Part shown: one piece after another, positions 1 to 64,000 of the stretch | Numbering within the stretch: position 1 is the stretch's first letter | How the letters are laid out: each line of letters opens with the position of its first letter | NCBI GenBank assembly: GCA_031368515.1 | Contig: JANMNW010000674.1 | Coordinates: 3,969 to 67,968, forward strand | Direction of reading: 5' to 3' | Origin: Chloroflexota bacterium | GTDB lineage: Bacteria > Chloroflexota > Anaerolineae > J036 > Brachytrichaceae | DNA length: 64,000 nt | The notes under the pieces: generated by a model | Told to the model about the DNA's origin: nothing | Databases searched by the model: none | Seen by the model: only the letters and a program-made list of their open reading frames with translations | Translations under genes and position numbers: made by a program

Positions 1-471
1 ATCGAAGCGGCGGCGATTCCGTTCCCCACCCCGCCCGGCGGCAAGCCCGCCACGATCGTAATCGGCAACGACATCCAGTCGCCACTCAAAGGCGGCAAGA
101 ATCCGGATCTGGCGATAAAGATGCTTGAGGAAACGGTCACCAATCCGGACACGCAAGCATGGCTGGCCAACAACGCCGGCATCTGGATTCCGGCGCTCAA
201 GTCGTTGCTGGAACAGCACAAAACATACGACAAGCTGGGCGGCTACAAGACCGACACCGCCAAGACCATGGTGCGCGTGACCATGGATACGTTGCTCAAC
301 GGCAACTCCGGGCCGCTGCCCGGCTGGCCCAAGAATGGTTCGCGCATCTGGACATCATGGAACGACATGTATGGCCGGATCTGGAAGGGCAAGCTCGGCA
401 AGGACGACGTCAAGAAAGAGCTGGATACCCTGCAAACCACCATTGAAGGCCTGGTGAAGAAGTCGGGTTAA
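1..471 (+). CDS. ABC transporter extracellular solute-binding protein, C-terminal part (5' end outside window)
   Basis: Frame 1 is open from base 1 to TAA at 469-471. Two MalF/MalG-type permease genes follow on the same strand. The family call rests mainly on this context. Confidence 0.55.
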   Translation: MEAAAIPFPTPPGGKPATIVIGNDIQSPLKGGKNPDLAIKMLEETVTNPDTQAWLANNAGIWIPALKSLLEQHKTYDKLGGYKTDTAKTMVRVTMDTLLNGNSGPLPGWPKNGSRIWTSWNDMYGRIWKGKLGKDDVKKELDTLQTTIEGLVKKSG

Positions 472-590
472 GCCGGTAGCCGGTAAGCGGTGGGTCGGTG
501 AGGCGGTGGAGCCGTGAGGCGGTGGGCGGTCCACTGCTCACCGCTCTACCGACCCACTGCCCACCGCTCTACCGTCCCACTGCCTGCAGA
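472..590 (+). repeat. Intercistronic G-rich/C-rich repeat block able to fold into imperfect long stem-loops
   Basis: GCCGGTA x2 (472-485) and GTGAGGCGGTGG-like units x2 (about 499-526) are followed by a 24-nt tandem direct repeat, CTCACCGCTCTACCGACCCACTGC / CCACCGCTCTACCGTCCCACTGC (537-583). This repeat is largely complementary to the G-rich units; for example 490-499 GTGGGTCGGT pairs perfectly with 548-557 ACCGACCCAC. Confidence 0.6.
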
Positions 591-1559
591 GTTCAGAAAG
601 ACACCGTGAACACACCTCCACACCAACCTGTCTTGTCGCCTGCGCCGCTGTCACCGAGCCAGCGCTTTGGACGCTGGTATCGCCGGCGCCGCGACGCGAT
701 CGTGGCATGGACGTTTCTGACGCCGATGGTGATCTACTTTGTGGTCATGACGTTTGTGCCGCTGGCGTTTCTGATCGGCATCAGCTTTACCGAATGGAAC
801 ATTATCTCGCCGCCCCAATGGGTGGGATTGCGCAACTTGAAGACCGTGTTCTCCAGTTTCGACAATTGGTTCTATCCGCGCGTGATCGGCCGCACCATCT
901 TGTATGCCGTCGCGATTCTGACTCTCAATATTGCTGGCGGTTTTTTTGTTGCCCTGGTGCTCAATCAATCGCTCAAAGGCAAGGGCTTGTTTCGGACGAT
1001 GTGGTATGTGCCGTCGGTGTTCTCCGGAGCGGTCGTCGCGCTGCTGCTCAAAATCTATCTGGCCGGATCGTCGATCGGCGTGCTCAACATGCTCATCGGC
1101 AATTTCGGCTTCGAACCGGTGGATTGGGTCAACCACCATGTGTGGATGCCGATCATCGGCGTGCTGTTCGTGGTGTGGCAGGGCATTGGCTTCACCGTGA
1201 TTTTCTTTTTGGCTGGCTTGCAGGCCATCGACGAAAACCTGTATGACGCCGCAAAAATCGACGGCGCCAACAGCCGCCAGCTGCTGCGCTTTATCACCAT
1301 CCCGCAAATGATTCCGGTGCTGTTGTTCATCTCGGTCACCGGCTTGATCGGCTCCATGCAGATGTGGGAAGTGCCCAAGATCATCACCGCCGGCGGGCCG
1401 AATTACATGACATACACGCTCGTCTACAGCATTCAAAACGACTCCTTCGCCGCCCTGGACATGGGCATGGGAACGGCGCAGTCGCTGGTGCTGTTCGCCA
1501 TGCTGCTGGTGTTCATCGGTTGGCAGCTGAATCAGTATCGCCAGCAACACGGGGTATAG
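498..1559 (+). CDS. Carbohydrate ABC transporter permease (MalF/UgpA-type)
   Basis: Polytopic hydrophobic ORF with the EAA-loop signature YDAAKIDGANSRQLLRFITIPQM. The first ~36 codons run through the repeat block and are probably not coding; GTG at 606 is a plausible true start. Confidence 0.85.
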   Translation: MRRWSREAVGGPLLTALPTHCPPLYRPTACRVQKDTVNTPPHQPVLSPAPLSPSQRFGRWYRRRRDAIVAWTFLTPMVIYFVVMTFVPLAFLIGISFTEWNIISPPQWVGLRNLKTVFSSFDNWFYPRVIGRTILYAVAILTLNIAGGFFVALVLNQSLKGKGLFRTMWYVPSVFSGAVVALLLKIYLAGSSIGVLNMLIGNFGFEPVDWVNHHVWMPIIGVLFVVWQGIGFTVIFFLAGLQAIDENLYDAAKIDGANSRQLLRFITIPQMIPVLLFISVTGLIGSMQMWEVPKIITAGGPNYMTYTLVYSIQNDSFAALDMGMGTAQSLVLFAMLLVFIGWQLNQYRQQHGV

Positions 1560-1573
1560 CCCGAACGCCACCC

Positions 1574-2458
1574 ATGAAAAATCAACGCTTCATTGTGCGC
1601 ACGCTGAGCTACCTGTTTCTCGGCGTGTCCAGCTTCATCATGATCTACCCGGTGCTGTTTATGGCGCTGGGCGCCTTCACAACAAAAAACCGCTTTCTTG
1701 AAGCGGATATCCTGCCCATCCCAAACACATTTAATGTCACGCTGTTTCAACGGGCGCTGGGCGCCGGCGTGTGGGACGCCTACGTGTTCACGCTGCAGCG
1801 CTGCGCGTTTTACATCGTCATCACGCTGTTCGTCGGGCTGCTGGGCGGCTACATCTTTTCAAAACTTAACTTTCCCGGCAAGAACAAGGTCTTCCTGCTC
1901 TTTCTATCGGGCATGGTGATGCCTGGCATCCTGATGCTGGTGCCCATGTATCTGTTGATGGCGTGGTTTCCGTTCTTCGGCGGCAACAACTGGCTGGGCC
2001 AGGGTGGACATGGGTTGATTGGCCAATGGCCGGTGCTATTCGTCTATGGCTGGGTGCCGCCGTTTGCCATCTTCCTGTTCAAGCAAAGTTTTGACATGCT
2101 GCCGAGCGAATACGAAGACGCCGCAAAAATGGACGGCGCGGGCATGTTCACGATCATCTTTCGCATCTACGGGCCGTTGCTTAAGCCGCCCATCGTCGCG
2201 CTGTTTATCGTCACATTCCTGGGCGTGTGGAACGAATATCTCTGGCCCAGCCTGACCATTGCCGGGCACCCGGAGTTCTACCCCATCGCCTATCGCATCC
2301 AGAGCGTCATTCTCTCGGACTACTCGCCAGTCGGAACGACCGACTATCCGGCTTTGATGGTGCGCACTTTTCTGGCCACATGGCCGCCGGCGCTGGTGTA
2401 CTTCCTGCTGCAGCGCTACTTCGTTCAGGGTCTGGTCGCAAGCGGGTTGAAAGGTTGA
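1574..2458 (+). CDS. Carbohydrate ABC transporter permease (MalG/UgpE-type)
   Basis: ATG at 1574 (MKNQRFIVRTLSYLFLG...) lies within the longer 1364 ORF. Six hydrophobic segments; EAA loop YEDAAKMDGAGMFTIIFRIYGPLLKP. Confidence 0.85.
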   Translation: MKNQRFIVRTLSYLFLGVSSFIMIYPVLFMALGAFTTKNRFLEADILPIPNTFNVTLFQRALGAGVWDAYVFTLQRCAFYIVITLFVGLLGGYIFSKLNFPGKNKVFLLFLSGMVMPGILMLVPMYLLMAWFPFFGGNNWLGQGGHGLIGQWPVLFVYGWVPPFAIFLFKQSFDMLPSEYEDAAKMDGAGMFTIIFRIYGPLLKPPIVALFIVTFLGVWNEYLWPSLTIAGHPEFYPIAYRIQSVILSDYSPVGTTDYPALMVRTFLATWPPALVYFLLQRYFVQGLVASGLKG

Positions 2459-2459
2459 C

Positions 2460-4133
2460 GTGGCGGACATTCAGGGGGTTCCGCGACACGGGCGCACACG
2501 GGCGCTGCCGCAAGCGCGGCAGCCGGCGGTTGTCACGCAGCCGCGCGCGCATCTGGCGCTGAAGCGCGGCGTCGATGCGATCGTCAACGCCATCCGGCCC
2601 ACGCTCGGCCCGCTGCCGAGGCTGGTGGTGATGGAAGGGCTACGGCCCACCGATTTGCCGGAGTTTCTCGACGACGCCGCCACCATCGCCCGGCGCATCA
2701 TCGAGATCCGCCCACGCAGCGACGATGTCGGCGCCATGCTGATCCGCCACGCGCTGGCGCGCATGCAGCGCGACGCCGGCGACGGCGGCGCCACTATGGC
2801 GGTGATCTACCAAGCCCTTTTGCATGAAGGGTTGCGCTCGCTGATGCATTTTGGCGCCAACGCCGCGCTGCTGCGCAACGGGTTGGAGCGCGCCCTGCCC
2901 CTGGTGCTGAAAGCGCTGCGGGCGGAGGCAACGCCGCTGACGGGACGCGCCGCCCTGTCGGATTTGGCGTTGAGCATGTGCCAGGGCGATGCCAGCCTGG
3001 CCGCCGTAATTGGCGAAGTCTTCGACATTGTCGGCGCGGATGGCTTGATCGTGGTCGAAGGCTGGAACCGCCTGGGGCAGGAGCGCGAATACGTCGAAGG
3101 CACCTATTGGAAGCTCAGCGGCTGGACCTCGCGCCTTTTCGCGACGGAAGCGGCGCATAAGCGCACCGTGTTCGAAGACGCGGCGCTGCTGATCACCGAT
3201 TTCGATCTGAGAGACCCGCAACAGCTTGTGCCGGTTCTGGAGCGCTGCATCGGCACGGGCGTAAAGAAGCTGGTCATCACCGCCGCAGGCGCGTCCGATG
3301 CGGTCACCGGCCTGCTGGTCAGCAACAACAAAGCCGGATCGATTGACAGCATGATCGTGCGCGTGCCACAAGCCTCCGAGATGGGCCGGGTGGCAGCCAT
3401 GGATGACATCGCCGCGATGGTCGGCGGTCGTCCGTTGTGCGCCGCGGCCTTCTCCGACTTCGAGTCGTTTGCGCCAGCCGATCTGGGTCGTGCCCGGCGC
3501 ATCTGGGCCACCGAAAGCATGTTTGGCTTTTTTGGCGGCAAAGGCGATCCGCGCAAGCTGCGGCAACACATGGCGCAGGTGCGCGGCGCGCTGCGGCAAG
3601 CCGACGATGCCCATCAAAAATCCGAGCTGCAGTCGCGCTTGGGGCGATTGAGCGGCGGCACCGCCATCCTGCGCGTCGGAGGCATCCACGATGTCGAACG
3701 CGATGCGCGAAAAGCGCTGGCCGAGCGCGCTGTCACCGGCATGCGCAATGCGGTGAGCGGCGGTGTGGTGGCCGGCGGCGGGGGCGCGCTGCTCGCAGCG
3801 CAAGCGGCTCTGGCGCAGCCGCGCGCCTGCGCGCCAGGCGAAGCCCTTGCGTTTCAGATCCTGGCGCGCGCGCTGGAAGCGCCCATGCGCGCCATCGCCC
3901 ACAACGCCGGTCGCGCGCCCGATGTCGTGATCGAACATGCGCGCGCGGCCGGACCCGGCGCAGGCTTCGATGCGCGCAACAGACGCATTGTCAACATGCG
4001 CGAGGCGCGCGTCTTCGATTCCGCCGAAACACTCTGCCGCGCGCTCGAAATTGCCGTGAGCGGCGCGGCCATGGCCCTGACCACCGATGTGATCGTGCAT
4101 CACCGCAATCCGATCGAGAGCATCGACCCGTGA
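2460..4133 (+). CDS. Divergent Cpn60/GroEL-family protein (chaperonin paralogue with degenerate ATPase motifs)
   Basis: Collinear with GroEL by eye: TLGPLPRLVV (GroEL TLGPKGRNVV), AGDGGATMAVIYQAL (AGDGTTTATVLAQAI), LSGGTAILRVGG (LAGGVAVIKVGA), GGVVAGGGGALL (EGVVAGGGVALI). GTG start 1 nt after the permease stop. No GGM-rich C-terminal tail. Confidence 0.8.
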   Translation: MADIQGVPRHGRTRALPQARQPAVVTQPRAHLALKRGVDAIVNAIRPTLGPLPRLVVMEGLRPTDLPEFLDDAATIARRIIEIRPRSDDVGAMLIRHALARMQRDAGDGGATMAVIYQALLHEGLRSLMHFGANAALLRNGLERALPLVLKALRAEATPLTGRAALSDLALSMCQGDASLAAVIGEVFDIVGADGLIVVEGWNRLGQEREYVEGTYWKLSGWTSRLFATEAAHKRTVFEDAALLITDFDLRDPQQLVPVLERCIGTGVKKLVITAAGASDAVTGLLVSNNKAGSIDSMIVRVPQASEMGRVAAMDDIAAMVGGRPLCAAAFSDFESFAPADLGRARRIWATESMFGFFGGKGDPRKLRQHMAQVRGALRQADDAHQKSELQSRLGRLSGGTAILRVGGIHDVERDARKALAERAVTGMRNAVSGGVVAGGGGALLAAQAALAQPRACAPGEALAFQILARALEAPMRAIAHNAGRAPDVVIEHARAAGPGAGFDARNRRIVNMREARVFDSAETLCRALEIAVSGAAMALTTDVIVHHRNPIESIDP

Positions 4134-4152
4134 CTTCGCCGTCCAACTCCGC

Positions 4153-5982
4153 ATGGAAAAACGCCCCCTAGCCCAAGGCCCGGCTTTGACCGCCGCCGGA
4201 CACCTGCCAGCTGGCACGCCAACCGCGCTGGCGCTGGCAGGCGCCGACAACCGCACGCTGCTGCTGGGAAGCAAGATCGGCATTCATCGCTGCGCCGATT
4301 GGCTGCAAGCCTCGCCACGCTGGGAACGCCTGCCTAACGCGCCGCTGGGCGTGATTGCGCTGGCCGCATCTCCTGATTTCGACAACGACCATACCCTCGT
4401 CGCCAGCACGCAAGCGGACATATTTATCTCGCGCGATGGCGGGGCCACCTGGCAGCCGGCGAATTTGCCGCCGCCCCACCCGCTGATTCTGTGCCTCGCA
4501 TTTTCACCTGGATTTGCCGAAGACGGGATGATTGTGGCGGGCACCATGGAAGACGGCGTGATCGTCTCGGACGACCGCGGCGCGCACTGGCAACGCCGCA
4601 ATTTCGGCCTGCTTGACGCCGCCGTCTACGCCATCGCGTTTTCACCCAGCTTTTCAGCCGACGGCACGTTGTATGCCGGCGCGGAGTCGGCTCTTTACAA
4701 AAGTTACAACCGGGCCAAAGCCTGGAAGCCGCTCGATTTCGATGAAACGGCTGCGCCGGTGCTCAGCCTGGCGATCGACGGCGCCGGCGCGCTTTTCGCC
4801 GGAACGGAGGCCAGCGGGCTGTTTCGCCTGGATAACGGGCTAACTTTATGGCAGCGTTGTGATCTTGCGCCCGGCACGGTCAATGCATTGACTGCGACTC
4901 GCGATGGCCGGGTGATCGCGGCTACTCACGAAGGCGTGTACGAGGCTGCGAAAGGCCAGACTGACTGGCGCCAAGTGTTGCGGGCGCCGGTGCTCAGTGT
5001 GTGCGCGCACCCGTCCGGCGTGTTTGCCAGTGTGATCGAGGGAGGCTTGTGGTCACAAACCGGCGCGGACGAATGGCGCCCGCTGGGAACGCCGCCGATC
5101 CGTTCGGTCAGCGGTTGCGTGTTGTCGCCGCATGTGCCGAGCGGCGAAAAAGTGTATGCGCATGGGCTGCAAGAAGGCATCTGGTCGAGCGTCGACGGCG
5201 GCACAACCTGGCAATCGCTTAATGACGAACTGCCCGCGATTGATGTGCATGCGCTCGCTATCTCGCCGGCCGCTGGCACTCTGGCGGCCGCCACGCCCGA
5301 CGGCATCGTGCTGAGCGACAACGACGGCGCAACCTGGCGCATCGCGCGCGAAGGTGCCGCCACACGGGTGTGCTTTTCGCCGGACGGCGGCGCGCTGGCG
5401 GCGGTCTTCAACGACTGCGACGTGCTAACCGGTTCGCGCGACGGCGCAGCCTGGCGCGACTGCGCGATCCCTTGGCCGGGCGACAGTCGCATTTTGGCTT
5501 TGGCGCTGCGCGATGACGGGATGCTATGCGTGGCGGCGCAGCAGCGCGAAGCGGTGTGCATTTGGTCCGGACGACCCGGCGCGTGGCGCGCGGTGCTGCG
5601 CCTGGACTCAATGCCCAACGCAACGGTCTCGTTTGAGGGAGCGGAACGGCCCGGGCGCTGGCATGCCAGCATCGGTCACACGGTTTTCATGTTCGAGCAG
5701 GATGCGCTTGCGGCTCAGGGCGTAATTCAGCCCAAAGACGAGGCCATGGCGACGGTTCTCGGCTTGTGCGGCGCAACACATGCCGGCCGGCATGTGCTCT
5801 TCGCCAATACCGGCAGGCGAATACTGCGCTCCGAGTCGGTCACGGACTGGCGCATCGTGCATGACTTTGGCGAAGACATCGCGCTTGCATTGGCCCTGGG
5901 CAAGCCATCGGCCGGAAAGGCAAGCGTGTGCGCGCTGGTGCTGGGCGGCGAGTTCCAGCGCGGCGTTTTTGACCTGACCTGA
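4153..5982 (+). CDS. BNR/Asp-box repeat beta-propeller protein (Ycf48/sialidase-like fold)
   Basis: Four S-x-D-x-G-x-(T/H)-W Asp-boxes: SRDGGATW, SDDRGAHW, SVDGGTTW, SDNDGATW. No obvious signal peptide at the N-terminus. Confidence 0.7.
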   Translation: MEKRPLAQGPALTAAGHLPAGTPTALALAGADNRTLLLGSKIGIHRCADWLQASPRWERLPNAPLGVIALAASPDFDNDHTLVASTQADIFISRDGGATWQPANLPPPHPLILCLAFSPGFAEDGMIVAGTMEDGVIVSDDRGAHWQRRNFGLLDAAVYAIAFSPSFSADGTLYAGAESALYKSYNRAKAWKPLDFDETAAPVLSLAIDGAGALFAGTEASGLFRLDNGLTLWQRCDLAPGTVNALTATRDGRVIAATHEGVYEAAKGQTDWRQVLRAPVLSVCAHPSGVFASVIEGGLWSQTGADEWRPLGTPPIRSVSGCVLSPHVPSGEKVYAHGLQEGIWSSVDGGTTWQSLNDELPAIDVHALAISPAAGTLAAATPDGIVLSDNDGATWRIAREGAATRVCFSPDGGALAAVFNDCDVLTGSRDGAAWRDCAIPWPGDSRILALALRDDGMLCVAAQQREAVCIWSGRPGAWRAVLRLDSMPNATVSFEGAERPGRWHASIGHTVFMFEQDALAAQGVIQPKDEAMATVLGLCGATHAGRHVLFANTGRRILRSESVTDWRIVHDFGEDIALALALGKPSAGKASVCALVLGGEFQRGVFDLT

Positions 5983-5997
5983 ACGCCGCATCATCAG

Positions 5998-6299
5998 TCA
6001 GTATGCGACGAGCCGCTGCTTCAGATCTGCGCGCACGCGCTCAAACTCCGATTGAACGGCCTCCGCATGCGCCGTCAGTCCCTCCACCGCGCCCGCGCGC
6101 GCTGCCGAATCCAAATCGGCCGCATACTGCACGAGCCGTGCCGCGCCGATGAAGCGTGAGCCGGCCGCGATCTGCTGAGCAATCGTTCGCGCGGTTTCGT
6201 GATCGCGCGCGCGCGCCGATTCAGTCAGGCGCGCAATCTGCGCCGAAAGGTCATCCAAATACACGGATGCGACCGCGCCGGCTGTTTGATCCGAGCCGT

Positions 6300-6312
<13 letters not shown>
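5998..6312 (-). CDS. Hpt-like four-helix protein; canonical phospho-accepting His position is Gln
   Basis: 104 aa, helical. ARTIAQQIAAGSRFIGAARL aligns with the Hpt signature A-H-x-L-K-G-S-x-x-x-x-G-A but has Q at the His position. The start overlaps the stop of the hybrid kinase by 13 nt. Confidence 0.45.
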
Positions 6313-8914
<2,602 letters not shown>

Positions 8915-8918
<4 letters not shown>

Positions 8919-9466
8919 GCCGGTTGCGGCATGCGCGTCAACACCCACTCGGCATGGGTGCCATCTTCCGCGCCCGCGTCGCGCTGCAGGGTGATGTTTT
9001 CACCAAAGTGTTGGATGCACCCCATGATCAGGCCCTCGGCCACGCCGGCAAAGGGCCGGACCGAGCGGTATGTCAGGCGCGCGCCGCCGTCCGCGGCCAA
9101 GTCCACAGAAATGCGCGGCAGCTCGGCATCCGGATATAGCTTGCGCACTTCCACATGAATGTAGCCATCGATCCGTTGCAGCATGTCAAAAGCGCTGGTC
9201 ACACCCTCGAAAAATGCCGGATACAACGTGGAGAAACGGCCAAACAGATAGCGGCCAAACGCGCGGGTTAGATCGGGCAACGGCACGCCTGTCTGCGCGC
9301 TCAGCGCGACCACCATGCTGAGCATCTCGCGATGGTCGTAACTGCCGACGGCCGTGTACGCCCCGCCCGACGGCAAGTCGGACTTGGTGATGATGTCGTC
9401 GGCAACGTCAACGCCAAAGGTCTGCTCGACCATCTCGATAAATTCGGTGAAGACCATTCCTTTCAT
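8915..9466 (-). CDS. hnoX: H-NOX (heme NO/O2-binding) sensor protein
   Basis: MKGMVFTEFIEMVEQTFG N-terminus, a proximal-His candidate in IDGYIHVEVRKLYP, and the heme-propionate motif Y-x-S-x-R (LTYRSVRP). Stand-alone at 183 aa and translationally coupled to the kinase. Confidence 0.85.
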
Positions 9467-9481
9467 TGTTGTGCTCCAGTG

Positions 9482-10795
9482 TCAAGCATGCTGCGATGAA
9501 AAAGCGGCGCGTTCCCGGCGATATAGCATCAGGTCCCAAACTAGCACCGCGCCAAACAGGCCGGCCATGAGGACGACCTGAATCAAAACAACGTCGCGCA
9601 GCGTGGCGTGAAACAGCCACAGCGCAGCGACTTGCGACACGCCGCCACAAATCGCAAACACACTGCCAAGTTTGTTGCCCGCCGAGAGCCGGTAGTTGAT
9701 GATCACATTGGCCAGCGCATAGAACGCCGTCGCCAGCGCATACAGCCACACCAGCGGCGCAACCGGCAGATAAGCGGCCCCAAACAGCAGCCGCACGATA
9801 AACTCCGGCGCGGCATAGGCCGCCACGACAATGGCCGCGCTGACCGCTCCCACCAGCCCCAATGAATTGACCAGCAGGTGATGATGACGCTCGCCGCGCG
9901 CATGGCGTTGCGCAACGATCGGAAAGAGCGTGGTCACCACCGACCAGGTGGCAAAAAACACGATGCGTCCGATCAGCGCCAGCGCCGCATACTGGCCGGC
10001 GTCTTCGGCCGCAAAGAAGTGTTTGACCATCAGCACATCGCTGTTGTTGATCAGGATCTGACCGACCAGCGCGCCGCCGGCCGCCAGCGCAAAGCGGCCG
10101 ACCGCTCGGCGCTCCTCGGCCGGCACCGTCGCCGTTTCGCCGACGCCGGGCCGCTCGGCGGGTGCGCGCGCGATGACCAGGGCGGCGGCCAGCGACACCA
10201 GCAGCGCCGCCACCACGCCGTTGACCTCCAGGCCAAGCGCAAGCAGCGCCACGGCGACGATCAGGCGCGACCACATTTCGGCCTGATAGCTGGCGGCCAG
10301 GCGGCCAAACCGCGTGCGGCCTTGCAGCGCGCCTCGATCGACGGAGACGGCCAAATAGACCGGAACGCCAAATCCAAGAACCGCCAACGGCAGCGCCGAT
10401 GCCAGATGGAAAAAGTCGCGCAACAGCGGCGACAGGCCGGCAAAAACCACCGCGAAGCCCAGCCCGGTCATCCAGGCCAGCCGCGAAAGCCAGCGCTTCA
10501 GCGCGGCTCCCTGCCCGCGCAGCATCGCGCTGCCCGCGCCGTCCGTCGCGTAATGGGTGGCGACAAACTTGGAGGTGACCATGATCAACGCCGCCGCCAC
10601 AAACGAAAACAGCAGCAACAGCGTGACCATCAGGCTGGCATCGGCAAACGCCGCTGGTCCAAGCCAGCGGCCCAGCACAATGTTGAAGGCATAGTTGCCG
10701 ACGTTGACCAGCGTGCTGCTGACAAACAGCAGCCCGCCGCCGCGCAGCAGCTCGCCGGGCGCCGGCAGCTTGCCGCGCCCTAGTGCCTTAAGCAT
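9482..10795 (-). CDS. Polytopic membrane protein, MOP/Wzx-type oligosaccharide flippase family
   Basis: 437 aa with about 12-14 hydrophobic helices. The N-terminal GGLLFVSSTLVNVGNYAFNIVLGRWLGPAAF resembles polysaccharide-biosynthesis (PST) flippases. Confidence 0.6.
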   Translation of the reverse strand: MLKALGRGKLPAPGELLRGGGLLFVSSTLVNVGNYAFNIVLGRWLGPAAFADASLMVTLLLLFSFVAAALIMVTSKFVATHYATDGAGSAMLRGQGAALKRWLSRLAWMTGLGFAVVFAGLSPLLRDFFHLASALPLAVLGFGVPVYLAVSVDRGALQGRTRFGRLAASYQAEMWSRLIVAVALLALGLEVNGVVAALLVSLAAALVIARAPAERPGVGETATVPAEERRAVGRFALAAGGALVGQILINNSDVLMVKHFFAAEDAGQYAALALIGRIVFFATWSVVTTLFPIVAQRHARGERHHHLLVNSLGLVGAVSAAIVVAAYAAPEFIVRLLFGAAYLPVAPLVWLYALATAFYALANVIINYRLSAGNKLGSVFAICGGVSQVAALWLFHATLRDVVLIQVVLMAGLFGAVLVWDLMLYRRERAAFSSQHA

Positions 10796-11145
10796 TGGTC
10801 GACCGCCTTTAGCAGTTCCTGCGTGCTCGACGGTTTGGTGAGAAAGGCGGTCGCGCCGGCGGCGCTGGCGCGCGCGCGGTCTTCGTCATAGTTGCTGGCG
10901 GTAAGCATGATCACCGGCAGGTATTTCGTGCTTGCATCGGCGCGCAGATGCTTGAGCAGCTCCACGCCGTCCACATCGGGCATGTCGATGTCACAGATGA
11001 CCAGATCGACCGACCGCTGCTCCAGCAGACTGATCGCGGCGGTTGCGCCGTCGGCCACGACTGTCTCGTGGCCGGCGGTGCGCAGTTGGGCCTGCAGCAC
11101 CCGTTGCGTGACAGAGTAATCGTCCACTGCGAGTATGCGTGCCAT
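10780..11145 (-). CDS. Single-domain response regulator (REC only)
   Basis: MARILAVDDYSVTQ..., DLVICDIDMPDVDG, VIMLTAS, FLTKP. ATG at 11145 lies within the longer ORF. Confidence 0.85.
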   Translation of the reverse strand: MARILAVDDYSVTQRVLQAQLRTAGHETVVADGATAAISLLEQRSVDLVICDIDMPDVDGVELLKHLRADASTKYLPVIMLTASNYDEDRARASAAGATAFLTKPSSTQELLKAVDQCLRH

Positions 11146-11155
11146 AGAAATGCGT

Positions 11156-11506
11156 TTAAGCCTTGCGCCAAACAGCCAATGCTTCTTCGGCGCTGGCCGA
11201 GAATTCAAAGACCTGGTCGAATCGGGTGAGTTTGAGAATGCGGTTGGCGGCCTCGATTTTGGGCGCCACCATGCGCACATTGCCGCCCGCCATGCGCGAG
11301 CGTTTGAGCGCCATCACCAGCACCGACATGCCGGCTGAGTCCATAAACGGCGTGCTCGACAGGTCTAGCACCAGGTTGGTGACGCCGCTGTCCAGCAGGT
11401 TGGTGATGCGTTCGCGCAACGCCGGCGCGCTGAACGCGTCGATTGCGCTCTTGGGCGCGATGACCGCGGCGCGGATAAGGTGTTCGTCTACAGTTAGGTC
11501 CATCAT
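11156..11506 (-). CDS. STAS-domain anti-sigma-factor antagonist (SpoIIAA/RsbV-like)
   Basis: LVLDLSSTPFMDSAGMSVLV carries the conserved phospho-Ser context (D-S-A-G). ATGA overlap with the upstream kinase stop. Confidence 0.8.
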   Translation of the reverse strand: MMDLTVDEHLIRAAVIAPKSAIDAFSAPALRERITNLLDSGVTNLVLDLSSTPFMDSAGMSVLVMALKRSRMAGGNVRMVAPKIEAANRILKLTRFDQVFEFSASAEEALAVWRKA

Positions 11507-11931
11507 GGTATGTTCTTGATTAGCCTCCAGCAATTGCCACTTGATTCACGCTCGCAGGCCAGCTCGTCCAAGAGCGTGCGCGCGAGAAATACGCCGTAGC
11601 CGCCTTCGTGCACGTCATCCAACGCGGGATCGGGCATCGCAGCGGGGTTGAATGGCGCGCCCGAATCGCGCAGCTCGATTTCGATGCGTCGCGGGCGCTG
11701 AAAAACCGACAGGGTCGCGCGGATGCGCTGACGTTCAGGATCGCGCCCGCCCTTGTAGGCGTGCTCGACGATATTTACCGCAATTTCCTGGGCGGCCAGC
11801 TGCACGTTGTAGCAAATCGACTCGGCATCCTCGACGCCTTTCAACATGCGCAACGTGTCGGCGACGGCTTCGCGCAAATGCGCCACCTGTGACAGGCTTC
11901 CCGGAAGGTCGAGTTTCATTACTTCAGCCAT
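11503..11931 (-). CDS. Anti-sigma regulatory Ser kinase (SpoIIAB/RsbW-like GHKL ATPase)
   Basis: 142 aa. N-box-like AAQEIAVNIVEHAY and a later DSGAPFNP...GGYGVFL. 8-nt overlap with the phosphatase stop. Confidence 0.75.
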   Translation of the reverse strand: MAEVMKLDLPGSLSQVAHLREAVADTLRMLKGVEDAESICYNVQLAAQEIAVNIVEHAYKGGRDPERQRIRATLSVFQRPRRIEIELRDSGAPFNPAAMPDPALDDVHEGGYGVFLARTLLDELACERESSGNCWRLIKNIP

Positions 11932-13429
11932 GGCGTTTGATTACCAGCATTGTTTGATCATCCGACTGCTCGGCTGATCCAGAAAATCCGTGCACATCGC
12001 CCATCACCCGCGCGACAATGTCTCGCGCCGATCCAGGCGCATGCAGCTCAATCGATTCCAGCAGGCGTTCGGTGCTGAACAGCTCGCCGCCCATATCCTT
12101 TGCCTCATTCAAGCCGTCGGATGTCACGCAAAGCACATCGCCCGGCTGCAGCCGCAGCGTGTGGTCGGCACACAGGTTGAAATCCAGAACGCCAACCGGC
12201 GGCGCATCGGCTTCCAGCAGCACAGCCCGGCCGCCGCTCGGACAGAAGACCACCGGCGAATGACCCGCGTTTGCATAAACCAGTTCGCCGCTCTTGGGCG
12301 AGTAGCGCCCGACAAACATGGTCGTGAACATGGCGTTGTTGGTCATGTCGTCATACAAATCCTCGTTGGTGCGGCCAAGCACCAACGCCGGCGTGGGTTC
12401 ATGCATGAACTTTGCGTGCGTGCGCGTGGCGGTGCGAACCACCGCCATCATCATGGCAGCCGGCATGCCCTTGCCTGACACATCGCCCACATAGAACATC
12501 AGGCCGCCATCCGGTTCAGGCATCAGGTCGTAGAAGTCGCCGCCCACATCGCGCGCGGGGGCCGAAAAGGTGGCGATGTCCAGTCCTGCAAACATCCGAT
12601 CCAGGCTGGGCAGCAGGCGCGCCTGCACATCGCGGGCCAGCTGCATTTCGGCGCCCAGCCGCGCCTGGCGCAGGTTGTCCTGATATAGCAGCGCGTTTTC
12701 CAGATAGGCGCTGGTGCGGTCGGCGATCGCCCCGATCAATTTCACATCCGGCGATCCAAACACGCCGCGCGCGCTATCGGCGACGCCGACCACACAATAC
12801 ACGTCCTTGCGCACGCGAAAGCGCTTGAGGTAGAGCGAGTGTACGCCAGGGGGCAGCGCATCGCGCGCAGGCAGCCATTCGCCCGCCTCGCCGCCGGCAC
12901 AGCGCGCGCGGATGACTTCCAGCGCCGCGGTGCTGAGCTGGCCGCCCGGTGATTGCACCAGCGACGTCACGGCAACGCCGTCGCTCATCGCCGCAAACCC
13001 GGAGCGCGCATGAACCAGCCTGGCGGCTTCGCCTGCCGTATGTGTGAGCATCTCTTCGGCATTCAGATACAGCCGCGTCGACTGCGCCATGTCATATAGC
13101 GCCAGCAACTGATCCTGGCTTTCGACCAGGTCGCCGGTCATGACATCCAGATCGTTCTCCAGGCGGCTGATCGCGCCAAGCGTGCGCGCATCGAGATTCA
13201 GGCGCGCTTCGCTCCATATCGGCAGCGCCCCGCTCACGCGAAGGCGCGTGCGCGTGCCAGCGATCATCGGAGATTCAATGCTAGCCGCATCGCCCACGCC
13301 CGCAGCGCCCCACAGCTGGCGGCACTGGCCGTCGTCGATCAGCGCGAAGCTCGCCGCACCCGCCGCAAGCCAGAATTGCGCTTGCGCATCAAGCTCGCGT
13401 CTCTGACCGGATAGCAGTGAGTTTGGCAT
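11924..13429 (-). CDS. SpoIIE/RsbU-family PP2C phosphatase with N-terminal sensory (GAF-like) region
   Basis: C-terminal half contains ARDVQARLLPS, VGGDFYDL, GDVSGKGMPAAMMMA, TSDGLNEA and QSDDQTMLVIK. Confidence 0.85.
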   Translation of the reverse strand: MPNSLLSGQRRELDAQAQFWLAAGAASFALIDDGQCRQLWGAAGVGDAASIESPMIAGTRTRLRVSGALPIWSEARLNLDARTLGAISRLENDLDVMTGDLVESQDQLLALYDMAQSTRLYLNAEEMLTHTAGEAARLVHARSGFAAMSDGVAVTSLVQSPGGQLSTAALEVIRARCAGGEAGEWLPARDALPPGVHSLYLKRFRVRKDVYCVVGVADSARGVFGSPDVKLIGAIADRTSAYLENALLYQDNLRQARLGAEMQLARDVQARLLPSLDRMFAGLDIATFSAPARDVGGDFYDLMPEPDGGLMFYVGDVSGKGMPAAMMMAVVRTATRTHAKFMHEPTPALVLGRTNEDLYDDMTNNAMFTTMFVGRYSPKSGELVYANAGHSPVVFCPSGGRAVLLEADAPPVGVLDFNLCADHTLRLQPGDVLCVTSDGLNEAKDMGGELFSTERLLESIELHAPGSARDIVARVMGDVHGFSGSAEQSDDQTMLVIKRHG

Positions 13430-13470
13430 GATGACAGTGTGACGCGTGGATCTCGTATCGTGTCTGAACT

Positions 13471-13809
13471 TCAGTTTCTGCGGAAGGACAGCGCGGCCAC
13501 GCCTTCCTGCTCAGAAATGGCAATTGGAAAGGCGCGATCCAGACGCGTCAATTCAAAAATGATGCGCACCGGCTGAGCCACGCAGCTCAACGCAAGCTCG
13601 CCGCCGCGCTCGCGGCAGTGCTTCATCTGCTGCACCAGCAACGACAGCGCCGACGAGTCCAAAAAGTTCACGCCGGTCAGGTTGACCACGGCTTTGGCCG
13701 GCTTATTGGCATCGAACCAGGCGCGCACCTGCGGCACCTCGTATGCGTCAAAGCGGCCGCTCAGGCGCACGACGGGCACGCCTTCAAGATGAGTTGATTC
13801 TACTTTCAT
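13471..13809 (-). CDS. Second STAS-domain anti-sigma-factor antagonist
   Basis: MKVESTHLEGVPVVRLSGRFD..., VVNLTGVNFLDSSALSLLV. AAGGAGA lies upstream of the ATG at 13809. Confidence 0.8.
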   Translation of the reverse strand: MKVESTHLEGVPVVRLSGRFDAYEVPQVRAWFDANKPAKAVVNLTGVNFLDSSALSLLVQQMKHCRERGGELALSCVAQPVRIIFELTRLDRAFPIAISEQEGVAALSFRRN

Positions 13810-13862
13810 GTTCGGTGTCTCCTTGGGCTTCATTAATCGGCCGCAGGGCCGCACTACACAGT

Positions 13863-15077
13863 TCAGGCTGGCAACGGCTGGCTGCGATTGCGCTCGCCAA
13901 TCAGCCGCTCGAAATGCAGCAGATACCAGTCCACGACTTCGTCCATGGGCAGGCCGCGCGCGGCGCGATAGTTGCGCAACCCCATTTGCTTGCGATGCTC
14001 CGGGTAGTCGATGATCTTGCCGATCGCGTGGGCCAGGCTGTTGGCGTCATCGGGGTCAAAGAACTCGCCGGTGTATCCCTCTTCTGCAACCAGCTCGGCC
14101 AGATCGCCGATGCGCGGCAGCACCACAGCCTTGGCGTAGTCGCCGGCTTGATGCAGCACGCCGCTGCTGCCGGTGGTGCTGGTGTACGGAAACACCACAA
14201 CCGCCGCCTCGCCAAAGATTCGCCGCACGTCCTCTTCCGGCACATAGCCGGTAAAGCGAACGTTTTCCACATCGCTATAGCGCTGGCGCATGGATTCGAG
14301 ATAGCCCGCCGCGTTGGGCGAGTCTGTGCCCGCAATCACCAGTTCCAACTTCGGCCGGGCGCTGCTCTGCATCAGGCTAAACGCCTCAATCAGCCGCTCC
14401 ACCCGCTTGTATGTGCCAAACTTGCCAAAAGTCATGATCTGCAGCGGGCCGGGCGGCAGCTCAAGCGAAGGCGGCGGCGACTCGTCAAACGAGCCATGCG
14501 GCGCCAGAAGCGCATTGTCCACGCCATATTTCGCGCGCAAAATCTCTACGTACTTGGGGATGGTCAGCGCAACCATATCGGCGCTAAGCAGCATGCGCGT
14601 GGCGGCATTGCCAAATATGCGGATGGCCGATTCCATGAGCTTGTTGCCGCCGAACCCTGCATTTTTGAGATCGACCGTCTCCATGATGTTGTGCAACAGC
14701 ACGATCGTGGGCAGGCCAAGCTGTTTGACCAGCCAGGGCGCGCTCAGCCCGAGTGACGCCGGCACTTTCCCCCGGCCAAAGCTGGCGAACTGAATGTTGA
14801 ACAACACGGCATCGGGCTTGTGCTTGCTCACCGCATTGCGAATGCGCCAGGCGTTGTCGATGGCGTCGAAACGCCAGCACGGATCGACGGTCACCTTGGC
14901 GCCGGGCCCGTCAAACACATACTGCTTGCCGGCGGGCAGCTCGTCGCCAAGCAGGATCAATTCGTCCACTTCCGGCTTGCGGCGCAGATAGCGGAAGAAG
15001 TGAAAGGCATATTCGGTCAGCGATCCGCTGCTGGGCGGATGCGCGGTGACGACGGCGATGCGAAGCGTTGGTGGCAT
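13863..15077 (-). CDS. Glycosyltransferase family 4 (group 1)
   Basis: N-terminal LRIAVVTAHPPSSGSLTEY. The C-terminal VVVFPYTSTTGSSGVLHQA matches the GT-B E-x7-E region context. Confidence 0.8.
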   Translation of the reverse strand: MPPTLRIAVVTAHPPSSGSLTEYAFHFFRYLRRKPEVDELILLGDELPAGKQYVFDGPGAKVTVDPCWRFDAIDNAWRIRNAVSKHKPDAVLFNIQFASFGRGKVPASLGLSAPWLVKQLGLPTIVLLHNIMETVDLKNAGFGGNKLMESAIRIFGNAATRMLLSADMVALTIPKYVEILRAKYGVDNALLAPHGSFDESPPPSLELPPGPLQIMTFGKFGTYKRVERLIEAFSLMQSSARPKLELVIAGTDSPNAAGYLESMRQRYSDVENVRFTGYVPEEDVRRIFGEAAVVVFPYTSTTGSSGVLHQAGDYAKAVVLPRIGDLAELVAEEGYTGEFFDPDDANSLAHAIGKIIDYPEHRKQMGLRNYRAARGLPMDEVVDWYLLHFERLIGERNRSQPLPA

Positions 15078-15108
15078 GGTGGTAATTGTGATGGTTGATC
15101 GCTAACGT

Positions 15109-15882
15109 TCAGGCGGCTTGCGGGTAAATGCCGCGCCAGTTGTTGCGGAGAATGGTGACCATGTCCGTCAGAAAGCGGCGCGACTCTTTGACAGCATCGA
15201 CCTTTGAGCCGGGTGAATCGACCCAGGTCACCGGCACTTCAGCCACACGCCAGTCCCACTTCGCGGCCAGAAAGAGATGCTCCAAATCGAATGAAAAGCC
15301 GTTGATCGTCTGGGCTTGATACAGCTTTGCCGCCGCCGCGGCGGTGTACATCTTAAATCCGCACTGCGTGTCGCGTACGCCGATGCGCAGCACGTTTTGC
15401 ACGAGGAAGCGCAGCGTGCCGCTCATGACGCGCCTCACCAGCTTGCGATTGGATTCACCCGCGCCTTTCGCCGCACGCGAGCCCACGGCAACGTCGTAGC
15501 CTTCATCGGCCAGCTTTGCCAGCAGCCGGCTCAACTCCTCAATTGGCGTGGAGTTGTCCGCATCCGCGAACAGCCGATAGCGCCCGCGCGCGGCCAGCAT
15601 GCCGCGGCGCACCGCGCTGCCCTTGCCGCCATTGCGCTCGGCTTCGACCACGCACAAATTGGCCAGCCCCAGGCCCTTGCACAAGGCAACCGTGTCATCC
15701 TTCGAGCCATCATCGGTAATGATCAATTCCCAGTCAATGCCGAGATCGCACACATGCGACGCAATCGCGCCGATGGTCGGCACAATGCGCATCGCTTCGT
15801 TGTATGCAGGCACCACGATGGAAAGGTAAGGTTCTCCTTTCAAGGGCTGTGTTTTCCAGCTTTGATAGTTTTCGTATGACAT
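15109..15882 (-). CDS. Glycosyltransferase family 2 (polyprenyl-phosphate glycosyltransferase-like)
   Basis: LSIVVPAYNE, ITDDGSKDDT, FADADNSTP (DxD). ATG at 15882 lies within the longer ORF. Confidence 0.85.
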   Translation of the reverse strand: MSYENYQSWKTQPLKGEPYLSIVVPAYNEAMRIVPTIGAIASHVCDLGIDWELIITDDGSKDDTVALCKGLGLANLCVVEAERNGGKGSAVRRGMLAARGRYRLFADADNSTPIEELSRLLAKLADEGYDVAVGSRAAKGAGESNRKLVRRVMSGTLRFLVQNVLRIGVRDTQCGFKMYTAAAAAKLYQAQTINGFSFDLEHLFLAAKWDWRVAEVPVTWVDSPGSKVDAVKESRRFLTDMVTILRNNWRGIYPQAA

Positions 15883-16270
15883 GGGTCGACACTCAGATGG
15901 ACTTGAGAATTCAGTATCAGCCTTGGAGCGATCATAGGATCTAGGCGCACGCGACGGCATTGGGCCATGGGTTGATACTGCACCGCGCCTGTGGTCCGAA
16001 GGTTGTCAAACGGCCGATCCCGGCTCCGCCTTGCAGCCGAGATGCGCGCAGGGCAATCGTCGATAATCACACAAGGGTCTACGACTGCGCATGGACGGCG
16101 CACTACACCCATGATGAGTACACCGCGTTCGCAAGGGCTTTGCAAAACGGCGGATCGATCGATGGGATGCGTTGCCTGGGCGGGGCACGCGGCAAGACTT
16201 TGGTCGCGTCGCGCGAAATAGTTCTATCGACGCTGTATGCGCGGCGTCGCATCGAGATAATCAGCAGCAC

Positions 16271-18787
16271 ATGCGCCACCTTCACGCCACGCTCAGCCTG
16301 ATGACCGCCGCGGTGATACTGCTTTGGTCGCAACGCGCGGCCTCGGCGCCGCCGCAACCGGAAGGCGTGGCGAAACTGTCGGCGGCGGCGGGCGCGCCGC
16401 TGCGCGCCATCGCGCGCGCGACGAACGCGCCCGGCCAGCCGCCCGAACCGTTGCGTTTTCTCGGCGCAGATCCATCACATGCCATTCCCGTCGCAGCCGG
16501 CGGACTGGGCGCCAGCCCCGGTCCGGAAGCCATCGCCCGCGCGTTTTTGCGCCAGAACGGCGCTCTGTTTGGCGTTCGCGATGAAGCTTCCGAGTTGCGC
16601 ACGCTGCGCGTGCGTTCGACTGCCGCATCATCCGGCGAAACGCGCGGCAGTGCGCGATTCCAACAGCTGCACAAAGGCCTGCCCGTGCTTGGCGCCGAAA
16701 TGGTCGTGCAAACCAAGTCGGCCGGCGGCAAGTCGCACGTCGTTTCGACCCTCAGTCGTTTCGTGACAGGCGCGCCGCCTGCCAGCCTCGCGCCGTCGGT
16801 CAATGCTGCGGATGCCGGCGGCATCGCGCGCGCGGTGGTGGCCAAGCATCAGCACGTGCCGGAAAGCATCCTGCGCGATTCCAACGCGGGCCTATGGCTC
16901 TACAACCCCAGCGTGTTTGGCTATGGGCGAAACGTCATGTCGCTCATCTGGAAGATCGATGTCAAAGCCCAGGACCTGTTGAGCACGCCAGTGCGCGATT
17001 GGGTCTTCGTCGATGCGCGCACCGGACGCGTGCTGTTGCGCATCAGCCAGATACACGCCGCGCTCGACCGGCGCGTGTATGACAACAACAATTCGACCGC
17101 CTTTGGCCTTCCTGGCAGCGGTCCGGTCCGCACCGAAGGCGCGCCGGCCACCGGCAACATTGACGCGGACAACGCCTACACATTTACCGGCGACGCCTAC
17201 AACTTTTTCTTCCAGCAGTTTGGGCGGAACAGCCTGGACGACAACGGCATGCCGTTGACCACCACTGTCCGCTATTGCGCCGCCGGAGCAAGCTGTCCCT
17301 ATGGCAACGCATTTTGGAACGGTGAACAGATGGTTTTTGGCGCCGGCTTTGTGGTCGATGATGTCACCGCGCATGAGCTCACCCACGGAGTGACGCAGTA
17401 TGAATCCGGGCTGTTCTACTACATGCAATCGGGCGCGATCAATGAGGCATTGTCCGACATTTTCGGCGAATTTGTCGACATGACCAACGGCCAGGGCAAC
17501 GACTCACCGGCAGTCACTTGGAAGATGGGCGAAGATATGACCATCGGCACGCTGCGCGACATGCGCGATCCAACTGTGTTCAACGACCCGGACAAGATGA
17601 CCAGCTCGCTCTATGTGTGCGGCGCCACGGACAGCGGAGGCGTGCACAGCAACAGCGGCATCGCCAACAAAGCCACCTATCTGATGGTCAATGGCGACAG
17701 CTTCAATGGCGTGACCGTCACCGGCATCGGCATGACCAAAACCGCGGCCGTCTGGTATGAGGCCTCGACCAGCCTGCTCACCTCCGCCAGCGACTACGCC
17801 GATCTCAGCAGCGCACTTGAACAGGCATGCGTCAACCGAATCGGCAGCGCGGGCATCGGCGCCGGCGATTGCGACGACGTGCGCAACGCGCTACGGGCGG
17901 TCGAAATGCATTCGCAGCCGTCGTTGTGCGCCGCGCCGGAAGCGCCGGTGTGCCCGCCCGGAACCACACAGCAATCGATCTTCATGGACAACCTTGAAAA
18001 CGCCGCGTCCGGCCACTGGGTCGCCGGCGGCATTGTGGGCGGCACGCACTGGTATTACCCGCAAAACACACACAACTATGCCGACTTCGACGCGACCTAC
18101 GCCACCAGCGGTGTGCGCAATTTTTTTGGCGACGATATCAACATCCGCTCCGATTCCTTCATCGCCACGTCCGCGTCAATTGCCTTGCCGGCTGGCAGTC
18201 AGGTTTACCTGCGCTTCAACCACGCCTATGGTTTCGAATACGCCGCGGCAAACAACTATGACGGCGGCATGCTTGAATACAGCCTCGACGGCGGCGCGAG
18301 CTGGCTGCCGACTACGGGACTTGCCAGCGTCAACGGCTACGGCGGCGCCCTGTATGCCACGTCCGGAAACCCGCTGGCCGGGCGTCAAGCTTTTGTCGGC
18401 CAAAGCAACGGCTATATCAGCAGCCGCTTTGATCTGAGCCCCTTGGCCGGACAATCCGTGCGCCTGCGCTTTCGCATCGGCACGGACACCAACGTCGGCG
18501 ACTTTGGCTGGTTTATCGACGATGTGAATGTGTATCGCTGCGCCGCTCCGGGCGATCCAACGCTGACTCCCACCCATACAGCCACTCCCGCGAGCACCGC
18601 GACAGCGACCGCCACTCCAACGGTCACGTCGACCGTGACATCCACTGGCACAGTCACAATCACTGCCACACCCACAATCAGTGTGACACTTTCGGACACG
18701 CCAACGCCAATGCCTACCGAGACCGCGATTCCCACAGCCACGGCTGTGCTGCTGCCGCGCGCCGCCCTGCCGATGGTAATGCGCTAG
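16271..18787 (+). CDS. Secreted thermolysin-family (M4) zinc metalloprotease with C-terminal accessory domain and Thr/Pro-rich tail
   Basis: Signal peptide MRHLHATLSLMTAAVILLWSQRAASA. HEXXH (VTAHELTHGV) plus GAINEALSDIFGE, which supplies the third zinc ligand Glu. The C-terminal domain ends GWFIDDVNVY, followed by about 60 aa of T/P/A-rich sequence. Confidence 0.9.
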   Translation: MRHLHATLSLMTAAVILLWSQRAASAPPQPEGVAKLSAAAGAPLRAIARATNAPGQPPEPLRFLGADPSHAIPVAAGGLGASPGPEAIARAFLRQNGALFGVRDEASELRTLRVRSTAASSGETRGSARFQQLHKGLPVLGAEMVVQTKSAGGKSHVVSTLSRFVTGAPPASLAPSVNAADAGGIARAVVAKHQHVPESILRDSNAGLWLYNPSVFGYGRNVMSLIWKIDVKAQDLLSTPVRDWVFVDARTGRVLLRISQIHAALDRRVYDNNNSTAFGLPGSGPVRTEGAPATGNIDADNAYTFTGDAYNFFFQQFGRNSLDDNGMPLTTTVRYCAAGASCPYGNAFWNGEQMVFGAGFVVDDVTAHELTHGVTQYESGLFYYMQSGAINEALSDIFGEFVDMTNGQGNDSPAVTWKMGEDMTIGTLRDMRDPTVFNDPDKMTSSLYVCGATDSGGVHSNSGIANKATYLMVNGDSFNGVTVTGIGMTKTAAVWYEASTSLLTSASDYADLSSALEQACVNRIGSAGIGAGDCDDVRNALRAVEMHSQPSLCAAPEAPVCPPGTTQQSIFMDNLENAASGHWVAGGIVGGTHWYYPQNTHNYADFDATYATSGVRNFFGDDINIRSDSFIATSASIALPAGSQVYLRFNHAYGFEYAAANNYDGGMLEYSLDGGASWLPTTGLASVNGYGGALYATSGNPLAGRQAFVGQSNGYISSRFDLSPLAGQSVRLRFRIGTDTNVGDFGWFIDDVNVYRCAAPGDPTLTPTHTATPASTATATATPTVTSTVTSTGTVTITATPTISVTLSDTPTPMPTETAIPTATAVLLPRAALPMVMR

Positions 18788-19062
18788 AACTCACCCGATG
18801 ACATCTGTTGCGCCGCCCTTGACGCATCAGTGACATGCCGAACTGCAATGCCATTACCCGGATGTCACAATGCCGGCATGTGCGCGGCGGCAGGAACGGA
18901 AAAACCATATCGAATAAAAAAATCTGCTGCGCGACTTCCATCAGACCGTCTCGCGGGGCAATGCGCCGGATGACCTGGCGCGCGTTGACACAGCTTGCCG
19001 CTCGGCTGTGCCAGAAAAAGCGCTCAGCCTAGTAATCGGTCCAGTCAAGAAATTCAAGCGCC

Positions 19063-19103
19063 GAAATCACCATCCCCGCGAAGATGGCGGGGATGATGAT
19101 TTC
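19063..19103 (-). terminator. Stem-loop downstream of the DsrE-like gene (candidate intrinsic terminator)
   Basis: 17-bp stem (19063-79 / 19087-103) with a 7-nt loop. The single non-Watson-Crick position is a G.U pair only in the minus-strand RNA. The sequence after it on the minus strand is GGCGCUUGAAUUUCUUG, which is only moderately U-rich. Confidence 0.45.
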
Positions 19104-19133
19104 GGCGAGAAAAAGCTTTCCTTCGACGGGCCG

Positions 19134-19634
19134 CTAGATGAAAATCACCTGCGCGCCTTCGGTCATGTCCATGAAATCGCCGGCAGTGACGATGCCTTCC
19201 ACGCCGTCGACAAAGTCTTCTTTCGTCAGTCCAAACATGTCGACGGACATTTTGCACGCATACATTTTTGCGCCGCCGTCGAGCAGCATCTGAATGTACT
19301 CGCTCACCGTTGGAATCTCCAGCGAGGCCATCTTGTCCTTCATCACTTTGGTGGCCATGGCGGTCATACCGGGCAGAACGGCCAGCGCGTTGGGGATGCC
19401 AAGATGCCCGGGCACGCCCATCATGTCCATCTTCATGCTCGTGTGTCCGACGGGCGCAAGCTCCAAGTGATCCTGGCGCGCCTTGTTGATGATGTCCATG
19501 CCCCAGAACGTAAAGAACATGGTCACATCGATGCCGTTGCCCAGCGCCGCCCAGCCCATCACCAGGGCCGGATAGGCCATGTCCAGATCGCCCTTCGAAC
19601 AGATAAATGCGACTTTTCTATTGGATTCAGTCAT
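19134..19634 (-). CDS. DsrE/DsrF-like sulfur-relay family protein
   Basis: KVAFICSKGDLDMAYPALVMGWAALG..., conserved Cys context KMYACKMSVDMFG. ATG at 19634 lies within the longer ORF. Confidence 0.75.
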   Translation of the reverse strand: MTESNRKVAFICSKGDLDMAYPALVMGWAALGNGIDVTMFFTFWGMDIINKARQDHLELAPVGHTSMKMDMMGVPGHLGIPNALAVLPGMTAMATKVMKDKMASLEIPTVSEYIQMLLDGGAKMYACKMSVDMFGLTKEDFVDGVEGIVTAGDFMDMTEGAQVIFI

Positions 19635-19645
19635 GATGCCATCTC

Positions 19646-19963
19646 CTAAACGCAGCCTTCGGGTTTGCCCAAACCGGAGATCCGCGCCACTTTCTTGGCC
19701 GGTCCTTTCGGGAACAGCGCAAACATGTCTTTGGTGCTCAGTCCGGTTTGCGATGTGATGCGGCGCAGCGTCGGCGCCTTGCCGCTGGCCAGGCCGTCCG
19801 TGCGGCAAAACTCGATCACCTTCCAATGCGCCGGCGACAGCGCGGGTATGCCTTCCTCGGCCGCGACAGCGCTTGCAATGTCATTGTTCCACTCGTTCGG
19901 ATCGGTCATAAAGCCTTCGTCGTTCACTTGAACGGTCTTTCCTGCAATCAATTTAGTAGCCAT
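19646..19963 (-). CDS. TusE/DsrC-family sulfur carrier protein
   Basis: 105 aa. VNDEGFMTDPNEWN, HWKVIEFCR, and the family-typical C-terminus GLGKPEGCV with a penultimate Cys. Confidence 0.85.
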   Translation of the reverse strand: MATKLIAGKTVQVNDEGFMTDPNEWNNDIASAVAAEEGIPALSPAHWKVIEFCRTDGLASGKAPTLRRITSQTGLSTKDMFALFPKGPAKKVARISGLGKPEGCV

Positions 19964-20007
19964 AGTTGAATCACTCCTGGGCCGCTTGCGCTTCCCAAAA
20001 TCACCAC

Positions 20008-20697
20008 TCAGTTGTTGTGCGCCGCGCCTGCGCCTGCGGCGTTGCCGCCAATGCCGCCCACCACGCGCATGGCCAGTCCGAGCCCGCGCCGCACGTTTGG
20101 ATCGCGCATCTGCGCGAGCAGTCCGCGATACGACACATCCACGGGCGCTTCGGTCTCGCTTTCCGCCAGCGTCACGGTGGCGCGCAGGAAGTTCATTACT
20201 TCCGGCTGCGTCATCTGCTGCACGGTGCGCAGAATCAGCACCACGTTGTCGCCCAGCTGGCGCACGTCGTCTTCGGTGAACGACGTGACAATCCTGTCGA
20301 CGATGCGCGCGCCGCCGCGCGCAAACGTCATGTAACCGGCGCGGTCGAGCGCGTCCAACGATTCAGTCGCCTTGGCAAACGCGTCTTTGCCGATCGGACC
20401 GGCCACTTCGAGCAGGCCGGTCACGCTGTCAATCTGGTCCAGCGCGCTCTCGATATCCGGCAGATGCCTCAGCAGCTTCTTGACGACGCGCCCGATTACG
20501 CGAATGTCGGCCTCGGCCTGCACGTCTTCCAATTCGCGCGTCACCAGGCGCATCGCATCGCCGGCGATGGGCGACAGGTCGCGCCAAAGTTCGGCGCGGT
20601 TTTCGCGCTCTGCCGCATCGCGCCGCGTCAGCTCGGTTAGCGCGCGCACCTGCTCGCTCAGCGCGTCGATTTTGGTGTTCAGCTCTTGCAGTTCCAT
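20008..20697 (-). CDS. DUF1641-like helical protein (frequent partner of SQR-type flavoproteins)
   Basis: N-terminal coiled coil; lies 2 nt after the SQR-like stop if the ATG at 20697 is used (a GTG at 20712 is also possible). The family call is from memory of the typical SQR neighbourhood and is not motif-proven. Confidence 0.5.
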   Translation of the reverse strand: MELQELNTKIDALSEQVRALTELTRRDAAERENRAELWRDLSPIAGDAMRLVTRELEDVQAEADIRVIGRVVKKLLRHLPDIESALDQIDSVTGLLEVAGPIGKDAFAKATESLDALDRAGYMTFARGGARIVDRIVTSFTEDDVRQLGDNVVLILRTVQQMTQPEVMNFLRATVTLAESETEAPVDVSYRGLLAQMRDPNVRRGLGLAMRVVGGIGGNAAGAGAAHNN

Positions 20698-20699
20698 GA

Positions 20700-21932
20700 T
20701 CAATTGTTCCACTTGCCGGCCATGCTCATCAAGGCGGGCAGCGGCAGATCTCGGCCCTTAAGCAAAATGTTCCAGTACATCCAGCGGAACATCATCTTGC
20801 CCCAGTGATTGGCCTCGGACTCTTCCAGCAGTGTGAACGGACCCACGCCGGGCAGCGGGTAGCGGCCGGGCAACGGCTCTGTTTCATAGTTAAAATCGAT
20901 CAACAGGCCTTTGCCATAGCCGGATTCGATAAAGCAATTGGCATGGCCGTCAAACACCGGCAACAACTCGCGGCCCTCGGTGTAGCGCACAAAGTTTTCG
21001 CCAAATGTCTCAGTGGCGAAGTGCGCCACCGAGCCGGCCTTGGATGCCGGAACCGCGGCGGCATCGCCCAACGCGAACACGTTCTTGTAGCGTGTCGACA
21101 AAAAGGTGTGCTTGTCGACCGGCACAAAATTAAGCTCATCGCCAAGGCCGCTTGCGCCAACCACCGGCGCGCCCATGTTCAGCGGCACGCTGACCAGCAA
21201 GTCGTAGTCCACCGATTGCTCGTCATACGCAACAATCTTGCGCGCTTCGGCATCGACGTGCTCGATCAAAAATTCCGGAATCACCGAGATCTTCTTTTCA
21301 TCGAGCAAGTGGCCCAGCATCTTCGACGCGCGCGGCTTGGTAAACGCGCCGGGCAGCGGCGTGGCATAGACAAGCTCGACCTTGTCGCGCATGCCCTTCT
21401 CGTGAAAGAACCAGTCGGCGAGCATCAAGAACTCAAGCGGCGCCACCGGGCACTTGATCGGGTTTTCAACCACGTTGAGCACTAGCCGCCCGCCCTGCCA
21501 CGTCTTCAGCTTCTCGCCCAGCGCCACCGCGCCGTCAAAGGTGTAAAAGGTGTGGATCGATTTGCCAAATTCGTCGCCCGCCAGGCCTTCAGTCTGTTCA
21601 GGATGAACATCGGCGCCGGTGGCGACGATGAGAAAGTCATAGTCCAACACCCGGCCGCCCGCCACGCGCACGCGATTGGCATCCGGTTCGATGGCTTCGA
21701 TAACCGCCTGCACCAGCTCCACGCCATCGGGCAAAAAGTCGCGCTTGGGCTTGATCACATCACGTTTGCCATAAACGCCAAACGGAATAAAGAGAAATCC
21801 GGGTTGGTAATAGTGTGTCTGGTCTTGATCGACCATCGTGATCTTCCAGTCGTTGCCATCCAGCAACCGGCGCAGTCGGTTGGCCGCCATCGTGCCAGCG
21901 GTGCCGGCGCCAAGAATCAGCAGTCGTTTCAT
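20700..21932 (-). CDS. Sulfide:quinone oxidoreductase-like FAD-dependent pyridine nucleotide-disulfide oxidoreductase
   Basis: MKRLLILGAGTAGTMAA (FAD GxGxxG). Conserved Cys contexts NPIKCPVAP and DGHANCFIESG. ALGDAA FAD motif. ATG at 21932 lies within the longer ORF. Confidence 0.8.
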   Translation of the reverse strand: MKRLLILGAGTAGTMAANRLRRLLDGNDWKITMVDQDQTHYYQPGFLFIPFGVYGKRDVIKPKRDFLPDGVELVQAVIEAIEPDANRVRVAGGRVLDYDFLIVATGADVHPEQTEGLAGDEFGKSIHTFYTFDGAVALGEKLKTWQGGRLVLNVVENPIKCPVAPLEFLMLADWFFHEKGMRDKVELVYATPLPGAFTKPRASKMLGHLLDEKKISVIPEFLIEHVDAEARKIVAYDEQSVDYDLLVSVPLNMGAPVVGASGLGDELNFVPVDKHTFLSTRYKNVFALGDAAAVPASKAGSVAHFATETFGENFVRYTEGRELLPVFDGHANCFIESGYGKGLLIDFNYETEPLPGRYPLPGVGPFTLLEESEANHWGKMMFRWMYWNILLKGRDLPLPALMSMAGKWNN

Positions 21933-22092
21933 CACATGCCTCCACAGTAGCGCGAGTGGCCGTTTCTCGCCGCCTCGCACCCCTATTTTTAACAACGGCC
22001 TGAAACTGGCGCATCGGCCATGTGCGCCTTTCGCACTGACCAGTTGGACAGGTGATCTATTGCGTGGCCTACAATCAGCTCGGAGACTGGAG

Positions 22093-24972
22093 ATGAAAGT
22101 GAAACTTGCACTTCGCCCGCACATATGCCTGGCCGCAGCCATTTGCCTGGCCGGCGTGCCCGCCCGTGGCGCTGGCAGGGCGCATGCCGATTCAGCAGCC
22201 CATCCGCTACCATTCGCGCAGGATTGGTCGACGACATCGTTCATCACAACATCCAACGATTGGTCCAGCGTGCCGGGCATTCTGGGCTATCGCGGAGACG
22301 CGCTGACAAGCTCCGACGGCGCCGATCCGCAGCTCATCCTCGCGCCAGGCGACACCACACCGCTTAACGTGGCCGCCAACCAGACCAACCCAAACACTTT
22401 CACCACGGGCGGGGTGGCCGAGTTCGACACCCTCGCCGACCCAAGCATCGCCCTGCAAGGCTCCGGCACCGCCGACGCGCCGCACATCGTGATCAACCTG
22501 GACACGCGCGGCTGGCAATCTGTGACCGTTGAGTATTTGTTGCGCGATCTGGATGGCTCGGCCGACAACGCCGCACAGCAAGTGGCGCTGCACTATCGCG
22601 TGGGTGCAGGCGGCGGCTTTGTCAATGTGCCGGCTGCCTATGTCGCCGATGCCACCCATGGGCCCAGCCTTGCCACACTCACCACGACCGTGAGTGTGAC
22701 GCTTTCGGCAAGCGTCAACAACAAGCCGCTTGTTCAGCTGCGCATTCTCACAAGCAATGCCGCCGGCAGCGACGAATGGGTCGGCATCGACGACATCCGC
22801 GTCACGGGCGCGCCACTGCCGCCGGGCAGTGCAGATATCTCAGTTGCCAAGAGCGGCCCGGCCAGCGCGGTGCCGGGCAGCCTTGTCACCTACACGCTCA
22901 GCGTGCTCAACTATGGCCCGGCGGCGGCATCCGTTGTGCTTACAGACAGCCTGCCCACCGGTTTCGTCGCGGTTACCCACACGGCATCGGTCAGCGCCAG
23001 CACTGGCAGCGGCTCGCTCGCATGGGACATCGGTTCGCTGGCTTCCGGCGCGGAGCTATCTTTCACACTCGTGCTCAGCGCAGCCGGCGCGCCGGGCATC
23101 TACACCAACACAATAACCGCATCGACTGCGGTGACAGAATCAGACAGTTCAAACAATGCCGCCACCGCGACAACCGTGCTGGGGCTGCCGCCCGTGCCTG
23201 CCCGCATTCGCGACATTCAAGGCGCGTCGCACACCTCGCCGTTGAACGGCAGCGCGGTGGCCAGCGTGCCTGGCATCGTCACACTGCGCCGACCGTCATC
23301 GTTCTATATGCAGGATGCGACATCGGATGGCGATCCGTCCACTTCGGAAGGCATTCTGGTGTTCACCGGCAGCACGCCGACGGTCAACGTCGGTGACGCG
23401 GTGTTGGTTACTGCGACGGTGCAGGAATTTCGCCCCGGCGGAAGTGGCGGCCTCGGCAACTTGACGCTGACCGAGCTGGTCAATCCGAGCGTGATGACCC
23501 TCTCATCAGGCAACATCCTGCCCGCTCCGGTCATCATGGGAATCGGCGGACGACTCGCGCCAACCCAGACGATCGAAAACGACGCCAGCGGCGATGTTGA
23601 GCTGGGCGCGCTGTTCGACCCGGCCAATGACGGCCTCGATTTTTACGAATCGCTCGAAGGCATGCGTGTGCAGGTCAACGATGCGCTGGCCGTCGGCCCA
23701 ACCAGCGACTTTGGCGAAATAGCCGTGGTGGCCGACAATGGCGCGCACGCCGGTGAACGCCAGGTGCGCGGCGGTGTGGTCATCTCGCCCACCGATTTCA
23801 ACCCGGAGCGCATCATCATTGACGATGCGGCGATCGGAGCGGCGATGCCAAGGATGAATGTCGGCGACAGCGCGACTGCGCCGATCACCGGCGTGATCGA
23901 CTATGCATTTGAGAACTTCAAGCTGCTGGTCGCCGCGCCGTTTTCTGTAACGCTAGGCGCGCTCACGCCTGAGACCACCACAGCCGTGCTAAGCGGCACG
24001 CTGGCGGTCGCCACGATGAACGTCGAAAATCTGAGCGTGCTGGACCCCATCACGAAATTCAACCGTCTGGCCGGCATTGTGGTGAACAACCTTGGCGCGC
24101 CCGATCTTCTTGCGCTGGAAGAGGTGCAAGACAACAGCGGGCCAGGCAGCGACGGTGTGGTCGACGCGACGCAGACGTATTCGCAGTTCATCGCCGCGAT
24201 CGCAGCCAGCGGCGGGCCGTCGTATCAATTTACGCAGATCGATCCGGTCAACGGGCAGGACGGCGGGCAGCCGGGCGGCAACATCCGCGTCGGGTTCTTG
24301 TTTCGCACCGACCGTGGTCTCAGCCTGACCGCACGGCCCGGCGCAGTCGCATCCACGCCCAACACGGTGATCACAGGCACCGGCGGCGTGCGCCTGCAGT
24401 ATTCGCCCGGGCGCATCGATCCGGCAAACACCGCGTTTAGCGCCAGCCGCAAGCCGTTGGCGGCCGAGTTCGCCTACCGCGGCAAAGCGCTGTTTGTCAT
24501 CGCCAATCACTTCAATTCAAAAGGCGGCGACGATGCGCTGTTTGGACGCTATCAGCCGCCGGTGCTCAACAGCGAAAATCAGCGCGTGGCGCAGGCTGTC
24601 GTCGTGCGCGATTTTGTCGCGCAGATACTGAGCGCCGATCCGGCTGCGGCGGTGATCGTGCTGGGCGATTTGAACGACTTCGAGTGGTCGCCGCCGCTGT
24701 CCATGCTCAAAGCGGCGGGGTTTACCACGCTGGTCGAAACACTGCCAAAATCCGAGCGTTACACGTATGTGTTCGAAGGCAACTCGCAGGTGCTCGATCA
24801 CATCATGGTGTCGCCGCACTTGCGCGCGGCCTATGCCGCAACGCTCGACATCGTGCATGTCAACAGCGAGTTTTTCGATCAGGTCAGCGATCATGATCCG
24901 CAGGTGGCCACGTTTGAGCCAGTGGCGGACGGGTCGCGGTTATATTTGCCGCTCGTTGCCCACGCACCATGA
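22093..24972 (+). CDS. Secreted ExeM/NucH-type extracellular nuclease (N-terminal accessory domain, DUF11 repeat, OB-like region, endonuclease/exonuclease/phosphatase domain)
   Basis: Signal peptide MKVKLALRPHICLAAAICLAGVPARGAG. DUF11-like ADISVAKSGP...YTLSVLNYGP...ESDSSNN. IRDIQGASHTSPL is typical of this nuclease family. C-terminal EEP motifs VATMNVENL, LALEEVQDN, VLGDLNDF, SDHDP. Confidence 0.8.
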   Translation: MKVKLALRPHICLAAAICLAGVPARGAGRAHADSAAHPLPFAQDWSTTSFITTSNDWSSVPGILGYRGDALTSSDGADPQLILAPGDTTPLNVAANQTNPNTFTTGGVAEFDTLADPSIALQGSGTADAPHIVINLDTRGWQSVTVEYLLRDLDGSADNAAQQVALHYRVGAGGGFVNVPAAYVADATHGPSLATLTTTVSVTLSASVNNKPLVQLRILTSNAAGSDEWVGIDDIRVTGAPLPPGSADISVAKSGPASAVPGSLVTYTLSVLNYGPAAASVVLTDSLPTGFVAVTHTASVSASTGSGSLAWDIGSLASGAELSFTLVLSAAGAPGIYTNTITASTAVTESDSSNNAATATTVLGLPPVPARIRDIQGASHTSPLNGSAVASVPGIVTLRRPSSFYMQDATSDGDPSTSEGILVFTGSTPTVNVGDAVLVTATVQEFRPGGSGGLGNLTLTELVNPSVMTLSSGNILPAPVIMGIGGRLAPTQTIENDASGDVELGALFDPANDGLDFYESLEGMRVQVNDALAVGPTSDFGEIAVVADNGAHAGERQVRGGVVISPTDFNPERIIIDDAAIGAAMPRMNVGDSATAPITGVIDYAFENFKLLVAAPFSVTLGALTPETTTAVLSGTLAVATMNVENLSVLDPITKFNRLAGIVVNNLGAPDLLALEEVQDNSGPGSDGVVDATQTYSQFIAAIAASGGPSYQFTQIDPVNGQDGGQPGGNIRVGFLFRTDRGLSLTARPGAVASTPNTVITGTGGVRLQYSPGRIDPANTAFSASRKPLAAEFAYRGKALFVIANHFNSKGGDDALFGRYQPPVLNSENQRVAQAVVVRDFVAQILSADPAAAVIVLGDLNDFEWSPPLSMLKAAGFTTLVETLPKSERYTYVFEGNSQVLDHIMVSPHLRAAYAATLDIVHVNSEFFDQVSDHDPQVATFEPVADGSRLYLPLVAHAP

Positions 24973-26009
24973 ATACAGTCTCTTTACGCACACTGCCCAA
25001 AACGACACTGGCGGTCTATCCGATCTGCCTCGGCAGCGCTTTTTTTGGCGCAGTCATCAACAAGGCTGAGTCGTTTGCACTGATGGATGCCTATGTGGCA
25101 GCCGGCGGCAACTTCATCGACACAGCCAAAGTGTATTCCGATTGGATTCCCGGCGAGCGCAGCCGCAGCGAGAAGCTGATCGGCGAATGGATGACCGCGC
25201 GCGGCAACCGCAATGCCATCGTGCTGGCGACCAAGGGCGCGCATCCGCCGCTCACAACAATGATGCCGCGCATGTCGGCGCAGGACATCAGCGACGACGT
25301 GCACGCCAGCCTGAGCCACCTGCGCGCGCATACGATCGATCTTTATTGGCTGCATCGCGACGACCCGGCCACTCCGGTCAACGCCATCATCGACGCGCTG
25401 AACACCCATGTGCGCGCCGGCAAGCTGCGTTATCTGGGCTGCTCAAACTGGCGCGTGGCGCGCATTCGGGAAGCCAACGCCTACGCGGCGGCCAGCGGCC
25501 AGGCGGGATTTGTCGCCAGCCAACCGATGTGGAGCGCGGCCATCGTTGACCCGGCCGGCGTCGCCGATAAGACGATGGCCATCATGGATGGCGAGACGCA
25601 TGCGTTTCATCGCGACACTCAGCTGGCATGCGTGCCGTTCTCGTCGCAAGCCGGCGGCTTGTTTACGAAGCTCGGTCAGCCGTCGAGCGCAAAGTTGGCG
25701 CGCACGTTCCGAGGCGGGCCACGCGCCATAGCGCGCACGGCTTATATCGCGTTGCGCGCCATGCTGGCCGGCAACCGGCCCATGTATCCGGTTCAGCCCA
25801 ATCAACGGCGCCGCGCAGCCTTGCTGCAAGTGGCGCAGGCGCGCGGGCTGACGCTGACGCAGGTGGTGCTGGGCTATCTCATCGCCCAACCCTTCCCTAC
25901 CATCCCCATTGTGGGCTGCCGCACACAGGGTCAATTGCAGAACAGCCTGACGGCCATCGGCGCGCAGTTGTCCGCTGCCGATCTCGCTGTCATCGACGCG
26001 GCGAACTAA
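24969..26009 (+). CDS. Aldo/keto reductase
   Basis: GGNFIDTAKVYS, IDLYWLHRDD, KLRYLGCSNW. ATGA overlap with the nuclease stop. Confidence 0.85.
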   Translation: MNTVSLRTLPKTTLAVYPICLGSAFFGAVINKAESFALMDAYVAAGGNFIDTAKVYSDWIPGERSRSEKLIGEWMTARGNRNAIVLATKGAHPPLTTMMPRMSAQDISDDVHASLSHLRAHTIDLYWLHRDDPATPVNAIIDALNTHVRAGKLRYLGCSNWRVARIREANAYAAASGQAGFVASQPMWSAAIVDPAGVADKTMAIMDGETHAFHRDTQLACVPFSSQAGGLFTKLGQPSSAKLARTFRGGPRAIARTAYIALRAMLAGNRPMYPVQPNQRRRAALLQVAQARGLTLTQVVLGYLIAQPFPTIPIVGCRTQGQLQNSLTAIGAQLSAADLAVIDAAN

Positions 26010-26017
26010 CGCGCCGA

Positions 26018-27889
26018 CTAGACCGCCACCACGCGCAATTCGATATCGGCCAGCGTCACGGCATCGCCTGGCTGCAGCGCAACCCGGGCATGCGCCGCCA
26101 GCCGCTCGCCATTCTTGCGTGTGCCATTCGACGAATTCAGATCGGTCACATGCAAGCCACCGGCCATGTCAAAGCGCGCGTGCGCGGCCGACAGAAAAGC
26201 GCTCGGCAACGTCACCGCATGCGCGCCGCACGGCGCGCGGCCGAGCACCAAGCCGTCGGCGCTGGCCGGAACCACGATGTCGCGGCCGGCTTGCGCACCG
26301 CTGGACACGCGCAGGCGCAGCCCGCCGCTTGCCACCTCGCCCGGCGCGGCAGCATTGATGAGATGCGTGCCTGACGCGCTGTGACCAAACTCAGCGGCCG
26401 GCGGCGCGACCACCGCGCGTACCAGCGTTTGCGCGTCGCCGCCGACTCGCGCGTGCCGCACACCAAATGCCGCATCTGCCGCAAGCGCATTGTGTGGCCT
26501 GGGCGGCGCATATGAGCGGCGCGCGCGAAGGGCAATGGCCGCGCCGCCAAGCAGCGTGACGACGGTCGTGGCAAGTCCGGCCACACCCGCAAGCGAGATC
26601 GAAACGCTGGGCGCCGGCGCAGCCTCGGCGCCAAGACCCGCCTGCGCCAGCGCGTGCGCAGCTGCAGTATCGGCGACGGCCAGCAACACTACGCGCTCGC
26701 CATACAACCGCATGTCTTGCACGCTGCCGTAGGCCCTGATCTTCAACGCTGTCGGCACGTTCGGGTCGAGCATGGCGGTGTCCAGCGTCAAGCTGAACGG
26801 CGGGCGCGCGGCCACTTCGGTGCGCGCGCCCAGCGTGTACTCTACGCGCTCGATATGCCGCCCCAGCACGCGCGGCGTCAAGCGAATTTGCTGCTCCATG
26901 GGCAGTGCCTGCGGGGCGACGGGTGCGCCTGCCGCCGCCAACTCCGGCCAATCGACAATCGGCGCAGCCGGCATGGGCACGAACGTCTGCGCAGCCTGCA
27001 GCGTGTCCATGCCCGCCCGCACGCGCACCACCGCCATGCGTTGGGTCAACGCCGGCGCCGCCCATGCGTCAAACCGCAGGCGGTAGCGCGCCCTCTGCCG
27101 CCAGGCGATCTGTGCGAAGGCGTGAGCGATGGCGTTCTTTGCGCCGGCGGCAATGTGCAGGCCACCGCTCGCCTGAGCCAGCCGATTGAGCGCGCGATGG
27201 TCCGCCGCGCCCACGCCAATGCTGATGATCGGCACGCCGTGAGCGCGTGCCAATGCAACGGCCTCGTCCAATGCGCACGCCGGTCCCAGCGCACTTCTTG
27301 CTGGCGCATCGCGGCCATCGCCAATTGCAATGATTACGCGCGCAATCTGCTTGCGCGAAGCCGACTTTTCGACTTCATCGCACAGCGCGTCGTAGAAGCG
27401 CGCGCGTGGGTCCGGGAGCAGCGCCTGAATAGCAGCGCGCGCTGATGCCGCGTCATTTTCAATCAGCGGTGACGCTGAGGGTGCATCGACTGACGCGCCC
27501 GCAACACGCCACAGCAAGGCGTCGCCCGGATCAATCGCGTCCAATGCCCTTGACGCGGCGTCGTTGAGCGCGCGCATCGAGCGCATCGGAACGCCAGGGT
27601 CAACGAGCACCGTCACATGCATGCGCACCGCCGGGTCGGCAAGCTTGCGCAGGCTCAACACGCGAGCGGGCGCGCCGGCGCTTTCGACGGTCACATCACC
27701 CGCCTGCACGTCATCAATCGGATCGCCGCGCCGATTGCGCAGCACCAGTTCGCACGACACCTCTGGATAGGCCGCGGCATCACACTTCTCCAGAACGGCT
27801 ATGGCGGAATCCAACGCGCGCGCAGGATTTGGCCTTTGCAGCGCACCGCACCCGAACGCGCACAAAAGCGCGGCCATCAGCAGGCGCAT
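26018..27889 (-). CDS. Signal peptide + extracytoplasmic vWA-like domain + TM helix + cytoplasmic FHA domain
   Basis: N-terminal MRLLMAALLCAFGCGAL. vWA-like blocks VTVLVDPGVPM (degenerate MIDAS), VIIAIGDGRDA, GVPIISIGVGAADHRALNRLAQASGG. TM helix LAGVAGLATTVVTLLGGAAIAL followed by RARR. C-terminal FHA: LVLGRAP..., SAAHARF, DLNSSNGTRKNGERL. Its start lies 1 nt after the upstream stop. Confidence 0.7.
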   Translation of the reverse strand: MRLLMAALLCAFGCGALQRPNPARALDSAIAVLEKCDAAAYPEVSCELVLRNRRGDPIDDVQAGDVTVESAGAPARVLSLRKLADPAVRMHVTVLVDPGVPMRSMRALNDAASRALDAIDPGDALLWRVAGASVDAPSASPLIENDAASARAAIQALLPDPRARFYDALCDEVEKSASRKQIARVIIAIGDGRDAPARSALGPACALDEAVALARAHGVPIISIGVGAADHRALNRLAQASGGLHIAAGAKNAIAHAFAQIAWRQRARYRLRFDAWAAPALTQRMAVVRVRAGMDTLQAAQTFVPMPAAPIVDWPELAAAGAPVAPQALPMEQQIRLTPRVLGRHIERVEYTLGARTEVAARPPFSLTLDTAMLDPNVPTALKIRAYGSVQDMRLYGERVVLLAVADTAAAHALAQAGLGAEAAPAPSVSISLAGVAGLATTVVTLLGGAAIALRARRSYAPPRPHNALAADAAFGVRHARVGGDAQTLVRAVVAPPAAEFGHSASGTHLINAAAPGEVASGGLRLRVSSGAQAGRDIVVPASADGLVLGRAPCGAHAVTLPSAFLSAAHARFDMAGGLHVTDLNSSNGTRKNGERLAAHARVALQPGDAVTLADIELRVVAV

Positions 27890-27890
27890 G

Positions 27891-29450
27891 TCAGATCACC
27901 ACCCGCAAGGCCGTCGATCCCAGCACCAGCTCGTCGCCAATATCCACCACACACGGCCCATCGATGCGTTGACCGCGCACCAGCACTCCATTGGCCGCGC
28001 GCGGCATCGGCCGCACGTGCCAGGCGTTGTCGGAAAAATGGAGCTCCGCATGCCAGCGCGAGATTTCGCGGTCGGCCGGGTTGAGCATGTCGCGGCCCAG
28101 CAGCATGGGCGAGCCCGTCACTGGCACGATGCGGCGCGCAGCAGCCACATGCAGCCGTATCGGCCGCAGCGCGTGTGGGGGCTTGTCCGCATCATGCGCT
28201 TGCGCGGCCAATCCATCCGCGCCCCGGACATCCGCGATGAGGCGCGCAAGTTCGCGCGCGCTGATCATGCGCCTGCGCGCATCCATGCCCAGCGCAAGAT
28301 GAATTGCCGCCCGCAGCTCGCGCGGCAGCGCCAGCCCGGCATCATCAAGAGCAACAGATTGGCCAGGCGCCGACCTCATTTGCGCATCATCGCATCCAAG
28401 CAACTGGCAGGCCAGGCTGGCGAATGCGCGCATGTCCGACGCCGCGCCGCCGCCGTCATCTGCCCGGGCCGCCGCGCCCGTTCGCGCCGCAAACAGCCGG
28501 GCCAGGCCCGCGTTGGCCAGTTGAATGTGATTGTCGGCGCCGATCAACACGTCGCCGGCTGTCAGCGCGCCATGCGCAAGCCCGGCGTCATGCAGCGCTG
28601 CCAACGCTTCCGATAGCTCATGCATGAGCCGCAAGGCTTCATGTTGCGGCGCCCGCTCGCGCATGCGGCCGGCCAGCGAGCCACCATGCGCAAAGGCTTC
28701 GATCAGATAAGGCGGTTCATGCGCGTCATCACCGCCATAGATCGGCGCCACAAGCGCATGCTTGAACGCCATCCCGGCGCGCAGATGCCGGGCAAAGCTG
28801 GCGCGCAACCCGTCCGGATCGCGGCGCAACAGCGTGTCGTTTAGAAATTTCACCGCAACCGCGCATCCCTCGCCCTCAGCGCAGCGCGCATCAGGCAGCC
28901 GCCCCGTCCGTAGCGCCGCCCGCCGCACCACGAAATGCTGGCCGACATGCACCACCTCGTCCAAATCGCACTGGCTGAGCCGAATCGGCTGTGAGCCCGC
29001 GCACGCAGCAGGCACGGCAGCGGCGCAATCGTTCGGCACAGCGCGTGGAATGGGCCACTCGCACCCAGCGCCAAGCACGGCATACACCGAACGCCCAATT
29101 TGGAATTGATCACCCGGCGCCAGCAATTCGTCGAAGACACGCCGGCCGTCGATCCAGGTGCCGTTGGCGCTGCCCAGATCGCGCAAGCGCAGTTCCGTCG
29201 CCGCGCGTTGCACCATCGCATGCTCGCGCGACGCATCCGGATCGGCGATGCGCGCCGGGCAGTGCGCCCCGCGGCCAATCAACAGCGCCTCGTCGCCAAT
29301 CCGGTAAAACGCGCCGTCGTTGGCGCCGGCCACACAAGCCAGCATCAAGCTCGGCTGGCGGCGGCGCTGCCGGCGGCGCAACAGCACCACCACGACCAAC
29401 ATAAGCAAAAGCGCCATGCACGGCGCGGCCCAAAACATCCACATTGGCAT
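27891..29450 (-). CDS. Membrane-anchored FHA - pseudokinase - FHA protein
   Basis: TM helix MWMFWAAPCMALLLMLVVVVLL + RRRQRRRQ. FHA1: LLIGRGAHC..SREHAMV..DLGSANGTWIDGRRV. The kinase-like core has VAVKFL, YLIEAFAHGGSL and LHDAGLAHGALTAGDVLI (HRD changed to HGA), then IQLANAGLA (DFG changed to NAG). FHA2: LLGRDM..SRWHAEL..ANGVLVRGQRI. The start is ATG 29450, or 29444 which has better SD spacing. Confidence 0.7.
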   Translation of the reverse strand: MPMWMFWAAPCMALLLMLVVVVLLRRRQRRRQPSLMLACVAGANDGAFYRIGDEALLIGRGAHCPARIADPDASREHAMVQRAATELRLRDLGSANGTWIDGRRVFDELLAPGDQFQIGRSVYAVLGAGCEWPIPRAVPNDCAAAVPAACAGSQPIRLSQCDLDEVVHVGQHFVVRRAALRTGRLPDARCAEGEGCAVAVKFLNDTLLRRDPDGLRASFARHLRAGMAFKHALVAPIYGGDDAHEPPYLIEAFAHGGSLAGRMRERAPQHEALRLMHELSEALAALHDAGLAHGALTAGDVLIGADNHIQLANAGLARLFAARTGAAARADDGGGAASDMRAFASLACQLLGCDDAQMRSAPGQSVALDDAGLALPRELRAAIHLALGMDARRRMISARELARLIADVRGADGLAAQAHDADKPPHALRPIRLHVAAARRIVPVTGSPMLLGRDMLNPADREISRWHAELHFSDNAWHVRPMPRAANGVLVRGQRIDGPCVVDIGDELVLGSTALRVVI

Positions 29451-29466
29451 CTCCCCACCGCTGCGC

Positions 29467-29781
29467 TCAGGCCCCGCCCCGCCGCAAGCGGTCTTCGATT
29501 TCCCGGCGCGCGCGCTCCTCGGCTTCCTGCACAATGTGGGCCGTATCTCGCAAAATTCCAGCAATGCGCGAAAGCATGCCTGGCAGCTGCGCAGAACGCG
29601 CGGCGCACGACTGCGCCTGCGCGCTGAATTCGTCGGAAGCGATGCCGTCCCAGGCCTCGAGTGCCTGTTGCGTGGCCTGCCCCGCCTGAGTCAGCACGTC
29701 GGTTTCGCCCGCTGCGCCTCGCTCAAACTCGCGGGCCACGGCGCGCATCTCGTCATAGTCGATTCCCAAAATAAAGGACAT
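29467..29781 (-). CDS. WXG100-family protein (paralogue 4)
   Basis: 104 aa helical hairpin. MSFILGIDYDEM N-terminus, central W-D-G, GGAG upstream of the ATG at 29781. Confidence 0.8.
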   Translation of the reverse strand: MSFILGIDYDEMRAVAREFERGAAGETDVLTQAGQATQQALEAWDGIASDEFSAQAQSCAARSAQLPGMLSRIAGILRDTAHIVQEAEERARREIEDRLRRGGA

Positions 29782-29805
29782 CTTTCGCTCCAACAGCCGG
29801 CGGGG

Positions 29806-30114
29806 TCACCCATCGGCCGAAATCGTGTGCGCAATCTCGGCGCGCGCCAGCGCCTCATGCTCTTCGACGATGCGCGCGGTTTCGCGCACATCGGTTGCCA
29901 GTTCGTCAAGCAGCGCCAGCGCGCGGCGCATGCGCGTGCGGCAGCTGAGGAGCTGCGCCATGAACTCCTGTTCCGCCACGCCATCCCAGCCTTCAAGCAA
30001 TTGCCGGTTGCGCGCATCGGCCCGGGCGAGGCAGCGCTTGATCACGCCGCCCTGCGCATCGAATGCTTGAGCCGTCGCCCGCAGCGCGTCGTATGGCGCC
30101 CGTATCGAGCTCAT
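29806..30114 (-). CDS. WXG100-family protein (paralogue 3)
   Basis: 102 aa with central LEGWDGVAEQEF. ATGA overlap with the stop of paralogue 2. Confidence 0.8.
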   Translation of the reverse strand: MSSIRAPYDALRATAQAFDAQGGVIKRCLARADARNRQLLEGWDGVAEQEFMAQLLSCRTRMRRALALLDELATDVRETARIVEEHEALARAEIAHTISADG

Positions 30115-30434
30115 GCTTCGCCTCCGGCAGTGTCATTGACCACGGCTGTCTCAATGGCGTCGCGCGCGCGCTGCTCCGCCAGGCGAATGGTGCGCGCCGT
30201 GATGTGCAGCGCAGTGCTGATCTGGTCAAGCACGAGCGGCACATGGCTCATGTCGCGCAGGCAGGCGGCGTAAGCCGGGTCAAATGCCGCGCGCGCCTTG
30301 CCCAGCCACAGCGGCGTCAGCTCGCCCACCGCTCGCTCAATGGCATGTATTGCCGCACGGGCTTCCTCTGCGCAACCGCCGATATCGAGCGCCACCGCCG
30401 TCATTTCGTCATAATTCAGGCGAATCTGGCCCAT
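30111..30434 (-). CDS. WXG100-family protein (paralogue 2)
   Basis: 107 aa. MGQIRLNYDEM, central W-L-G. AAGGAAGGA lies upstream of the ATG. Confidence 0.8.
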   Translation of the reverse strand: MGQIRLNYDEMTAVALDIGGCAEEARAAIHAIERAVGELTPLWLGKARAAFDPAYAACLRDMSHVPLVLDQISTALHITARTIRLAEQRARDAIETAVVNDTAGGEA

Positions 30435-30452
30435 CGAATCCTTCCTTGATCA

Positions 30453-30479
30453 ATGCGCGGCGCGGGTTGCCCCGCGCAT
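30453..30479 (-). promoter_or_regulatory. GC-rich stem-loop between WXG100 paralogues 1 and 2
   Basis: On the minus strand, GCGCGGG-GCAA-CCCGCGC (30460-30477) forms a 7-bp stem with a GNRA-type tetraloop. An alternative 8-bp stem is ATGCGCGG/CCGCGCAT (30453-60/30472-79). No U-tract follows. Confidence 0.5.
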
Positions 30480-30527
30480 CGAGCACCGTTCTAACAACTT
30501 GAAAAAATGAATTTGAGGGTTCGAACG

Positions 30528-30839
30528 CTAATTCGTGTCGTCCACGATCGCGCTGCCGATCTGCGCCCGCGCTTCTTCTTCAGCGCGCTGCACGAGGTCG
30601 GACGCTGTTTTGATGGCGGTGGAAATTTCGCTCATCATCAGCGGCGTGTGCTGCAGGCGCGCCATGCACGAATCGATCTGGGCGAGGAACTCGGTGTCCG
30701 CCACGCCCTCCCAACCCGCGCTCAGCTTGTCCGACTCGCCTTTCACGCGCTTAACCAGCTCGTCCGCCTGCTGCGACATCTGCATAAAGGTGTTCGAGCT
30801 CGCCGCCATCTCTTCATAGTTCATCTTGATTTGGCTCAT
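30528..30839 (-). CDS. WXG100-family protein (paralogue 1)
   Basis: 103 aa. MSQIKMNYEEM, central SAGWEGVADTEF. AAAGGAG lies upstream of the ATG at 30839. Confidence 0.85.
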   Translation of the reverse strand: MSQIKMNYEEMAASSNTFMQMSQQADELVKRVKGESDKLSAGWEGVADTEFLAQIDSCMARLQHTPLMMSEISTAIKTASDLVQRAEEEARAQIGSAIVDDTN

Positions 30840-30909
30840 GTCTGATTACTCCTTTGCGCCGGAGAGTGTTTGTCCGATCGCGCAGTTAGCATGACACAAA
30901 TCCGATGCG

Positions 30910-30945
30910 ATGAAGCTGACAGTTCCTGACAGTTCTGTCAGGTTC
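30910..30945 (-). promoter_or_regulatory. 36-bp operator-like element, copy 1 (upstream of the WXG100 operon)
   Basis: The plus strand reads ATGAAGCTGACAGTTCCTGACAGTTCTGTCAGGTTC. It matches 35985-36020 at 35 of 36 positions. It contains three 7-mers (CTGACAG, CTGACAG, CTGTCAG) starting at offsets 0, 10 and 19. Confidence 0.75.
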
Positions 30946-30955
30946 GCACATGCGC

Positions 30956-31582
30956 TCAGGCGAGCTTGAGCATGTAGCCCTTGCCGCGCACAGTCACGAT
31001 GAGGTCGCCCGCATCAGGGCTGATGCCGCGCAGCCGCAGCCGCAACCGGCTCAGCACTTGATCGAGCGCGTCGGAATCCATCAGGCCGTCGTAGTTGTGG
31101 CCCCATACCGCGCGGGCGCAATCGTGCCGCGCGCACACTTCACCGCGATGCTCAAACAAGTGCAGCAACAGGGCTTGTTGATCGCTGGACAAGTCGATTT
31201 TTTCGGCGTCCCAGAAAAAGCACCAGACTTTGAAATCGAAGCGCAAATGCGTGACCGGCTGCACAGTCTTGTCTTTGTCCAGATACACAATCAACCCGGT
31301 CGGATCGCCCAGGCCGATCTCGTCACCGTGCTTCAGCTTGTGGGGCGCACGCAACGGCCGGCCGTTGACAAATGTGCCATTCTGGCTTTGGCTGTCGCAC
31401 AAGACAAAGTAGTGACCATCCCAGGCAATGCGCGCATGCAGCCGTGATGTCAATGGACGCAGCACCACCATGGCGCAATCGCTCGCCCGGCCCAGCGTGC
31501 AGCCGCCGGCAGGCAGCACAATCATCTGCGGTGTGACTTCGGGAAAATTCGCCCGCAGTGCTTTGGTCGATGTCTTTGTCAT
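30956..31582 (-). CDS. FHA domain + OmpR/PhoB-type winged-helix DNA-binding domain transcriptional regulator
   Basis: FHA: CTLGRASDCAMVV..SRLHARI..DSQSQNGTFVNGRPL. C-terminal wHTH: LSSDQQALLLHLFEHRGEVCARHDCARAVWG...DALDQVLSRLRLRL...IVTVRGKGYMLK. ATG at 31582 lies within the longer ORF. Confidence 0.8.
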   Translation of the reverse strand: MTKTSTKALRANFPEVTPQMIVLPAGGCTLGRASDCAMVVLRPLTSRLHARIAWDGHYFVLCDSQSQNGTFVNGRPLRAPHKLKHGDEIGLGDPTGLIVYLDKDKTVQPVTHLRFDFKVWCFFWDAEKIDLSSDQQALLLHLFEHRGEVCARHDCARAVWGHNYDGLMDSDALDQVLSRLRLRLRGISPDAGDLIVTVRGKGYMLKLA

Positions 31583-31608
31583 CGTTTGCTCCCCAGAAAC
31601 GTTGTGAA

Positions 31609-34600
31609 TCATTGATTTTCCGGCGCTTTTAGCACAGCTTGCCCAATCGCGCTCAGCCAGTCGCCCCAGCCCCAGCCCTCCTCTTGCGGCACGGCAAATC
31701 GCGCGCGCAGCGGTTTGGACTGCCTGCGGCAGGTGTAGTAGCCGTGCCCGGCCGGCAACGGCTTGTCGCGTTCGCCCACGGGCAAGCGCAATCCAAAACC
31801 GACTGATTGCAGGCCGCCCAACACCACCCACGACTGCGCGTCCTTGATGCGTTTGAGCCAGCCGTCCAGCGCATCAAGCGCGCGATCAGGCCCGGCCATC
31901 AGCACATGAAAAGGCAAGCGTAAGCCGGCGCGTTCCAACAGGCCATCCAGCCGCTCTTTGGCCACGCGCGGCAATGCGCGGACAAAAGCGTCGGCGTCGT
32001 CAATCGCAAGCACCACCGCGGGCAGGCCGCGGGCTATCGTGGATGCGCTCCATTCCGGCGTCGCCGCGCGCGCGGCATGCTGCATCTCGCCCATGCTTTC
32101 CAGCGTGGCGGCAAGCTCATCAAGCAGCGCAGGAATTTCATCGCCATGCTGCGCACACTGGCGCACGTGCGGCAACCCGGACAGCGCGGCCAAGCCGTCG
32201 TCCGCGCCGCTGACATCGCACAGATACACCATCAGCTGGTCGGGATCGCGCGCACGCGCCAGCGACAGCAGCATGCTTTGCAGCACGGAGGTTTTTCCGC
32301 TTTGCGGCGCGCCGGTGACAAGCACGTGCGGGCTGGCGCCGATGTCAATCCGCAAAGGTTGTAAGTCCGCGGTCTGCAGCCCAACCGTGGCGACAAGCGG
32401 CTCGCCGGCACGTTCGCCGGACACACGCGCATGCGGCGCATCAGCCAGAAGCGCGCGCAAAGTCAACTCGGCCGGCATGGTCGCAATCGGCGGCGCGCGC
32501 CGCCCGGCGTATTGCGCGCGCAATGCGCCAGCCGCTTCGGCCAGTTGCGCCGCGCGCTCGGCATCGGTGGCGCCCGGCGCTGGCAGCGCCGCCTGGAATT
32601 CCAGCGGGCTCTGCCCCATCCGTTTGATCAGCCCGCGCCCGGGCGTCGCCGCCGGTTCCAGGCCGCCCGTCCGTCCAACCACTGCGGCATAGTCGGAGCG
32701 ATCCGCCAGTTGAAACGCAAGCGCGGCCGTGATATTGCCGCTCACGCGGCTGCGCACGTCAAGCGGTTTGTTGGCGCTGATCACCACATGCATCCCCAGC
32801 GGCGCGCCTTCGCGCACTACAGTGACCAGCGTATCTTCGTAGTCCATGCGGGCAAAAGCCGGATAGTTGTCGATGACCAGCAGGATCGCCGGCATGCCAG
32901 CCGCGGCGCCCAGATCGGCAAACTTGCGGCCGGCCAGCGCGTCTTTGCGCAAGGCCAATTCGCGCCGCAGCTGGCGAAACAGCCGCATCAGGCGTTCATC
33001 GTCGTCTTCAAACAGCACGGCGCCCACCTGCGGCAGCGCAGCCAACGCCGTCAGGCTGCGGCTGCCAAAGTCCAGCACGTAGGCATTTAGCTCGTCGGGC
33101 GAATGCGCACGCGCCAGCGCTAGCAACAGTGTTTGCAGCAAGGTTGATTTGCCTGCACCGGCCTGGCCGAACATCATCAGGTGCCCATCGCGGCCCAAAT
33201 CGATGATTGCCGCATCCTGCCGGCGCTCGCGCGGGTCGTCCATGCGGCCAATGACTGCGCGCAACCAGCCCGCAGTGTCGCCGGATGCGGCCGCCGATTC
33301 AAGCAGCAGCCGTTCGGGCAATGGATCGAGCCAGATGCGTTCGGCCGCTTGCACGTGTTCGGCGAGCGTTGTCCGGCGCACGTGGTCCATCAGCGCAGCC
33401 AACTGGCGCGGCTGTTCGCCGCCTGGCGGGCGCGGTTGCGTGATCCAGCAGCGCCGTTGCAGATCGGGCGTGCCATCGAGCAGCAGCGGCGCCACGTACC
33501 GTTGCGCCGCGTCCGGGTCTTCGTCCGGGTCGTAGCGCGCTCCGCCATACGCCGATTGAAATCGCTCATAGCGCTCATCGCTGCCCACCAGAAAGTATGC
33601 CTCTCCCGCGCGCGCAAGGTGAGCGGCATCGGGGCGTTTGAGCATTTCCTTGCTGTCACTTTCGTCCTGCACGCGCAGGCACAGCTTGAAGCGGCTGTTC
33701 GACCAGATCTGGTCGTCTACAACGCCAGACGGTTTTTGAGTGGCAAGGATCAGATGCACGCCCAGGCTGCGGCCGATTCGCGCGGCGCTGATCAGCTGCT
33801 TCATAAAGTCGGGCTGGTCGCGTTTCAGCTCGGCAAACTCATCCACGATGATCACCAGACGCGGCATGGCCTTGAAGCGATCGGCGCCGCCTGCCGCATA
33901 TAGGCGCTGATAGTCGTCGATATAGGTCACGCTGTGCTGATCAAAGATGCGTTGACGCCGCTTGAGCTCGCTGGCCAGCGCGATAAGCGCGCGGCGCGCG
34001 GCGCTGGGCTCAACGAGGTTGGTAATCACGCCGCTCAAATGCGGCAGGTCGATATCCGGCACGGGCGACACCGTGCGCGCGGCCGAACGCTGGCGCAGAA
34101 ACGCATTGGCCATGCCGCCGCCTTTGTAGTCAATCAACAAAAATGAAATCCACTCCGGGCTGAAGCGCACCGCCAGCGAAGCGATCAGGGTCTGCAACAA
34201 CTCGCTTTTGCCCGCGCCGGTTGTGCCGGCGACCAACCCATGCGCGCCATGGCCGCGATCTCCATCGCGCAAATCCAGCTGCAGCAATCGTCCACCCGCC
34301 GCGCGGCCGATCGGCACGACAAGCGAGCCTGCGTCCAAATGCGCATGCGTGCGCCACAGCCCGGCGACATCCACATCCTCCACGTGGCGGGCATCCCACA
34401 GTGAAAGCAGCGTCACGGCCGCAGGAATTTCAGCGGGTGCGGCGGTGCGGCGCAGCCGGATGGCTGACAGCGAGCGCGCCAACGCCTCGCACTCCAGCCC
34501 CGGCAGCGCGTCTACGCTGTCGAGCTGTCGCGGGCGGCCGTTGTCGGTCGCCGCAAACAGACGCGCGCGGCCGGCTTCATAGTGGACATAGGCGTCGCAC

Positions 34601-35946
34601 TCGCGCGGCAACAGATGCCGGTGGTCCGCCAGAAACACCGCGGTAAACCCTGCGCCGCGCGCCAGCGCAAGCAACTGCGGCAGCGCAGCATCTTGGCCAA
34701 ACAGGCCGGGCTCCGCCAGAAAGAAAAGGGTATGGCGCGGAAGCTGTTCAGCCCGCGCCTTGCGATGCGCGGCCAGCAAGACGGCGTCAAGCGCGCGTTT
34801 GGCGCCGTCGGGGTCGCACGCCAGCAGGCGATGGCGGTGTTCGGCATCCCACGCATGCGGCAACCAGCGCATCCAGCGCCACGCATCGCCCTCAGTTTCC
34901 GGGAAAACCGCGGCGAGTGCGAGATCGTCCGGGCTGTGATGCGCGGCCAGCTGCGCCGCCAGCGCGAAACAGGCGCGCAGCAGCGCGGCGCGCGGGCCGG
35001 CCAGCCCCAGCGCGCGCAACTGGCCGACCGGCACGCACAGCGGCACGCGCTCGATCGCGGCAAACGCGTCCGCCAGTTCAAGCATGCGGTCGCCCAGCGC
35101 ATCGGGCGCCAACAACGGCTCGTAGCGCGCAGTCTTGATCGTGAAGCGGGCGGGCGCGCGCCCAAGACCGATACGCGCCTGCAAGTAATCGGGGTCGCCC
35201 GGTTCGCGCATCCACACGCGCGCGCATTGCCGCACGCGGCCGCGCAGAGTGTGCAAGTCCGGGTCCTCGTCCAGCGCTTCGATTCGCAGGCGATTGACTT
35301 GCGCCGCCAGCTGCGCGCGACGTTGCTCCAGATATGAGTCGTAACGCGCGGCGCGTTCAGCCATATCGCGGGCATGGCGGCGCCGTTCGCTGACATAGGA
35401 CCACAGGCCTGTCAGCGCGGACGCGCCCATGAATCCGGTGGTGAGAAAGTTCATCGGACCGTTGGCATGCGGCAAGCTCACCGTTGCGGCCAGAGATGCG
35501 ACGGCAAACGCCGCCGGCATTACGATGCCCGGCCATTGCAGGCGCGGCGCGCTTGGCGCGTTGGGCGGCGCGGTCAGTTCGATCTCACCCCCTTCCAATT
35601 GAAAAAATGGACGCGGCGGGCGCTGGAAGAATGGCTGCGGCTTGGCGGGCAAAACGGCGGGCGAGCGGTCGCTGTGTTGCGGCCGCTCGGATACGCAGAC
35701 CAGATGCACCTGCGCGCCATCCCAAACACCAGCGTGATCCAGACTGTCCTCTGCCCGCAGCGGCACGCGCGCGTCGCATTGCTCGGCATGCGAGATGATC
35801 CAGTGTTGGCCGGCAGGGCATCGCCAGTCCAGCGCGCTGGCGATGGCCGGCGCAAGGTCATAGGCTGGCACATCAGCGGGCGCGCGCACGTCTTCGGGCG
35901 GCCAGCCTGCGGCATTGGCTGTAACAAACACCTGTCGCATCGTCAT
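31609..35946 (-). CDS. EssC/EccC-like FtsK/SpoIIIE-family type VII secretion ATPase with N-terminal YukD-like ubiquitin fold
   Basis: N-terminal ~85 aa resemble YukD/EsaB (QHWIIS..., SLDHAGVWDGAQVHLV). Two TM helices (WPGIVMPAAFAVASLAATVSL, MNFLTTGFMGASALTGLWSYV). Three P-loops: GTTGAGKSE, GQAGAGKST, GAPQSGKTS. Walker B motifs: VIIVDEFAEL, LLVIDNYPAF, VLAIDDADAF. The start is 35946 or 35940, not 35979 (see findings). Confidence 0.9.
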   Translation of the reverse strand: MTMRQVFVTANAAGWPPEDVRAPADVPAYDLAPAIASALDWRCPAGQHWIISHAEQCDARVPLRAEDSLDHAGVWDGAQVHLVCVSERPQHSDRSPAVLPAKPQPFFQRPPRPFFQLEGGEIELTAPPNAPSAPRLQWPGIVMPAAFAVASLAATVSLPHANGPMNFLTTGFMGASALTGLWSYVSERRRHARDMAERAARYDSYLEQRRAQLAAQVNRLRIEALDEDPDLHTLRGRVRQCARVWMREPGDPDYLQARIGLGRAPARFTIKTARYEPLLAPDALGDRMLELADAFAAIERVPLCVPVGQLRALGLAGPRAALLRACFALAAQLAAHHSPDDLALAAVFPETEGDAWRWMRWLPHAWDAEHRHRLLACDPDGAKRALDAVLLAAHRKARAEQLPRHTLFFLAEPGLFGQDAALPQLLALARGAGFTAVFLADHRHLLPRECDAYVHYEAGRARLFAATDNGRPRQLDSVDALPGLECEALARSLSAIRLRRTAAPAEIPAAVTLLSLWDARHVEDVDVAGLWRTHAHLDAGSLVVPIGRAAGGRLLQLDLRDGDRGHGAHGLVAGTTGAGKSELLQTLIASLAVRFSPEWISFLLIDYKGGGMANAFLRQRSAARTVSPVPDIDLPHLSGVITNLVEPSAARRALIALASELKRRQRIFDQHSVTYIDDYQRLYAAGGADRFKAMPRLVIIVDEFAELKRDQPDFMKQLISAARIGRSLGVHLILATQKPSGVVDDQIWSNSRFKLCLRVQDESDSKEMLKRPDAAHLARAGEAYFLVGSDERYERFQSAYGGARYDPDEDPDAAQRYVAPLLLDGTPDLQRRCWITQPRPPGGEQPRQLAALMDHVRRTTLAEHVQAAERIWLDPLPERLLLESAAASGDTAGWLRAVIGRMDDPRERRQDAAIIDLGRDGHLMMFGQAGAGKSTLLQTLLLALARAHSPDELNAYVLDFGSRSLTALAALPQVGAVLFEDDDERLMRLFRQLRRELALRKDALAGRKFADLGAAAGMPAILLVIDNYPAFARMDYEDTLVTVVREGAPLGMHVVISANKPLDVRSRVSGNITAALAFQLADRSDYAAVVGRTGGLEPAATPGRGLIKRMGQSPLEFQAALPAPGATDAERAAQLAEAAGALRAQYAGRRAPPIATMPAELTLRALLADAPHARVSGERAGEPLVATVGLQTADLQPLRIDIGASPHVLVTGAPQSGKTSVLQSMLLSLARARDPDQLMVYLCDVSGADDGLAALSGLPHVRQCAQHGDEIPALLDELAATLESMGEMQHAARAATPEWSASTIARGLPAVVLAIDDADAFVRALPRVAKERLDGLLERAGLRLPFHVLMAGPDRALDALDGWLKRIKDAQSWVVLGGLQSVGFGLRLPVGERDKPLPAGHGYYTCRRQSKPLRARFAVPQEEGWGWGDWLSAIGQAVLKAPENQ

Positions 35947-35984
35947 TTCCAGGAACGGCGATAGTGTGCGACAAAGCATGCAGA

Positions 35985-36020
35985 ATGAAGCTGACAGTTG
36001 CTGACAGTTCTGTCAGGTTC
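35985..36020 (-). promoter_or_regulatory. 36-bp operator-like element, copy 2 (upstream of essC-like gene, in the divergent region with the kinase)
   Basis: The plus strand reads ATGAAGCTGACAGTTGCTGACAGTTCTGTCAGGTTC, one mismatch from copy 1. Confidence 0.75.
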
Positions 36021-36081
36021 AGTTGAGCCGATCACATAATGGCGCGCAGCGCGAATTTATGTACACAAAACGACGCTATAG

Positions 36082-36145
36082 CCGGAGAAAACTTTAAGAG
36101 TTTTCATCTCTTAAAGAGATGAAAACTCTTAAAGTTTTCTCCCGG
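36082..36145. repeat. AT-rich 64-nt near-perfect palindrome with nested GAAAAC-N7-GTTTTC sites
   Basis: GGAGAAAACTTTAAGAGTTTTCATCTCTT (36084-36112) | A (36113) | AAGAGATGAAAACTCTTAAAGTTTTCTCC (36114-36142) forms 29 perfect base pairs. The outer CC/GG pair follows after a 1-nt bulge. Each arm contains GAAAAC-N7-GTTTTC (36087-36105 and 36121-36139). Confidence 0.85.
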
Positions 36146-36188
36146 TCATGACGAATCGCTCGTTTGACTCTACAATCTTCACGACGGC

Positions 36189-38201
36189 ATGGGCACGTCC
36201 CAGGCTTGTCAAGGGGTTGTTGTGGCGTTTGATCTGATTGGAAAAACGCTCGGCCCATACCGCATTGACGCATTGCTCGGCGCTGGCGGCATGGCCGAGG
36301 TGTACAAAGCCTTTCAACCGAGCATGGACCGCATTGTCGCGCTCAAAGCGCTCCCGGCCGCGCTCAGCGCACAGCCGGAGTTTCGCGAGCGCTTTCGCCG
36401 CGAAGCAAAGCTGATCGCCCAGCTCAAGCACACGCACATTCTGCCGGTGTATGACTTCGGCGAAGCCGAAGGCCACGCCTACCTGGTCATGCCGCTGATG
36501 GAAAACGGCACGATCGCTTCGCGCGTGCGCGGCCGCCGCCTCCCGCTCGAAGACATCGTGCGCGTCGGCACGCAAATCGGCGACGCGCTCGATTACGCGC
36601 ACGAAAAAGGCATGGTGCATCGCGATGTCAAACCAGGCAACATCCTGCTCGACACGCGCGGCAATTGCCTGCTCAGCGACTTTGGCATCGCGCGGATGAC
36701 GGTCGACACGCTCACGCCGGATCAATCGCGCATGGGCACGCCTGCCTACATGTCGCCCGAACAAGCCGAAGGCGACAACATCGACGGCCGCTCCGATGTT
36801 TATTCGCTGGGCGTGGTGCTCTATGAACTGGCCACTGGGCGACGACCGTTTGACTCGTCCGACCCCAATGTGCTGATGTATCAGCACGCACACAATACGC
36901 CGCCTGCCCCGCGCAGCATCGATCCCACCCTTCCCGAGCAGCTGGAATGGGTCATCCTGCATGCGATGGCCAAACGCCCGGCCGACCGCTTCATCAATGG
37001 CGCTGAGCTTGGCCGGGCGCTGCGCCCGCTGATTATCAGCGAGCGCAGCGGTCCCGATGCCGCACGCCCGCGCATCGCCCCGGATTTGCCGGTCGCCAGC
37101 AAAGTTGCCGGGCCTGTGGCCTCGGATGCCGCAACTGCGCCGCGCCCCAACGCCGAAGCCCCGCCGCCCGCGCGGAATGCGCCGCTCAATACCGCGCTGC
37201 TGCCCGCAGGCGTGGCGCGCCCGGGTGCCGCGCGCCCGGCTTTCCAACCGGCGCCCTTCGCGCCACCGGCGCCGGCCAAAGCGCGTTGGCGCCTCCCCAG
37301 ATTCAGACGGATTTTCGCCATCGGACAGAGCGCACGGCCGTCGCCGGCAAGCTACGGATATGGCGGCGCGCACGAACGGTCCAGGCCGCTGTTCAACACG
37401 CTTTTTGCCGGGCTGGCCGGCGCGATTATTCTGGTGCTGCTGGCCAGCGCGGTCAGCAACTTCTTGCGCAGCATCAACGAGCAGGCTGCGGCCATCGCGC
37501 CGCCCACCGCCACCTATGCGGCTTTCGCCACAGCGTTGGCTGATGCGACAGAAACGCCGGCGCCGGCTGAGACTCCTGCGCAAGTGACAGTCGCCGCCGC
37601 AGCCGATGCCCCGGCTGTTGCAGTGACAATCGCGCCCGCGCAAGTCACCGAAACGCCTTTGAGCGCGCGGCCGCTTGCCGAGCCGGCGGCCTGCGCGCGC
37701 GCCAGCGCGCTGACGCTCGACCCCGGCCAGCTCCAGGGCGTCGGATGTCCATCGCAGGCATTGGTGCCGGCGCGGCGCGTGATGGTGCAGACATTCGAAC
37801 GCGGCATCATGGTGCTGTTTCTGCGCAACAACAGCGCGTTGAACGGCGGGGTCATCTACGCGCTCGCAAGCGATGGCCACGCCTGGCGCATCAGCGACAC
37901 CTGGGCCAGCGCTTCACGCAATCGCGACACTTGGTACTCGTGCCGCGCGGCGCCCGGGCAATCGCCCGCGCAATCCGGTGTGCCATGGCGCGGATTTGGG
38001 CGGGCATGGTGCAACGACCAGGCGCTGGCCTCTGCTTTGGGTGCGGCCGTCACGGAAGAATCGGATGCGCGAGCGGCTTTCCAGGCGCATGCCAACGGGC
38101 GCGTCTTTCGGCTGGACAACTGGCCCGGCGCGCCTGGCTTTGCGCCGGAGCGCATCTATGCCGTGGCCATGCTCGACAATCGCTCCGAGCAGTGGCGCTG
38201 A
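36189..38201 (+). CDS. Receptor-type Hanks Ser/Thr protein kinase (kinase, Pro/Ala-rich linker, TM helix, Cys-containing ectodomain)
   Basis: LGAGGMAEVYKA, VALK, HRDVKPGNILL, SDFGIA, GTPAYMSPEQ. TM helix LFAGLAGAIILVLLASAVSNFL. The ~230-aa C-terminal domain has 4 Cys. Confidence 0.9.
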   Translation: MGTSQACQGVVVAFDLIGKTLGPYRIDALLGAGGMAEVYKAFQPSMDRIVALKALPAALSAQPEFRERFRREAKLIAQLKHTHILPVYDFGEAEGHAYLVMPLMENGTIASRVRGRRLPLEDIVRVGTQIGDALDYAHEKGMVHRDVKPGNILLDTRGNCLLSDFGIARMTVDTLTPDQSRMGTPAYMSPEQAEGDNIDGRSDVYSLGVVLYELATGRRPFDSSDPNVLMYQHAHNTPPAPRSIDPTLPEQLEWVILHAMAKRPADRFINGAELGRALRPLIISERSGPDAARPRIAPDLPVASKVAGPVASDAATAPRPNAEAPPPARNAPLNTALLPAGVARPGAARPAFQPAPFAPPAPAKARWRLPRFRRIFAIGQSARPSPASYGYGGAHERSRPLFNTLFAGLAGAIILVLLASAVSNFLRSINEQAAAIAPPTATYAAFATALADATETPAPAETPAQVTVAAAADAPAVAVTIAPAQVTETPLSARPLAEPAACARASALTLDPGQLQGVGCPSQALVPARRVMVQTFERGIMVLFLRNNSALNGGVIYALASDGHAWRISDTWASASRNRDTWYSCRAAPGQSPAQSGVPWRGFGRAWCNDQALASALGAAVTEESDARAAFQAHANGRVFRLDNWPGAPGFAPERIYAVAMLDNRSEQWR

Positions 38202-38202
38202 A

Positions 38203-39642
38203 CTAGCGCCACAGGTCGAGCTGCGGCGGCGCGGTATCCGGAAACCAGCGCGCATAGATCTCGGCGTAGCTGCCATCGGCGATCATTTGCTGCAACGCAA
38301 GATTGACCGCGTCGCGCAGCGGCGATTGTCGCTGGGGCAGACCGATGGCCACAGTCGTGTCGCCGGCGCGATAGATCGGTGTTGAAAAATCGATCACCCG
38401 GTCAAGCGTCTGTGTGCGCGGCAGCCCGCCGATCACCAGATCGGCCGTCCCGGCGGCAAAAACTTGTGCCGCATCGCCAGCCAGCGGCAAAAACTCAACC
38501 GACTCCGCCGAACCCATCACGCGTGCGCCGATGGCGCGAGACAGCTCCACCTCAAACCCGCCCGGCAAATTGTTCTCTTCAAGCCGGGAAAAAGGCGGAT
38601 TGCTGGCAAAGGCCACGCGCAAACGATTGGCCGCGCGAGCTTGGGCCAAACGATCAACCGATTGCAGCGCGTCAGGCAGCTGCGCAAGCTGCAAGTCGAT
38701 CGGCCCCAGCAGGGGCGCCAGCGCCGAAGGATCGGGCGGCGCGCCAAACCATTGTTGATACAGGCGCGCATACGTGCCGTCCAACATCATGTTGCTCAGC
38801 GTGATGTTGACCAGGTCCGCCCACTCGGAATCGCCTGGCGGCAGCACAATGGCCACCGGTTCGCGCTTGAAGACGCTCAGGACAAACAGCGCGGGGTCCT
38901 GCGCCGCGCGCGTGCGCAAGCGGCGCCAGCGCCCGGCCATGCCATCCACATCGCCGTTGGCCAGCAGGCCGTATGCCTCGGCATAGGTGCTGGCCGCCTT
39001 GGTCGTCACTGTGACGCCATTGACGTTTTGCGCATCGCGCAGTGCAAAGGTGCTCGCGTCGTCAACGTAGACGATCGGCCGCCCGGCCAGCGACACAAAA
39101 TCCGAGAACGTCCCGGTGCGCACTAGCAACGCATCGCCGTCCTGCAGGTAGGGCATGCTGAAATCCGCTTCAAGCTCGGCGGCGCGGCTCTGCACAATGC
39201 CGCCCATGGCCAGATCGACCTCTCGCGCGCGCACTTTGCCCGGCGCCGAATTGCTGGTGACCTGAACAAACTCAACATTGCGATCGCTGCCCAGCCAGCG
39301 CCGCGCAAACTGCCGCGCCAAATCCACGTCAAAGCCTTCGAGCTCGCCACGGTCGTTTACCCGCGACAGCGGCGGGGCATCAAAGCGAATGCCGACGCGA
39401 ATGCGGCTGCGCAGCTTGACCAGCGCCGCGGTTGAATAATCCGGCGGCGGCGGCGTCACCGAGGCTTCGATCGTCACCGGGTCGGCCGTGGCCACCACGC
39501 GCGCAATCGAATCGACATTGACGTAGCGCTGCACGGTGTCCAGCGAAAGCGAGCTGCACGCGGTCATAGCCAGCGTCAGCAACGCCGCCAGCGCGCGCCG
39601 CGCCGCGCCGATGCCTGTAGCTTTGCCCACGGTCTCACTCAC
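38203..39642 (-). CDS. Lipoprotein with two tandem family-3 (amino-acid type) solute-binding domains
   Basis: Lipobox LTLAMTACSS. Two repeats of the SBP_bac_3-like pattern: IRVGIRFDAPPLS...GFDVDLAR and LRVAFASNPPFS...GFEVELSR. Confidence 0.8.
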   Translation of the reverse strand: MSETVGKATGIGAARRALAALLTLAMTACSSLSLDTVQRYVNVDSIARVVATADPVTIEASVTPPPPDYSTAALVKLRSRIRVGIRFDAPPLSRVNDRGELEGFDVDLARQFARRWLGSDRNVEFVQVTSNSAPGKVRAREVDLAMGGIVQSRAAELEADFSMPYLQDGDALLVRTGTFSDFVSLAGRPIVYVDDASTFALRDAQNVNGVTVTTKAASTYAEAYGLLANGDVDGMAGRWRRLRTRAAQDPALFVLSVFKREPVAIVLPPGDSEWADLVNITLSNMMLDGTYARLYQQWFGAPPDPSALAPLLGPIDLQLAQLPDALQSVDRLAQARAANRLRVAFASNPPFSRLEENNLPGGFEVELSRAIGARVMGSAESVEFLPLAGDAAQVFAAGTADLVIGGLPRTQTLDRVIDFSTPIYRAGDTTVAIGLPQRQSPLRDAVNLALQQMIADGSYAEIYARWFPDTAPPQLDLWR

Positions 39643-39985
39643 CGATAAACTCGACGGTCTGGCCTGAAGGCAGGCGCAGCACCGTCACACGCTGAGTCAT
39701 GCCAAGCTCTTCCTGGTCCAGCTCAATTGTCTGATCCGCCTCGCGCAAGGCGGCAGTGATCTTTTCCAGATTCGGCACATGCAGCCCAAACTGAACGGTG
39801 CCATCCAGAGCCGCATCGGCGCCGACTGCGCGCTGCAGCACAAGCTGCGCGCCGCGCGTGCTGAACACGACGATGTTTGCATCCTCGTAGGAAATTGGCA
39901 CTTGCAGCACATTGGCAAAGACATCGCGATTGGCCGCAAAGTCCTTGGACCAGATGGACACGTAGCTGACTTGTAGCTCGGACAT
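39635..39985 (-). CDS. VOC/glyoxalase-family small protein
   Basis: 116 aa with a beta-alpha-beta-beta-beta-like pattern (VSYVSIWSKDFAANRDVF...). ATG at 39985 lies within the longer ORF. Confidence 0.6.
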   Translation of the reverse strand: MSELQVSYVSIWSKDFAANRDVFANVLQVPISYEDANIVVFSTRGAQLVLQRAVGADAALDGTVQFGLHVPNLEKITAALREADQTIELDQEELGMTQRVTVLRLPSGQTVEFIGE

Positions 39986-39992
39986 GCTTTGA

Positions 39993-41291
39993 TTATCCCG
40001 CGTCGCGCGTCTCTTCATAGACGGCGAGCAGTTTATCTGTCACGCGTTGCCAGCTGAAGTCTTCGGCATAGCACGAAGCGCTGTGCCCCATGCGGCGGCG
40101 CAGCGCCACGTTGTCGAGCAAACGCTCGATCGCGCGGGCCAGCGCTTCGGTGTCGCTGACCTTGACCCGGATGCCGGTCTTGTTGTGCTGCACCAGCTCG
40201 TGCAGGCCGCCCACGTCCGACACCACCACAGGCGTGCCGCACGCCATGGCCTCAAGCGCCACCATGCCAAACGATTCGTAATGCGAGGGCATCACCAGCA
40301 TCTCCGCGGCCGAGTAATAGTACTGCAACGAGTCTTGATCCCGCGCGCCGATAAAGGCGATCAAGTCATTGAGGCCCAGGTCATCGCGAAGCGCGTGCAA
40401 GCGGGCCATTTCCTGGTTGTCGCGCAGCCCGCGCTCGCTGGGGTCGCCGCCGATGACCGTGACGCACAAGTTGCGCCAATCCATGTCGGCGCGGCGCTGT
40501 TTGAGCAACGCCATGGCGCGAAAGAGCGTGTCGACGCCTTTCAGGCGCTCGATGCGGCCGGCAAACAGGATCATGCGATGCTGCGGCGGCACGCCAATTA
40601 CTGCTTTGGCGTAGCTTTGCTCGATCGGCATGAATCGCGACAGGTCGGCGCCGGGCGGCACGATGCGAATTTTGGACGAGCCTGCGCCATACAAATGCAC
40701 CAGCTGGTCCTTCTCCACTTTGGTCGACGCGGTCAATCGATCGGCGGCATAGCACAAATGACATTCCTGGCTCAGGCGCAGATCGGTTTCGGCGTCTTCC
40801 GCCCGCTGCGCGATCTGATTCTTCATCTCGGCCAGCGTGTGAAAGGTCATTACAAAACGCGTGCCCCAGCATTTGCGCAGCGATTCCGCCACCAGCCCGG
40901 AGAGCCAGTAATTGGCGTGAATCAAGTCGTAGCGGCCAAGCGCGTGCAGATGCGAATCAGCGTGCGCGGCGCCGCCGCCCTGCTCTTGTTCGGCAAACTG
41001 GCACATCCATTCGGCGAACGCCGGCACGTATTGAAAAAGATCGTCTTTGGCGACCGGCGCTTCCGGCCCGGCCGGCACGTGAATGACGCGCACGCCCGGC
41101 GCGAGCCGCGGATCGATGCGCAGCGACTGCGTTCCCTGGCTGCGCGTAAACACATCAACGGCAATGCCGCGATGCGCAAGCTCGCGCGCGATCTCGCGCA
41201 CATACACATTCATGCCGCCAGTGTCTTTGCCGCCCAGCGTCGCCAAAGGCGAAGTGTGAAAGCTGATGAGGGCCACGCGCTTGAGTGTCAT
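39993..41291 (-). CDS. GT4 glycosyltransferase, MshA-like (D-inositol-3-phosphate glycosyltransferase family)
   Basis: VALISFHTSPLATLGGKDTGGMNVYVREIA is close to the MshA N-terminus. YDLIHANYWLSG. C-terminal PSHYESFGMVALEAMACGTPVV. TAATG stop/start overlap with the upstream ADH. Confidence 0.85.
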   Translation of the reverse strand: MTLKRVALISFHTSPLATLGGKDTGGMNVYVREIARELAHRGIAVDVFTRSQGTQSLRIDPRLAPGVRVIHVPAGPEAPVAKDDLFQYVPAFAEWMCQFAEQEQGGGAAHADSHLHALGRYDLIHANYWLSGLVAESLRKCWGTRFVMTFHTLAEMKNQIAQRAEDAETDLRLSQECHLCYAADRLTASTKVEKDQLVHLYGAGSSKIRIVPPGADLSRFMPIEQSYAKAVIGVPPQHRMILFAGRIERLKGVDTLFRAMALLKQRRADMDWRNLCVTVIGGDPSERGLRDNQEMARLHALRDDLGLNDLIAFIGARDQDSLQYYYSAAEMLVMPSHYESFGMVALEAMACGTPVVVSDVGGLHELVQHNKTGIRVKVSDTEALARAIERLLDNVALRRRMGHSASCYAEDFSWQRVTDKLLAVYEETRDAG

Positions 41292-42463
41292 TAGAAATCC
41301 ACCGTTTCGCCCGAATAAACGCACATGAAAAGCTTGCGCAAGTCCTCGTCGTCGGGCTGGCGCGGCGAGGTGAAGACCATGGTGTCGCTCAGGGTCAAAT
41401 CGAGCAGCCGCGGCAATGCATGCGCGTATGTCGCCTCGTTCACGCCGGCATCGGCCAAATTCACGGGCAGGCCAACTGCGCGCGCCAGTGCGCGCACACG
41501 GCCGGCGAGCCCGCGGCAGGCGCCCGGATCATCAGGTGCGGCACCGCCCAAAAACCGCGCGATGTCGATGCACCGCGTGCCGCCATCCGCGCGCGCATAA
41601 TATTCCAGAACACAAGGCAGGCACATGCCGACAACGCGGCCATGCGGCAGGCTGAGCGCCGCGCCCAGCGCGTGTCCCATGGCGTGCGCCAAGCCGACCA
41701 TCGAGTTGATGTATCCCAGGCCGGAAATCGAGGCGGCATTGGCCATGCGCTCGCCCGCTTCGCGATCGCCTGGATCGGCGACCGTGCGTGGCAGATGCTC
41801 AAACACCAGCTTGGTCGCAACCAGGCACAAGCCGTCTGTGTAGTCATTGGACCAGTTCGAAAGATAGCCCTCAATCGCTTGCGTCAACGCATCCATGCCC
41901 GAGTCGGCGCGCAGTTCGGGCGGCATGCTCGCGCTCATGACCGGGTCGACGATGGCGTAGTCCGGCACGGCCGATGGGTGGCCGCTGCTGAACTTGCGCT
42001 TCGCGCCGTCCTCTTCAAAGGTCACCTCAAACGCCCAGGTGGCCTCGCTGCCCGAACCGGCGGTTGTGGGAACGGCAATCAGGCGGGCGCGTTCGCGCAG
42101 CGTAATCGGCTCCAGCGGATTAACCTGCTCCAAATCCAAATCCGGGTTTTCATACAGCACCCACATGGCCTTGGCCGCGTCCAGCACGCTGCCGCCACCG
42201 ACGGCGACGATCCAATCGGGCCCGATGGCGTTCATCATGTCGGCGCCGGCTTCGATGGCGTCAAGCAGCGGCTCGGACTCGACCGCATCGTATGTGTCGA
42301 TCTGCATGCCGGCGCGCTCAAGCTGGATGAGCACGGGCGCGATCAGGCGCTGGGCATTCAGCGTCTTGTCCGTGACAACAAACGCCTTCTTGCCCCGCAA
42401 CTCGCGGATGTGCAGCAGCGCGTCTTCGCCAAACACGATCGTGGGTGAGCGAAAGAACCACAT
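41291..42463 (-). CDS. Iron-containing (group III) alcohol dehydrogenase
   Basis: AFVVTDK, GGGSVLDAAKA, and the metal-His region GLAHAMGHALG. Confidence 0.85.
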   Translation of the reverse strand: MWFFRSPTIVFGEDALLHIRELRGKKAFVVTDKTLNAQRLIAPVLIQLERAGMQIDTYDAVESEPLLDAIEAGADMMNAIGPDWIVAVGGGSVLDAAKAMWVLYENPDLDLEQVNPLEPITLRERARLIAVPTTAGSGSEATWAFEVTFEEDGAKRKFSSGHPSAVPDYAIVDPVMSASMPPELRADSGMDALTQAIEGYLSNWSNDYTDGLCLVATKLVFEHLPRTVADPGDREAGERMANAASISGLGYINSMVGLAHAMGHALGAALSLPHGRVVGMCLPCVLEYYARADGGTRCIDIARFLGGAAPDDPGACRGLAGRVRALARAVGLPVNLADAGVNEATYAHALPRLLDLTLSDTMVFTSPRQPDDEDLRKLFMCVYSGETVDF

Positions 42464-42485
42464 GGATAGGTATTGTACCGGCGCG

Positions 42486-43316
42486 CTATGCCGGCCGCTC
42501 GATGATCATCCCAAACGACGTGGTGACATACCCGGCCAACAGCAACTTGAGATGCGGCAGCTTGAATGGCTCCGTATCGATGAGTCGGTCGGCCGGCAAG
42601 CCTCCATCGCGCAAATCCAGCGTCACGCGCATGCCAGCTTGGCGCAGGCGGCGCGCCAGCTCGCGTATGTCGCGACGCCGGTAGATGACCGCGACGCCGT
42701 CCATCAGTGTTCGGGTGTTCGATACAACATTGATCTCGGTGGTATGCACGGCGACGCCGCCAGGCGCAAGGTGGCGTAGCGCGTTCATCACAAAAGACAT
42801 GCCGGCTTCAAGGCTGCCAAGGTGCTCCATCGAGCACGATGACCAGATAAAGTCATACACGCCCAGATCCTCGGGAAGCGCGCGCATGTCTATGGATCGG
42901 AATCGCACGCGCTGATCAAACAGTTCCGGCGCGCATAACCCGCGCGAATTGATGTTGGCAAGTGAACTGGCATGTTGCGCGGTGTCAATCCACATTGCCG
43001 CATCCTTGGCATCAGCGCCAAGGTCGGTGGCCAGAATTTCGCAGCCGCGGGCGGCAAACAACGATGGCATCGGCTCCTGGCCAACCGCGAAGCCCAGACC
43101 GCGTTTGCCAAGGCTTAGCATGCCGCGCTCATGCAGCGCCTGGGCTATGAATGCGAACTCCCACAGCTTGCGATGCAAGGCGTCAGGCGATTCGTTCATC
43201 GCCCGCACCCATTGTTGAAACTCGGGTGACAGCAGCTGAGCCTGCGTGCACAGGCATGATTTCAAGGGCAATCGCGGTGCCACTCGGATTTTGTTAAACG
43301 GCAACCATAGATTCAT
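42486..43316 (-). CDS. Class I SAM-dependent methyltransferase
   Basis: GLGFAVGQEP (motif I-like), YDFIWSSCSMEHL, LAPGGVAVHTTE. ATG at 43316 lies within the longer ORF. Confidence 0.6.
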   Translation of the reverse strand: MNLWLPFNKIRVAPRLPLKSCLCTQAQLLSPEFQQWVRAMNESPDALHRKLWEFAFIAQALHERGMLSLGKRGLGFAVGQEPMPSLFAARGCEILATDLGADAKDAAMWIDTAQHASSLANINSRGLCAPELFDQRVRFRSIDMRALPEDLGVYDFIWSSCSMEHLGSLEAGMSFVMNALRHLAPGGVAVHTTEINVVSNTRTLMDGVAVIYRRRDIRELARRLRQAGMRVTLDLRDGGLPADRLIDTEPFKLPHLKLLLAGYVTTSFGMIIERPA

Positions 43317-43347
43317 GTCAGCCTCCAAGATAACGTGATGACGACAA

Positions 43348-43674
43348 TCAGCCCAACAGAGCCTGCAACAGCCACAGCGCCAGCATCCCGCCAATGATCG
43401 TCGCCAGTACATTGCGTGTTTTAACCGCCACGGCCATGGCCACAAGTCCGGCCAGCAGTCGCGGATTGAGCGGCGACAGGTTCAGCACGCCCGCCCGCAC
43501 CACCAGCTCGGGCAGAATAATCGCCGAGAGCGCCGCAATCGGCACAAAGCGCAAGCCACGCCGCAGCCAGTCCGGAACGCTCAAGCGTTCGAACAGCACG
43601 ATAAACGACAACCGATACGCAAACGTCACCGAGCCGATCACCAGGATGGCCGACCACACTCCGAAGGCGCTCAT
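43348..43674 (-). CDS. azlD: AzlD-family branched-chain amino acid transport protein
   Basis: About 108 aa with 3-4 TM helices (AILVIGSVTFAYRLSFIVLF). ATGA overlap with the azlC stop. Confidence 0.75.
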   Translation of the reverse strand: MSAFGVWSAILVIGSVTFAYRLSFIVLFERLSVPDWLRRGLRFVPIAALSAIILPELVVRAGVLNLSPLNPRLLAGLVAMAVAVKTRNVLATIIGGMLALWLLQALLG

Positions 43675-44384
43675 GAGCGCCCCTTGCAATCAAGCAGCAT
43701 GCCCACGGCGATGCCTGCGAGCGTCGCCGCAACCAGGCTGAGCTTGAAAGGCAGATTGAACGCCAGCACGGACAACAAGCCGGCCGTCAGCGCTGCGCCA
43801 AGGGCGGCGCGATCGCGCAGGTTGGGCAGCACAATCGCCGTAAACGTGAGAGGCACAGCAAAGTCGAGCGACCAGCTTTCAGGAATGCGCCCGCCGACAA
43901 AGACGCCGACGGCGGTGCTGACGTGCCACACCAGCCACAGCGCCGAGCCGGCGCCAAAAAAGTACCAATGCTTGGCCAACTTTTCGAGCGGCGCCTGCGC
44001 GCCCAGCGCGTCGAAATGTCCGATGACCACCGCATAGGCTTCGTCGGTCAAAAGATACGCCAGCAGCCATTTCCAGCCTCGGCTGAACTGCTGCATATAC
44101 GGCGCGATTGAGGCGCTATAGAGCATGTGCCGTAAGTTGAGAAGAACCCCAGTCAGTACCAGCGTCAACCATGGCGCCCCGTCGCCAAACAAGCGCGCAA
44201 AAACGAGCTGCGCCGAACCGGCAAAGATGAGCGTGCTCGTCGCCTGTGCAGCGATCGGCTGCAGATGAGCGGTGTTGACCGTAACGCCAAAGATCAGTCC
44301 AAAGGGCGCCGCGCCCAAAAGCAGCGGCGCAACATGGACCGCGCCACGCAGCAGTTCGCGCAAGCGCGGTGAAGTCTCTCTCAT
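43671..44384 (-). CDS. azlC: AzlC-family branched-chain amino acid permease
   Basis: Polytopic (APLLLGAAPFGLIFG, IFAGSAQL) and paired with azlD. Confidence 0.8.
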   Translation of the reverse strand: MRETSPRLRELLRGAVHVAPLLLGAAPFGLIFGVTVNTAHLQPIAAQATSTLIFAGSAQLVFARLFGDGAPWLTLVLTGVLLNLRHMLYSASIAPYMQQFSRGWKWLLAYLLTDEAYAVVIGHFDALGAQAPLEKLAKHWYFFGAGSALWLVWHVSTAVGVFVGGRIPESWSLDFAVPLTFTAIVLPNLRDRAALGAALTAGLLSVLAFNLPFKLSLVAATLAGIAVGMLLDCKGRS

Positions 44385-44422
44385 GGGTTCTGAATCTAAA
44401 GTGCTGAGTGCTGAAAAGTCTA

Positions 44423-45391
44423 TCAGTCCCACTTTGTCAAGATGTTTAGCACACTGACCTCGTCAGGGCTCAGCCGATAACCCACAGCGCCGAGCGAATC
44501 GTTGAGCTGGTCGACCGTGTTCGCGCCGATGATCGGCGCGGTGATGACCGGGTTGCTCAACATCCAGGCCAGCGCCGTCTGCGCGATGGTCTTGCCGTGC
44601 GACTTGCCGATGTCGTCCAGCTTGGCGATCACGCCGTCGTATTTGGCGACATAGGCGGCGAAGCGCTCGTTGTTCTCGCCGCGCGCGCCCTTGGGCATCG
44701 GCTGTCCGGCGCGATACTTGCCAGTGAGATAGCCGCCCGCCAGCGGGCTGTAGGGAATCACACCCAAGCCCTGGTCTTTGCACAGCGGCAGCAGTTCGCG
44801 CTCAAACTCGGCGCGATGGGCCAGGTTGTAATGCGGCTGCACGCATTCGAAACGCGCCAAGTTGCGCGCATCGCTGATCCACAACGCTTTGGTCTGCAAC
44901 CAGGCCGGAAAGTTGCTCGCGCCGATATAGCGCACTTTGCCCGCGCGCACAAAGTCGTCCAGCGCGCGCAGCGTTTCTTCGAGTGGCGTGTCGTAGTCGG
45001 GCCAGTGGATCTGATACAGATCGACATAGTCGGTTTGCATGCGGCGCAGGCTGTAGTCGAGCGCCTGGGTCAAATGCGCCCGCGATGCCCCCTGATCGTT
45101 GGGATCGTCGCCCATCGGCGCGCGGCCTTTGGTGGCGAAGATCAGCCGGTCGCGCGGTATGGCATTTGCGCGCCACCACTTGCCCATCACCATTTCGGCC
45201 GTGCCACCCGGGTTGCCCGGCGCCCAGCGCGAATACACATCGGCCATGTCGATGAAGTTGCCGCCGGCGTCGCGAAAAGCCGAGAGCACATCAAACGATG
45301 TCTTCTCGTCGCTCGTCCACAAAAACGTCATCGTGCCCAAGCACAACTCGCTGACCTTGAGACCGGTGCGGCCCAGCTTGCGGTAGTCCAT
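44423..45391 (-). CDS. Aldo/keto reductase
   Basis: MDYRKLGRTGLKVSELCLGTMTF, GGNFIDMADVYS, VDLYQIHWPD, KVRYIGASNF. Confidence 0.9.
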   Translation of the reverse strand: MDYRKLGRTGLKVSELCLGTMTFLWTSDEKTSFDVLSAFRDAGGNFIDMADVYSRWAPGNPGGTAEMVMGKWWRANAIPRDRLIFATKGRAPMGDDPNDQGASRAHLTQALDYSLRRMQTDYVDLYQIHWPDYDTPLEETLRALDDFVRAGKVRYIGASNFPAWLQTKALWISDARNLARFECVQPHYNLAHRAEFERELLPLCKDQGLGVIPYSPLAGGYLTGKYRAGQPMPKGARGENNERFAAYVAKYDGVIAKLDDIGKSHGKTIAQTALAWMLSNPVITAPIIGANTVDQLNDSLGAVGYRLSPDEVSVLNILTKWD

Positions 45392-45482
45392 AGCATTCGA
45401 GTGTACATGGGCCGGTGGCGTCGCGGGCTGGCCATGCCGGGCGCGCTTGCGCCTATCGCCGCGAAACGGTACAACCTTCATT

Positions 45483-46622
45483 ATGAAGATCACCAACATC
45501 GAAGGCTTTCCGGTCTGGGGCGGTCATCGCAACTATTTCTTTCTGGTCATCGACACCGACGAGGGCATTTACGGCGTGGGCGAAGGAGGCATCACCAGCC
45601 GCGAACTCGCCTCGGTTGGCTATATCGATCACATCAAGCCATTGCTGATCGGCCAGGACCCATTTCGCATCGAGCACCTGTGGCAGCTGCTGTGGCGCGG
45701 CGGCTTCTTCCCGGCTGAAGGCATCGCCGCGGCCACCATATCGGCCATCGACATCGCCTTGTGGGACATCAAGGGCAAGGCGCTGAACGTGCCGGCATAC
45801 GACTTGATGGGGGGCCGGGTGCGCGACAAGGTGGTGTGCTATCCGCACAACTCCGGCCATCACATGGACACACAAGCGATCGTCGATTCGTGCCAGAAAA
45901 CCAAGGCCGAAGGCTGGAAGTTCGTGCGCTGGGGCGTGCCGAGCGAAGGCGACATTCTGGAGCCGCGCCGGGTAGTGGCGGCGTCGATCAAGCAGATGCA
46001 GGCGGTGCGCGAGGCGGTGGGCGACGAGATCGAGATCGCGTTCGATGTGCACACACGCCTGGATTTGCCCGACGCGCTGTGGCTGTGCACCGAAAGCGAG
46101 GCGCTGCGGCCGTATTTCATCGAGGACCCGTTGCGCAGCGAAAATGCCGATTCATTCAAGACGCTGCGGCCGCGCACACGCGTGCCGCTGGCCGCGGGCG
46201 AGCAGTTCAGCAGCAAGTGGCGCTTCCGCGAGATGATCGAAAACGAGTGGATCGATTACGCGCGCGTGGATCTGTGCATCGTCGGCGGCTTCACGGAGGC
46301 CAAAAAGATCGCCGGCTGGTGCGAGACGCACTACATCAACATGGTGGTGCATAACCCGCTCGGGCCGGTGTCCAGCGCGGCGTGTTTGCAGTTCAACCTG
46401 GCGGTGCCCAACTTCGGCGTGCAAGAGCAGCCGACCAAACCGGGCAGCATGCTGACCGATGTGGTGCCGGTGCAGCCCGAATGGCGCGACGGCTATCTGC
46501 TCCCGCCCACGCGGCCCGGGCTGGGCATCGAGTTCGACCGCGACGCCGCCCGCAAGCACCCGTTTAAGTTGGCCGAGTTGCCGCACCTGCGGCGCGACGA
46601 TGGCAGTGTGACGAATTGGTAA
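45483..46622 (+). CDS. Enolase-superfamily dehydratase, D-galactonate dehydratase (DgoD)-like
   Basis: MKITNIEGFPV..., LIGQDPFRIEHLWQ, AISAIDIALWDIKGKALNVPAYDLMGGRVRDK closely resembles DgoD. Confidence 0.85.
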   Translation: MKITNIEGFPVWGGHRNYFFLVIDTDEGIYGVGEGGITSRELASVGYIDHIKPLLIGQDPFRIEHLWQLLWRGGFFPAEGIAAATISAIDIALWDIKGKALNVPAYDLMGGRVRDKVVCYPHNSGHHMDTQAIVDSCQKTKAEGWKFVRWGVPSEGDILEPRRVVAASIKQMQAVREAVGDEIEIAFDVHTRLDLPDALWLCTESEALRPYFIEDPLRSENADSFKTLRPRTRVPLAAGEQFSSKWRFREMIENEWIDYARVDLCIVGGFTEAKKIAGWCETHYINMVVHNPLGPVSSAACLQFNLAVPNFGVQEQPTKPGSMLTDVVPVQPEWRDGYLLPPTRPGLGIEFDRDAARKHPFKLAELPHLRRDDGSVTNW

Positions 46623-46632
46623 GGGCGAGAGG

Positions 46633-47679
46633 TCACACGAAATAACGATATAGAAGGTTGCCTGCCTTCTCCGTCACATCATCAGATACCTGTCCGTCCA
46701 CAAACAGTCCGGTTAATGCTCCAAAAAGCGACTTTATTTGCGCTTCTGAAGGAATGGGCGCGTACCCTGCCGGCTCAAACCGCAAAAAAGAAATTGTGCC
46801 ATCTTCAGTTGCGTACTTCTGCTTGAAACGAATCAGGCCCTCCTGATCCCAGTCGCTCAAGCCAAAATCGACCCATGCACAGCCTTGCGCTTTTGCAAGC
46901 TTTATGAGTTCCCAGACAATGATGTCATTGGGGCGCGCGCCAAGCTGATTGCGGGCCGACGCATTGAACTTGTAGTACAGCGTATCTTGCCAGCGGAGAA
47001 CAAGCGTGCCCGCAATGACACTGCCATCCACCGAGGCCAGGAGAATGCCGCCATTCTTCGGCGCTATCCAGTGTTCGAAAATTGCCTCAAAGAAAGTCCA
47101 CGGTTGCGCCAGCATGCCATATTTGTACTTTCTGACCGCCAGATGCATTTCATAGTAGGCTCGCATGGCTTCGCCATCCTGCCTGTAAGTCACTTCGACC
47201 CTGTCGCGTTGAGCTTTCTTAATTGCACGGCGTGTAGACTCATCATTGCGCTGCCAGATGTCTTCCAGATCAGGTGTGATATCTATTCGATGCCAGCGCG
47301 CCTTTTTGGTTTCCGCAAAACGCGGGTCGTGCCGCACAATGTGGTTGTGCAATGGGCGGATTATGATCGGTGATCTCTGTTCACAAAGGGAGGTGATCAA
47401 CTCTGACCACAGTCCTTCTGTGGTTACCAGAGGATCACAATAGTCCGAAAACGGCATGGAGACCAGCCGGTTGCCCAGCATGTCAGACACGCGTGCAAAT
47501 GAAATTCCTGCGGTCAATAGTCCACTTGCGTCGGTGATGGCCTGAGCTTCAAAGGTGAATCCATAGCAGTCAGCAAGAACAGCCAGCCATGCCGGTGCGT
47601 GAAAAAGCGAGCTGGGTCCACCCGAAATAAACCTATGCCATCGTGGGTCTGTGATGGGATCTAGCGTGATGATGCTCAT
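46633..47679 (-). CDS. FemAB-like / GNAT-fold acyl(aminoacyl)transferase
   Basis: 348 aa, with a C-terminal GTLVLRWQDTLYYKFNASAR...RPNDIIVWELIKLAKAQGCAWVDFG pattern typical of Acetyltransf_6/FemAB-like proteins in EPS loci. Confidence 0.65.
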   Translation of the reverse strand: MSIITLDPITDPRWHRFISGGPSSLFHAPAWLAVLADCYGFTFEAQAITDASGLLTAGISFARVSDMLGNRLVSMPFSDYCDPLVTTEGLWSELITSLCEQRSPIIIRPLHNHIVRHDPRFAETKKARWHRIDITPDLEDIWQRNDESTRRAIKKAQRDRVEVTYRQDGEAMRAYYEMHLAVRKYKYGMLAQPWTFFEAIFEHWIAPKNGGILLASVDGSVIAGTLVLRWQDTLYYKFNASARNQLGARPNDIIVWELIKLAKAQGCAWVDFGLSDWDQEGLIRFKQKYATEDGTISFLRFEPAGYAPIPSEAQIKSLFGALTGLFVDGQVSDDVTEKAGNLLYRYFV

Positions 47680-47750
47680 GAACTATGAATTCCTCCATGC
47701 GAAATGTTCTGCGAGTGCGCAACTTCCAAGTTGCTTGCCAAAAGCGTGGG

Positions 47751-47801
47751 CGCCGATTTGCCCGTACCCGTCGCGTGTCGACGGGTACGGGCAAATCGGC
47801 G
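47751..47801. terminator. 23-bp perfect stem-loop between the lyase-like and FemAB-like genes
   Basis: CGCCGATTTGCCCGTACCCGTCG (47751-73), loop CGTGT, then CGACGGGTACGGGCAAATCGGCG (47779-801). The plus strand continues GGCATTGTTTTTGG. The minus strand continues CCCACGCTTTTGG. Confidence 0.65.
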
Positions 47802-47823
47802 GGCATTGTTTTTGGACTGTTGC

Positions 47824-50178
47824 CTAGAATGTGATGACCACAAATTCGTCACTTTGAATATACGGATGTCTTGCGCCGTTGACCCTAACAAATGTTGCCT
47901 TGGGTGCACGGATCGCGAGCTCCGAGCCGGGACGCATGTCGGCCGCGCTAACTTCAATTCCCCCGACAGCGTAGGTGACCTCCAAACCAGATCCTGTCCA
48001 CCCCCGTACAAAAGTTGTGTCTTCAATTCTCACTTGACTTCCAAAAGCCATGAATATTTGGGCCACTGAGCCAGCGTTTCTCCTTACAACCACGTTTCGG
48101 CTGTCACTGGAAATGCCTTGTTGATCGACAACCGAGCGTGGAAAGTCATAGTTGAACAGAAGCTCCTGATCGAGAGCACCTTCAGCCCTGAAGTGAACCC
48201 GGATGCTCAACTGGCTCGCATTGTTACTTGTTGACTCAACATGCGGAGGTTGCACCCATGCAGTTCCATCAGGCGGAAACAGGATGTTGACAAAGCGTGT
48301 TTCTGTCGTCGGGCTGGAGGGGCTGATCGCGACATAGCCCGATTCAACTCCCGTGTCATCGATATGGCCACCCAATCGAAAGTGCGGTTTGTCTGGCAGC
48401 AATGAAAGCACATGCAAGGCCTGATTGTCTGAAACCCCGCCTCGCACCCAGCTGTCTGTCATGGCAATATCCATTGCCTTGACACCGAAATGGGACAGCC
48501 ACTCCACCAACCTGGGAGCCCTCACTGAAACGTCATCGACCATTACGAAATAGCTGGGGCGCACAAAAACGACCTGCCTGATGAAACGAGTGACCCCCTG
48601 CGCTTGGTCATACGCAAGGGTTGCATTCGATTCCAAATAGTCATGCATGTGAGTACTGGCGGCCGTTTGGACGGCCGTTCCGCCTTGCAACCTCACGAGC
48701 TCGCTGAGCAAGATATCGTCAGCAGCCGGGCGCCATTGCCCCTTCCCATCCACCAAAACGGTGTTGCTGAACTCGGTATCCAGCATATCGTAGCGCTTTA
48801 CGGATGGCGCCAGCCAGCGACCACCACCAAACAAGTAGAAGCTGTTTGCATCAGCGTGATCGTGTCCCACGTTCAATACGCATTGCCGGCAGGCGTTCCA
48901 TGGTCCTTGCTCCTGTAAAAATGCATTCGCAGCAGCGTTTCCGCCAAATGGGCCGTTTTTTAGAGCGAAAACCAGGGACGAGTCCTGCCACCCTGTCCGC
49001 CACACAATGGCGCCAAGATCTGCAAAAATCCGGCTATTTGGAAGACGATCCGGGCGATTGGGCGCAACAGAATCGTCGCCATAAAGAAAACCTAAGGCAT
49101 CCCAGGGAGCACTGTAAACATTGGGCGGATCACGATTGTCAAGTTCACCAGCCAGCCACTGCGCAACCGGGTCATGATACTCGGCCGCCACAAAACGCAA
49201 TAGATTTCGCGGTTTGAAGCCATCAGACCACGACCATGCGAAGTTCCCGTATGCCAAAATGAAACGATCAAGCCCGTCCTGGCTCGGAAGATGGTTGTAT
49301 AGGCGCCAGGCGCCGTAATTGCTGAGGTACCGATGCGGCAAATCGTCCTGGCTCGCAAGCCGGCGAAGGTTGTACCAAAAGGGCAGCACCATTGTCAAGC
49401 CATAGCTTTGATATGGAATGCTTTCATGCCAACTGCCATCTGTGATGCGAGTGAGAAGATCACGCACATGTGACAGCCGTTCCGCCGCAAGTGAGATCCA
49501 CACAGGCGAGCGATTATCTTCGCCATGCAGAGCCATGCCCGCGACGCCCAGCGCGCTATACGCGGTCCAGCTATGGTTTTGCGCGTACGAGAAAGGCCAC
49601 CAATTGTTCCAAGCCGGATCGAACCGGCTGGTGGCCGCCTCATAAAGCGACTGCGCCCAATGTCCGAGCCGTTCTTTTATGATGCTGCGCTCGCTGTTCG
49701 TCAGCTTGTCATACATCCAGTCGTACGCCAGGGCATTGCCCAGCAGCATGTGCGCGTGGCCAAGGTCACGCCATCCATGCTCGCCCCATTTCGTCCACGA
49801 TGCGTAGGTAAGCATCAACATTTTGGTGCGCTCACAGACCGTCGCATCGTTATGCAACGTGCAGTCCAATGCCAGCGGAATCAGCTGATTGCCTGCGTTC
49901 CGATAATGATTAAGCGCATCGTCAGCCGGCATCTCGAGGGGCAGCGCTGACCCGATTGATTCACGGGAAAACAAAGCGATATTCGCCCATGTGCCAAACG
50001 AGTCTCTCTGGGCGCGGGCGCGCAGTTTGGGAAGGTCAGCCGCTGCAAAATAGAGTCGAGGATGATCAGTAACGGTGATGACAAGCCGACGCTCAAGCGC
50101 TGACGCACACCCCGAGGCGGCCAGCGCCACAGCGAACAACAACCAAATTAGTATCCTGCTTGTCGAGGCCACACGCAT
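47824..50178 (-). CDS. Heparinase II/III-family polysaccharide lyase-like lipoprotein
   Basis: Lipoprotein-like MRVASTSRILIWLLFAVALAASGC. N-terminal HPRLYFAAADLPKLRARA. C-terminal VGHDHADANSFYLFGGGRWLAPS is typical of the Hepar_II_III domain. Confidence 0.7.
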   Translation of the reverse strand: MRVASTSRILIWLLFAVALAASGCASALERRLVITVTDHPRLYFAAADLPKLRARAQRDSFGTWANIALFSRESIGSALPLEMPADDALNHYRNAGNQLIPLALDCTLHNDATVCERTKMLMLTYASWTKWGEHGWRDLGHAHMLLGNALAYDWMYDKLTNSERSIIKERLGHWAQSLYEAATSRFDPAWNNWWPFSYAQNHSWTAYSALGVAGMALHGEDNRSPVWISLAAERLSHVRDLLTRITDGSWHESIPYQSYGLTMVLPFWYNLRRLASQDDLPHRYLSNYGAWRLYNHLPSQDGLDRFILAYGNFAWSWSDGFKPRNLLRFVAAEYHDPVAQWLAGELDNRDPPNVYSAPWDALGFLYGDDSVAPNRPDRLPNSRIFADLGAIVWRTGWQDSSLVFALKNGPFGGNAAANAFLQEQGPWNACRQCVLNVGHDHADANSFYLFGGGRWLAPSVKRYDMLDTEFSNTVLVDGKGQWRPAADDILLSELVRLQGGTAVQTAASTHMHDYLESNATLAYDQAQGVTRFIRQVVFVRPSYFVMVDDVSVRAPRLVEWLSHFGVKAMDIAMTDSWVRGGVSDNQALHVLSLLPDKPHFRLGGHIDDTGVESGYVAISPSSPTTETRFVNILFPPDGTAWVQPPHVESTSNNASQLSIRVHFRAEGALDQELLFNYDFPRSVVDQQGISSDSRNVVVRRNAGSVAQIFMAFGSQVRIEDTTFVRGWTGSGLEVTYAVGGIEVSAADMRPGSELAIRAPKATFVRVNGARHPYIQSDEFVVITF

Positions 50179-50207
50179 CGGCGGCAATGCACAATCGCAG
50201 CAAGCAG

Positions 50208-51422
50208 TCATACGCCAAACAACGATGAGTACGCGGCCAAGAGGTGCTTCGACTGGCACGCCCACGACAAATGATCTTCCACACGCTTGCGTCCGAGCGC
50301 ACCCATTTCATCCCTTCGCGCTGGATCATCCATCAGCTCTGCGATACAAGCCGCGAAGTGCGCCTCGTCATTGGGCGTGGCATACAGCGCAGAATCTCCC
50401 GCCGAAAATCGATTCTCGGCCAGATCAAATGCAACGATGGGCCTGGACATGGCCATGTATTCCATCATCTTGATCACGGTTGACGAGTTATTGTATGGAT
50501 TCAGGGGATCGGGAACAACGCACAGATCAACGCTGGACAAAACTTCCCTAACCACATCGTATGGAACGCGTCCTGTAAACCGCACATGGCGAGAAATACC
50601 GAGATCCATTGACAACTGCTTTAGCGCGGGGACGGCGGAACCGTCACCCACGATTACGCAACACACGTCACGCCTGTTAAGCGTATTGACAAGATTGGCG
50701 ATCGAACGCAGCAGATAGTCACCGCCATCCTGCGGTCCTAGAATTCCCACATAGCCTATGACAAAGCTGGCGCTGCCGCGATAGTCTAAATTTGGCGGGG
50801 TCGGCCTAAATGTGTCCAGATCCGGCCCATTGCGAACGACATGCACCGCGTCCGCCCGCACCTTGCTGCGCTCGATTTCCTTCTGCTTATAGGACTCGTT
50901 GGAGGCGATGATGATGTTGGCGGCCTTGCACGTCAGCCGCTCGCATAGAACCAACGCGCCAACCACGAGTTTGCTACCCGCACCCCCATCTCCTATGCCC
51001 GAGCCGCCCCGCGATCTCGCGTCATACATTTCAGGTGAGAGATCGTGGTGATCAAATACGAATTTCTTGCCCAAAAGGCGCGCCAAGATACCCAGACCAA
51101 AAAAAATGTCCGGTGGATTGTGCGCATGCAGCACATCAAAACCATGCCTGACGCCAATCCACGCGGTCAGTGAAAACATCATCACGGCGGCAAAGCCATA
51201 TTCCACGATAAAACCGAGCGTGCTTTCATGCTCAGGCGGGTTGGGGAAATAATGAAGTTCCACGCGATCGACCACTTCCCGCCACACACGAGCGCCTTTC
51301 GGCCGCGGACATATCACCGACACTCGATAACCAGCCTGAATGAGCGTTGAGGCCTCACGCAGCGGGCGCACATCCTTGCGAAAGGTGTTGTTCTCGAGCA
51401 ACATCAAAATGTGCTTGTTCAT
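50208..51422 (-). CDS. Glycosyltransferase family 4
   Basis: MNKHILMLLENNTFRKDVRPLREA... is WcaI-like. C-terminal GT-B core. ATGA overlap with the upstream gene. Confidence 0.8.
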   Translation of the reverse strand: MNKHILMLLENNTFRKDVRPLREASTLIQAGYRVSVICPRPKGARVWREVVDRVELHYFPNPPEHESTLGFIVEYGFAAVMMFSLTAWIGVRHGFDVLHAHNPPDIFFGLGILARLLGKKFVFDHHDLSPEMYDARSRGGSGIGDGGAGSKLVVGALVLCERLTCKAANIIIASNESYKQKEIERSKVRADAVHVVRNGPDLDTFRPTPPNLDYRGSASFVIGYVGILGPQDGGDYLLRSIANLVNTLNRRDVCCVIVGDGSAVPALKQLSMDLGISRHVRFTGRVPYDVVREVLSSVDLCVVPDPLNPYNNSSTVIKMMEYMAMSRPIVAFDLAENRFSAGDSALYATPNDEAHFAACIAELMDDPARRDEMGALGRKRVEDHLSWACQSKHLLAAYSSLFGV

Positions 51423-52687
51423 TTGGCTGTGCTGATCCTGGGGTACGTGCCAGCGGCGCGGCGTTCAACAACGGTCTGAAGAAGCGCCGCCAGGCTGGCC
51501 ACATTTTTCCGCGCGGAGTGCTTCTCCAATATGGTCGCGCGCGCCGCGCTGCCCAGCCGCTCTCGAAGCTCGCGATCCAATAGCAGCCTTTCAAGAGCCT
51601 GCGCCAGTCCATGCGCATCCGCCTGTCTGACGAGAAGACCGTTCACGCCGTCTTCTATTAATTCCGGAATTCCTGAAGCATCCGTAGAGACAGCAGGAAG
51701 GCCGCACGACATGGCTTCGATTAGGGTTAGCGGAATGCCGTCGCGGTCGCCACTCTTGGCCATCATACTTGCCAGAGCGGAAACACTGCTGGTTCTATAG
51801 CAGTCAATCGTCGCCTCATGAGACAGCGCGCCCAATAAGCGCACACAGCTTCGAACAGCCAACTTGTCGATGCAGGCCTCCAACTCATGCCGGAGCGGGC
51901 CATCGCCGACAATCACGCATTCAAACGGAATGCCCTTGTTGTGCAGCATGGCGCACGCCTCTATCAGGAAGCGGTGTCCTTTCTTTTCGATCAAGCGGCC
52001 CACTGACAGAATCCGCAAGGGACCCTTCGTTTGAACGCAAGAGTCCGGAGTGTAGATGTCAGTCTCGATCCCGTACCGAACGACCGATATCGAGCCGCTT
52101 CCACTCTTATTGCAGAGTGATGCAATATACCGTGCATTGTATTCCGATATGGTGATGACTTTGTCTGCCTGGTCCAGCAGTCGTCTGACGTTTGTAGCTT
52201 CACGTTCAAACAAGTCGAACGCGTGCGGATAAATCGAGAAAGAGATGCCGGTAAGTTCGCGCACCACTGCAGCGGCCAACGCACCGAGCCACGCGAAATG
52301 CGCGTGAATATGTTCCACGCCATCTTTCCTAAGTTCGGCAGCTACTTGCACGATTTTTGGAAAAAGGATCATACTGCGCAGCCAGATCAGCGGCTCGCGC
52401 CATGTCAATCCCGACAGTAGCGCGAGTGCCCGCCAGTATGCCGCCGGCATTTGAAGCATTGTGGCAAAGTTTGTCGCCAGCACCCGGGCAGACAGCATCG
52501 GGCCGTAATGCGTCAGGGGCAGCAGCTCCCGAGATTGCCCATGCACAGGCTCATTGGCGCGCGGCGGAAGCAATGAGTACAGGGTGACATCGGCGTGCTC
52601 CCTCATCCAAAATATCTCTCTGGCGACAAATGTTTCAGTCAAAAGAGGAAACCGATGCAAGAGATACGCCACCTTCAAGCGCGTCAT
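51419..52687 (-). CDS. Glycosyltransferase family 4 (WcaL-like)
   Basis: MTRLKVAYLLHRFPLLTETFVAREI, and DGIPLTLIEAMSCGLPAVSTDASGIPELI (E-x7-E region). GAGGAGG lies upstream of the ATG at 52687. Confidence 0.8.
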   Translation of the reverse strand: MTRLKVAYLLHRFPLLTETFVAREIFWMREHADVTLYSLLPPRANEPVHGQSRELLPLTHYGPMLSARVLATNFATMLQMPAAYWRALALLSGLTWREPLIWLRSMILFPKIVQVAAELRKDGVEHIHAHFAWLGALAAAVVRELTGISFSIYPHAFDLFEREATNVRRLLDQADKVITISEYNARYIASLCNKSGSGSISVVRYGIETDIYTPDSCVQTKGPLRILSVGRLIEKKGHRFLIEACAMLHNKGIPFECVIVGDGPLRHELEACIDKLAVRSCVRLLGALSHEATIDCYRTSSVSALASMMAKSGDRDGIPLTLIEAMSCGLPAVSTDASGIPELIEDGVNGLLVRQADAHGLAQALERLLLDRELRERLGSAARATILEKHSARKNVASLAALLQTVVERRAAGTYPRISTAK

Positions 52688-52787
52688 ATGAAGTTCCTCC
52701 TCGAAACACACGCCTCTGAGCCGTGACACATCTCGAATGAAACTACCCTATGCTTTGTTTCGCAGCAGGTTCCAATTCGAAGGATAT

Positions 52788-54704
52788 TCATCTGCGAGCC
52801 TCTTGCGCCAGACCATGACCTGGCTGTTTGTCAACAAAAGTCTGTTGCCAAAGCTCTATGTTGATCAATCCCCAGATCAAGGAGCTGTGATCCGCAAAAC
52901 CCGACTCATGCTCGTGCAACAAGCCCGACACATAGTTGGCTGAAAACAACCCGCGCGTCATTATGGTTGCAGACGAAAGAGTATCTCGGACGTACTCCCG
53001 TAGTTCGTTTCGAAACCAACTGGCATAGGCCACCGGGAATCCTTTCTTTGCGCGCCGGCTCGTTTCCGGCGGCAGCCACTGGGCCGCCGTCTTTCTGAGT
53101 AGATATTTCCGCGTCAAACCTCGGATTTTCAGCCGAGTGGGGAGTCGCGCAGCAAATTCCACCAGCTTGTGATCCAAAAGCGGAACACGTGCCTCAAGCG
53201 ATACCGCCATCGCCATCTTGTCCCCACGAGCCAACAGGTCATCCGGCAGCCACAGTTTGCTGTCAACATACAACATGCGGTTTAGTCGATTGGATGTTCG
53301 GCTGCGCGACAATTGCTCGCCTACCGCGTCGTACGCTGCATGTTCGGGCATCACCGATCGTGCGTGGTCGGTCAACAATGCTTGCCGCCGATGCCTGTTG
53401 AATAACGGAAACCATTCCACCAGGCGCATAGCCTCGTCATTTACATTGATGGCCGCGTATGCCTTTTTGATTCGATTCATGCCGGGAATCGTGCGCGACA
53501 ACATAGACGCAAGCTTGAGTACGTTTCTGGGCATGACCTGCACGACGGGCGCAAAGCACTCGCCCAGATATCGGGCGTAACCACCAAACAGTTCGTCACC
53601 GCCTTCTCCGGTCAACACCGTCTTGACATCGCGCGCGGCAGCTCGTGCCAGGCAATAGTTGGCCAGCGCCGCATCATCGGCGATGGGCTGATCCAGGTGC
53701 CACACAACCTTATTGACGCTGTTCAGGAAGTCGCCAGGCGTGACAATCACCTCCGTGTGTTCAGTCGCGCAGTGTCTCGAGACGCTTCGGGCATAAGGCA
53801 GTTCGCCGGTCACCCCCTTCGTGGCTGCAAATCCCAGCGCGTAGGTCTTCACCGGGCTGTTCACGTAACGGGACATAATGGCCACGATGCTGCTTGAGTC
53901 CAATCCGCCGCTCAAAAACGCACCCACGGGCACATCGCCAATCAGGTGCATTTTTACGCACTCGCGCAGTAATCCGTCCAACTCCTCGGCATAATCGCGC
54001 TCGCGCCGCGCCTTTGCTTCCTCAACAAATGACAAGTCCCAATATTGTTTCGTCACCGCGCCACGGCCCGCCGCGCATGTCAAAACGTGTCCGGGCTGCA
54101 GCGCCCGTATCCCTGCAAACATGGTCATGGGCGCAGGAACATATTGCAGTGAAATGAACGCAGACATTGCCGCGTAATCCACGCTTGGGCAAACCGCTGG
54201 GTGCTGCAAGATCGCCTTGATCTCCGACGCGAATACCAAGGTCTTCCCATCGTCGTAGTAATAAATCGGCTTGATGCCAAGTCGGTCTCGAGCCAGAACA
54301 AGTTGGCGTTTCGCGCCGTCCCAAATTGCAACACCAAACATGCCGCGCAGGTGCTCGACAAATCCCAGTCCATGTTCTTCATAAAGATGGGCAATGACTT
54401 CAGTGTCGCTTTCGGTCGTCAGTTGATGCCCTTGTAGCAGCAGATTGCGGCGAAGCTCGCGATAGTTATATGTCTCGCCGTTGTAAGCGACTGCAACGCT
54501 ACGATCTTCATTGAACATAGGCTGATGCCCGTTTTTCAAATCGACAATGCTCAGCCGCTGGGCACCAATTGCCGCTTCATTGTCAATGACCCACCCTTTG
54601 TCGTCCGGTCCTCGATGTTGCAGGACGTCCAGCATGGCGCGCAACACGTCAGAAGAAACGTGAGCTCCGTTTGCATAGTTGTGAATCCCGGCGATGCCAC
54701 ACAT
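52788..54704 (-). CDS. asnB: Asparagine synthase (glutamine-hydrolysing)-family amidotransferase
   Basis: N-terminal nucleophile MCGIAGI, plus HRGPDD and the PP-loop FLSGGLDSS. Confidence 0.9.
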   Translation of the reverse strand: MCGIAGIHNYANGAHVSSDVLRAMLDVLQHRGPDDKGWVIDNEAAIGAQRLSIVDLKNGHQPMFNEDRSVAVAYNGETYNYRELRRNLLLQGHQLTTESDTEVIAHLYEEHGLGFVEHLRGMFGVAIWDGAKRQLVLARDRLGIKPIYYYDDGKTLVFASEIKAILQHPAVCPSVDYAAMSAFISLQYVPAPMTMFAGIRALQPGHVLTCAAGRGAVTKQYWDLSFVEEAKARRERDYAEELDGLLRECVKMHLIGDVPVGAFLSGGLDSSSIVAIMSRYVNSPVKTYALGFAATKGVTGELPYARSVSRHCATEHTEVIVTPGDFLNSVNKVVWHLDQPIADDAALANYCLARAAARDVKTVLTGEGGDELFGGYARYLGECFAPVVQVMPRNVLKLASMLSRTIPGMNRIKKAYAAINVNDEAMRLVEWFPLFNRHRRQALLTDHARSVMPEHAAYDAVGEQLSRSRTSNRLNRMLYVDSKLWLPDDLLARGDKMAMAVSLEARVPLLDHKLVEFAARLPTRLKIRGLTRKYLLRKTAAQWLPPETSRRAKKGFPVAYASWFRNELREYVRDTLSSATIMTRGLFSANYVSGLLHEHESGFADHSSLIWGLINIELWQQTFVDKQPGHGLAQEARR

Positions 54705-54707
54705 TTT

Positions 54708-55721
54708 TTAAAGACTCAATTGACTGTCTGCGATCTGCGATCGGTTGCGATTCCGGGATAGCACAGCGCCATACATCTCCACCAGCCGCGCGACGACAGA
54801 ATCCGGCGAATATCGCCCCATGGTCTCATATCCCTTTGTGCGGCGGCCGCCCGCGACCACTTTGGCAATCGCCTCGGCAAATGTGATTGCGTCGGGATTA
54901 CAGATATGACAGTCAGCCGTTTGGCCAATCACCTCGCGGATGTCACCCACATCCGCGGCGACGATCGGCAGGTTGCATGCCATCGCCTGTTTGACCACGT
55001 TGGGCGATCCTTCCTGGTATGAAGGAAACACGAGCACATCGCATAAGTTCATGTACTTCGCCAGAATCTGTTGCGTCTGGTCGTGCACCACGATCAACTC
55101 CAACTCCAAGCCGGCGTCGTTCACGCGGTCAACAGCCGCTTTGGCCAGTTCAAAGCGTTTCACAGGTATGGCGGGATTTGCGGCAAACAATGCGCGATGC
55201 CGTGAAGGAACGAGACCCAATTGTCTGCAAACATCCCCACGATCAACCGGATGAAATATGGAGAAATCCACTTCATGTGGGATTACGTATGCGTCACGCC
55301 GACCTGACAATTGAGCCATGCGCTTGTTTTGAACCACGACAGCATCCGCTCTGCGCGCCACAAGTTGTCCAAGCAGTCGGACAGGAAGGGCTGTCCAAGA
55401 CAGGGTTCCGCCCCTTGCCACTGATCCCTGCAAATCATCTCCATGAAATGTGACGACAACTCGGGCATACCGCTGCAGCAGTGCCACAAAACCAACATAA
55501 CTGTAGTGCGCGTGAACCAGGTCGACGTCACCCAAAGCCAATCGGGAACGCAGTTTTGAAACTGCCTGAACATACATCCACTTGCGTGAGCGGCCGGTCA
55601 GAACAAACACTTCCACATCCATGCCAGCGGCGCGAAGTGATTGAACTTGCGTACGCACAAATGTGCCAAAATACGGCTGCGCGTCTGACGGGTACATGGC
55701 AGTGGCTACAAGTATTTTCAT
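54708..55721 (-). CDS. Glycosyltransferase family 4
   Basis: MKILVATAMYPSDAQPYFGTFV, and LVFPSYQEGSPNVVKQAMACNLPIVAADVGDIREVI. Confidence 0.8.
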   Translation of the reverse strand: MKILVATAMYPSDAQPYFGTFVRTQVQSLRAAGMDVEVFVLTGRSRKWMYVQAVSKLRSRLALGDVDLVHAHYSYVGFVALLQRYARVVVTFHGDDLQGSVARGGTLSWTALPVRLLGQLVARRADAVVVQNKRMAQLSGRRDAYVIPHEVDFSIFHPVDRGDVCRQLGLVPSRHRALFAANPAIPVKRFELAKAAVDRVNDAGLELELIVVHDQTQQILAKYMNLCDVLVFPSYQEGSPNVVKQAMACNLPIVAADVGDIREVIGQTADCHICNPDAITFAEAIAKVVAGGRRTKGYETMGRYSPDSVVARLVEMYGAVLSRNRNRSQIADSQLSL

Positions 55722-55740
55722 CGACAGTGATCCAACCAGG

Positions 55741-56814
55741 CTAGCCAACTTGGCCAGAACTCTCCACCGCTATCTCTCGTTGCCCTCGCAGTGTTCGCAC
55801 CTGCCCGTCCTCTTTTTCCGAGGCGGACTGTATCAAAGTCATGTGACGAAGGTATTCCTGCGCAGCAATGGGGGGCAACCACAGGCCACGAAGAGTGCCT
55901 TCAGCCATGAGCAAACGATTCACTAGAGAACAAACGGCCGCATTCATGCTGCGCTTGCGTATTGCCACAAGCGCAAACCAAGCGGACATCAAGATCGCAC
56001 AGACTATCAGCCAGGTCGCAACTCCGGTCGTGATATAAACCGCCAGCGCCACCGCGGCTATGCCACAGACAAACAGCATGGGCAGACCAAAACCGCGCTC
56101 TATCATGTACCGTGCAAAGAGACGACTGCCGATGCTTCGGCGCAGGTTTTGACCCGTTCCCAAAAACAATTTCCGCCGACGCCGCCTGAACAGTCCCGCA
56201 AGCGTCACTTGGGAATCAGAGAAATGATAGGCGATAACCTGCCTGAGTCTGACGACACGATAGCCAGCCTGTCGAATTCGAAGGCACAGCTCCGGCTCTT
56301 CATCGCTATAAATGTCAGGTCTGAAATCGCCCACAGCCTCAACCACAGCACGTCGGTAGAGTGCCGCACCCCCGCCATGGCGAACCTCCTGCGCAACCGT
56401 ACTGGCAAAAACTTCAGGCGGTGGGGTAGGCGGCGTTTCACCGGGCACCACATCAACTAGCGCGCCACTAACTACCGCGACCTCCGCATGCTCGTCAAGA
56501 TAGTCGACAGCCCGAGAAAGCCATCCGGCGCAGAGCTGCATATCACCATCCAAATAGAGCACATAGTCGCCGCTACAGAACCGCCCAGCCACAAAGCGTC
56601 CAGCCGCAGCGGTAAGGCGCAGGTTCTCAGACAAACGCACAACCGTGACAGGGTAATGCCCGGCGATGGCCACGGTGTCGTCACTCGATGCAGAATCCGC
56701 GACCACAATGTCACGAATTTCTATCCGGCGTCCCTCTTGAAGAACAGACTCCACAAGGCGTCCCACGAACCTTGCTTGGTTCCTGGTGATGAGGGCAACC
56801 GACACGGTAGTCAT
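55741..56814 (-). CDS. Glycosyltransferase family 2 with C-terminal membrane segments
   Basis: VSVALITRNQARFV, VADSASSDDT, LYLDGDM (DxD-like). Two C-terminal TM helices. The start is 56814 (5 nt after the flippase stop) or 56835. Confidence 0.8.
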   Translation of the reverse strand: MTTVSVALITRNQARFVGRLVESVLQEGRRIEIRDIVVADSASSDDTVAIAGHYPVTVVRLSENLRLTAAAGRFVAGRFCSGDYVLYLDGDMQLCAGWLSRAVDYLDEHAEVAVVSGALVDVVPGETPPTPPPEVFASTVAQEVRHGGGAALYRRAVVEAVGDFRPDIYSDEEPELCLRIRQAGYRVVRLRQVIAYHFSDSQVTLAGLFRRRRRKLFLGTGQNLRRSIGSRLFARYMIERGFGLPMLFVCGIAAVALAVYITTGVATWLIVCAILMSAWFALVAIRKRSMNAAVCSLVNRLLMAEGTLRGLWLPPIAAQEYLRHMTLIQSASEKEDGQVRTLRGQREIAVESSGQVG

Positions 56815-56818
56815 GACG

Positions 56819-58279
56819 TCATGCCGCTGGGCCATCCATGCCTGCGCGAGCGTGGAGCAGCATATCTTGCCAATGACCAGGTCGAGCGATGAGTCGCGCA
56901 CCCAGAAAAGCAAAGTACATTCCGATCCCCGAGCCTAACGCCAATACCCACGGCAAGTTCGTTGCCGCCCACATCCAGTACAGTGCCAATCCTCCAGCCG
57001 CCATCGCAGGCCAAATGCTTTGCCGCACAAATGCCATGCCTGGATAGCGTTGCGCAACGGCCTGATAGTGAAACCACACATCAACCAGTTTTGCACCCAC
57101 AGCAGCGCAGGCGGCGCCCATCAACCCATATGAATAAGTAAGCAGCGGCGCCAATACAACCGTGGCCACCGCATAGGCAAGAACCGAGCGCATCACTGCC
57201 CTTTCGCCGTTATTGGCCACAAGCACACGCCCAAAAACGCCATTCACCGCCTGGCATGCCAATGCCCATGCCAAAACTTGCAGCGGGACCGAAGCAGCCG
57301 CAAATTCGTCGCGCCCGTACAGCACCCTGAACAAGTGCGGGGAGAAAAATATGAGTGTCAACACCAACGGCAGCACCGCGGATAGCATGAGTTGCCAAAG
57401 TATTGAAGTAAGCGCGCGCATCGACCCCGGGGATACCGTAGCAGCACGACACAATACGGGATATGCGGCAGCGACCAAATTGAGCGTAATCATGCTGGCC
57501 ACGCTTAATAGCTGCGTCCCGGCGTTATAAAGAGCCAGTTGATCCTCACCCAGCAGCTTTGACACGACAATGAACAGCGAGCTTCCTGCAATCGAATAGA
57601 CAACTTCGATGCCCAGGAAAGCCTTGCTCATGCGCAGAACCGAGCGGATGCCGCGCTCAGTTAAATGTAGTGCACTAAGCACCTGTTTGCCGAGCACACG
57701 TGCGAGAACTACAACTAGAAGGGCCAACCCCAAAACATACAGCGCCACGTTGCTTATCAGCACCATATCGAGGTCGTAGCGCAATTCGAGCAATACCCAA
57801 ATTGATCCCATCCGCAAAAGATGCACAGGTATCTGCGTCAATGTGATAAGGTGTGTCTTGCCATGAGCTTGCAACAACGCCTCACAAATAGTGGACAATG
57901 CCGTTGGAAGAATCGTAAGAGACAGCAGCGCGATGACATGCCGGGTGTCGAGCGAGTAACCCAGGACAATAGAGAGCAAATACATGCCGAGCATGGCAAC
58001 AAGGGCCATCCCGGTTACGAGTGCTCCGCCGTTGGCCAAATAGCTGCCCGTTGCCGTGAGATCGCGTGAGACCTCGCGGATGACGAGCGATTTGAGGCCC
58101 ATGGTCGCCAACAACTGAAATGTGCTGAGCAGTGTCAAACCCAATGAAAGCTGACCAAACTGCGTGGTGCCAAGCCATCGTGCGACCAGGGCATAAAGCA
58201 CGAATACGGACAGCCGGCCCAAAAAGTCGCCCACAAAGAGCCACGAGGCATTCCCCAGCAAACGTCCCAATTTTTCCAT
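56819..58279 (-). CDS. Wzx-type oligosaccharide flippase (MOP superfamily)
   Basis: 486 aa and polytopic. MEKLGRLLGNASWLFVGDFLGRLSVFVLYALVARWLG is typical of Polysacc_synt proteins. Confidence 0.8.
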   Translation of the reverse strand: MEKLGRLLGNASWLFVGDFLGRLSVFVLYALVARWLGTTQFGQLSLGLTLLSTFQLLATMGLKSLVIREVSRDLTATGSYLANGGALVTGMALVAMLGMYLLSIVLGYSLDTRHVIALLSLTILPTALSTICEALLQAHGKTHLITLTQIPVHLLRMGSIWVLLELRYDLDMVLISNVALYVLGLALLVVVLARVLGKQVLSALHLTERGIRSVLRMSKAFLGIEVVYSIAGSSLFIVVSKLLGEDQLALYNAGTQLLSVASMITLNLVAAAYPVLCRAATVSPGSMRALTSILWQLMLSAVLPLVLTLIFFSPHLFRVLYGRDEFAAASVPLQVLAWALACQAVNGVFGRVLVANNGERAVMRSVLAYAVATVVLAPLLTYSYGLMGAACAAVGAKLVDVWFHYQAVAQRYPGMAFVRQSIWPAMAAGGLALYWMWAATNLPWVLALGSGIGMYFAFLGARLIARPGHWQDMLLHARAGMDGPAA

Positions 58280-58288
58280 GACGATTGC

Positions 58289-59767
58289 CTACTCGTGCGA
58301 TTTGCTCAAACGCGGTGACGCCAACCGTGCTTTGGCCTCACGCAGAAGCACGACAACGATCGCCGCATTGAGGGCAAGGATCGTCATTTCCGGGCGGCTA
58401 TTGAAAAGATCGACTGACATGTGGGGCAATTGGCCAATAATGAGCGCAAATACGGACAATCCTATTGGAGCCAGTGAACGCAAACCGTGCGCAAAGAGTC
58501 TCCAGGCTCGAATGGCGTTCGTCAGCAAATAACCGGCAAAGCAGATTAACCCCAGAATTCCCGTTTCAGCCCAAACCAGCAAGAACTGGTTGTGCACGGT
58601 ATATACCCATGCCCGGTTGAATTCCGGGCCTAGATAGCCCTGCATGGCGACGGCAAATGTGTTTACACCAGTTCCCCAAAGCGGGTAATCATTGATGATG
58701 AGCCAGGCCAAACGATTCAGCACAATGCGTCCATGCGTCGATCCGCCATCCGGTCGCACAAATCTGCCTGCCACAACGTCTCCGAAGGCCACTGCCAGAA
58801 GAGCCAGCGCGAAACCAACGGCAATGACGGGAACCGGAGACACCCAACGCTGTTTTATCGCTAGAACGAGCATGATCGTAACGGCAATAGCAAGGGAGAT
58901 CCATCCGCCGCGCGACTCAGTCAAAGCCAGGGCTGGCAGTGCAACGATGACTGAAACAATTGCCGCGACCCGAATGCTTCCGCGCAAATCCGATACGATC
59001 AAACCCAGTCCCAGCACGATGTTGCTGACCAAGTAAATCGCTGCGCGATTGGGATGTCCAAGCGTGCCACCAACGCGAATATTGCCACCCGCTACGTCTA
59101 CCATTCCTTGAATGCTCGCGATTTCGACAGAATGCCTGACGATGCGAAGGTAATACATCACCAGCGCTTGAAGAATCTGGCCAATCATGCACCACAGTAA
59201 AATGTGTCGAATATCGTCGAGTGCTGACACCCGGAGCACGATGTAGGCATAAAGAGCGAAGATCTGCGCATAAAGAAATATCGCATGAAACGATCGCAAG
59301 ACTTCAAAGTCGAGAGCGGGCAACATTGAGATCACGCAGGCGACCAGAAAAGGAAACGGTGTAAGCGCGTCCCGCCACGCGCGACCCGGCACCGGTTTCG
59401 CCCGTTTCTCCGACGCCTCAGCGAACCATTGCGCGTACAAGAGCACAATTGCAATCAGCGTCACCGAGATGCAAAACCCGCTAATGGCTCCCAGCCGCTC
59501 AACAGGTTCTCGCGAGCCAATGTACCAATCCAGCTGAAAAGGGATGTCGAGGGCTATCAATGCCAGCAAGATCTTGCGCACACTTCCCACTGCCAGCAAC
59601 AGCAGCGGCGCAACCAGCGCCAGGGCAACAACCGAGGCTAATTTGGTCCCCAGGCGCGGAGCAATCAAGATAAAACCCGCCACGACAGCCCCGACAACGG
59701 CTATCGCAATCGCCTGCCTGGGCATTCGGCCAAGCCCAGATCGGGTCCAACCTGCGGTGTCGATCAT
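58289..59767 (-). CDS. O-antigen ligase/polymerase family membrane protein (Wzy-like)
   Basis: Polytopic. The loop has HPNRAAIYL...[13 protein letters not shown], which is typical of the O-antigen ligase domain. Confidence 0.75.
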
Positions 59768-60927
59768 CCCGCGTTTCCAGTCATTGGATGCGCCAGGGTG
59801 ACTGTATCGCCGATCAGATCAAACTCCTCAATTTCCTGACACACAAAGTCAATGGCCGATTCCGGCAATTCAGCATACATTGGAAGCGACAGAATGCGCT
59901 CGGCATACATTTCACTTACCGGAAACTGCCCGTAGGTGTAACCCAGCCCGCGATATGCTTCCTGAAGGTGAATGGGAATTGGATAGTGCAATCCAACTGA
60001 GACGCCGCGCTCTGTCAAATGGCGGCGCAGAGCGTCGCGCCGATCGCTCTGAATCACATACAAGTGCCACACGGAAGAGCACTTGCTGCCTTCTGCCGGC
60101 GTCAACACGGATGTGCGCGCAAGCTGCCCGGAATAGCGTTGCGCATGCGAGGTGCGCGACGTGTTCCAAGCATCAAGATGCTTGAGCTTGACGCGCAATA
60201 CCGACGCCTGCAATGTGTCGAGGCGGCGGTTGTAGCCCTGCACGATATGGGTGTATTTCTCGCGCGAGCCGTAGTTCCGCAGCGTCCGGACTTTCGCCGC
60301 CATGCCTGCGTCATTCGTCACAAGAGCACCCGCGTCACCCGCAGCCCCCAAGTTCTTGGCCGGGTAAAAACTGAACGCGGCCGCATGGCCGATACTGCCA
60401 ACCCTACGCTCACCATAGTAGGCGCCATGCGCCTGGCATGCATCCTCAATCACGAGCAATCCGTGGCGGTTTGCAATGTCCATCACCCCATCCATGTCCG
60501 CGGGTTGACCATAAAGATGTACAGGGATGATAGCCGCCGTCCGCGGAGTGATTGCCGACTCTATCTGCCTAACATCGATATTGTACGTAGTCGGATCGCA
60601 ATCGACCAGCACCGGCGTGGCGCCACAATGTGAAATCGCGAGGACGGTGGCGACAAAAGTGTTGGCGACTGTGATGACCTCATCGCCCGGTCCGATGTCG
60701 TTGGCGCGCAATGCAAGCTCCAGTGCGGAAAGACCCGAATCGAGACCAACACCATGACTCGCCTGACAGTATGCGGCCCATTCCTCCTCAAATCGGTTAA
60801 CTGATTCACCCAGAATGTAGTCGCCGCGCCTCATCGTATTGAGCACAGCTGCGTCAAGTTCTGCAGACACACTTTCGTATTGTGCATGCAAGTCCACAAA
60901 TTGGATTTTTGAATGAGCGACTGTCAT
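59764..60927 (-). CDS. DegT/DnrJ/EryC1/StrS-family PLP-dependent sugar aminotransferase
   Basis: FVDLHAQY..., [25 protein letters not shown] (PLP-Lys context). ATGA overlap with the Wzy-like start. Confidence 0.9.
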
Positions 60928-60949
60928 ATCCCTCCGTTTGACCGTCAAC

Positions 60950-62011
60950 CTATGATTCAATTGTCACCGGCGCACCGCGATTGCGAGCGGACTCGCTAAT
61001 AGCTTCCATCACTTTGACCACTCGCAGGCCGTTTTCACCGCCCGTCTGCGGCGCCGCGCCACTCATCACACAATCGAGAAAATGGGCACACTGGCTTTTC
61101 AGCGGCTCATTGGGTTCGATCCGCGGGCTGATGATGTCGCCATCACGAATCAGTAACTGATGCGACACAAAGCCGTCGGCTTCCGGCTCGCCGTTGGACA
61201 CGCCTTTCTCAAACACACGAACGCGCTCAACCGCTTCGATATCGTTGAATATGATGCGCTGATTGCTGCCAACGACCACAACTTCCCGGACTTTGTTGGG
61301 GTCCGCCCAACTTGCGTGAATATGTGCAACAACGCCCGAGCCATACCCCAGGGACACAAATCCCACATCCTCCTGCACATTGTTGAGAACACGCGACGTG
61401 ACCGCGCTCACCCATGTGGGTTGCGCATCGAGCAGATAGTTGAAAATAGCAACATCATGCGTGGCCAAATCCCAGATCGCGTTGACGTCGCTGCGGATCG
61501 GACCCAGGTTTGTCCGGCGCGCATACATATAGTAGACGCGTCCCAATGAACCATTTTCAATATACTCTTTCAGCTTTCGAACCCCGTTGTTGTAGACAAA
61601 TGTGTGGCCCACCATCAGGGTCAGATTGAGTTTCGAGGCAATGGCATGCAAATCCGCGGCATCCGCAGATTTCGTCGTCATCGGCTTCTCAATCAGCACA
61701 TGCTTTCCGGCCAAGAGCGCTTGGCGCGCAATTTCAAAATGCGTTTCGGCTGTCGTGCAAACGGCCACGACATCAACATCAGCCATCGCAAGCACTTGCG
61801 AAATATCGTTGCACGCGTGCGCGTCGGGGAATCTCGATTGAAGTTCGGCGAGTCGTTGGTCTCGTGAATCGCAAATCGCGACGACTTTGGCATGCGGCAA
61901 TTCACCGAATACTCTGATGTAGTTGACGCCCCAGTAACCACACCCAATCACGGCAACGCCTATGCATTGCGTCGCCATCGCTGTTTGTTCTTGAACGATC
62001 GGCAATGTCAT
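60950..62011 (-). CDS. Gfo/Idh/MocA-family NAD-dependent sugar oxidoreductase (WbpB-like)
   Basis: [10 protein letters not shown] Rossmann motif and EKPM catalytic-region motif (VLIEKPMT). ATGA overlap with the sugar transferase stop. Confidence 0.85.
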
Positions 62012-62772
62012 CGTGCACCCGCCGCTTGTATCACCGCAGGCAGGGTTTTGAGCAGGATCAACATATCCAGTTTCAGGCTACAGTTGCGAACGTACTCAAT
62101 ATCCATCCGGCACATCTCGTCAAATGTGACCCGCCCGCGCCCAAGCACCTGCCACAGGCCGGTCATGCCGGGCAGCGCGTTAAGGCGCTCTTTTTGCTGA
62201 TGGCTATACAGGATCGATTCGTAAACTGGGACCGGCCGTGGACCAACCAAACTCATGTCGCCTCGCAGCACGTTCAGGAACTGGGGCAATTCGTCCAAAC
62301 TTGTTGCGCGCAGAACAGCACCTAGCCGTGTGATCCGTTTATCTTTGGACAGCTTGAAAGCAGCTCGATCACCTGCCAAGCCGCTTAAATTGCCGGATAC
62401 GTAGGCACGTATGTGATCGATATGAACTGACTGGTCCGCGTCCGACACCATGGAGCGGAACTTGTAGAATCGAAATTCGGTCGCTTCCCAAGCAGTGTCG
62501 CCGTCATCAGTCCGACGCCGGCTCCCGGTTCGCATTTGCACAAAGAGCGCCGGTCCCGGCGAATCCAGCTTGATCGCCAGGGCGATCAGGGCCAAAATCG
62601 GCGCCAACACGATCAGTGCGGCGATTGACAGAACAATATCAATTGTCCGTTTCGCAATGAAGTAGGCCAGTCGGGGACTGGTGCGGCCCACAGTAGTTGC
62701 CGGAGCGTGATCGCGATAGATCGAATCAATCGTCGCCAGGTTTTCTATGCCGGTTTCTTGAAAGCTCTCCAC
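62008..62772 (-). CDS. Small polyprenyl-phosphate hexose/HexNAc-1-phosphate transferase (bacterial sugar transferase)
   Basis: KRTIDIVLSIAALIVLAPILALIALAIKLDSPGPALF, YKFRSM, DELPQFLNVLRGDMSLVGPRP. Confidence 0.9.
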   Translation of the reverse strand: MESFQETGIENLATIDSIYRDHAPATTVGRTSPRLAYFIAKRTIDIVLSIAALIVLAPILALIALAIKLDSPGPALFVQMRTGSRRRTDDGDTAWEATEFRFYKFRSMVSDADQSVHIDHIRAYVSGNLSGLAGDRAAFKLSKDKRITRLGAVLRATSLDELPQFLNVLRGDMSLVGPRPVPVYESILYSHQQKERLNALPGMTGLWQVLGRGRVTFDEMCRMDIEYVRNCSLKLDMLILLKTLPAVIQAAGAR

Positions 62773-62813
62773 TGCCCATCCCCCTAGTTTTGCGATGCAA
62801 TCATCGCGCCCGG

Positions 62814-64000
62814 TTAGCGACTTGTCCCAATCTCATGCATCAACGAATTTTCAGCCAAGATTTTTTTCTCTGCGGGGCCACGGATCTTGGCAGTCCGCGG
62901 CACAGCTTTGTGCGCCGCTTCATAACTGGCGTAGGTCTTCTGCCTCGCGGCACGGTTAAACACGACTCCAAGCACTTGCGCATTGATGTAGCGCAAACGC
63001 TCACAGGTCATCCGAATAGCCGACTCCGTGGTCGTCGCGTTGCTTGCGACAAGAATCACGCGTTCAACGACGCCAGCCAGGGTCACGCTATCCGGCACCG
63101 CCAATATGGGAGGCGCGTCAAAAATGACCACGTCAAATGCGAATCGCAGATGTTTGACAAACTCTTCTGTCCGGTCACCTGCCAATAACTCGGTCGCGTT
63201 GCTTTCACTAGCTCCCGCGCTGAGAATATGAAGTCCCGACACGGGACCCCGCTGTATCAGGCGGTCCACAGTGGCAAGCACGGCATTTAGTTCGCCATTG
63301 AGTTCCTGTTGCCGGGTTAGCTGCGACAACTGGTGCAACGCACTGGACAGCCCGCCGTTGTTTTGAATCCCAAACAACACGTGCATGGAAGGCACGCGCA
63401 TATCCGCATCCACAAGCAACACTCGTTTACCGAGTTGCGCATAGCTGTAAGCCAGACAGGCGGCAATCAGCGACTTGCCCTCGCCAGGCTCCGAACTTGC
63501 CACAAGCAGGGTCCGATAGGGCGCCCGTTCGCTTTCGGACAGCAAGTTCGTCCGCAGATTCTGAAGTGCTGCAACCAAATGGGTTTCTTCGTAGAACGGT
63601 GCATGATTTGGGCGAAACGCCTTGCGTGGCGCAACCGGAACCATGCCAATAACCGGCAACTCGCTCACTTCACTGAGCCGCTCCGGTGTGAAAATGCGCG
63701 TGTCAAAGCTGTTAAATACAAATGCCAGCACCAAGCCTGAAATGCTGCCGCCTAACAGCGCCACTATCATGTTGAGCAGAGGATTTGGAAAACTTGGCCT
63801 CTCGGGCAACTCGGCGGGCACCAGCACCACGACACTACTAGAACGAAAGGAATCAGCCAGACGCAGCCGGCTGGACTGCTCCAACAGATCTACGTAAAGC
63901 CGTTGGACAAGCTCGGTCCGAAGTTCAGCTGGAGCAAGAAGCTTGCGGTCGGTGGTCGTTGAAAGCAACTGCTGATAGGAGTCTTGAGCCGCCTTGAGCT
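62814..64000 (-). CDS. Wzc-like polysaccharide co-polymerase / BY-kinase (N-terminal part continues beyond window)
   Basis: TM helix LLNMIVALLGGSISGLVLAFVF. Walker A SSEPGEGKS, Walker A' LLVDADMR, Walker B VVIFDAPP. Tyr residues in the C-terminal tail (YASYE). The reading frame is open to the window edge. Confidence 0.8.
   Translation of the reverse strand, partial: LKAAQDSYQQLLSTTTDRKLLAPAELRTELVQRLYVDLLEQSSRLRLADSFRSSSVVVLVPAELPERPSFPNPLLNMIVALLGGSISGLVLAFVFNSFDTRIFTPERLSEVSELPVIGMVPVAPRKAFRPNHAPFYEETHLVAALQNLRTNLLSESERAPYRTLLVASSEPGEGKSLIAACLAYSYAQLGKRVLLVDADMRVPSMHVLFGIQNNGGLSSALHQLSQLTRQQELNGELNAVLATVDRLIQRGPVSGLHILSAGASESNATELLAGDRTEEFVKHLRFAFDVVIFDAPPILAVPDSVTLAGVVERVILVASNATTTESAIRMTCERLRYINAQVLGVVFNRAARQKTYASYEAAHKAVPRTAKIRGPAEKKILAENSLMHEIGTSR

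Follow-up and report, generated by a model that had tools for sequence, protein, structure and literature searches.

A conserved array of phased heptamers at the type VII-like secretion promoters of Chloroflexi and a locus-encoded FHA-winged-helix protein as its predicted regulator

The locus described here raises the question of why two secretion operons are preceded by almost the same 36-bp array of heptamers, which protein reads this array, and with what effect. In the window (the whole 64-kb stretch of DNA that was analyzed), the first of these operons opens with an essC-like secretion ATPase gene (31609–35946, minus strand). Its product combines a weak N-terminal YukD-like domain with three FtsK/SpoIIIE P-loop domains and matches Pfam FtsK_SpoIIIE at 224 bits in three stretches and NCBIfam TIGR03928 (T7_EssCb_Firm) at 956 bits against a cut-off of 778; a search for EssC homologs returned four close matches amid many P-loop ATPase candidates. 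The gene of a 208-aa regulator (30956–31582, minus strand), in which Pfam recognizes an FHA and a Trans_reg_C domain and which we propose as the binder of the array, starts 26 nt past the essC stop codon with a ribosome-binding site GGGGAG. Lying so close behind essC and lacking an array of its own, this FHA-wHTH gene is probably co-transcribed with essC and autoregulated. The second operon contains four WXG100 genes (29467–30839, minus strand), located at 30528–30839, 30111–30434, 29806–30114, and 29467–29793 and scoring 51.4, 37.4, 39.4, and 28.8 bits with Pfam, respectively; the first of them also reaches 52.7 with TIGR03930, for which the cut-off is 44.85. Downstream of the WXG100 genes, two accessory genes recognized with Pfam (26018–29564, minus strand) encode a membrane FHA-pseudokinase-FHA protein (27891–29564) and a vWA-FHA protein (26018–27889). 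The pseudokinase domain is degenerate in translation, with AHGAL where HRD would be expected and NAG in place of DFG. A Ser/Thr protein kinase gene (36189–38201, plus strand; Pfam Pkinase, 164 bits) diverges from essC and has retained both catalytic motifs, HRDVKPGN and DFG. The presence of an EssC-type FtsK/SpoIIIE ATPase and WXG100 substrates in one locus assigns the system to the EssC/T7SSb type. The other Firmicutes core genes, esaA, essA, and essB, were not found by Pfam, and the membrane FHA-pseudokinase-FHA protein may be a stand-in for EssB.

The element itself, ATGAAGCTGACAGTTCCTGACAGTTCTGTCAGGTTC, is a 36-mer at 30910–30945 (copy 1, before the WXG100 operon), and a second copy with one C/G difference lies at 35985–36020 (copy 2, before essC), the two being identical at 35 of 36 positions, spacers included. 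Read in the direction of the genes concerned, all of which are on the minus strand, the sequence is GAAC-CTGACAG-AA-CTGTCAG-SAA-CTGTCAG-CTTCAT, where S is G in copy 1 and C in copy 2. Its three heptamers, here called rep1, rep2, and rep3, occupy 30935–30941, 30926–30932, and 30916–30922 in copy 1 and 36010–36016, 36001–36007, and 35991–35997 in copy 2 (plus-strand coordinates, minus-strand features), with starts 9 and 10 nt apart. Each CTGWCAG heptamer is itself a palindrome, CTG-W-CAG, so that whether two heptamers count as inverted or direct is set only by whether the central base is A or T. Copy 1 starts 10 nt past the regulator stop codon (30956–30958). Between its end and the A of the first WXG100 ATG (30839) lie 70 nt, which puts this A 71 nt from the final base of copy 1. 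Copy 2 is located 38 nt upstream of the likeliest essC ATG (35946), within the intergenic DNA that separates essC from the divergent kinase gene (36189, plus strand). When both strands of the 64 kb were scanned for the 36-mer at up to three mismatches, two matches were obtained, compared with 0.00 in 100 dinucleotide-preserving shuffles. At up to two mismatches, CTGACAGNNCTGTCAG and CTGTCAGNNNCTGTCAG matched both copies in the window, plus one two-mismatch site at 23131, and neither mismatch-tolerant nor weight-matrix scans of the 64-kb window detected a third copy of the array. A preliminary description of this DNA had reported a single recurrence of the 36-mer with one C/G difference and no further copy in the 64 kb, heptamers starting 9–10 nt apart, and a copy 1 placed 71 nt before the WXG100 ATG and 10 nt after the regulator stop; the mismatch scan and the coordinates agree with it on every one of these points. 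Its view of the heptamers as one inverted pair plus one direct repeat is correct as to layout and is refined here by the palindromic nature of CTG-W-CAG, in which the central base alone gives the orientation.

The specificity of the array was assessed with a weight matrix built from the orthologous loci, from which the sites of the window and of L001 had been left out. This matrix scored the window copies at 38.4 bits (copy 1) and 37.1 bits (copy 2), and the next best score over 128,000 positions was 8.7. In all syntenic loci, matches of at least 15 bits were located only at essC and WXG100 promoters. Additionally, a search of 525 kb of unselected control loci for TGTCAG-N4-TGTCAG at up to one mismatch gave a match in one locus, which is approximately the chance rate. 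Given the specificity of the matrix and control-locus scans, the array does not qualify as a repeat densely dispersed through the DNA examined, and its restriction to secretion promoters applies to the stretches over which it was assessed, 64 kb from this genome and about 125 kb from relatives. A search for CTGTCAGNNNCTGTCAGSTTC over 185,579 representative genomes, a collection evidently without the source lineage, yielded 37 single matches where chance alone predicts about 35, and not one of these 37 lies near T7SS genes or homologs of the locus proteins.

The set used for comparison comprised the window and 10 further syntenic loci (11 in all), with regulator identities of 56–95%. The further loci, L001, L002–4, L005/6, L007, L008, L009, L128, L130, L131, and L132, share the gene order kinase, essC, regulator, four WXG100 genes, FHA-pseudokinase, and vWA-FHA, and homologs of the regulator are annotated as Chloroflexi. 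The accessory gene pair is syntenic in L001, L002, L005, L007, L128, and L130, and the kinase gene is divergent from essC in every locus that extends that far. Wherever a locus extends over the intergenic region concerned, the array is present there, always in the orientation of the downstream gene. Its position before WXG100 gene 1, corresponding to copy 1, is kept in L001, L002, L005/6, L007, L008, L128, L130, L131, and L132, and its position before essC, corresponding to copy 2, in L001, L002, L007, L008, L009, and L130. Four loci (L005/L006, L007, and L130) carry a third array before WXG100 gene 2, which is absent from the window; array sites in the syntenic loci are found before essC, before WXG100 gene 1, and, in these four, before WXG100 gene 2 only. 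Looking upstream of WXG100 and essC genes in relatives, as the preliminary description had proposed, therefore recovered the array at the same promoters in 11 syntenic loci. The two-promoter regulon that it had postulated is an accurate account of the 64-kb window, with its two copies, but not of the four relatives with a third array, which indicates that regulon size differs between lineages.

To delimit the footprint of the array, 20 non-redundant sites, taken from the window and the 10 further syntenic loci, were aligned without gaps. Information content is approximately 0–0.4 bits per column upstream of the array and 1–2 bits over AAC-CTGACAG-NN-CTGTCAG-NNA-CTGTCAG-STTCA. The stretch that separates the array from a -10-like block has a constant length of 14 nt and a variable sequence (approximately 0.1–0.6 bits), followed by the C, A, C, and T columns of TGnCAYnCT at 1.7–2.0 bits and by background beyond. 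The invariant core of the 20 sites is a CTGTCAG-N3-CTGTCAG direct repeat with a 10-bp period, followed by (C/G)TTCA. The first heptamer, rep1, is less uniform: most sites have it inverted, L009 has it direct, the essC site of L008 lacks it, and the spacer between it and rep2 is 2 or 3 nt. As its orientation, presence, and spacing vary while the rep2–rep3 spacing is invariant, rep1 appears to be auxiliary. The idea that rep1 and rep2 together make a palindromic site for a dimer was rejected on account of the same 2–3-nt spacer and of the L009 and L008 essC sites. An inverted first heptamer with a spacer of 2 or 3 nt is also unusual for a purely head-to-tail OmpR-family array. These comparisons of sequence provide strong support for the array as a conserved cis-regulatory site specific to T7SS promoters, and its natural variants in 11 lineages offer ready-made mutants.

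The geometry of the two promoters is informative about the probable mode of action. At the WXG100 promoter, an extended -10-like block, TGT-CATGCT, occupies 30888–30896 on the minus strand, its hexamer CATGCT (30888–30893) starting 22 nt after rep3. Transcription is predicted to start near 30881–30882, which would leave a 5' leader of about 42 nt with a predicted Shine-Dalgarno sequence AAAGGAG. The essC promoter has a -10-like block TCG-CACACT at 35963–35971 on the minus strand (hexamer CACACT, 35963–35968), with a predicted start near 35956–35957, from which at most about 10 nt of leader would precede the ATG (35946). With its arrangement TGn + CAYNCT and a hexamer whose A (position 2) and T (position 6) never vary, the TGnCAYnCT block looks like an extended -10 element. 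The assignment of the -10 is unorthodox in one respect, as position 1 of the hexamer is C and not T. In five independent gene calls, the ATG comes exactly 6 nt after the hexamer (essC in L130 at 158, in L009 at 5709, and in L008 at 5697; WXG100 gene 2 in L130 at 5870 and in L006 at 5156), which suggests that leaderless mRNAs are made from these promoters and would place the array at approximately -60 to -35. Within it, rep3 would lie at about -41 to -35, rep2 at about -51 to -45, and rep1 at about -60 to -54. A consensus scan found no sigma-70 -35/-10 pair at the WXG100 promoter, and dependence on an activator would fit this lack. For OmpR/PhoB/SARP-type activators, the classic layout is one of phased sites ending at the -35 position where the promoter itself has no -35 element. 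The term operator, used in the preliminary description, is thus apt insofar as it denotes a conserved cis-regulatory site at both promoters; in its repressor sense it suits the element less well, since the position from -60 to -35 and the missing -35 look more like those of an activator site.

The candidate binder is encoded in the locus. The regulator matches Pfam FHA at 64.7 bits (cut-off 20.7) and Trans_reg_C at 52.8 bits (cut-off 26.2), the FHA domain (residues 33–97) preceding Trans_reg_C (residues 132–210), and Pfam detects no receiver domain. The pThr-binding pattern GR...SR.H...NGT is conserved, with G36, R37, S51, R52, H54, N73, G74, and T75 (numbered in a 213-aa version) invariant in 22 homologs, as in an FHA domain that reads pThr. 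The nearest solved structures of the wHTH are the DNA-binding domains of WalR/VicR/YycF, together with other OmpR-family domains. The sites of WalR/VicR/YycF are TGTWAH direct repeats, and TGTnA half-sites are common among OmpR-family proteins. The array has the tandem organization of an OmpR/PhoB-family winged-helix site, namely half-site direct repeats with a 10-bp period and a third heptamer 9–10 bp upstream, and the correspondence between array phasing and an OmpR/PhoB-type winged helix proposed at the outset is upheld by these repeats and by the Trans_reg_C domain of the regulator. Furthermore, the regulator is the only DNA-binding protein of the conserved locus, and its gene always lies between the two arrays. 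A PhoB sequence used as the query matched two receiver domains in the window (~10786–11139 and 6375–6734) and no other OmpR-type output domain; both matches align only to PhoB residues 4–121 and therefore include no output domain of this type. As the evidence for binding is one of association, the pairing of regulator and site rests on co-localization and family-typical geometry.

More distant FHA-wHTH homologs, with identities of 34–49%, are not located beside EssC/WXG100 genes and are without the array, and several of them adjoin a Ser/Thr kinase gene. A metagenome scan seeded by the regulator alignment picked up generic FHA motifs, and its homologs, all with identities of 49% or less, were used as negative controls and to trace the link to a neighboring kinase gene. 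In L053 and L054, the recognition helix differs from that of the T7SS-clade regulator, and the kinase and regulator genes, which diverge, are separated by a different phased array with 4–5 copies of CGGATCACAAA every 11 bp; this second case speaks for the pairing of regulator with array. The L133/L134 loci, from a third and more distant Anaerolineae clade, have no 10–11-bp phased repeats and contain a 27-bp variable tandem repeat instead, so that phased repeats beside an FHA-wHTH gene are no family-wide rule. Co-variation of recognition helix and motif within the T7SS clade was considered and rejected. Four regulators (P0003, P0006, P0008, and P0013) have Ala in QxASRLR, and the heptamers are more degenerate in L002 and L008, the subclade with this Ala; as this substitution represents one evolutionary event, at a residue that is probably buried, it is not counted as evidence.

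On this basis, we assign a probability of roughly 65% to the reading in which the array is a composite tandem site of the FHA-wHTH protein, which would activate both secretion promoters under phospho-control. In this mechanism, three CTGWCAG heptamers would follow one another at roughly one per helical turn and span approximately -60 to -35 at each of two promoters. From one promoter, essC and the regulator gene would be transcribed, and from the other the four WXG100 genes and the genes of the downstream FHA proteins. OmpR/PhoB-type winged helices would be arranged head-to-tail on the direct repeats, beside an extended -10 lacking a usable -35, and the bound FHA-wHTH protein would recruit RNA polymerase and thereby activate transcription. 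The divergent Ser/Thr kinase would serve as the upstream signal source for the FHA domain of the regulator. Given that the pThr pocket is intact and the divergent kinase active, occupancy of the array is probably under threonine-phosphorylation control, and the phosphorylated protein may be either the regulator itself or a partner that drives its oligomerization. Since the essC operon includes the regulator gene, the circuit would be subject to positive autoregulation, with machine and substrates switched on together. The identity of the binder, activation over repression, and phospho-control are the parts of this scheme that we infer.

Other explanations of the array deserve consideration. 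The array may be real but bound by another factor, such as a PhoB/OmpR-family response regulator encoded elsewhere that recognizes it as a Pho-box-like site, in which case secretion would be tied to phosphate or envelope stress and the FHA-wHTH protein would act elsewhere. The Pho-box half-site of E. coli is CTGTCAT with a period of 11 bp, and the CTGTCAG half-site is only one base away from it, yet the array has a period of 10 bp. Similarly, TGTnA half-sites are widespread among OmpR-family proteins and the window does encode the two receiver-domain proteins mentioned above (~10786–11139 and 6375–6734), but these matches show no OmpR-type output domain. The targets, moreover, are secretion genes, no pst or pho genes were seen in the syntenic loci, and the FHA-wHTH gene accompanies the array in every syntenic locus, where it lies between the arrays. 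Binding by such an outside regulator is consequently considered unlikely. A true operator, to which the FHA-wHTH protein would bind as a repressor until released by kinase signaling, appears improbable to a similar degree. The whole array is upstream of the -35 position, the promoters have a conserved extended -10-like block and no -35 match, and three phased sites that end at -35 are typical of activators; repression would nevertheless be conceivable because rep3 abuts the -35 position, from which a bound protein could occlude RNA polymerase. A precedent also exists in EspM, an FHA and HTH protein encoded beside ESX-1, which is described as repressing whiB6 (PMC7002343).

The least probable explanation, already largely refuted by the sequence comparison, is that the similarity is a functionless by-product. 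It would then reflect recent local duplication or gene conversion, a MITE end or other trace of a mobile element, or a hairpin or attenuator in the read-through RNA. The identity of 35/36 positions, spacers included, does exceed functional need, and long palindromic MITE-like inserts adjoin the array in several loci; however, these neighboring palindromes are unrelated between loci, whereas the array is constant, and it is kept in 11 loci, at a fixed distance from the -10-like block, though the flanks have diverged to approximately 0 bits. Pairing of rep1 with rep2 or rep3 could in principle form a hairpin. An RNA element was rejected, as the array folds no better than shuffles (z of -0.9 to -1.7) and different heptamers are paired in different loci; in L009, where all heptamers are direct, no hairpin is possible, and no Rfam match was obtained at the array. 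An ECF-type promoter (GGAAC ... CGTC) was likewise rejected, because the spacer triplet is unconserved and reads GAA, CAA, GCA, CAT, TGA, GTT, or CTA.

Activation of both promoters by the FHA-wHTH protein, the reading that we prefer, can be extended to a more tentative proposal that we consider somewhat doubtful. The kinase, the FHA-wHTH protein, and the phased array may constitute a self-contained Chloroflexi module that employs pThr in place of Asp phosphorylation and acts as a positive-feedback T7SS switch and that, with other repeats such as CGGATCACAAA in L053/L054, controls other targets. In such a module, an OmpR-type winged helix would oligomerize on the three heptamers in a pThr-dependent manner and thereby produce the positive-feedback switch for secretion machine and substrates, and an uncharacterized regulator family with predictable operators would come into view. 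Nothing was found in the searchable literature on the regulation of type VII-like secretion in Chloroflexi, or on two-domain FHA + OmpR-type regulators. The array is a well-supported operator-like motif with a predicted regulator and has no earlier description in the literature searched. It offers the study of T7SS regulation in Chloroflexi a start, in the form of a 35-bp site, a predicted binder, a kinase, a promoter geometry, and predicted transcription starts. As a winged helix on phased repeats at -35 is a textbook mechanism, these results are of value for annotation and for their testability and do not introduce a new principle.

Among known systems, the Pho box of PhoB, the WalR site TGTWAH-N5-TGTWAH, and the OmpR sites F1–F3/C1–C3 are also composed of TGTnA-type half-sites of 6–7 bp in direct repeats at about every helical turn. 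Sites of the PhoB/OmpR type adjoin or replace the -35 while the -10 is kept, and they are bound head-to-tail by a Trans_reg_C winged helix, as the array would be by its candidate binder. In contrast to the Pho box and the OmpR sites, the array has a 10-bp period and three heptamers, the first usually inverted with a 2–3-nt spacer; it ends at -35, whereas Pho-type sites reach to about -22, and its proposed binder possesses an FHA domain and no Asp-phosphorylated receiver domain. The regulator scores 30.7 bits with TIGR02154 (PhoB), for which the cut-off is 296, and it is far below every NCBIfam response-regulator cut-off. With this score and the 10-bp period, the array is no Pho box. EmbR/PknH of Mycobacterium tuberculosis likewise combines an OmpR-type winged helix and an FHA domain under Ser/Thr kinase control, and SARPs bind heptamer direct repeats phased by the helical turn beside the -10 or -35 and activate transcription. 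In EmbR/SARP proteins, an N-terminal OmpR-type wHTH is followed by a BTAD, with a C-terminal FHA domain in EmbR, whereas Pfam places the FHA domain of the present regulator at the N-terminus and the wHTH at the C-terminus and finds no BTAD. The regulator is thus neither an EmbR nor a SARP; no PDB match to EmbR was obtained at E ≤ 0.01, and the targets also differ, being arabinosyltransferase or antibiotic clusters for EmbR/SARP and secretion genes here.

For the arrangement of regulator and locus, the nearest biological analog appears to be EspM (Rv3863 / MMAR_5438) at ESX-1. EspM carries an FHA domain at its N-terminus and a DNA-binding domain at its C-terminus, is encoded beside ESX-1, binds an intergenic region of the ESX-1 locus, and tunes the expression of secretion genes, its FHA domain being proposed to control oligomerization (PMC7002343, PMC11005418). 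Compared by description, EspM is longer, at about 360 aa, its C-terminal half is termed a helix-turn-helix, and it is a repressor of whiB6; the passages of these two papers considered here describe no binding motif for it. The system of the window is EssC/T7SSb-like and belongs to a phylum other than that of the mycobacterial EspM/ESX-1. As far as these passages go, the parallel with EspM hints that a coupling of FHA/pThr signaling to T7SS transcription may recur across phyla.

A third full copy of the array of CTGWCAG heptamers, placed before the second WXG100 gene, was identified in four of the syntenic Chloroflexi T7SS-like loci (L005 at 11192, L006 at 5105, L007 at 11179, and L130 at 5819), where it is followed by the -10-like block of the other array promoters and by a leaderless ATG. 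No array precedes the second WXG100 gene in the window, and the number of regulated promoters therefore varies by lineage. Across the syntenic loci, the start codon was called at a distance of exactly 6 nt 3' of the conserved CAYNCT hexamer of the -10-like block in five cases (L130 at 158 and 5870, L009 at 5709, L008 at 5697, and L006 at 5156). Because this distance recurs in five gene calls, the sequences suggest that the mRNAs of essC and the second WXG100 gene are leaderless in the Chloroflexi represented by L130, L009, L008, and L006. The essC start of the window and of its syntenic counterpart L001 lies 10–17 nt past the hexamer.

L005 is situated on a 178-kb contig. Fragments of both its kinase gene and its essC are interspersed there with unrelated ORFs (4573–9984), and no essC array was found in this locus. 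L006 encodes a regulator identical to that of L005 and carries an intact essC. Either the locus is in decay in L005 or its split genes are an artefact of assembly or of a frameshift.

Palindromic sequences adjoin several of the arrays. In the window, an AT-rich perfect palindrome with arms of 29 + 29 nt and a 1-nt centre (36084–36142) lies between array copy 2 and the promoter of the kinase gene; it occurs once within the 64 kb. An Rfam search of this palindrome returned only miRNA-hairpin matches, all below threshold. Since one arm of its counterpart in L001 carries three uncompensated changes, the palindrome has the appearance of a MITE-like insertion in decay and not of a hairpin under selection. 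Long inserts, palindromic or built as inverted repeats, are also found directly 5' of the array in L002 (~5290–5400 and ~10640–10780, at both array promoters), L130 (5160–5280), L128 (3190–3430), and L009 (10650–10740), and they display no sequence kinship between loci. They could have arisen as separate MITE insertions at an intergenic site that tolerates them; alternatively, they could serve as terminators or insulators that precede the promoter.

Repeats of other kinds accompany distant FHA-wHTH genes. In L053 (752–800) and L054 (5451–5500), whose FHA-wHTH paralogues are 35–37% identical, four to five tandem copies of the 11-bp unit CGGATCACAAA occupy the intergenic stretch that separates the regulator gene from a divergently transcribed Ser/Thr kinase gene. 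These arrays may represent a second operator type of the FHA-wHTH family. A tandem repeat of ~27 bp, beginning GCGTAGGACGGGCTTTTCAGCCTGTC, lies 5' of a 31%-identical FHA-wHTH gene in L133 (~4895–4950) and L134 (~4750–4900); with two copies in one genome versus five in the other, its copy number is variable.

Convergent with the Ser/Thr kinase gene of the window, a minus-strand gene (38203–39642) has a product that contains two SBP_bac_3 solute-binding domains and could provide ligand input to the kinase; its synteny is maintained in L001, L002, L005, L007, L008, and L009. Farther along, the G+C content falls from ~0.63 to ~0.55 at ~46000 and remains so through to 64000, which may mark a compositional boundary.

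Within the secretion locus, a minus-strand gene (27891–29564) encodes a membrane protein in which a kinase-like domain is flanked by FHA domains on both sides. Its catalytic motifs are degenerate, with AHGAL replacing HRD and NAG replacing DFG, and the protein is therefore likely a pseudokinase. The membrane protein may be a functional counterpart of EssB of the Firmicutes T7SSb, which adopts a pseudokinase fold. The N-terminus of the window EssC is weakly YukD-like, whereas Firmicutes EssC carries twin FHA domains at this position.

Follow-up and report, generated by a model that had tools for sequence, protein, structure and literature searches.

An FHA phosphothreonine reader probably replaces the receiver in an OmpR/PhoB-type regulator from a type VII-like secretion locus of Chloroflexota

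The gene described here probably encodes a transcription factor in which an FHA phosphothreonine (pThr) reader stands in place of the receiver of an OmpR/PhoB response regulator. It lies in a 64,000-nt stretch of DNA from a Chloroflexota bacterium (hereafter, the window). The encoded protein is a member of an unnamed FHA-Trans_reg_C family, and the copy in the window is a lineage-specific paralog embedded in a type VII-like secretion locus. Family members usually form a two-gene module with a Hanks kinase, through which signals are probably relayed into transcription. On balance, we favor the interpretation of a kinase-gated transcription factor, a variant of the principle known from EmbR and the FHA-EBPs.

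Bacterial Ser/Thr kinases are known to control transcription mostly by phosphorylating ordinary response regulators and in a few special cases such as EmbR and AfsR. If our interpretation is right, compact FHA-wHTH proteins paired with a conserved kinase would offer a clean and minimal setting in which to study how pThr gates transcription. The copy in the window also provides a handle on the regulation of a poorly known type VII-like secretion system in Chloroflexota.

Domain architecture of the regulator and its family

30956..31582, (-) strand: FHA-wHTH regulator gene (208 aa, P0001), starting 26 nt past the essC stop codon
31277..31564, (-) strand: FHA domain, residues 7 to 102 (Pfam, structure model, and Foldseek matches to GarA, OdhI, and EmbR)
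30968..31246, (-) strand: winged helix, residues 113 to 205, with the recognition helix at 170 to 187 and the wing at 195 to 205 (Pfam, structure model, and Foldseek)

The start codon of the regulator is the ATG at 31582, with a Shine-Dalgarno-like GGGGAG 7 nt ahead of it, and the orthologs begin at the equivalent position. Pfam matched FHA at residues 28 to 92 (E = 1e-17; 64.8 bits versus a cut-off of 20.7) and Trans_reg_C (PF00486) at residues 127 to 205 (E = 4.2e-14; 52.8 bits versus a cut-off of 26.2); a third match, Yop-YscD_cpl, was under its own cut-off and overlapped the FHA stretch. Pfam gave no match to REC (Response_reg), BTAD, or Sigma54_activat on the 208-aa protein, which has no room for a BTAD and whose domain order is reversed relative to the EmbR/SARP type. 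Since it lacks a REC domain, the regulator is not an OmpR/PhoB response regulator, and since it lacks a BTAD and has the reverse domain order, it is not an EmbR/SARP protein either.

An AlphaFold2 model built on 31 homologs (mean pLDDT, 86.8; pTM, 0.54) comprised a beta-sandwich at residues 7 to 102, a low-confidence linker at residues 103 to 112 (pLDDT of <50 at 106 to 109), and, at residues 113 to 205, an OmpR/PhoB-type fold with a four-strand N-terminal sheet, three helices, and a C-terminal wing. The mutual placement of the FHA domain and the winged helix in this model is uncertain at a pTM of 0.54. Foldseek placed the N-terminal half with FHA domains (GarA, OdhI, FhaA, and EmbR) and the C-terminal half with DNA-binding domains (PhoB, ArlR, and GlnR); among the PDB matches listed, none spanned both halves. 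In a profile search of PDB sequences, EmbR was the best match (E = 2.4e-22), aligned via its FHA domain only. NCBIfam response-regulator models all matched the C-terminal half only, with scores far under their cut-offs, and no NCBIfam model attained its cut-off on the regulator. These results bear out an earlier note on this DNA, which had described a 208-aa protein with an FHA domain first and a C-terminal OmpR/PhoB winged helix, without REC or BTAD and unlike EmbR in order and composition, and which had proposed the FHA and PF00486 HMM searches reported above. That note had named a C-terminal half without a Trans_reg_C score as grounds for dropping its claim, and this outcome did not occur.

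The closest precedents share parts of this architecture. EmbR of Mycobacterium tuberculosis, which is under the control of kinase PknH, is a protein of about 388 aa with the order wHTH-BTAD-FHA (PDB 2FEZ/2FF4; PMC9239209, PMC4601284). Like the regulator, EmbR carries an OmpR/PhoB-type winged helix and an FHA domain in one polypeptide, and it is controlled by a Hanks receptor kinase, such as is also encoded near the regulator. However, EmbR is nearly twice as large, whereas the regulator consists of FHA, linker, and wHTH without a BTAD, and the FHA part alone aligns. In the FHA-bearing sigma-54 EBPs of Myxococcus xanthus, the FHA domain is reported to replace the receiver, as in the regulator, but the output is an AAA+ sigma-54 module instead of an OmpR/PhoB-type winged helix (Jelsbak, Givskov and Kaiser 2005; PMC549468, via PMC12288465).

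The C-terminal domain has the same fold as the PhoB/OmpR family and aligns to about residues 120 to 228 of RpaB, CopR, and PhoB. The counterpart of PhoB Arg201, assigned by eye, is R179, which was kept in 107 of 113 homologous sequences. By analogy with the PhoB effector domain on the pho box (PDB 1GXP), the regulator would be expected to bind tandem repeats. Unlike PhoB/OmpR response regulators, which have a REC domain with a phospho-acceptor Asp, the regulator has neither, and its input is predicted to be pThr recognition. A C150-x5-C156 pair (window positions 31105 to 31135) opens helix alpha-2 of the regulator, EVCARHDCARAVW. This pair is kept in the secretion-linked clade and in clades of 41 to 47% identity and is missing from the class-wide paralog; it could be a redox site, a metal site, or just buried.

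Of the 41 related genomes searched, 38 had a two-domain FHA-wHTH protein (E ≤ 1e-10), with a spread of 17 families within a single class. A word-indexed search recovered about 70 clusters with the FHA and wHTH architecture and a length of 200 to 220 aa. A profile search of 1.84 billion representative proteins gave 3,592 matches at an E value of 1e-30, multi-FHA proteins included, and at least 55 of the best 150 clusters at 50% identity were full-length, single-stretch matches of 205 to 245 aa. Automatic names within the family are either "FHA domain-containing protein" (from a Chloroflexi, Chloroflexota, or Anaerolineae bacterium) or "DNA-binding response OmpR family regulator"; the label "response OmpR family regulator" is misleading for these proteins. 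A full-text literature search returned no paper on the FHA and Trans_reg_C architecture, only the analogs EmbR/PknH, the Myxococcus FHA-EBPs, and ArnA. As far as we found, this large Chloroflexota family of 200- to 230-aa proteins is unstudied and known by automatic annotation only.

Contigs scanned with the pattern TVRGKGYM yielded ordinary OmpR-type regulators (from Planctomycetota and others), and none of the 80 loci aligned over both domains. Fusions to a kinase were sought among family members and none was found; the sole long fusion seen was of ParA-like, CHAT, FHA, and wHTH domains. In P0162 (1,014 aa, a metagenome representative), a family member sits behind ParA-like P-loop and CHAT protease domains, and a 45%-identical relative (L175) comes after separate CHAT and giant FG-GAP genes.

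The secretion locus and the receptor kinase

26018..27889, (-) strand: weak VWA-like region with a C-terminal FHA, the last gene of the locus (orthologs in L001 and L174)
27891..29564, (-) strand: FHA, kinase-like, FHA membrane protein (Pfam and sequence reading)
29467..30839, (-) strand: four tandem WXG100 genes downstream of the regulator (Pfam WXG100 on all four)
31609..35946, (-) strand: essC-like ATPase with three FtsK/SpoIIIE stretches, directly upstream of the regulator
36189..38201, (+) strand: receptor-type Hanks Ser/Thr kinase, candidate partner, divergent from essC (Pkinase, E = 5.5e-48)
38203..39642, (-) strand: SBP_bac_3 solute-binding protein, its gene adjacent to that of the kinase (adjacency also in L001, L115, and L174)

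The order of SBP, divergent kinase, essC, FHA-wHTH regulator, four WXG100 genes, FHA-pseudokinase, and FHA protein was found in five orthologous loci (orthologous loci at 60 to 63% identity: L001/L114, L115, L003/L004, and L174). Four WXG100 genes also follow the regulator in L001, L003, and L174. The essC product has 1,445 aa and a weak YukD-like N terminus; promoter alignment of the orthologs suggests that essC starts at the ATG at 35946 rather than at 35979. The protein encoded at 27891 to 29564 is a probable pseudokinase, since it has HGA for HRD and NAG for DFG.

The gap from essC to the regulator gene is 26 nt in the window and 16 nt in L003, is replaced by a 4-nt overlap in L174, and holds hairpin or MITE-like insertions in two loci. 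Given this close spacing, the regulator is probably cotranscribed with essC and would be autoregulated if it acts on the essC promoter. In L001 (G002-type), three MITE-like copies (5278 to 5392, 9662 to 9790, and 10630 to 10776) are inserted between genes of the secretion locus, in its three intergenic regions; in this element, an internal hairpin is flanked by terminal inverted repeats, GTAACTGCTCAGGCC…GGCCTGAGTAGTTAC. In L003, essC is broken into at least five ORFs (6087 to 9984), through either gene degradation or assembly frameshift errors.

The kinase encoded at 36189 has 670 aa, one transmembrane helix near residues 400 to 430, and about 240 extracytoplasmic residues. Its catalytic motifs are intact (VALK50, HRD144, DFG164, and SPE189), and from these it looks active. 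Its gene is one gene away from that of the regulator, and its divergent position is kept in L001, L115, L003, and L174. In each of the four orthologous loci that were fetched, a tandem SBP_bac_3 gene adjoins the receptor kinase gene or, as in L003, is close to it, and the SBP_bac_3 protein could bring a ligand signal to the kinase.

Pairing of kinase and regulator was frequent across the family but not universal. Among 46 distinct family loci, 27 encoded a kinase domain no more than 600 nt away from the regulator gene; the kinase was divergent in 21 of these and lay immediately downstream, in the same orientation, in the other 6. Two orthologous secretion loci among the 46 had the kinase divergent from essC, as in the window; in 16 loci, a kinase was not seen within the fetched flanks, and one relative had no kinase within 9 kb. 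A 46%-identical relative shares its gene string with a Pkinase-AAA-TPR protein. With 18 Pkinase matches in the 5.9 Mb of the source genome (16 above the cut-off), chance adjacency would be expected at ~1%. The divergent kinases were 59 to 80% identical to one another, which argues for an ancient conserved pair with the regulator. The second FHA-wHTH/kinase pair of the same genome is on another contig.

The phosphothreonine pocket, the linker threonine, and a proposed mechanism

31265..31267, (-) strand: codon of Thr106 in the interdomain linker, a candidate phospho-acceptor (Thr in 112 of 113 sequences)

Since an FHA domain stands in place of the receiver, the signal would come from a Hanks-type Ser/Thr kinase rather than from a histidine kinase. 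The canonical pThr-pocket loops (Gly-Arg, Ser-x-x-His, and Asn-Gly-Thr) are present in the regulator FHA domain. In an alignment of 113 homologous sequences covering all subfamilies, G31, S46, R47, H49, and N68 were kept in all 113, G69 and T70 in 112 each, and R32 in 110. Binding of pThr is predicted from this intact pocket, in support of the proposal in the earlier note that pThr recognition takes the place of Asp phosphorylation. The FHA domain might instead be a phosphorylation-independent, constitutive adaptor, which would make the regulator an ordinary repressor or activator that binds DNA constitutively. Phospho-independent FHA interactions are known in other systems, and the window holds no PP2C phosphatase gene, the three PP2C matches of the genome being on other contigs. 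However, retention of every canonical pThr-contacting residue in at least 110 of the 113 sequences, together with the high kinase adjacency, makes such an adaptor highly improbable.

Thr106 lies about four residues beyond the last FHA strand, within the segment left disordered by AlphaFold. Since it is near-invariant and sits in a disordered linker beside a pThr reader, it is a strong candidate for a regulatory phospho-site. Its context is D-x-D-K-T-V-Q-P in the secretion-linked clade versus G-S-T-A-P-L in the other clades, which places Pro and Leu, respectively, at position +3. Pro at +3 is an atypical FHA preference, and Thr106 could be structural instead. The N and C termini of FHA domains face away from the peptide-binding loops, so Thr106 could not plausibly reach the pocket of its own molecule. 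Binding in trans would be favored, with dimerization as its likelier consequence.

The best structural matches to the FHA half, GarA and OdhI (PDB 6I2P, 2KFU, and 2KB3), are small kinase-docking FHA proteins switched by Thr phosphorylation in a flanking disordered segment. In GarA, the pThr precedes the FHA domain and engages it within one molecule (in cis), which shuts the protein off, and the outputs are metabolic enzymes, not DNA. The conserved Thr of the regulator, unlike that of GarA, lies C-terminal of the FHA domain, and binding in trans again appears more likely.

We propose a mechanism of four steps. The FHA domain of the regulator would dock on the autophosphorylated kinase, the kinase would then phosphorylate the near-invariant linker Thr106, and the FHA domain of a second regulator molecule would bind pThr106 in trans. 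The resulting dimer would set two winged helices on tandem DNA repeats, much as Asp-phosphorylated PhoB receiver dimers do. FHA dimers of Chk2 or MDC1 offer a parallel to the proposed dimer, and PhoB receiver dimerization offers a functional one. If true, trans binding between FHA and pThr would replace dimerization of Asp-phosphorylated receivers in assembling winged helices on tandem repeats. The specific steps of Thr106 phosphorylation and dimerization in trans are tentative, and the odds seem to us to be against them. We are similarly doubtful, while finding the idea worth stating, that Hanks kinases paired with FHA-wHTH proteins amount to a second, widespread type of "two-component system" across Chloroflexota, Thr-switched and trans-dimerizing.

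It is also conceivable that the FHA domain reads pThr on the secretion machine itself (on the FHA-pseudokinase scaffold, EssC, or the VWA-FHA protein), with the regulator held at the membrane or released, so that transcription is coupled to secretion activity. Besides one active-looking kinase, three further proteins of the locus carry FHA domains or are kinase-like, and in each of the five orthologous loci the regulator gene is flanked by essC on one side and the substrate genes on the other. Yet the neighborhoods of most family members contain a kinase but no secretion genes, although the pocket and Thr106 are the same, which argues that the conserved partner logic is kinase-centered and leaves reading of the machine improbable. 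A secretion locus that encodes its own Hanks kinase and FHA proteins has a counterpart in the H1 type VI secretion system of Pseudomonas aeruginosa, where a threonine phosphorylation pathway of PpkA, Fha1, and PppA controls secretion. That control is post-translational, on the machine, and no fusion of FHA to a DNA-binding domain is involved. Under the doubtful idea of a second type of two-component system, the secretion-linked paralog would make the type VII-like system respond directly to an extracellular signal via the receptor kinase, perhaps together with the SBP.

Heptamer arrays at the secretion promoters and across the genus

30910..30945, (-) strand: heptamer array CTGACAG-N2-CTGTCAG-N3-CTGTCAG, upstream of the first WXG100 gene
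35985..36020, (-) strand: heptamer array, second copy, ahead of essC

The targets of the regulator are probably the promoters of its own locus. Both secretion promoters carry a 36-nt element that reads, in sense orientation, CTGACAG-AA-CTGTCAG-(C/G)AA-CTGTCAG and that had no match in 100 shuffles. At the WXG100 promoter, the array was recognizable in all four fetched orthologous loci (L001, L115, L003, and L174); at the essC promoter, it was recognizable in L001 and L174, with two of the three units in L115. In the WXG100 promoters, the third heptamer always lies 19 nt ahead of a conserved TGTCAT element, and a -10-like CATGCT lies 22 nt past the last heptamer. This spacing would put two direct repeats at about -50 to -35, beside a weak -35. 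The second and third units recur in direct orientation every 10 bp, a geometry that resembles the pho box.

These features could mean that the regulator is a dedicated activator of the two secretion operons, binding the 36-bp arrays directly under kinase 36189 alone. Besides the array at both promoters, its retention in orthologous loci, the fixed 19-nt spacing, and the pho box-like period, such a role would fit with the conserved locus encoding no DNA-binding protein other than the regulator. However, the arrays are spread far beyond these two promoters. The TGTCAG-N4-TGTCAG core occurs 32 times in the source genome (G000), whereas other spacers from 0 to 11 gave 0 to 2 copies each and a reversed control gave none; core copies with one mismatch numbered 40, about 20 above background. 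Three-unit arrays occur in nine places in this genome.

At least 19 of the 32 core sites have a plausible gene start in the same orientation within about 120 nt downstream. By N-terminal sequence, the genes following core sites include apparent radA, purE, HU, and patatin-like genes, as well as a PLD-like secreted protein, a REP-associated-transposase-like gene, and unknowns. Three-unit arrays were considered as a mark of a secretion regulon and rejected, as the downstream genes were mostly unrelated or of unknown kind.

Across the genus, core counts were 32 in G000, 29 in G003, 9 in G002, 1 in G001, and 0 in G004, with 0 to 3 in other genera. A relaxed three-unit pattern gave 4 to 11 arrays per genome in the five genomes of the genus (11 in G003 and 7 in G001), compared to 0 to 1 in controls. 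No EssC match and no close relative of the regulator were found in G003 (5.1 Mb, 20 contigs, 82% complete) or G001 (77% complete); the sole FHA-wHTH protein of G003 is 34% identical to the regulator and 42% identical to the second paralog. In G004, the heptamer variant at the secretion promoter (CGTCGG) resembles the other arrays of that genome, which suggests one shared reader. As a test for autoregulation, TGTCAG-type repeats were also sought between the class-wide paralog and its divergent kinase gene; none was conserved, and only -10-like TAnAAT boxes near start codons stood out. The arrays are therefore not assignable to that paralog either.

With core copies and three-unit arrays placed before unrelated genes, and with arrays in congeners that have neither EssC nor a close relative of the regulator, a dedicated activator of the two secretion operons seems rather unlikely to us. 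Most simply, the arrays would represent a promoter element found across the genus and recognized by a shared factor, with the secretion promoters as two of its clients, and it is more likely that the conserved arrays are read, at least also, by such a factor. The regulator may still bind them, since paralogous winged helices often share half-sites, and the arrays are in this sense a candidate operator, though a doubtful one. The earlier note had proposed a one-step route from the neighboring receptor kinase through the regulator to the secretion genes, with the two 36-bp promoters as its endpoint. The kinase end of this route has gained from the active-looking motifs, the single transmembrane helix, the divergent position in five orthologous loci, and an adjacency beyond chance. 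A private operator in the two arrays was not supported, and the spread of arrays through the genome and across genomes weakens an exclusive link from kinase 36189 via the arrays to the secretion genes.

Several observations concern the core sites themselves. Exact copies (32) nearly equal one-mismatch copies (40), an unusual ratio for a regulon and a hint that the motif has spread recently. The TGTCAG direct repeats keep a strict 10-bp period and point at downstream genes, with a -10-like hexamer about 22 to 23 nt later (examples in G000: C151:17254, C387:755, C634:19988, C276:10480, and C576:2707), and several start codons are so near the repeats that the mRNAs look leaderless.

Hairpins and mobile-element genes also occur next to the arrays. 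A perfect 29-nt palindrome lies between essC and the kinase gene (window positions 36084 to 36142): AAGAGATGAAAACTCTTAAAGTTTTCTCC. It resembles a repeated hairpin family, TTTAAGAGATGAAAACTGTTAGAGTTTTCGCC, found just upstream of TGTCAG arrays elsewhere in the genome (C42:15282, C304:87, C492:10989, and C564:767). At least three further hairpin families precede TGTCAG arrays, e.g., CATCTTAAGGT...ACGTGGGTAC and GGAAAGGTCAAGACCTGAAAGGTCA; they look like REP-like elements or terminators. At C564:767 and in L124 (G003), a three-unit array directly precedes an N terminus like that of REP-associated/IS200-like tyrosine transposases, and at C110:1842 an array adjoins a coding sequence that resembles the C terminus of such a transposase. 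On C576, a 350-aa protein with no Pfam match is encoded about 56 nt after the three-unit array at 2707 (-); with its helical WXG-like N terminus (…LDAGWQSY…) and proline-rich C terminus, it is a possible orphan secretion substrate.

Follow-up and report, generated by a model that had tools for sequence, protein, structure and literature searches.

Among type VII secretion systems (T7SS), those of Bacillota have the ubiquitin-like assembly factor as a protein of its own, and those of Actinomycetota have it as a domain within EccD. A locus in the 64,000-nucleotide stretch of Chloroflexota DNA analysed here (the window) raises the question of whether this factor can also be built into the secretion ATPase itself, and what it may do there. 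The original prediction had proposed that an EssC/EccC-type ATPase of this locus carries a YukD/EsaB-like ubiquitin fold at its N-terminus in place of FHA domains, and sequence, predicted structure and comparative evidence agree with this proposal. The background on which it relied, namely that YukD/EsaB stands alone in T7SSb, that a ubiquitin-like domain sits on EccD in ESX systems and that EssC of Firmicutes begins with two FHA domains, is in accord with the literature.

Domain architecture of the ATPase

From its N-terminus, the protein comprises the YukD domain, a disordered linker, a pair of TM helices and a stalk, followed by DUF/D0 and the three P-loop domains. The gene and its segments are as follows:

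31609..35946, minus strand: YukD-EssC fusion ATPase gene, EssC/EccC-type, 1443–1445 aa (ORF; Pfam)
35683..35940, minus strand: YukD/EsaB-like ubiquitin-fold (beta-grasp) domain, aa ~3–88 (PF08817, AF2, PDB profile search)
35632..35682, minus strand: flexible linker, aa ~89–105 (pLDDT <50 for aa 90–103; alignment indels)
35389..35631, minus strand: conserved pre-membrane motif (FQRPPRP...ELxAPP) and two TM helices, aa ~106–186 (hydropathy, model)
34432..35388, minus strand: stalk helix and DUF/D0 degenerate ATPase-like domain, aa ~187–505 (Foldseek)
33517..34359, minus strand: D1, aa ~530–810 (Walker A GTTGAGKS, Walker B LVIIVDEF)
32557..33309, minus strand: D2, aa ~880–1130 (Walker A GQAGAGKS, degenerate Walker B LLVIDNY)
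31687..32454, minus strand: D3, aa ~1165–1420 (Walker A GAPQSGKT, Walker B VVLAIDDA)

The longest possible ORF extends to 35979, and the probable start lies at 35940 (MRQVFV), as judged from the start called in the orthologue of a related locus (L002). Besides YukD, Pfam detected three stretches of FtsK_SpoIIIE (224 bits), and the best sequence match in the PDB was B. subtilis YukB (E=1.3e-105), T. curvata EccC being matched with E=1.7e-91. Since residues 214–909 of YukB were aligned to aa 95–806 of the fusion ATPase, the YukD domain takes the position of the two FHA domains of YukB. All elements of the EssC/EccC architecture are present, from the two TM helices and the stalk through DUF/D0 to the three FtsK-like P-loop domains, and by its sequence the protein is the motor/channel ATPase belonging to a type VII-like (WXG100) system of Chloroflexota with a predicted role in secretion.

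The Pfam-A family YukD (PF08817, IPR024962) was matched at aa 19–82. When aa 1–100 were searched alone, the match was significant (29.5 bits, E=1.3e-6) and above the gathering score of 27, whereas within the full-length protein it reached 24.8 bits, slightly under this score. The YukD profile was matched in all five N-termini of the clade (best E=1.2e-9), and a 57-sequence YukD family profile compared with the PDB found ubiquitin-like domains only, including those of EccD1 and EccD3 (E 1e-4 to 5e-3). The AlphaFold2 (AF2) model built from a 66-sequence alignment (pLDDT 83–97 over aa 1–89) contained strands at 5–12 and 15–23, a helix at 28–38 and strands at 47–56, 59–62 and 79–86, that is, the beta-beta-alpha-beta-beta-beta order of a five-stranded, ubiquitin-type beta-grasp. 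In P0004, a member of the clade, the first strand is seemingly missing. Profile and model together identify the N-terminus as a YukD domain with a predicted beta-grasp fold, placed where YukB has its FHA module.

This domain is the least conserved region of the protein, with 26–33% identity between distant clade members versus approximately 50% overall. Such divergence, along with the strand apparently lost from P0004, could be expected if the domain were a functionless, decaying remnant or a ubiquitin-like domain recruited outside T7SS assembly. We consider this very unlikely, because D19, V20, P23, D25, P27, L31, A72 and G77 are invariant across the clade alignment, the signature residues are common to approximately 150 stand-alone YukD-like proteins, and the fold is predicted with high confidence.

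The linker that follows differs in length and sequence among the orthologues, and the alignment to YukB starts, at its residue 214, with the pre-membrane/TM stretch. The two TM helices that had been claimed were recovered, the first by a hydropathy scan (aa 138–159) and the second from the model, in which helices span 138–157 and 164–227; we read aa 164 to ~185 as TM2 and the remainder of this helix as the stalk. Between the stalk and D1 lies a degenerate ATPase-like DUF/D0 domain (aa ~256–500), as in every EssC/EccC, which is an addition to the original prediction. The best Foldseek match of the stalk and DUF model was the corresponding part of YukB (9qks_G, E=2e-21), and further matches were EccC of ESX-3 and ESX-5 and the EccC5 DUF crystal structure 8rin; E-values against the YukB, EccC3 and EccC5 structures ranged from 2e-21 to 1e-14. 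The Walker A motifs are located at positions 574, 927 and 1212. An acidic Walker B (DE) occurs in D1 only, while D2 has DN and D3 has DD, exactly as had been stated (VDEF, IDNY and IDDA).

The fusion is genuine and rare

The continuous fusion ORF was found in five sequences, i.e. in the window and in P0001–P0004, which show 95, 83, 51 and 50% identity, respectively. The fusion locus is a compact T7SS-like cluster that is fully syntenic in two other assemblies (L001 and L002). Two related loci resemble it in the N-terminal half of the ATPase (30–38% identity) and in having the FHA-wHTH regulator and WXG100-like genes, but their YukD domain resides on a separate polypeptide, joined to WD40 or FHA. 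In L003, the ATPase begins at the equivalent of aa ~107, i.e. at the conserved pre-membrane motif, and the YukD-WD40 gene ends 3 nt upstream of the ATPase gene; its YukD domain is 36% identical to that of the window in a pairwise comparison (E=9e-11). In L019, the ATPase gene is followed directly downstream by the gene for a YukD-FHA protein, whose YukD module is homologous to that of the window (hhalign probability 94%); the ATPase of this locus has approximately 98 N-terminal residues without a Pfam match. As the related loci encode YukD in a separate protein, the window gene can be regarded as a Rosetta-stone fusion.

The adjacency of the YukD and ATPase genes in these relatives means that the loss of one stop codon would generate such an ORF, and the ORF lists were purely mechanical, thus a frameshift in sequencing or assembly, or an over-extended ORF, could have joined a small separate yukD to essC. 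An artefact of this kind is extremely improbable, since the ORF is unbroken in five independent sequences from different assemblies, which are 50–95% identical and have linkers of differing lengths; no in-frame stop separates the domains, gene callers place the starts of the orthologues at the YukD N-terminus, and the upstream promoter region is conserved. In a set of 1.84 billion representative proteins, a YukD domain on an EssC-type ATPase occurred only in the cluster of the window protein itself, and no published description of a YukD-ATPase fusion was found in the literature searched. The fusion is real and rare.

Genes surrounding the ATPase

The flanking scan covered selected ORFs of the locus between 24969 and 43445, leaving aside at least one small conserved ORF beside the solute-binding gene, and revealed the following features:

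30956..31612, minus strand: FHA and OmpR-type winged-helix (Trans_reg_C) regulator (Pfam FHA 63.9 bits, Trans_reg_C 52.1 bits)
30528..30839, minus strand: WXG100 protein 1, 103 aa (PF06013, 51.4 bits)
30111..30434, minus strand: WXG100 protein 2, 107 aa (PF06013, 37.4 bits)
29806..30114, minus strand: WXG100 protein 3, 102 aa (PF06013, 39.4 bits)
29467..29793, minus strand: WXG100 protein 4, 108 aa (PF06013, 28.8 bits)
27891..29450, minus strand: membrane-anchored FHA-pseudokinase-FHA protein (Pfam FHA and kinase; N-terminal TM segment)
26018..27889, minus strand: VWA-TM-FHA protein (Pfam, TM segment; syntenic in L001)
36189..38201, plus strand: divergently oriented Hanks-type Ser/Thr kinase (Pkinase 164 bits; TM segment)
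36084..36142, no strand: perfect 29+29 nt palindrome, candidate operator in the divergent promoter region

All four WXG100 genes exceed the gathering score and lie within 2 kb of the ATPase gene. The locus therefore encodes an FtsK/SpoIIIE-type membrane ATPase together with WXG100 proteins, as WXG100 systems do in the broad sense, and the genomic association of the YukD family with an EssC/EccC ATPase and WXG100 proteins takes here the form of a fusion to the ATPase. The ATG of the regulator at 31612 overlaps the stop codon of the ATPase gene (ATGA), with an alternative ATG at 31582, and this FHA-wHTH gene is kept in L001, L002, L003 and L019. The pseudokinase has HGA in place of HRD and NAG in place of DFG, and the catalytic motifs are absent from the window, L001 and L002 proteins alike; its matches are to generic families of kinases and not to that of YukC/EssB, and it can therefore be equated with EssB by analogy only. 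The Hanks kinase, syntenic in L001 and L002, has intact HRD and DFG motifs, and the palindrome is near-identical in L002. The combination of this kinase with the FHA-wHTH and VWA-FHA proteins suggests that expression and/or assembly of the system is controlled by threonine phosphorylation.

Proposed role of the tethered YukD domain

In the 2025 cryo-EM structure from B. subtilis, YukD sits between the FHA domains and the DUF of YukB, occupies the DUF face to which the inner ubiquitin-like domain of EccD binds in T7SSa, buries approximately 30% of its surface on YukB and contacts a hairpin in D1; recruitment of the YukC pseudokinase requires YukD (PMC12637312). By analogy with these non-covalent contacts of YukD and EccD, we infer that the tethered domain would dock on the DUF as well. 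The beta-grasp domain, held by the flexible linker of approximately 15 residues, would fold back onto the cytoplasmic DUF/D0, and probably also onto the D1 hairpin, through the face that B. subtilis YukD and the inner EccD domain bind. Docking may lock the stalk and DUF in an assembly-competent conformation and would fix a 1:1 stoichiometry, while the docked YukD may create a surface that recruits a peripheral scaffold. The most probable candidate for this scaffold is the membrane-anchored FHA-pseudokinase-FHA protein, whose single chain combines FHA and pseudokinase elements that in Bacillota are distributed over EssC and EssB. The suggestion that this domain acts on the ATPase in cis, by docking or by regulation, is backed by the YukD–YukB DUF structure and by the split YukD gene abutting the ATPase gene in relatives. 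Taken as a whole, a covalent YukD on the secretion ATPase, folded onto DUF/D0, appears to be the best explanation, and we favour it with fair confidence.

The tethered domain may instead act in trans, docking on the DUF of the neighbouring protomer in the hexamer or serving mainly to bind a partner, for instance the FHA-pseudokinase-FHA or the VWA-FHA protein, and would then be a latch for oligomerisation or recruitment, not a regulator of its own ATPase. In ESX, the DUF of one EccC accommodates two ubiquitin-like domains of EccD, each in a different region, and the FHA-stalk linker of YukB touches the neighbouring DUF (PMC12637312); the disordered linker could let YukD reach a neighbour, and in relatives YukD is joined to the protein-interaction modules WD40 and FHA. 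Against this, YukD is attached where the N-terminal module of YukB adjoins its own DUF. We regard action in trans as rather unlikely and docking in cis as the tentatively preferred reading.

This natural fusion is evidence from evolution, independent of structural work, that the ubiquitin-like component functions with the motor ATPase as one physical unit; structures had led to this conclusion only in 2025 for Bacillota and in 2019–2021 for mycobacteria. The rule of a ubiquitin-like module in contact with the ATPase, to which almost every T7SS conforms, is thereby extended to a third phylum and a third delivery mode. No experimental data on any Chloroflexota T7SS-like system were found in the literature searched, and an ATPase with YukD in a single chain offers a simplified target for structural and biochemical work. 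The shuffling of the accessory domains (YukD, FHA, pseudokinase and WD40) between polypeptides also helps to decide which contacts are ancestral.

Comparison with known type VII secretion systems

The closest likeness is to YukB and YukD of T7SSb (PDB 9qks), with an ATPase of the same family whose segments follow one another identically, from the pre-membrane linker and the two TM helices through stalk and DUF to the three P-loop domains, a ubiquitin-like domain of the same Pfam family, and WXG100 genes nearby. However, YukD is a separate protein in T7SSb and EssC has two FHA domains, whereas the window ATPase carries YukD in its own chain and gave no FHA match; EssA, EssB/YukC and EsaA/YueB were not seen among the flanking genes scanned, FHA is found on the separate membrane-anchored pseudokinase, and the host belongs to Chloroflexota instead of Bacillota. 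In T7SSa (PDB 6sgw, 7np7, 4kv2), a ubiquitin-like domain fused to a membrane component binds the EccC DUF, and the window protein is similar in that its stalk and DUF model matches EccC3 and EccC5 and the YukD profile matches EccD1 and EccD3. The carrier of the domain is, however, the 11-TM EccD in T7SSa and the ATPase itself in the window, and EccB, EccD, EccE and mycosin (MycP) were found neither among the flanking genes scanned nor in the syntenic loci.

According to the parts of Garrett et al. (2024, PMC11217815) drawn on here, T7SSc–T7SSj share with the window the minimal set of ATPase, WXG100 proteins and a ubiquitin-like module, and they often include kinases and FHA proteins and in some cases an ATPase that lacks FHA, but their ubiquitin-like TsxB is a discrete small protein, which is absent from T7SSd. 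The same parts present the survey as one of Bacillota and Actinomycetota only, and they describe neither a YukD-ATPase fusion nor an FHA-wHTH regulator nor an FHA-pseudokinase-FHA protein (PMC11217815). The original prediction had seen in this locus a distinct T7 subtype, which fits its gene content, with FHA-wHTH, FHA-pseudokinase-FHA and VWA-FHA conserved and the T7SSa and T7SSb families not seen among the flanking genes scanned. We tentatively propose, as a possibility still short of probable, an undescribed Chloroflexota subtype that has redistributed among its chains the domains making up the core unit of Bacillota (EssC-FHA, YukD and the EssB pseudokinase), YukD residing on the ATPase and FHA on a membrane-anchored pseudokinase, in which YukD is a module mobile within this lineage (ATPase, WD40, FHA), and in which a dedicated Hanks kinase would gate both assembly and expression via FHA readers, including the FHA-wHTH regulator acting at the palindromic operator.

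Domain architecture of the ATPase

The ATPase gene and its nucleotide-binding motifs (D1 being the first P-loop ATPase domain) were assigned as follows:

31609..35946, minus strand: YukD-EssC fusion ATPase ORF, 1445 aa; the longest possible ORF extends to 35979
Walker A motifs: GTTGAGKS at aa 574, GQAGAGKS at aa 927, GAPQSGKT at aa 1212
Walker B motifs: LVIIVDEF in D1, LLVIDNY in D2, VVLAIDDA in D3

The start of translation (MRQVFV) was placed at 35940 of the window according to the called orthologue in a related assembly (locus L002). A Pfam-A search with the full-length protein matched FtsK_SpoIIIE in three stretches (224 bits summed). The catalytic acidic pair of Walker B is kept only in D1, VDEF standing against IDNY and IDDA, exactly as the original prediction had stated. 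The closest PDB sequence was Bacillus subtilis YukB (9qks_G, E=1.3e-105), with aa 95-806 of the window protein aligned to residues 214-909 of YukB. Since the two FHA domains of YukB precede residue ~212 (PMC12637312), this alignment puts the YukD domain in the FHA position. The span that had been described as a stalk region does contain the stalk, but it also holds the usual degenerate ATPase-like domain (DUF/D0, aa ~256-500), because in Foldseek searches the stalk and DUF/D0 part of the predicted structure matched YukB (E=2e-21), ESX-3 EccC3 and ESX-5 EccC5 (E 1e-18 to 1e-14), and also the crystal structure of the EccC5 DUF.

The YukD family (PF08817) was detected at aa 19-82 of the full-length protein with 24.8 bits, slightly below the gathering score of 27, while isolated aa 1-100 exceeded this threshold (29.5 bits, E=1.3e-6), and all five N-termini of the clade formed by the window protein and its four closest relatives (P0001-P0004) matched the family (best E=1.2e-9). 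AlphaFold2 modeling of aa 1-540, based on a 66-sequence alignment with this segment of the window protein as the first row, gave a mean pLDDT of 87.8 and a pTM of 0.71, with pLDDT values of 83-97 over aa 1-89. DSSP assigned strands 5-12 and 15-23, helix 28-38, and strands 47-56, 59-62, and 79-86 in the model, so the predicted succession is the ubiquitin-type order, and the following linker (aa 90-103) was disordered. The confident model needed the 66-sequence alignment, as single-sequence AlphaFold2 on aa 1-238 was uninformative (pLDDT 29-45 over the domain). When a 57-sequence family profile was compared with PDB sequences, only ubiquitin-like domains were found (E 1e-4 to 5e-3), including a redesigned ubiquitin, ubiquilin UBLs, and the N-terminal domains of EccD1 and EccD3; the smaller five-sequence profile gave insignificant matches only (enterotoxin IIB, E=0.065; EccD1, E=0.16). 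Foldseek matches of the 540-aa model were dominated by the stalk and DUF, and its ubiquitin-like part found EccD5 chains only, at E~1e-4 with poor TM-scores.

An exhaustive HMMER search of 1.84 billion representative proteins with the five-sequence clade profile returned 152 matches at E<=1e-3, the majority being proteins of 77-250 aa with the matching region at the N-terminus. PF08817 was the sole family or one of the families listed for seven of the ten survey matches scanned. Two motifs, DhxhPADVPxxxLAxxIAxALGW and ETLAxAGVWDGAxLxL, are common to the small YukD-like proteins and the window protein. One of the ten scanned matches, P0095, is a eukaryotic polyubiquitin of 16 repeats that matches both ubiquitin and YukD models; it was recovered through a C-terminal strand motif, which indicates that this YukD subfamily is still near ubiquitin in sequence. 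A disordered proline-rich tail is present in many YukD-like relatives that stand alone (alignment A5, P0099-P0243; about 100-160 aa), and its C-terminal end is conserved as G[FY]VWKQLD. This end resembles a short linear motif for docking, and a counterpart was absent from the window protein.

We rejected a degenerate FHA domain as the N-terminal module, since FHA was not matched there and the model shows a beta-grasp fold. The Pfam match, the AlphaFold2 model, the protein survey, and the PDB profile matches thus agree that the N-terminus is a YukD-type beta-grasp; both a significant YukD match and a beta-grasp in the predicted structure were found, so neither of the results that would have refuted the original proposal was obtained. 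Considering these results, we are very nearly certain that a YukD-type beta-grasp is fused to an EssC-type ATPase.

Conservation and rarity of the fusion

Close relatives of the ATPase fall into four protein clusters only (95, 83, 51, and 50% identity), and all four are full-length and bear the N-terminal domain. Locus L001 (encoding P0003) and locus L002 (encoding P0002) show synteny with the window across the whole gene set. A frameshift or artefactual fusion was ruled out because the ORF is continuous in five independent sequences, in which the linker lengths differ. The next-best relatives have at most 35% identity and are mostly FHA-bearing or actinobacterial EccCa proteins, none of which had a precomputed YukD match. 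The sole EssC-sized protein with the N-terminal domain in the 1.84-billion survey was P0001 of the same clade, but this survey detects clade-like YukD domains only and more divergent fusions could exist. A scan of genome contigs missed the close relatives and found only distant ATPases, mostly of the actinobacterial FHA type, while a metagenome scan for related ATPases yielded two loci. We concluded that the fusion is real, conserved in its clade, and rare.

YukD genes beside related ATPases

More distant ATPases were found that lack the YukD domain themselves and adjoin a separate gene encoding it. The ATPase of locus L003 (38% identity over aa 107-532) begins at the conserved pre-membrane motif, and a YukD-WD40 gene (2736-3929; YukD 44 bits, followed by a WD40 propeller) ends 3 nt upstream of it. 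This YukD is 36% identical to that of the window protein over 80 residues (E=9e-11), and both start with MR(Q/R)VFVT. In L019 (ATPase of 30% identity), the ATPase gene is adjoined at its 3′ end by a YukD-FHA gene (9896-10543), the YukD of which matches the clade profile with an hhalign probability of 94%; the L018 ATPase lacks the N-terminal domain wholly. As these arrangements differ, YukD appears to be a mobile module in these systems, which resides on the ATPase in the window clade, and the split genes are Rosetta-stone evidence. As far as the literature was searched, YukD-WD40 and YukD-FHA architectures have no prior description. The L003 contig (JAYTNY010000075.1) is labelled as a ‘Roseobacter sp.’ MAG, and its WXG100/EssC-type locus is closest to the Chloroflexota clade; the label may result from mis-binning or mislabelling.

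Genomic neighbourhood

The following genes surround the ATPase gene:

first ATG at 31612 (alternative ATG at 31582), minus strand, downstream of the ATPase: regulator with FHA and OmpR-type winged-helix domains
minus strand, downstream of the ATPase: four WXG100 genes, each exceeding the Pfam gathering score
27891..29450, minus strand: FHA-pseudokinase-FHA protein with an N-terminal TM anchor (14443-15969 in L001, 16511-18058 in L002)
minus strand, downstream of the ATPase: VWA-TM-FHA protein
36189..38201, plus strand: divergently transcribed kinase with intact HRD and DFG

The ATG of the regulator overlaps the stop codon of the ATPase as ATGA (31609-31612), likewise in L001, which suggests that the two genes are translationally coupled. 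The L002 regulator appears to use a second ATG, 30 nt downstream. In the FHA-pseudokinase-FHA protein, HRD is changed to HGA and DFG to NAG (NAG, NGG, or NVG across the window, L001, and L002), and since the losses recur in both other loci, the kinase-like domain is a conserved pseudokinase. The EssA, EssB/YukC, EsaA, EccB, EccD, EccE, and mycosin families were unmatched among the flanking genes scanned.

The Hanks kinase and YukD-EssC genes are separated by an AT-rich divergent promoter region, almost identical in L002, in which 29+29 nt form a perfect palindrome (GGAGAAAACTTTAAGAGTTTTCATCTCTT / reverse complement, 36084-36142). A tandem GCTGACAGTT in two copies and a 12-nt inverted repeat lie near it; a second interval, 35986-36021, is listed beside that of the palindrome. 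The palindrome is a candidate operator of the FHA-winged-helix regulator.

Elsewhere in the window, the best named relatives of a GroEL paralogue are from Chloroflexota (56-60% identity; Anaerolineae, Ca. Roseilinea, Caldilinea), which makes a member of this phylum the most likely host. The ORF at 20700-22280 (minus strand) matched NCBIfam NF049943, ‘type III sulfide quinone reductase, selenoprotein subtype’ (627 bits, cut-off 525), from aa 118 of the mechanical ORF. The GC content falls from about 0.63 to about 0.55 at ~46000-64000, where the genes are of exopolysaccharide type (Wzx-like flippase, O-antigen-ligase-like protein, asparagine-synthase-type amidotransferase), and this part may be an acquired polysaccharide island.

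Proposed mechanism

In the T7SSb core unit of B. subtilis, YukD is held between the FHA domains and the DUF of YukB (~30% surface buried) and probably contacts a D1 hairpin too; both recruitment of the YukC pseudokinase and complex formation in vivo require YukD, and in ESX systems the inner ubiquitin-like domain of EccD sits on the same DUF region (PMC12637312). From these contacts we infer that the tethered YukD domain docks on the DUF, in cis or in trans. The flexible linker of ~15 residues joins at the point where the N-terminal module of YukB emerges beside the DUF of the same chain. Docking would fix the stoichiometry at 1:1, stabilise a conformation competent for assembly, and help to recruit a peripheral scaffold. 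We consider this course of docking and assembly rather probable.

The obvious candidate scaffold would be the FHA-pseudokinase-FHA protein. FHA and pseudokinase elements are split between EssC and EssB in Bacillota, whereas a single chain joins them in the window, and this protein may be an analogue, not a family member, of the pseudokinase scaffold EssB/YukC. Phospho-threonine control is suggested by the active kinase at the locus together with several FHA readers and the FHA-winged-helix regulator, and Garrett et al. speculated on such control for several T7SS variants (PMC11217815).

Comparison with known systems

Earlier beta-grasp surveys recorded YukD only as a stand-alone protein or fused to an actinobacterial multi-TM protein. 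A description of a YukD-EssC/EccC ATPase fusion was not found in the literature, although an unpublished database architecture entry could exist. WXG100 proteins were already noted in Chloroflexota, and a description of a T7SS from this phylum was not found in the literature searched. The fusion is unsurprising in principle; it corroborates the recently established contact between YukD and the ATPase, and structural studies gain a simplified target.

The ATPase belongs to the EssC/EccC family and its N-terminal domain to the YukD family, while the system as a whole falls into neither T7SSa nor T7SSb by their membership tests. T7SSc-j were defined in Bacillota and Actinomycetota (Garrett et al., 2024; PMC11217815), and their ubiquitin-like TsxB is always a discrete protein or absent, whereas in the window clade YukD is fused to the ATPase.
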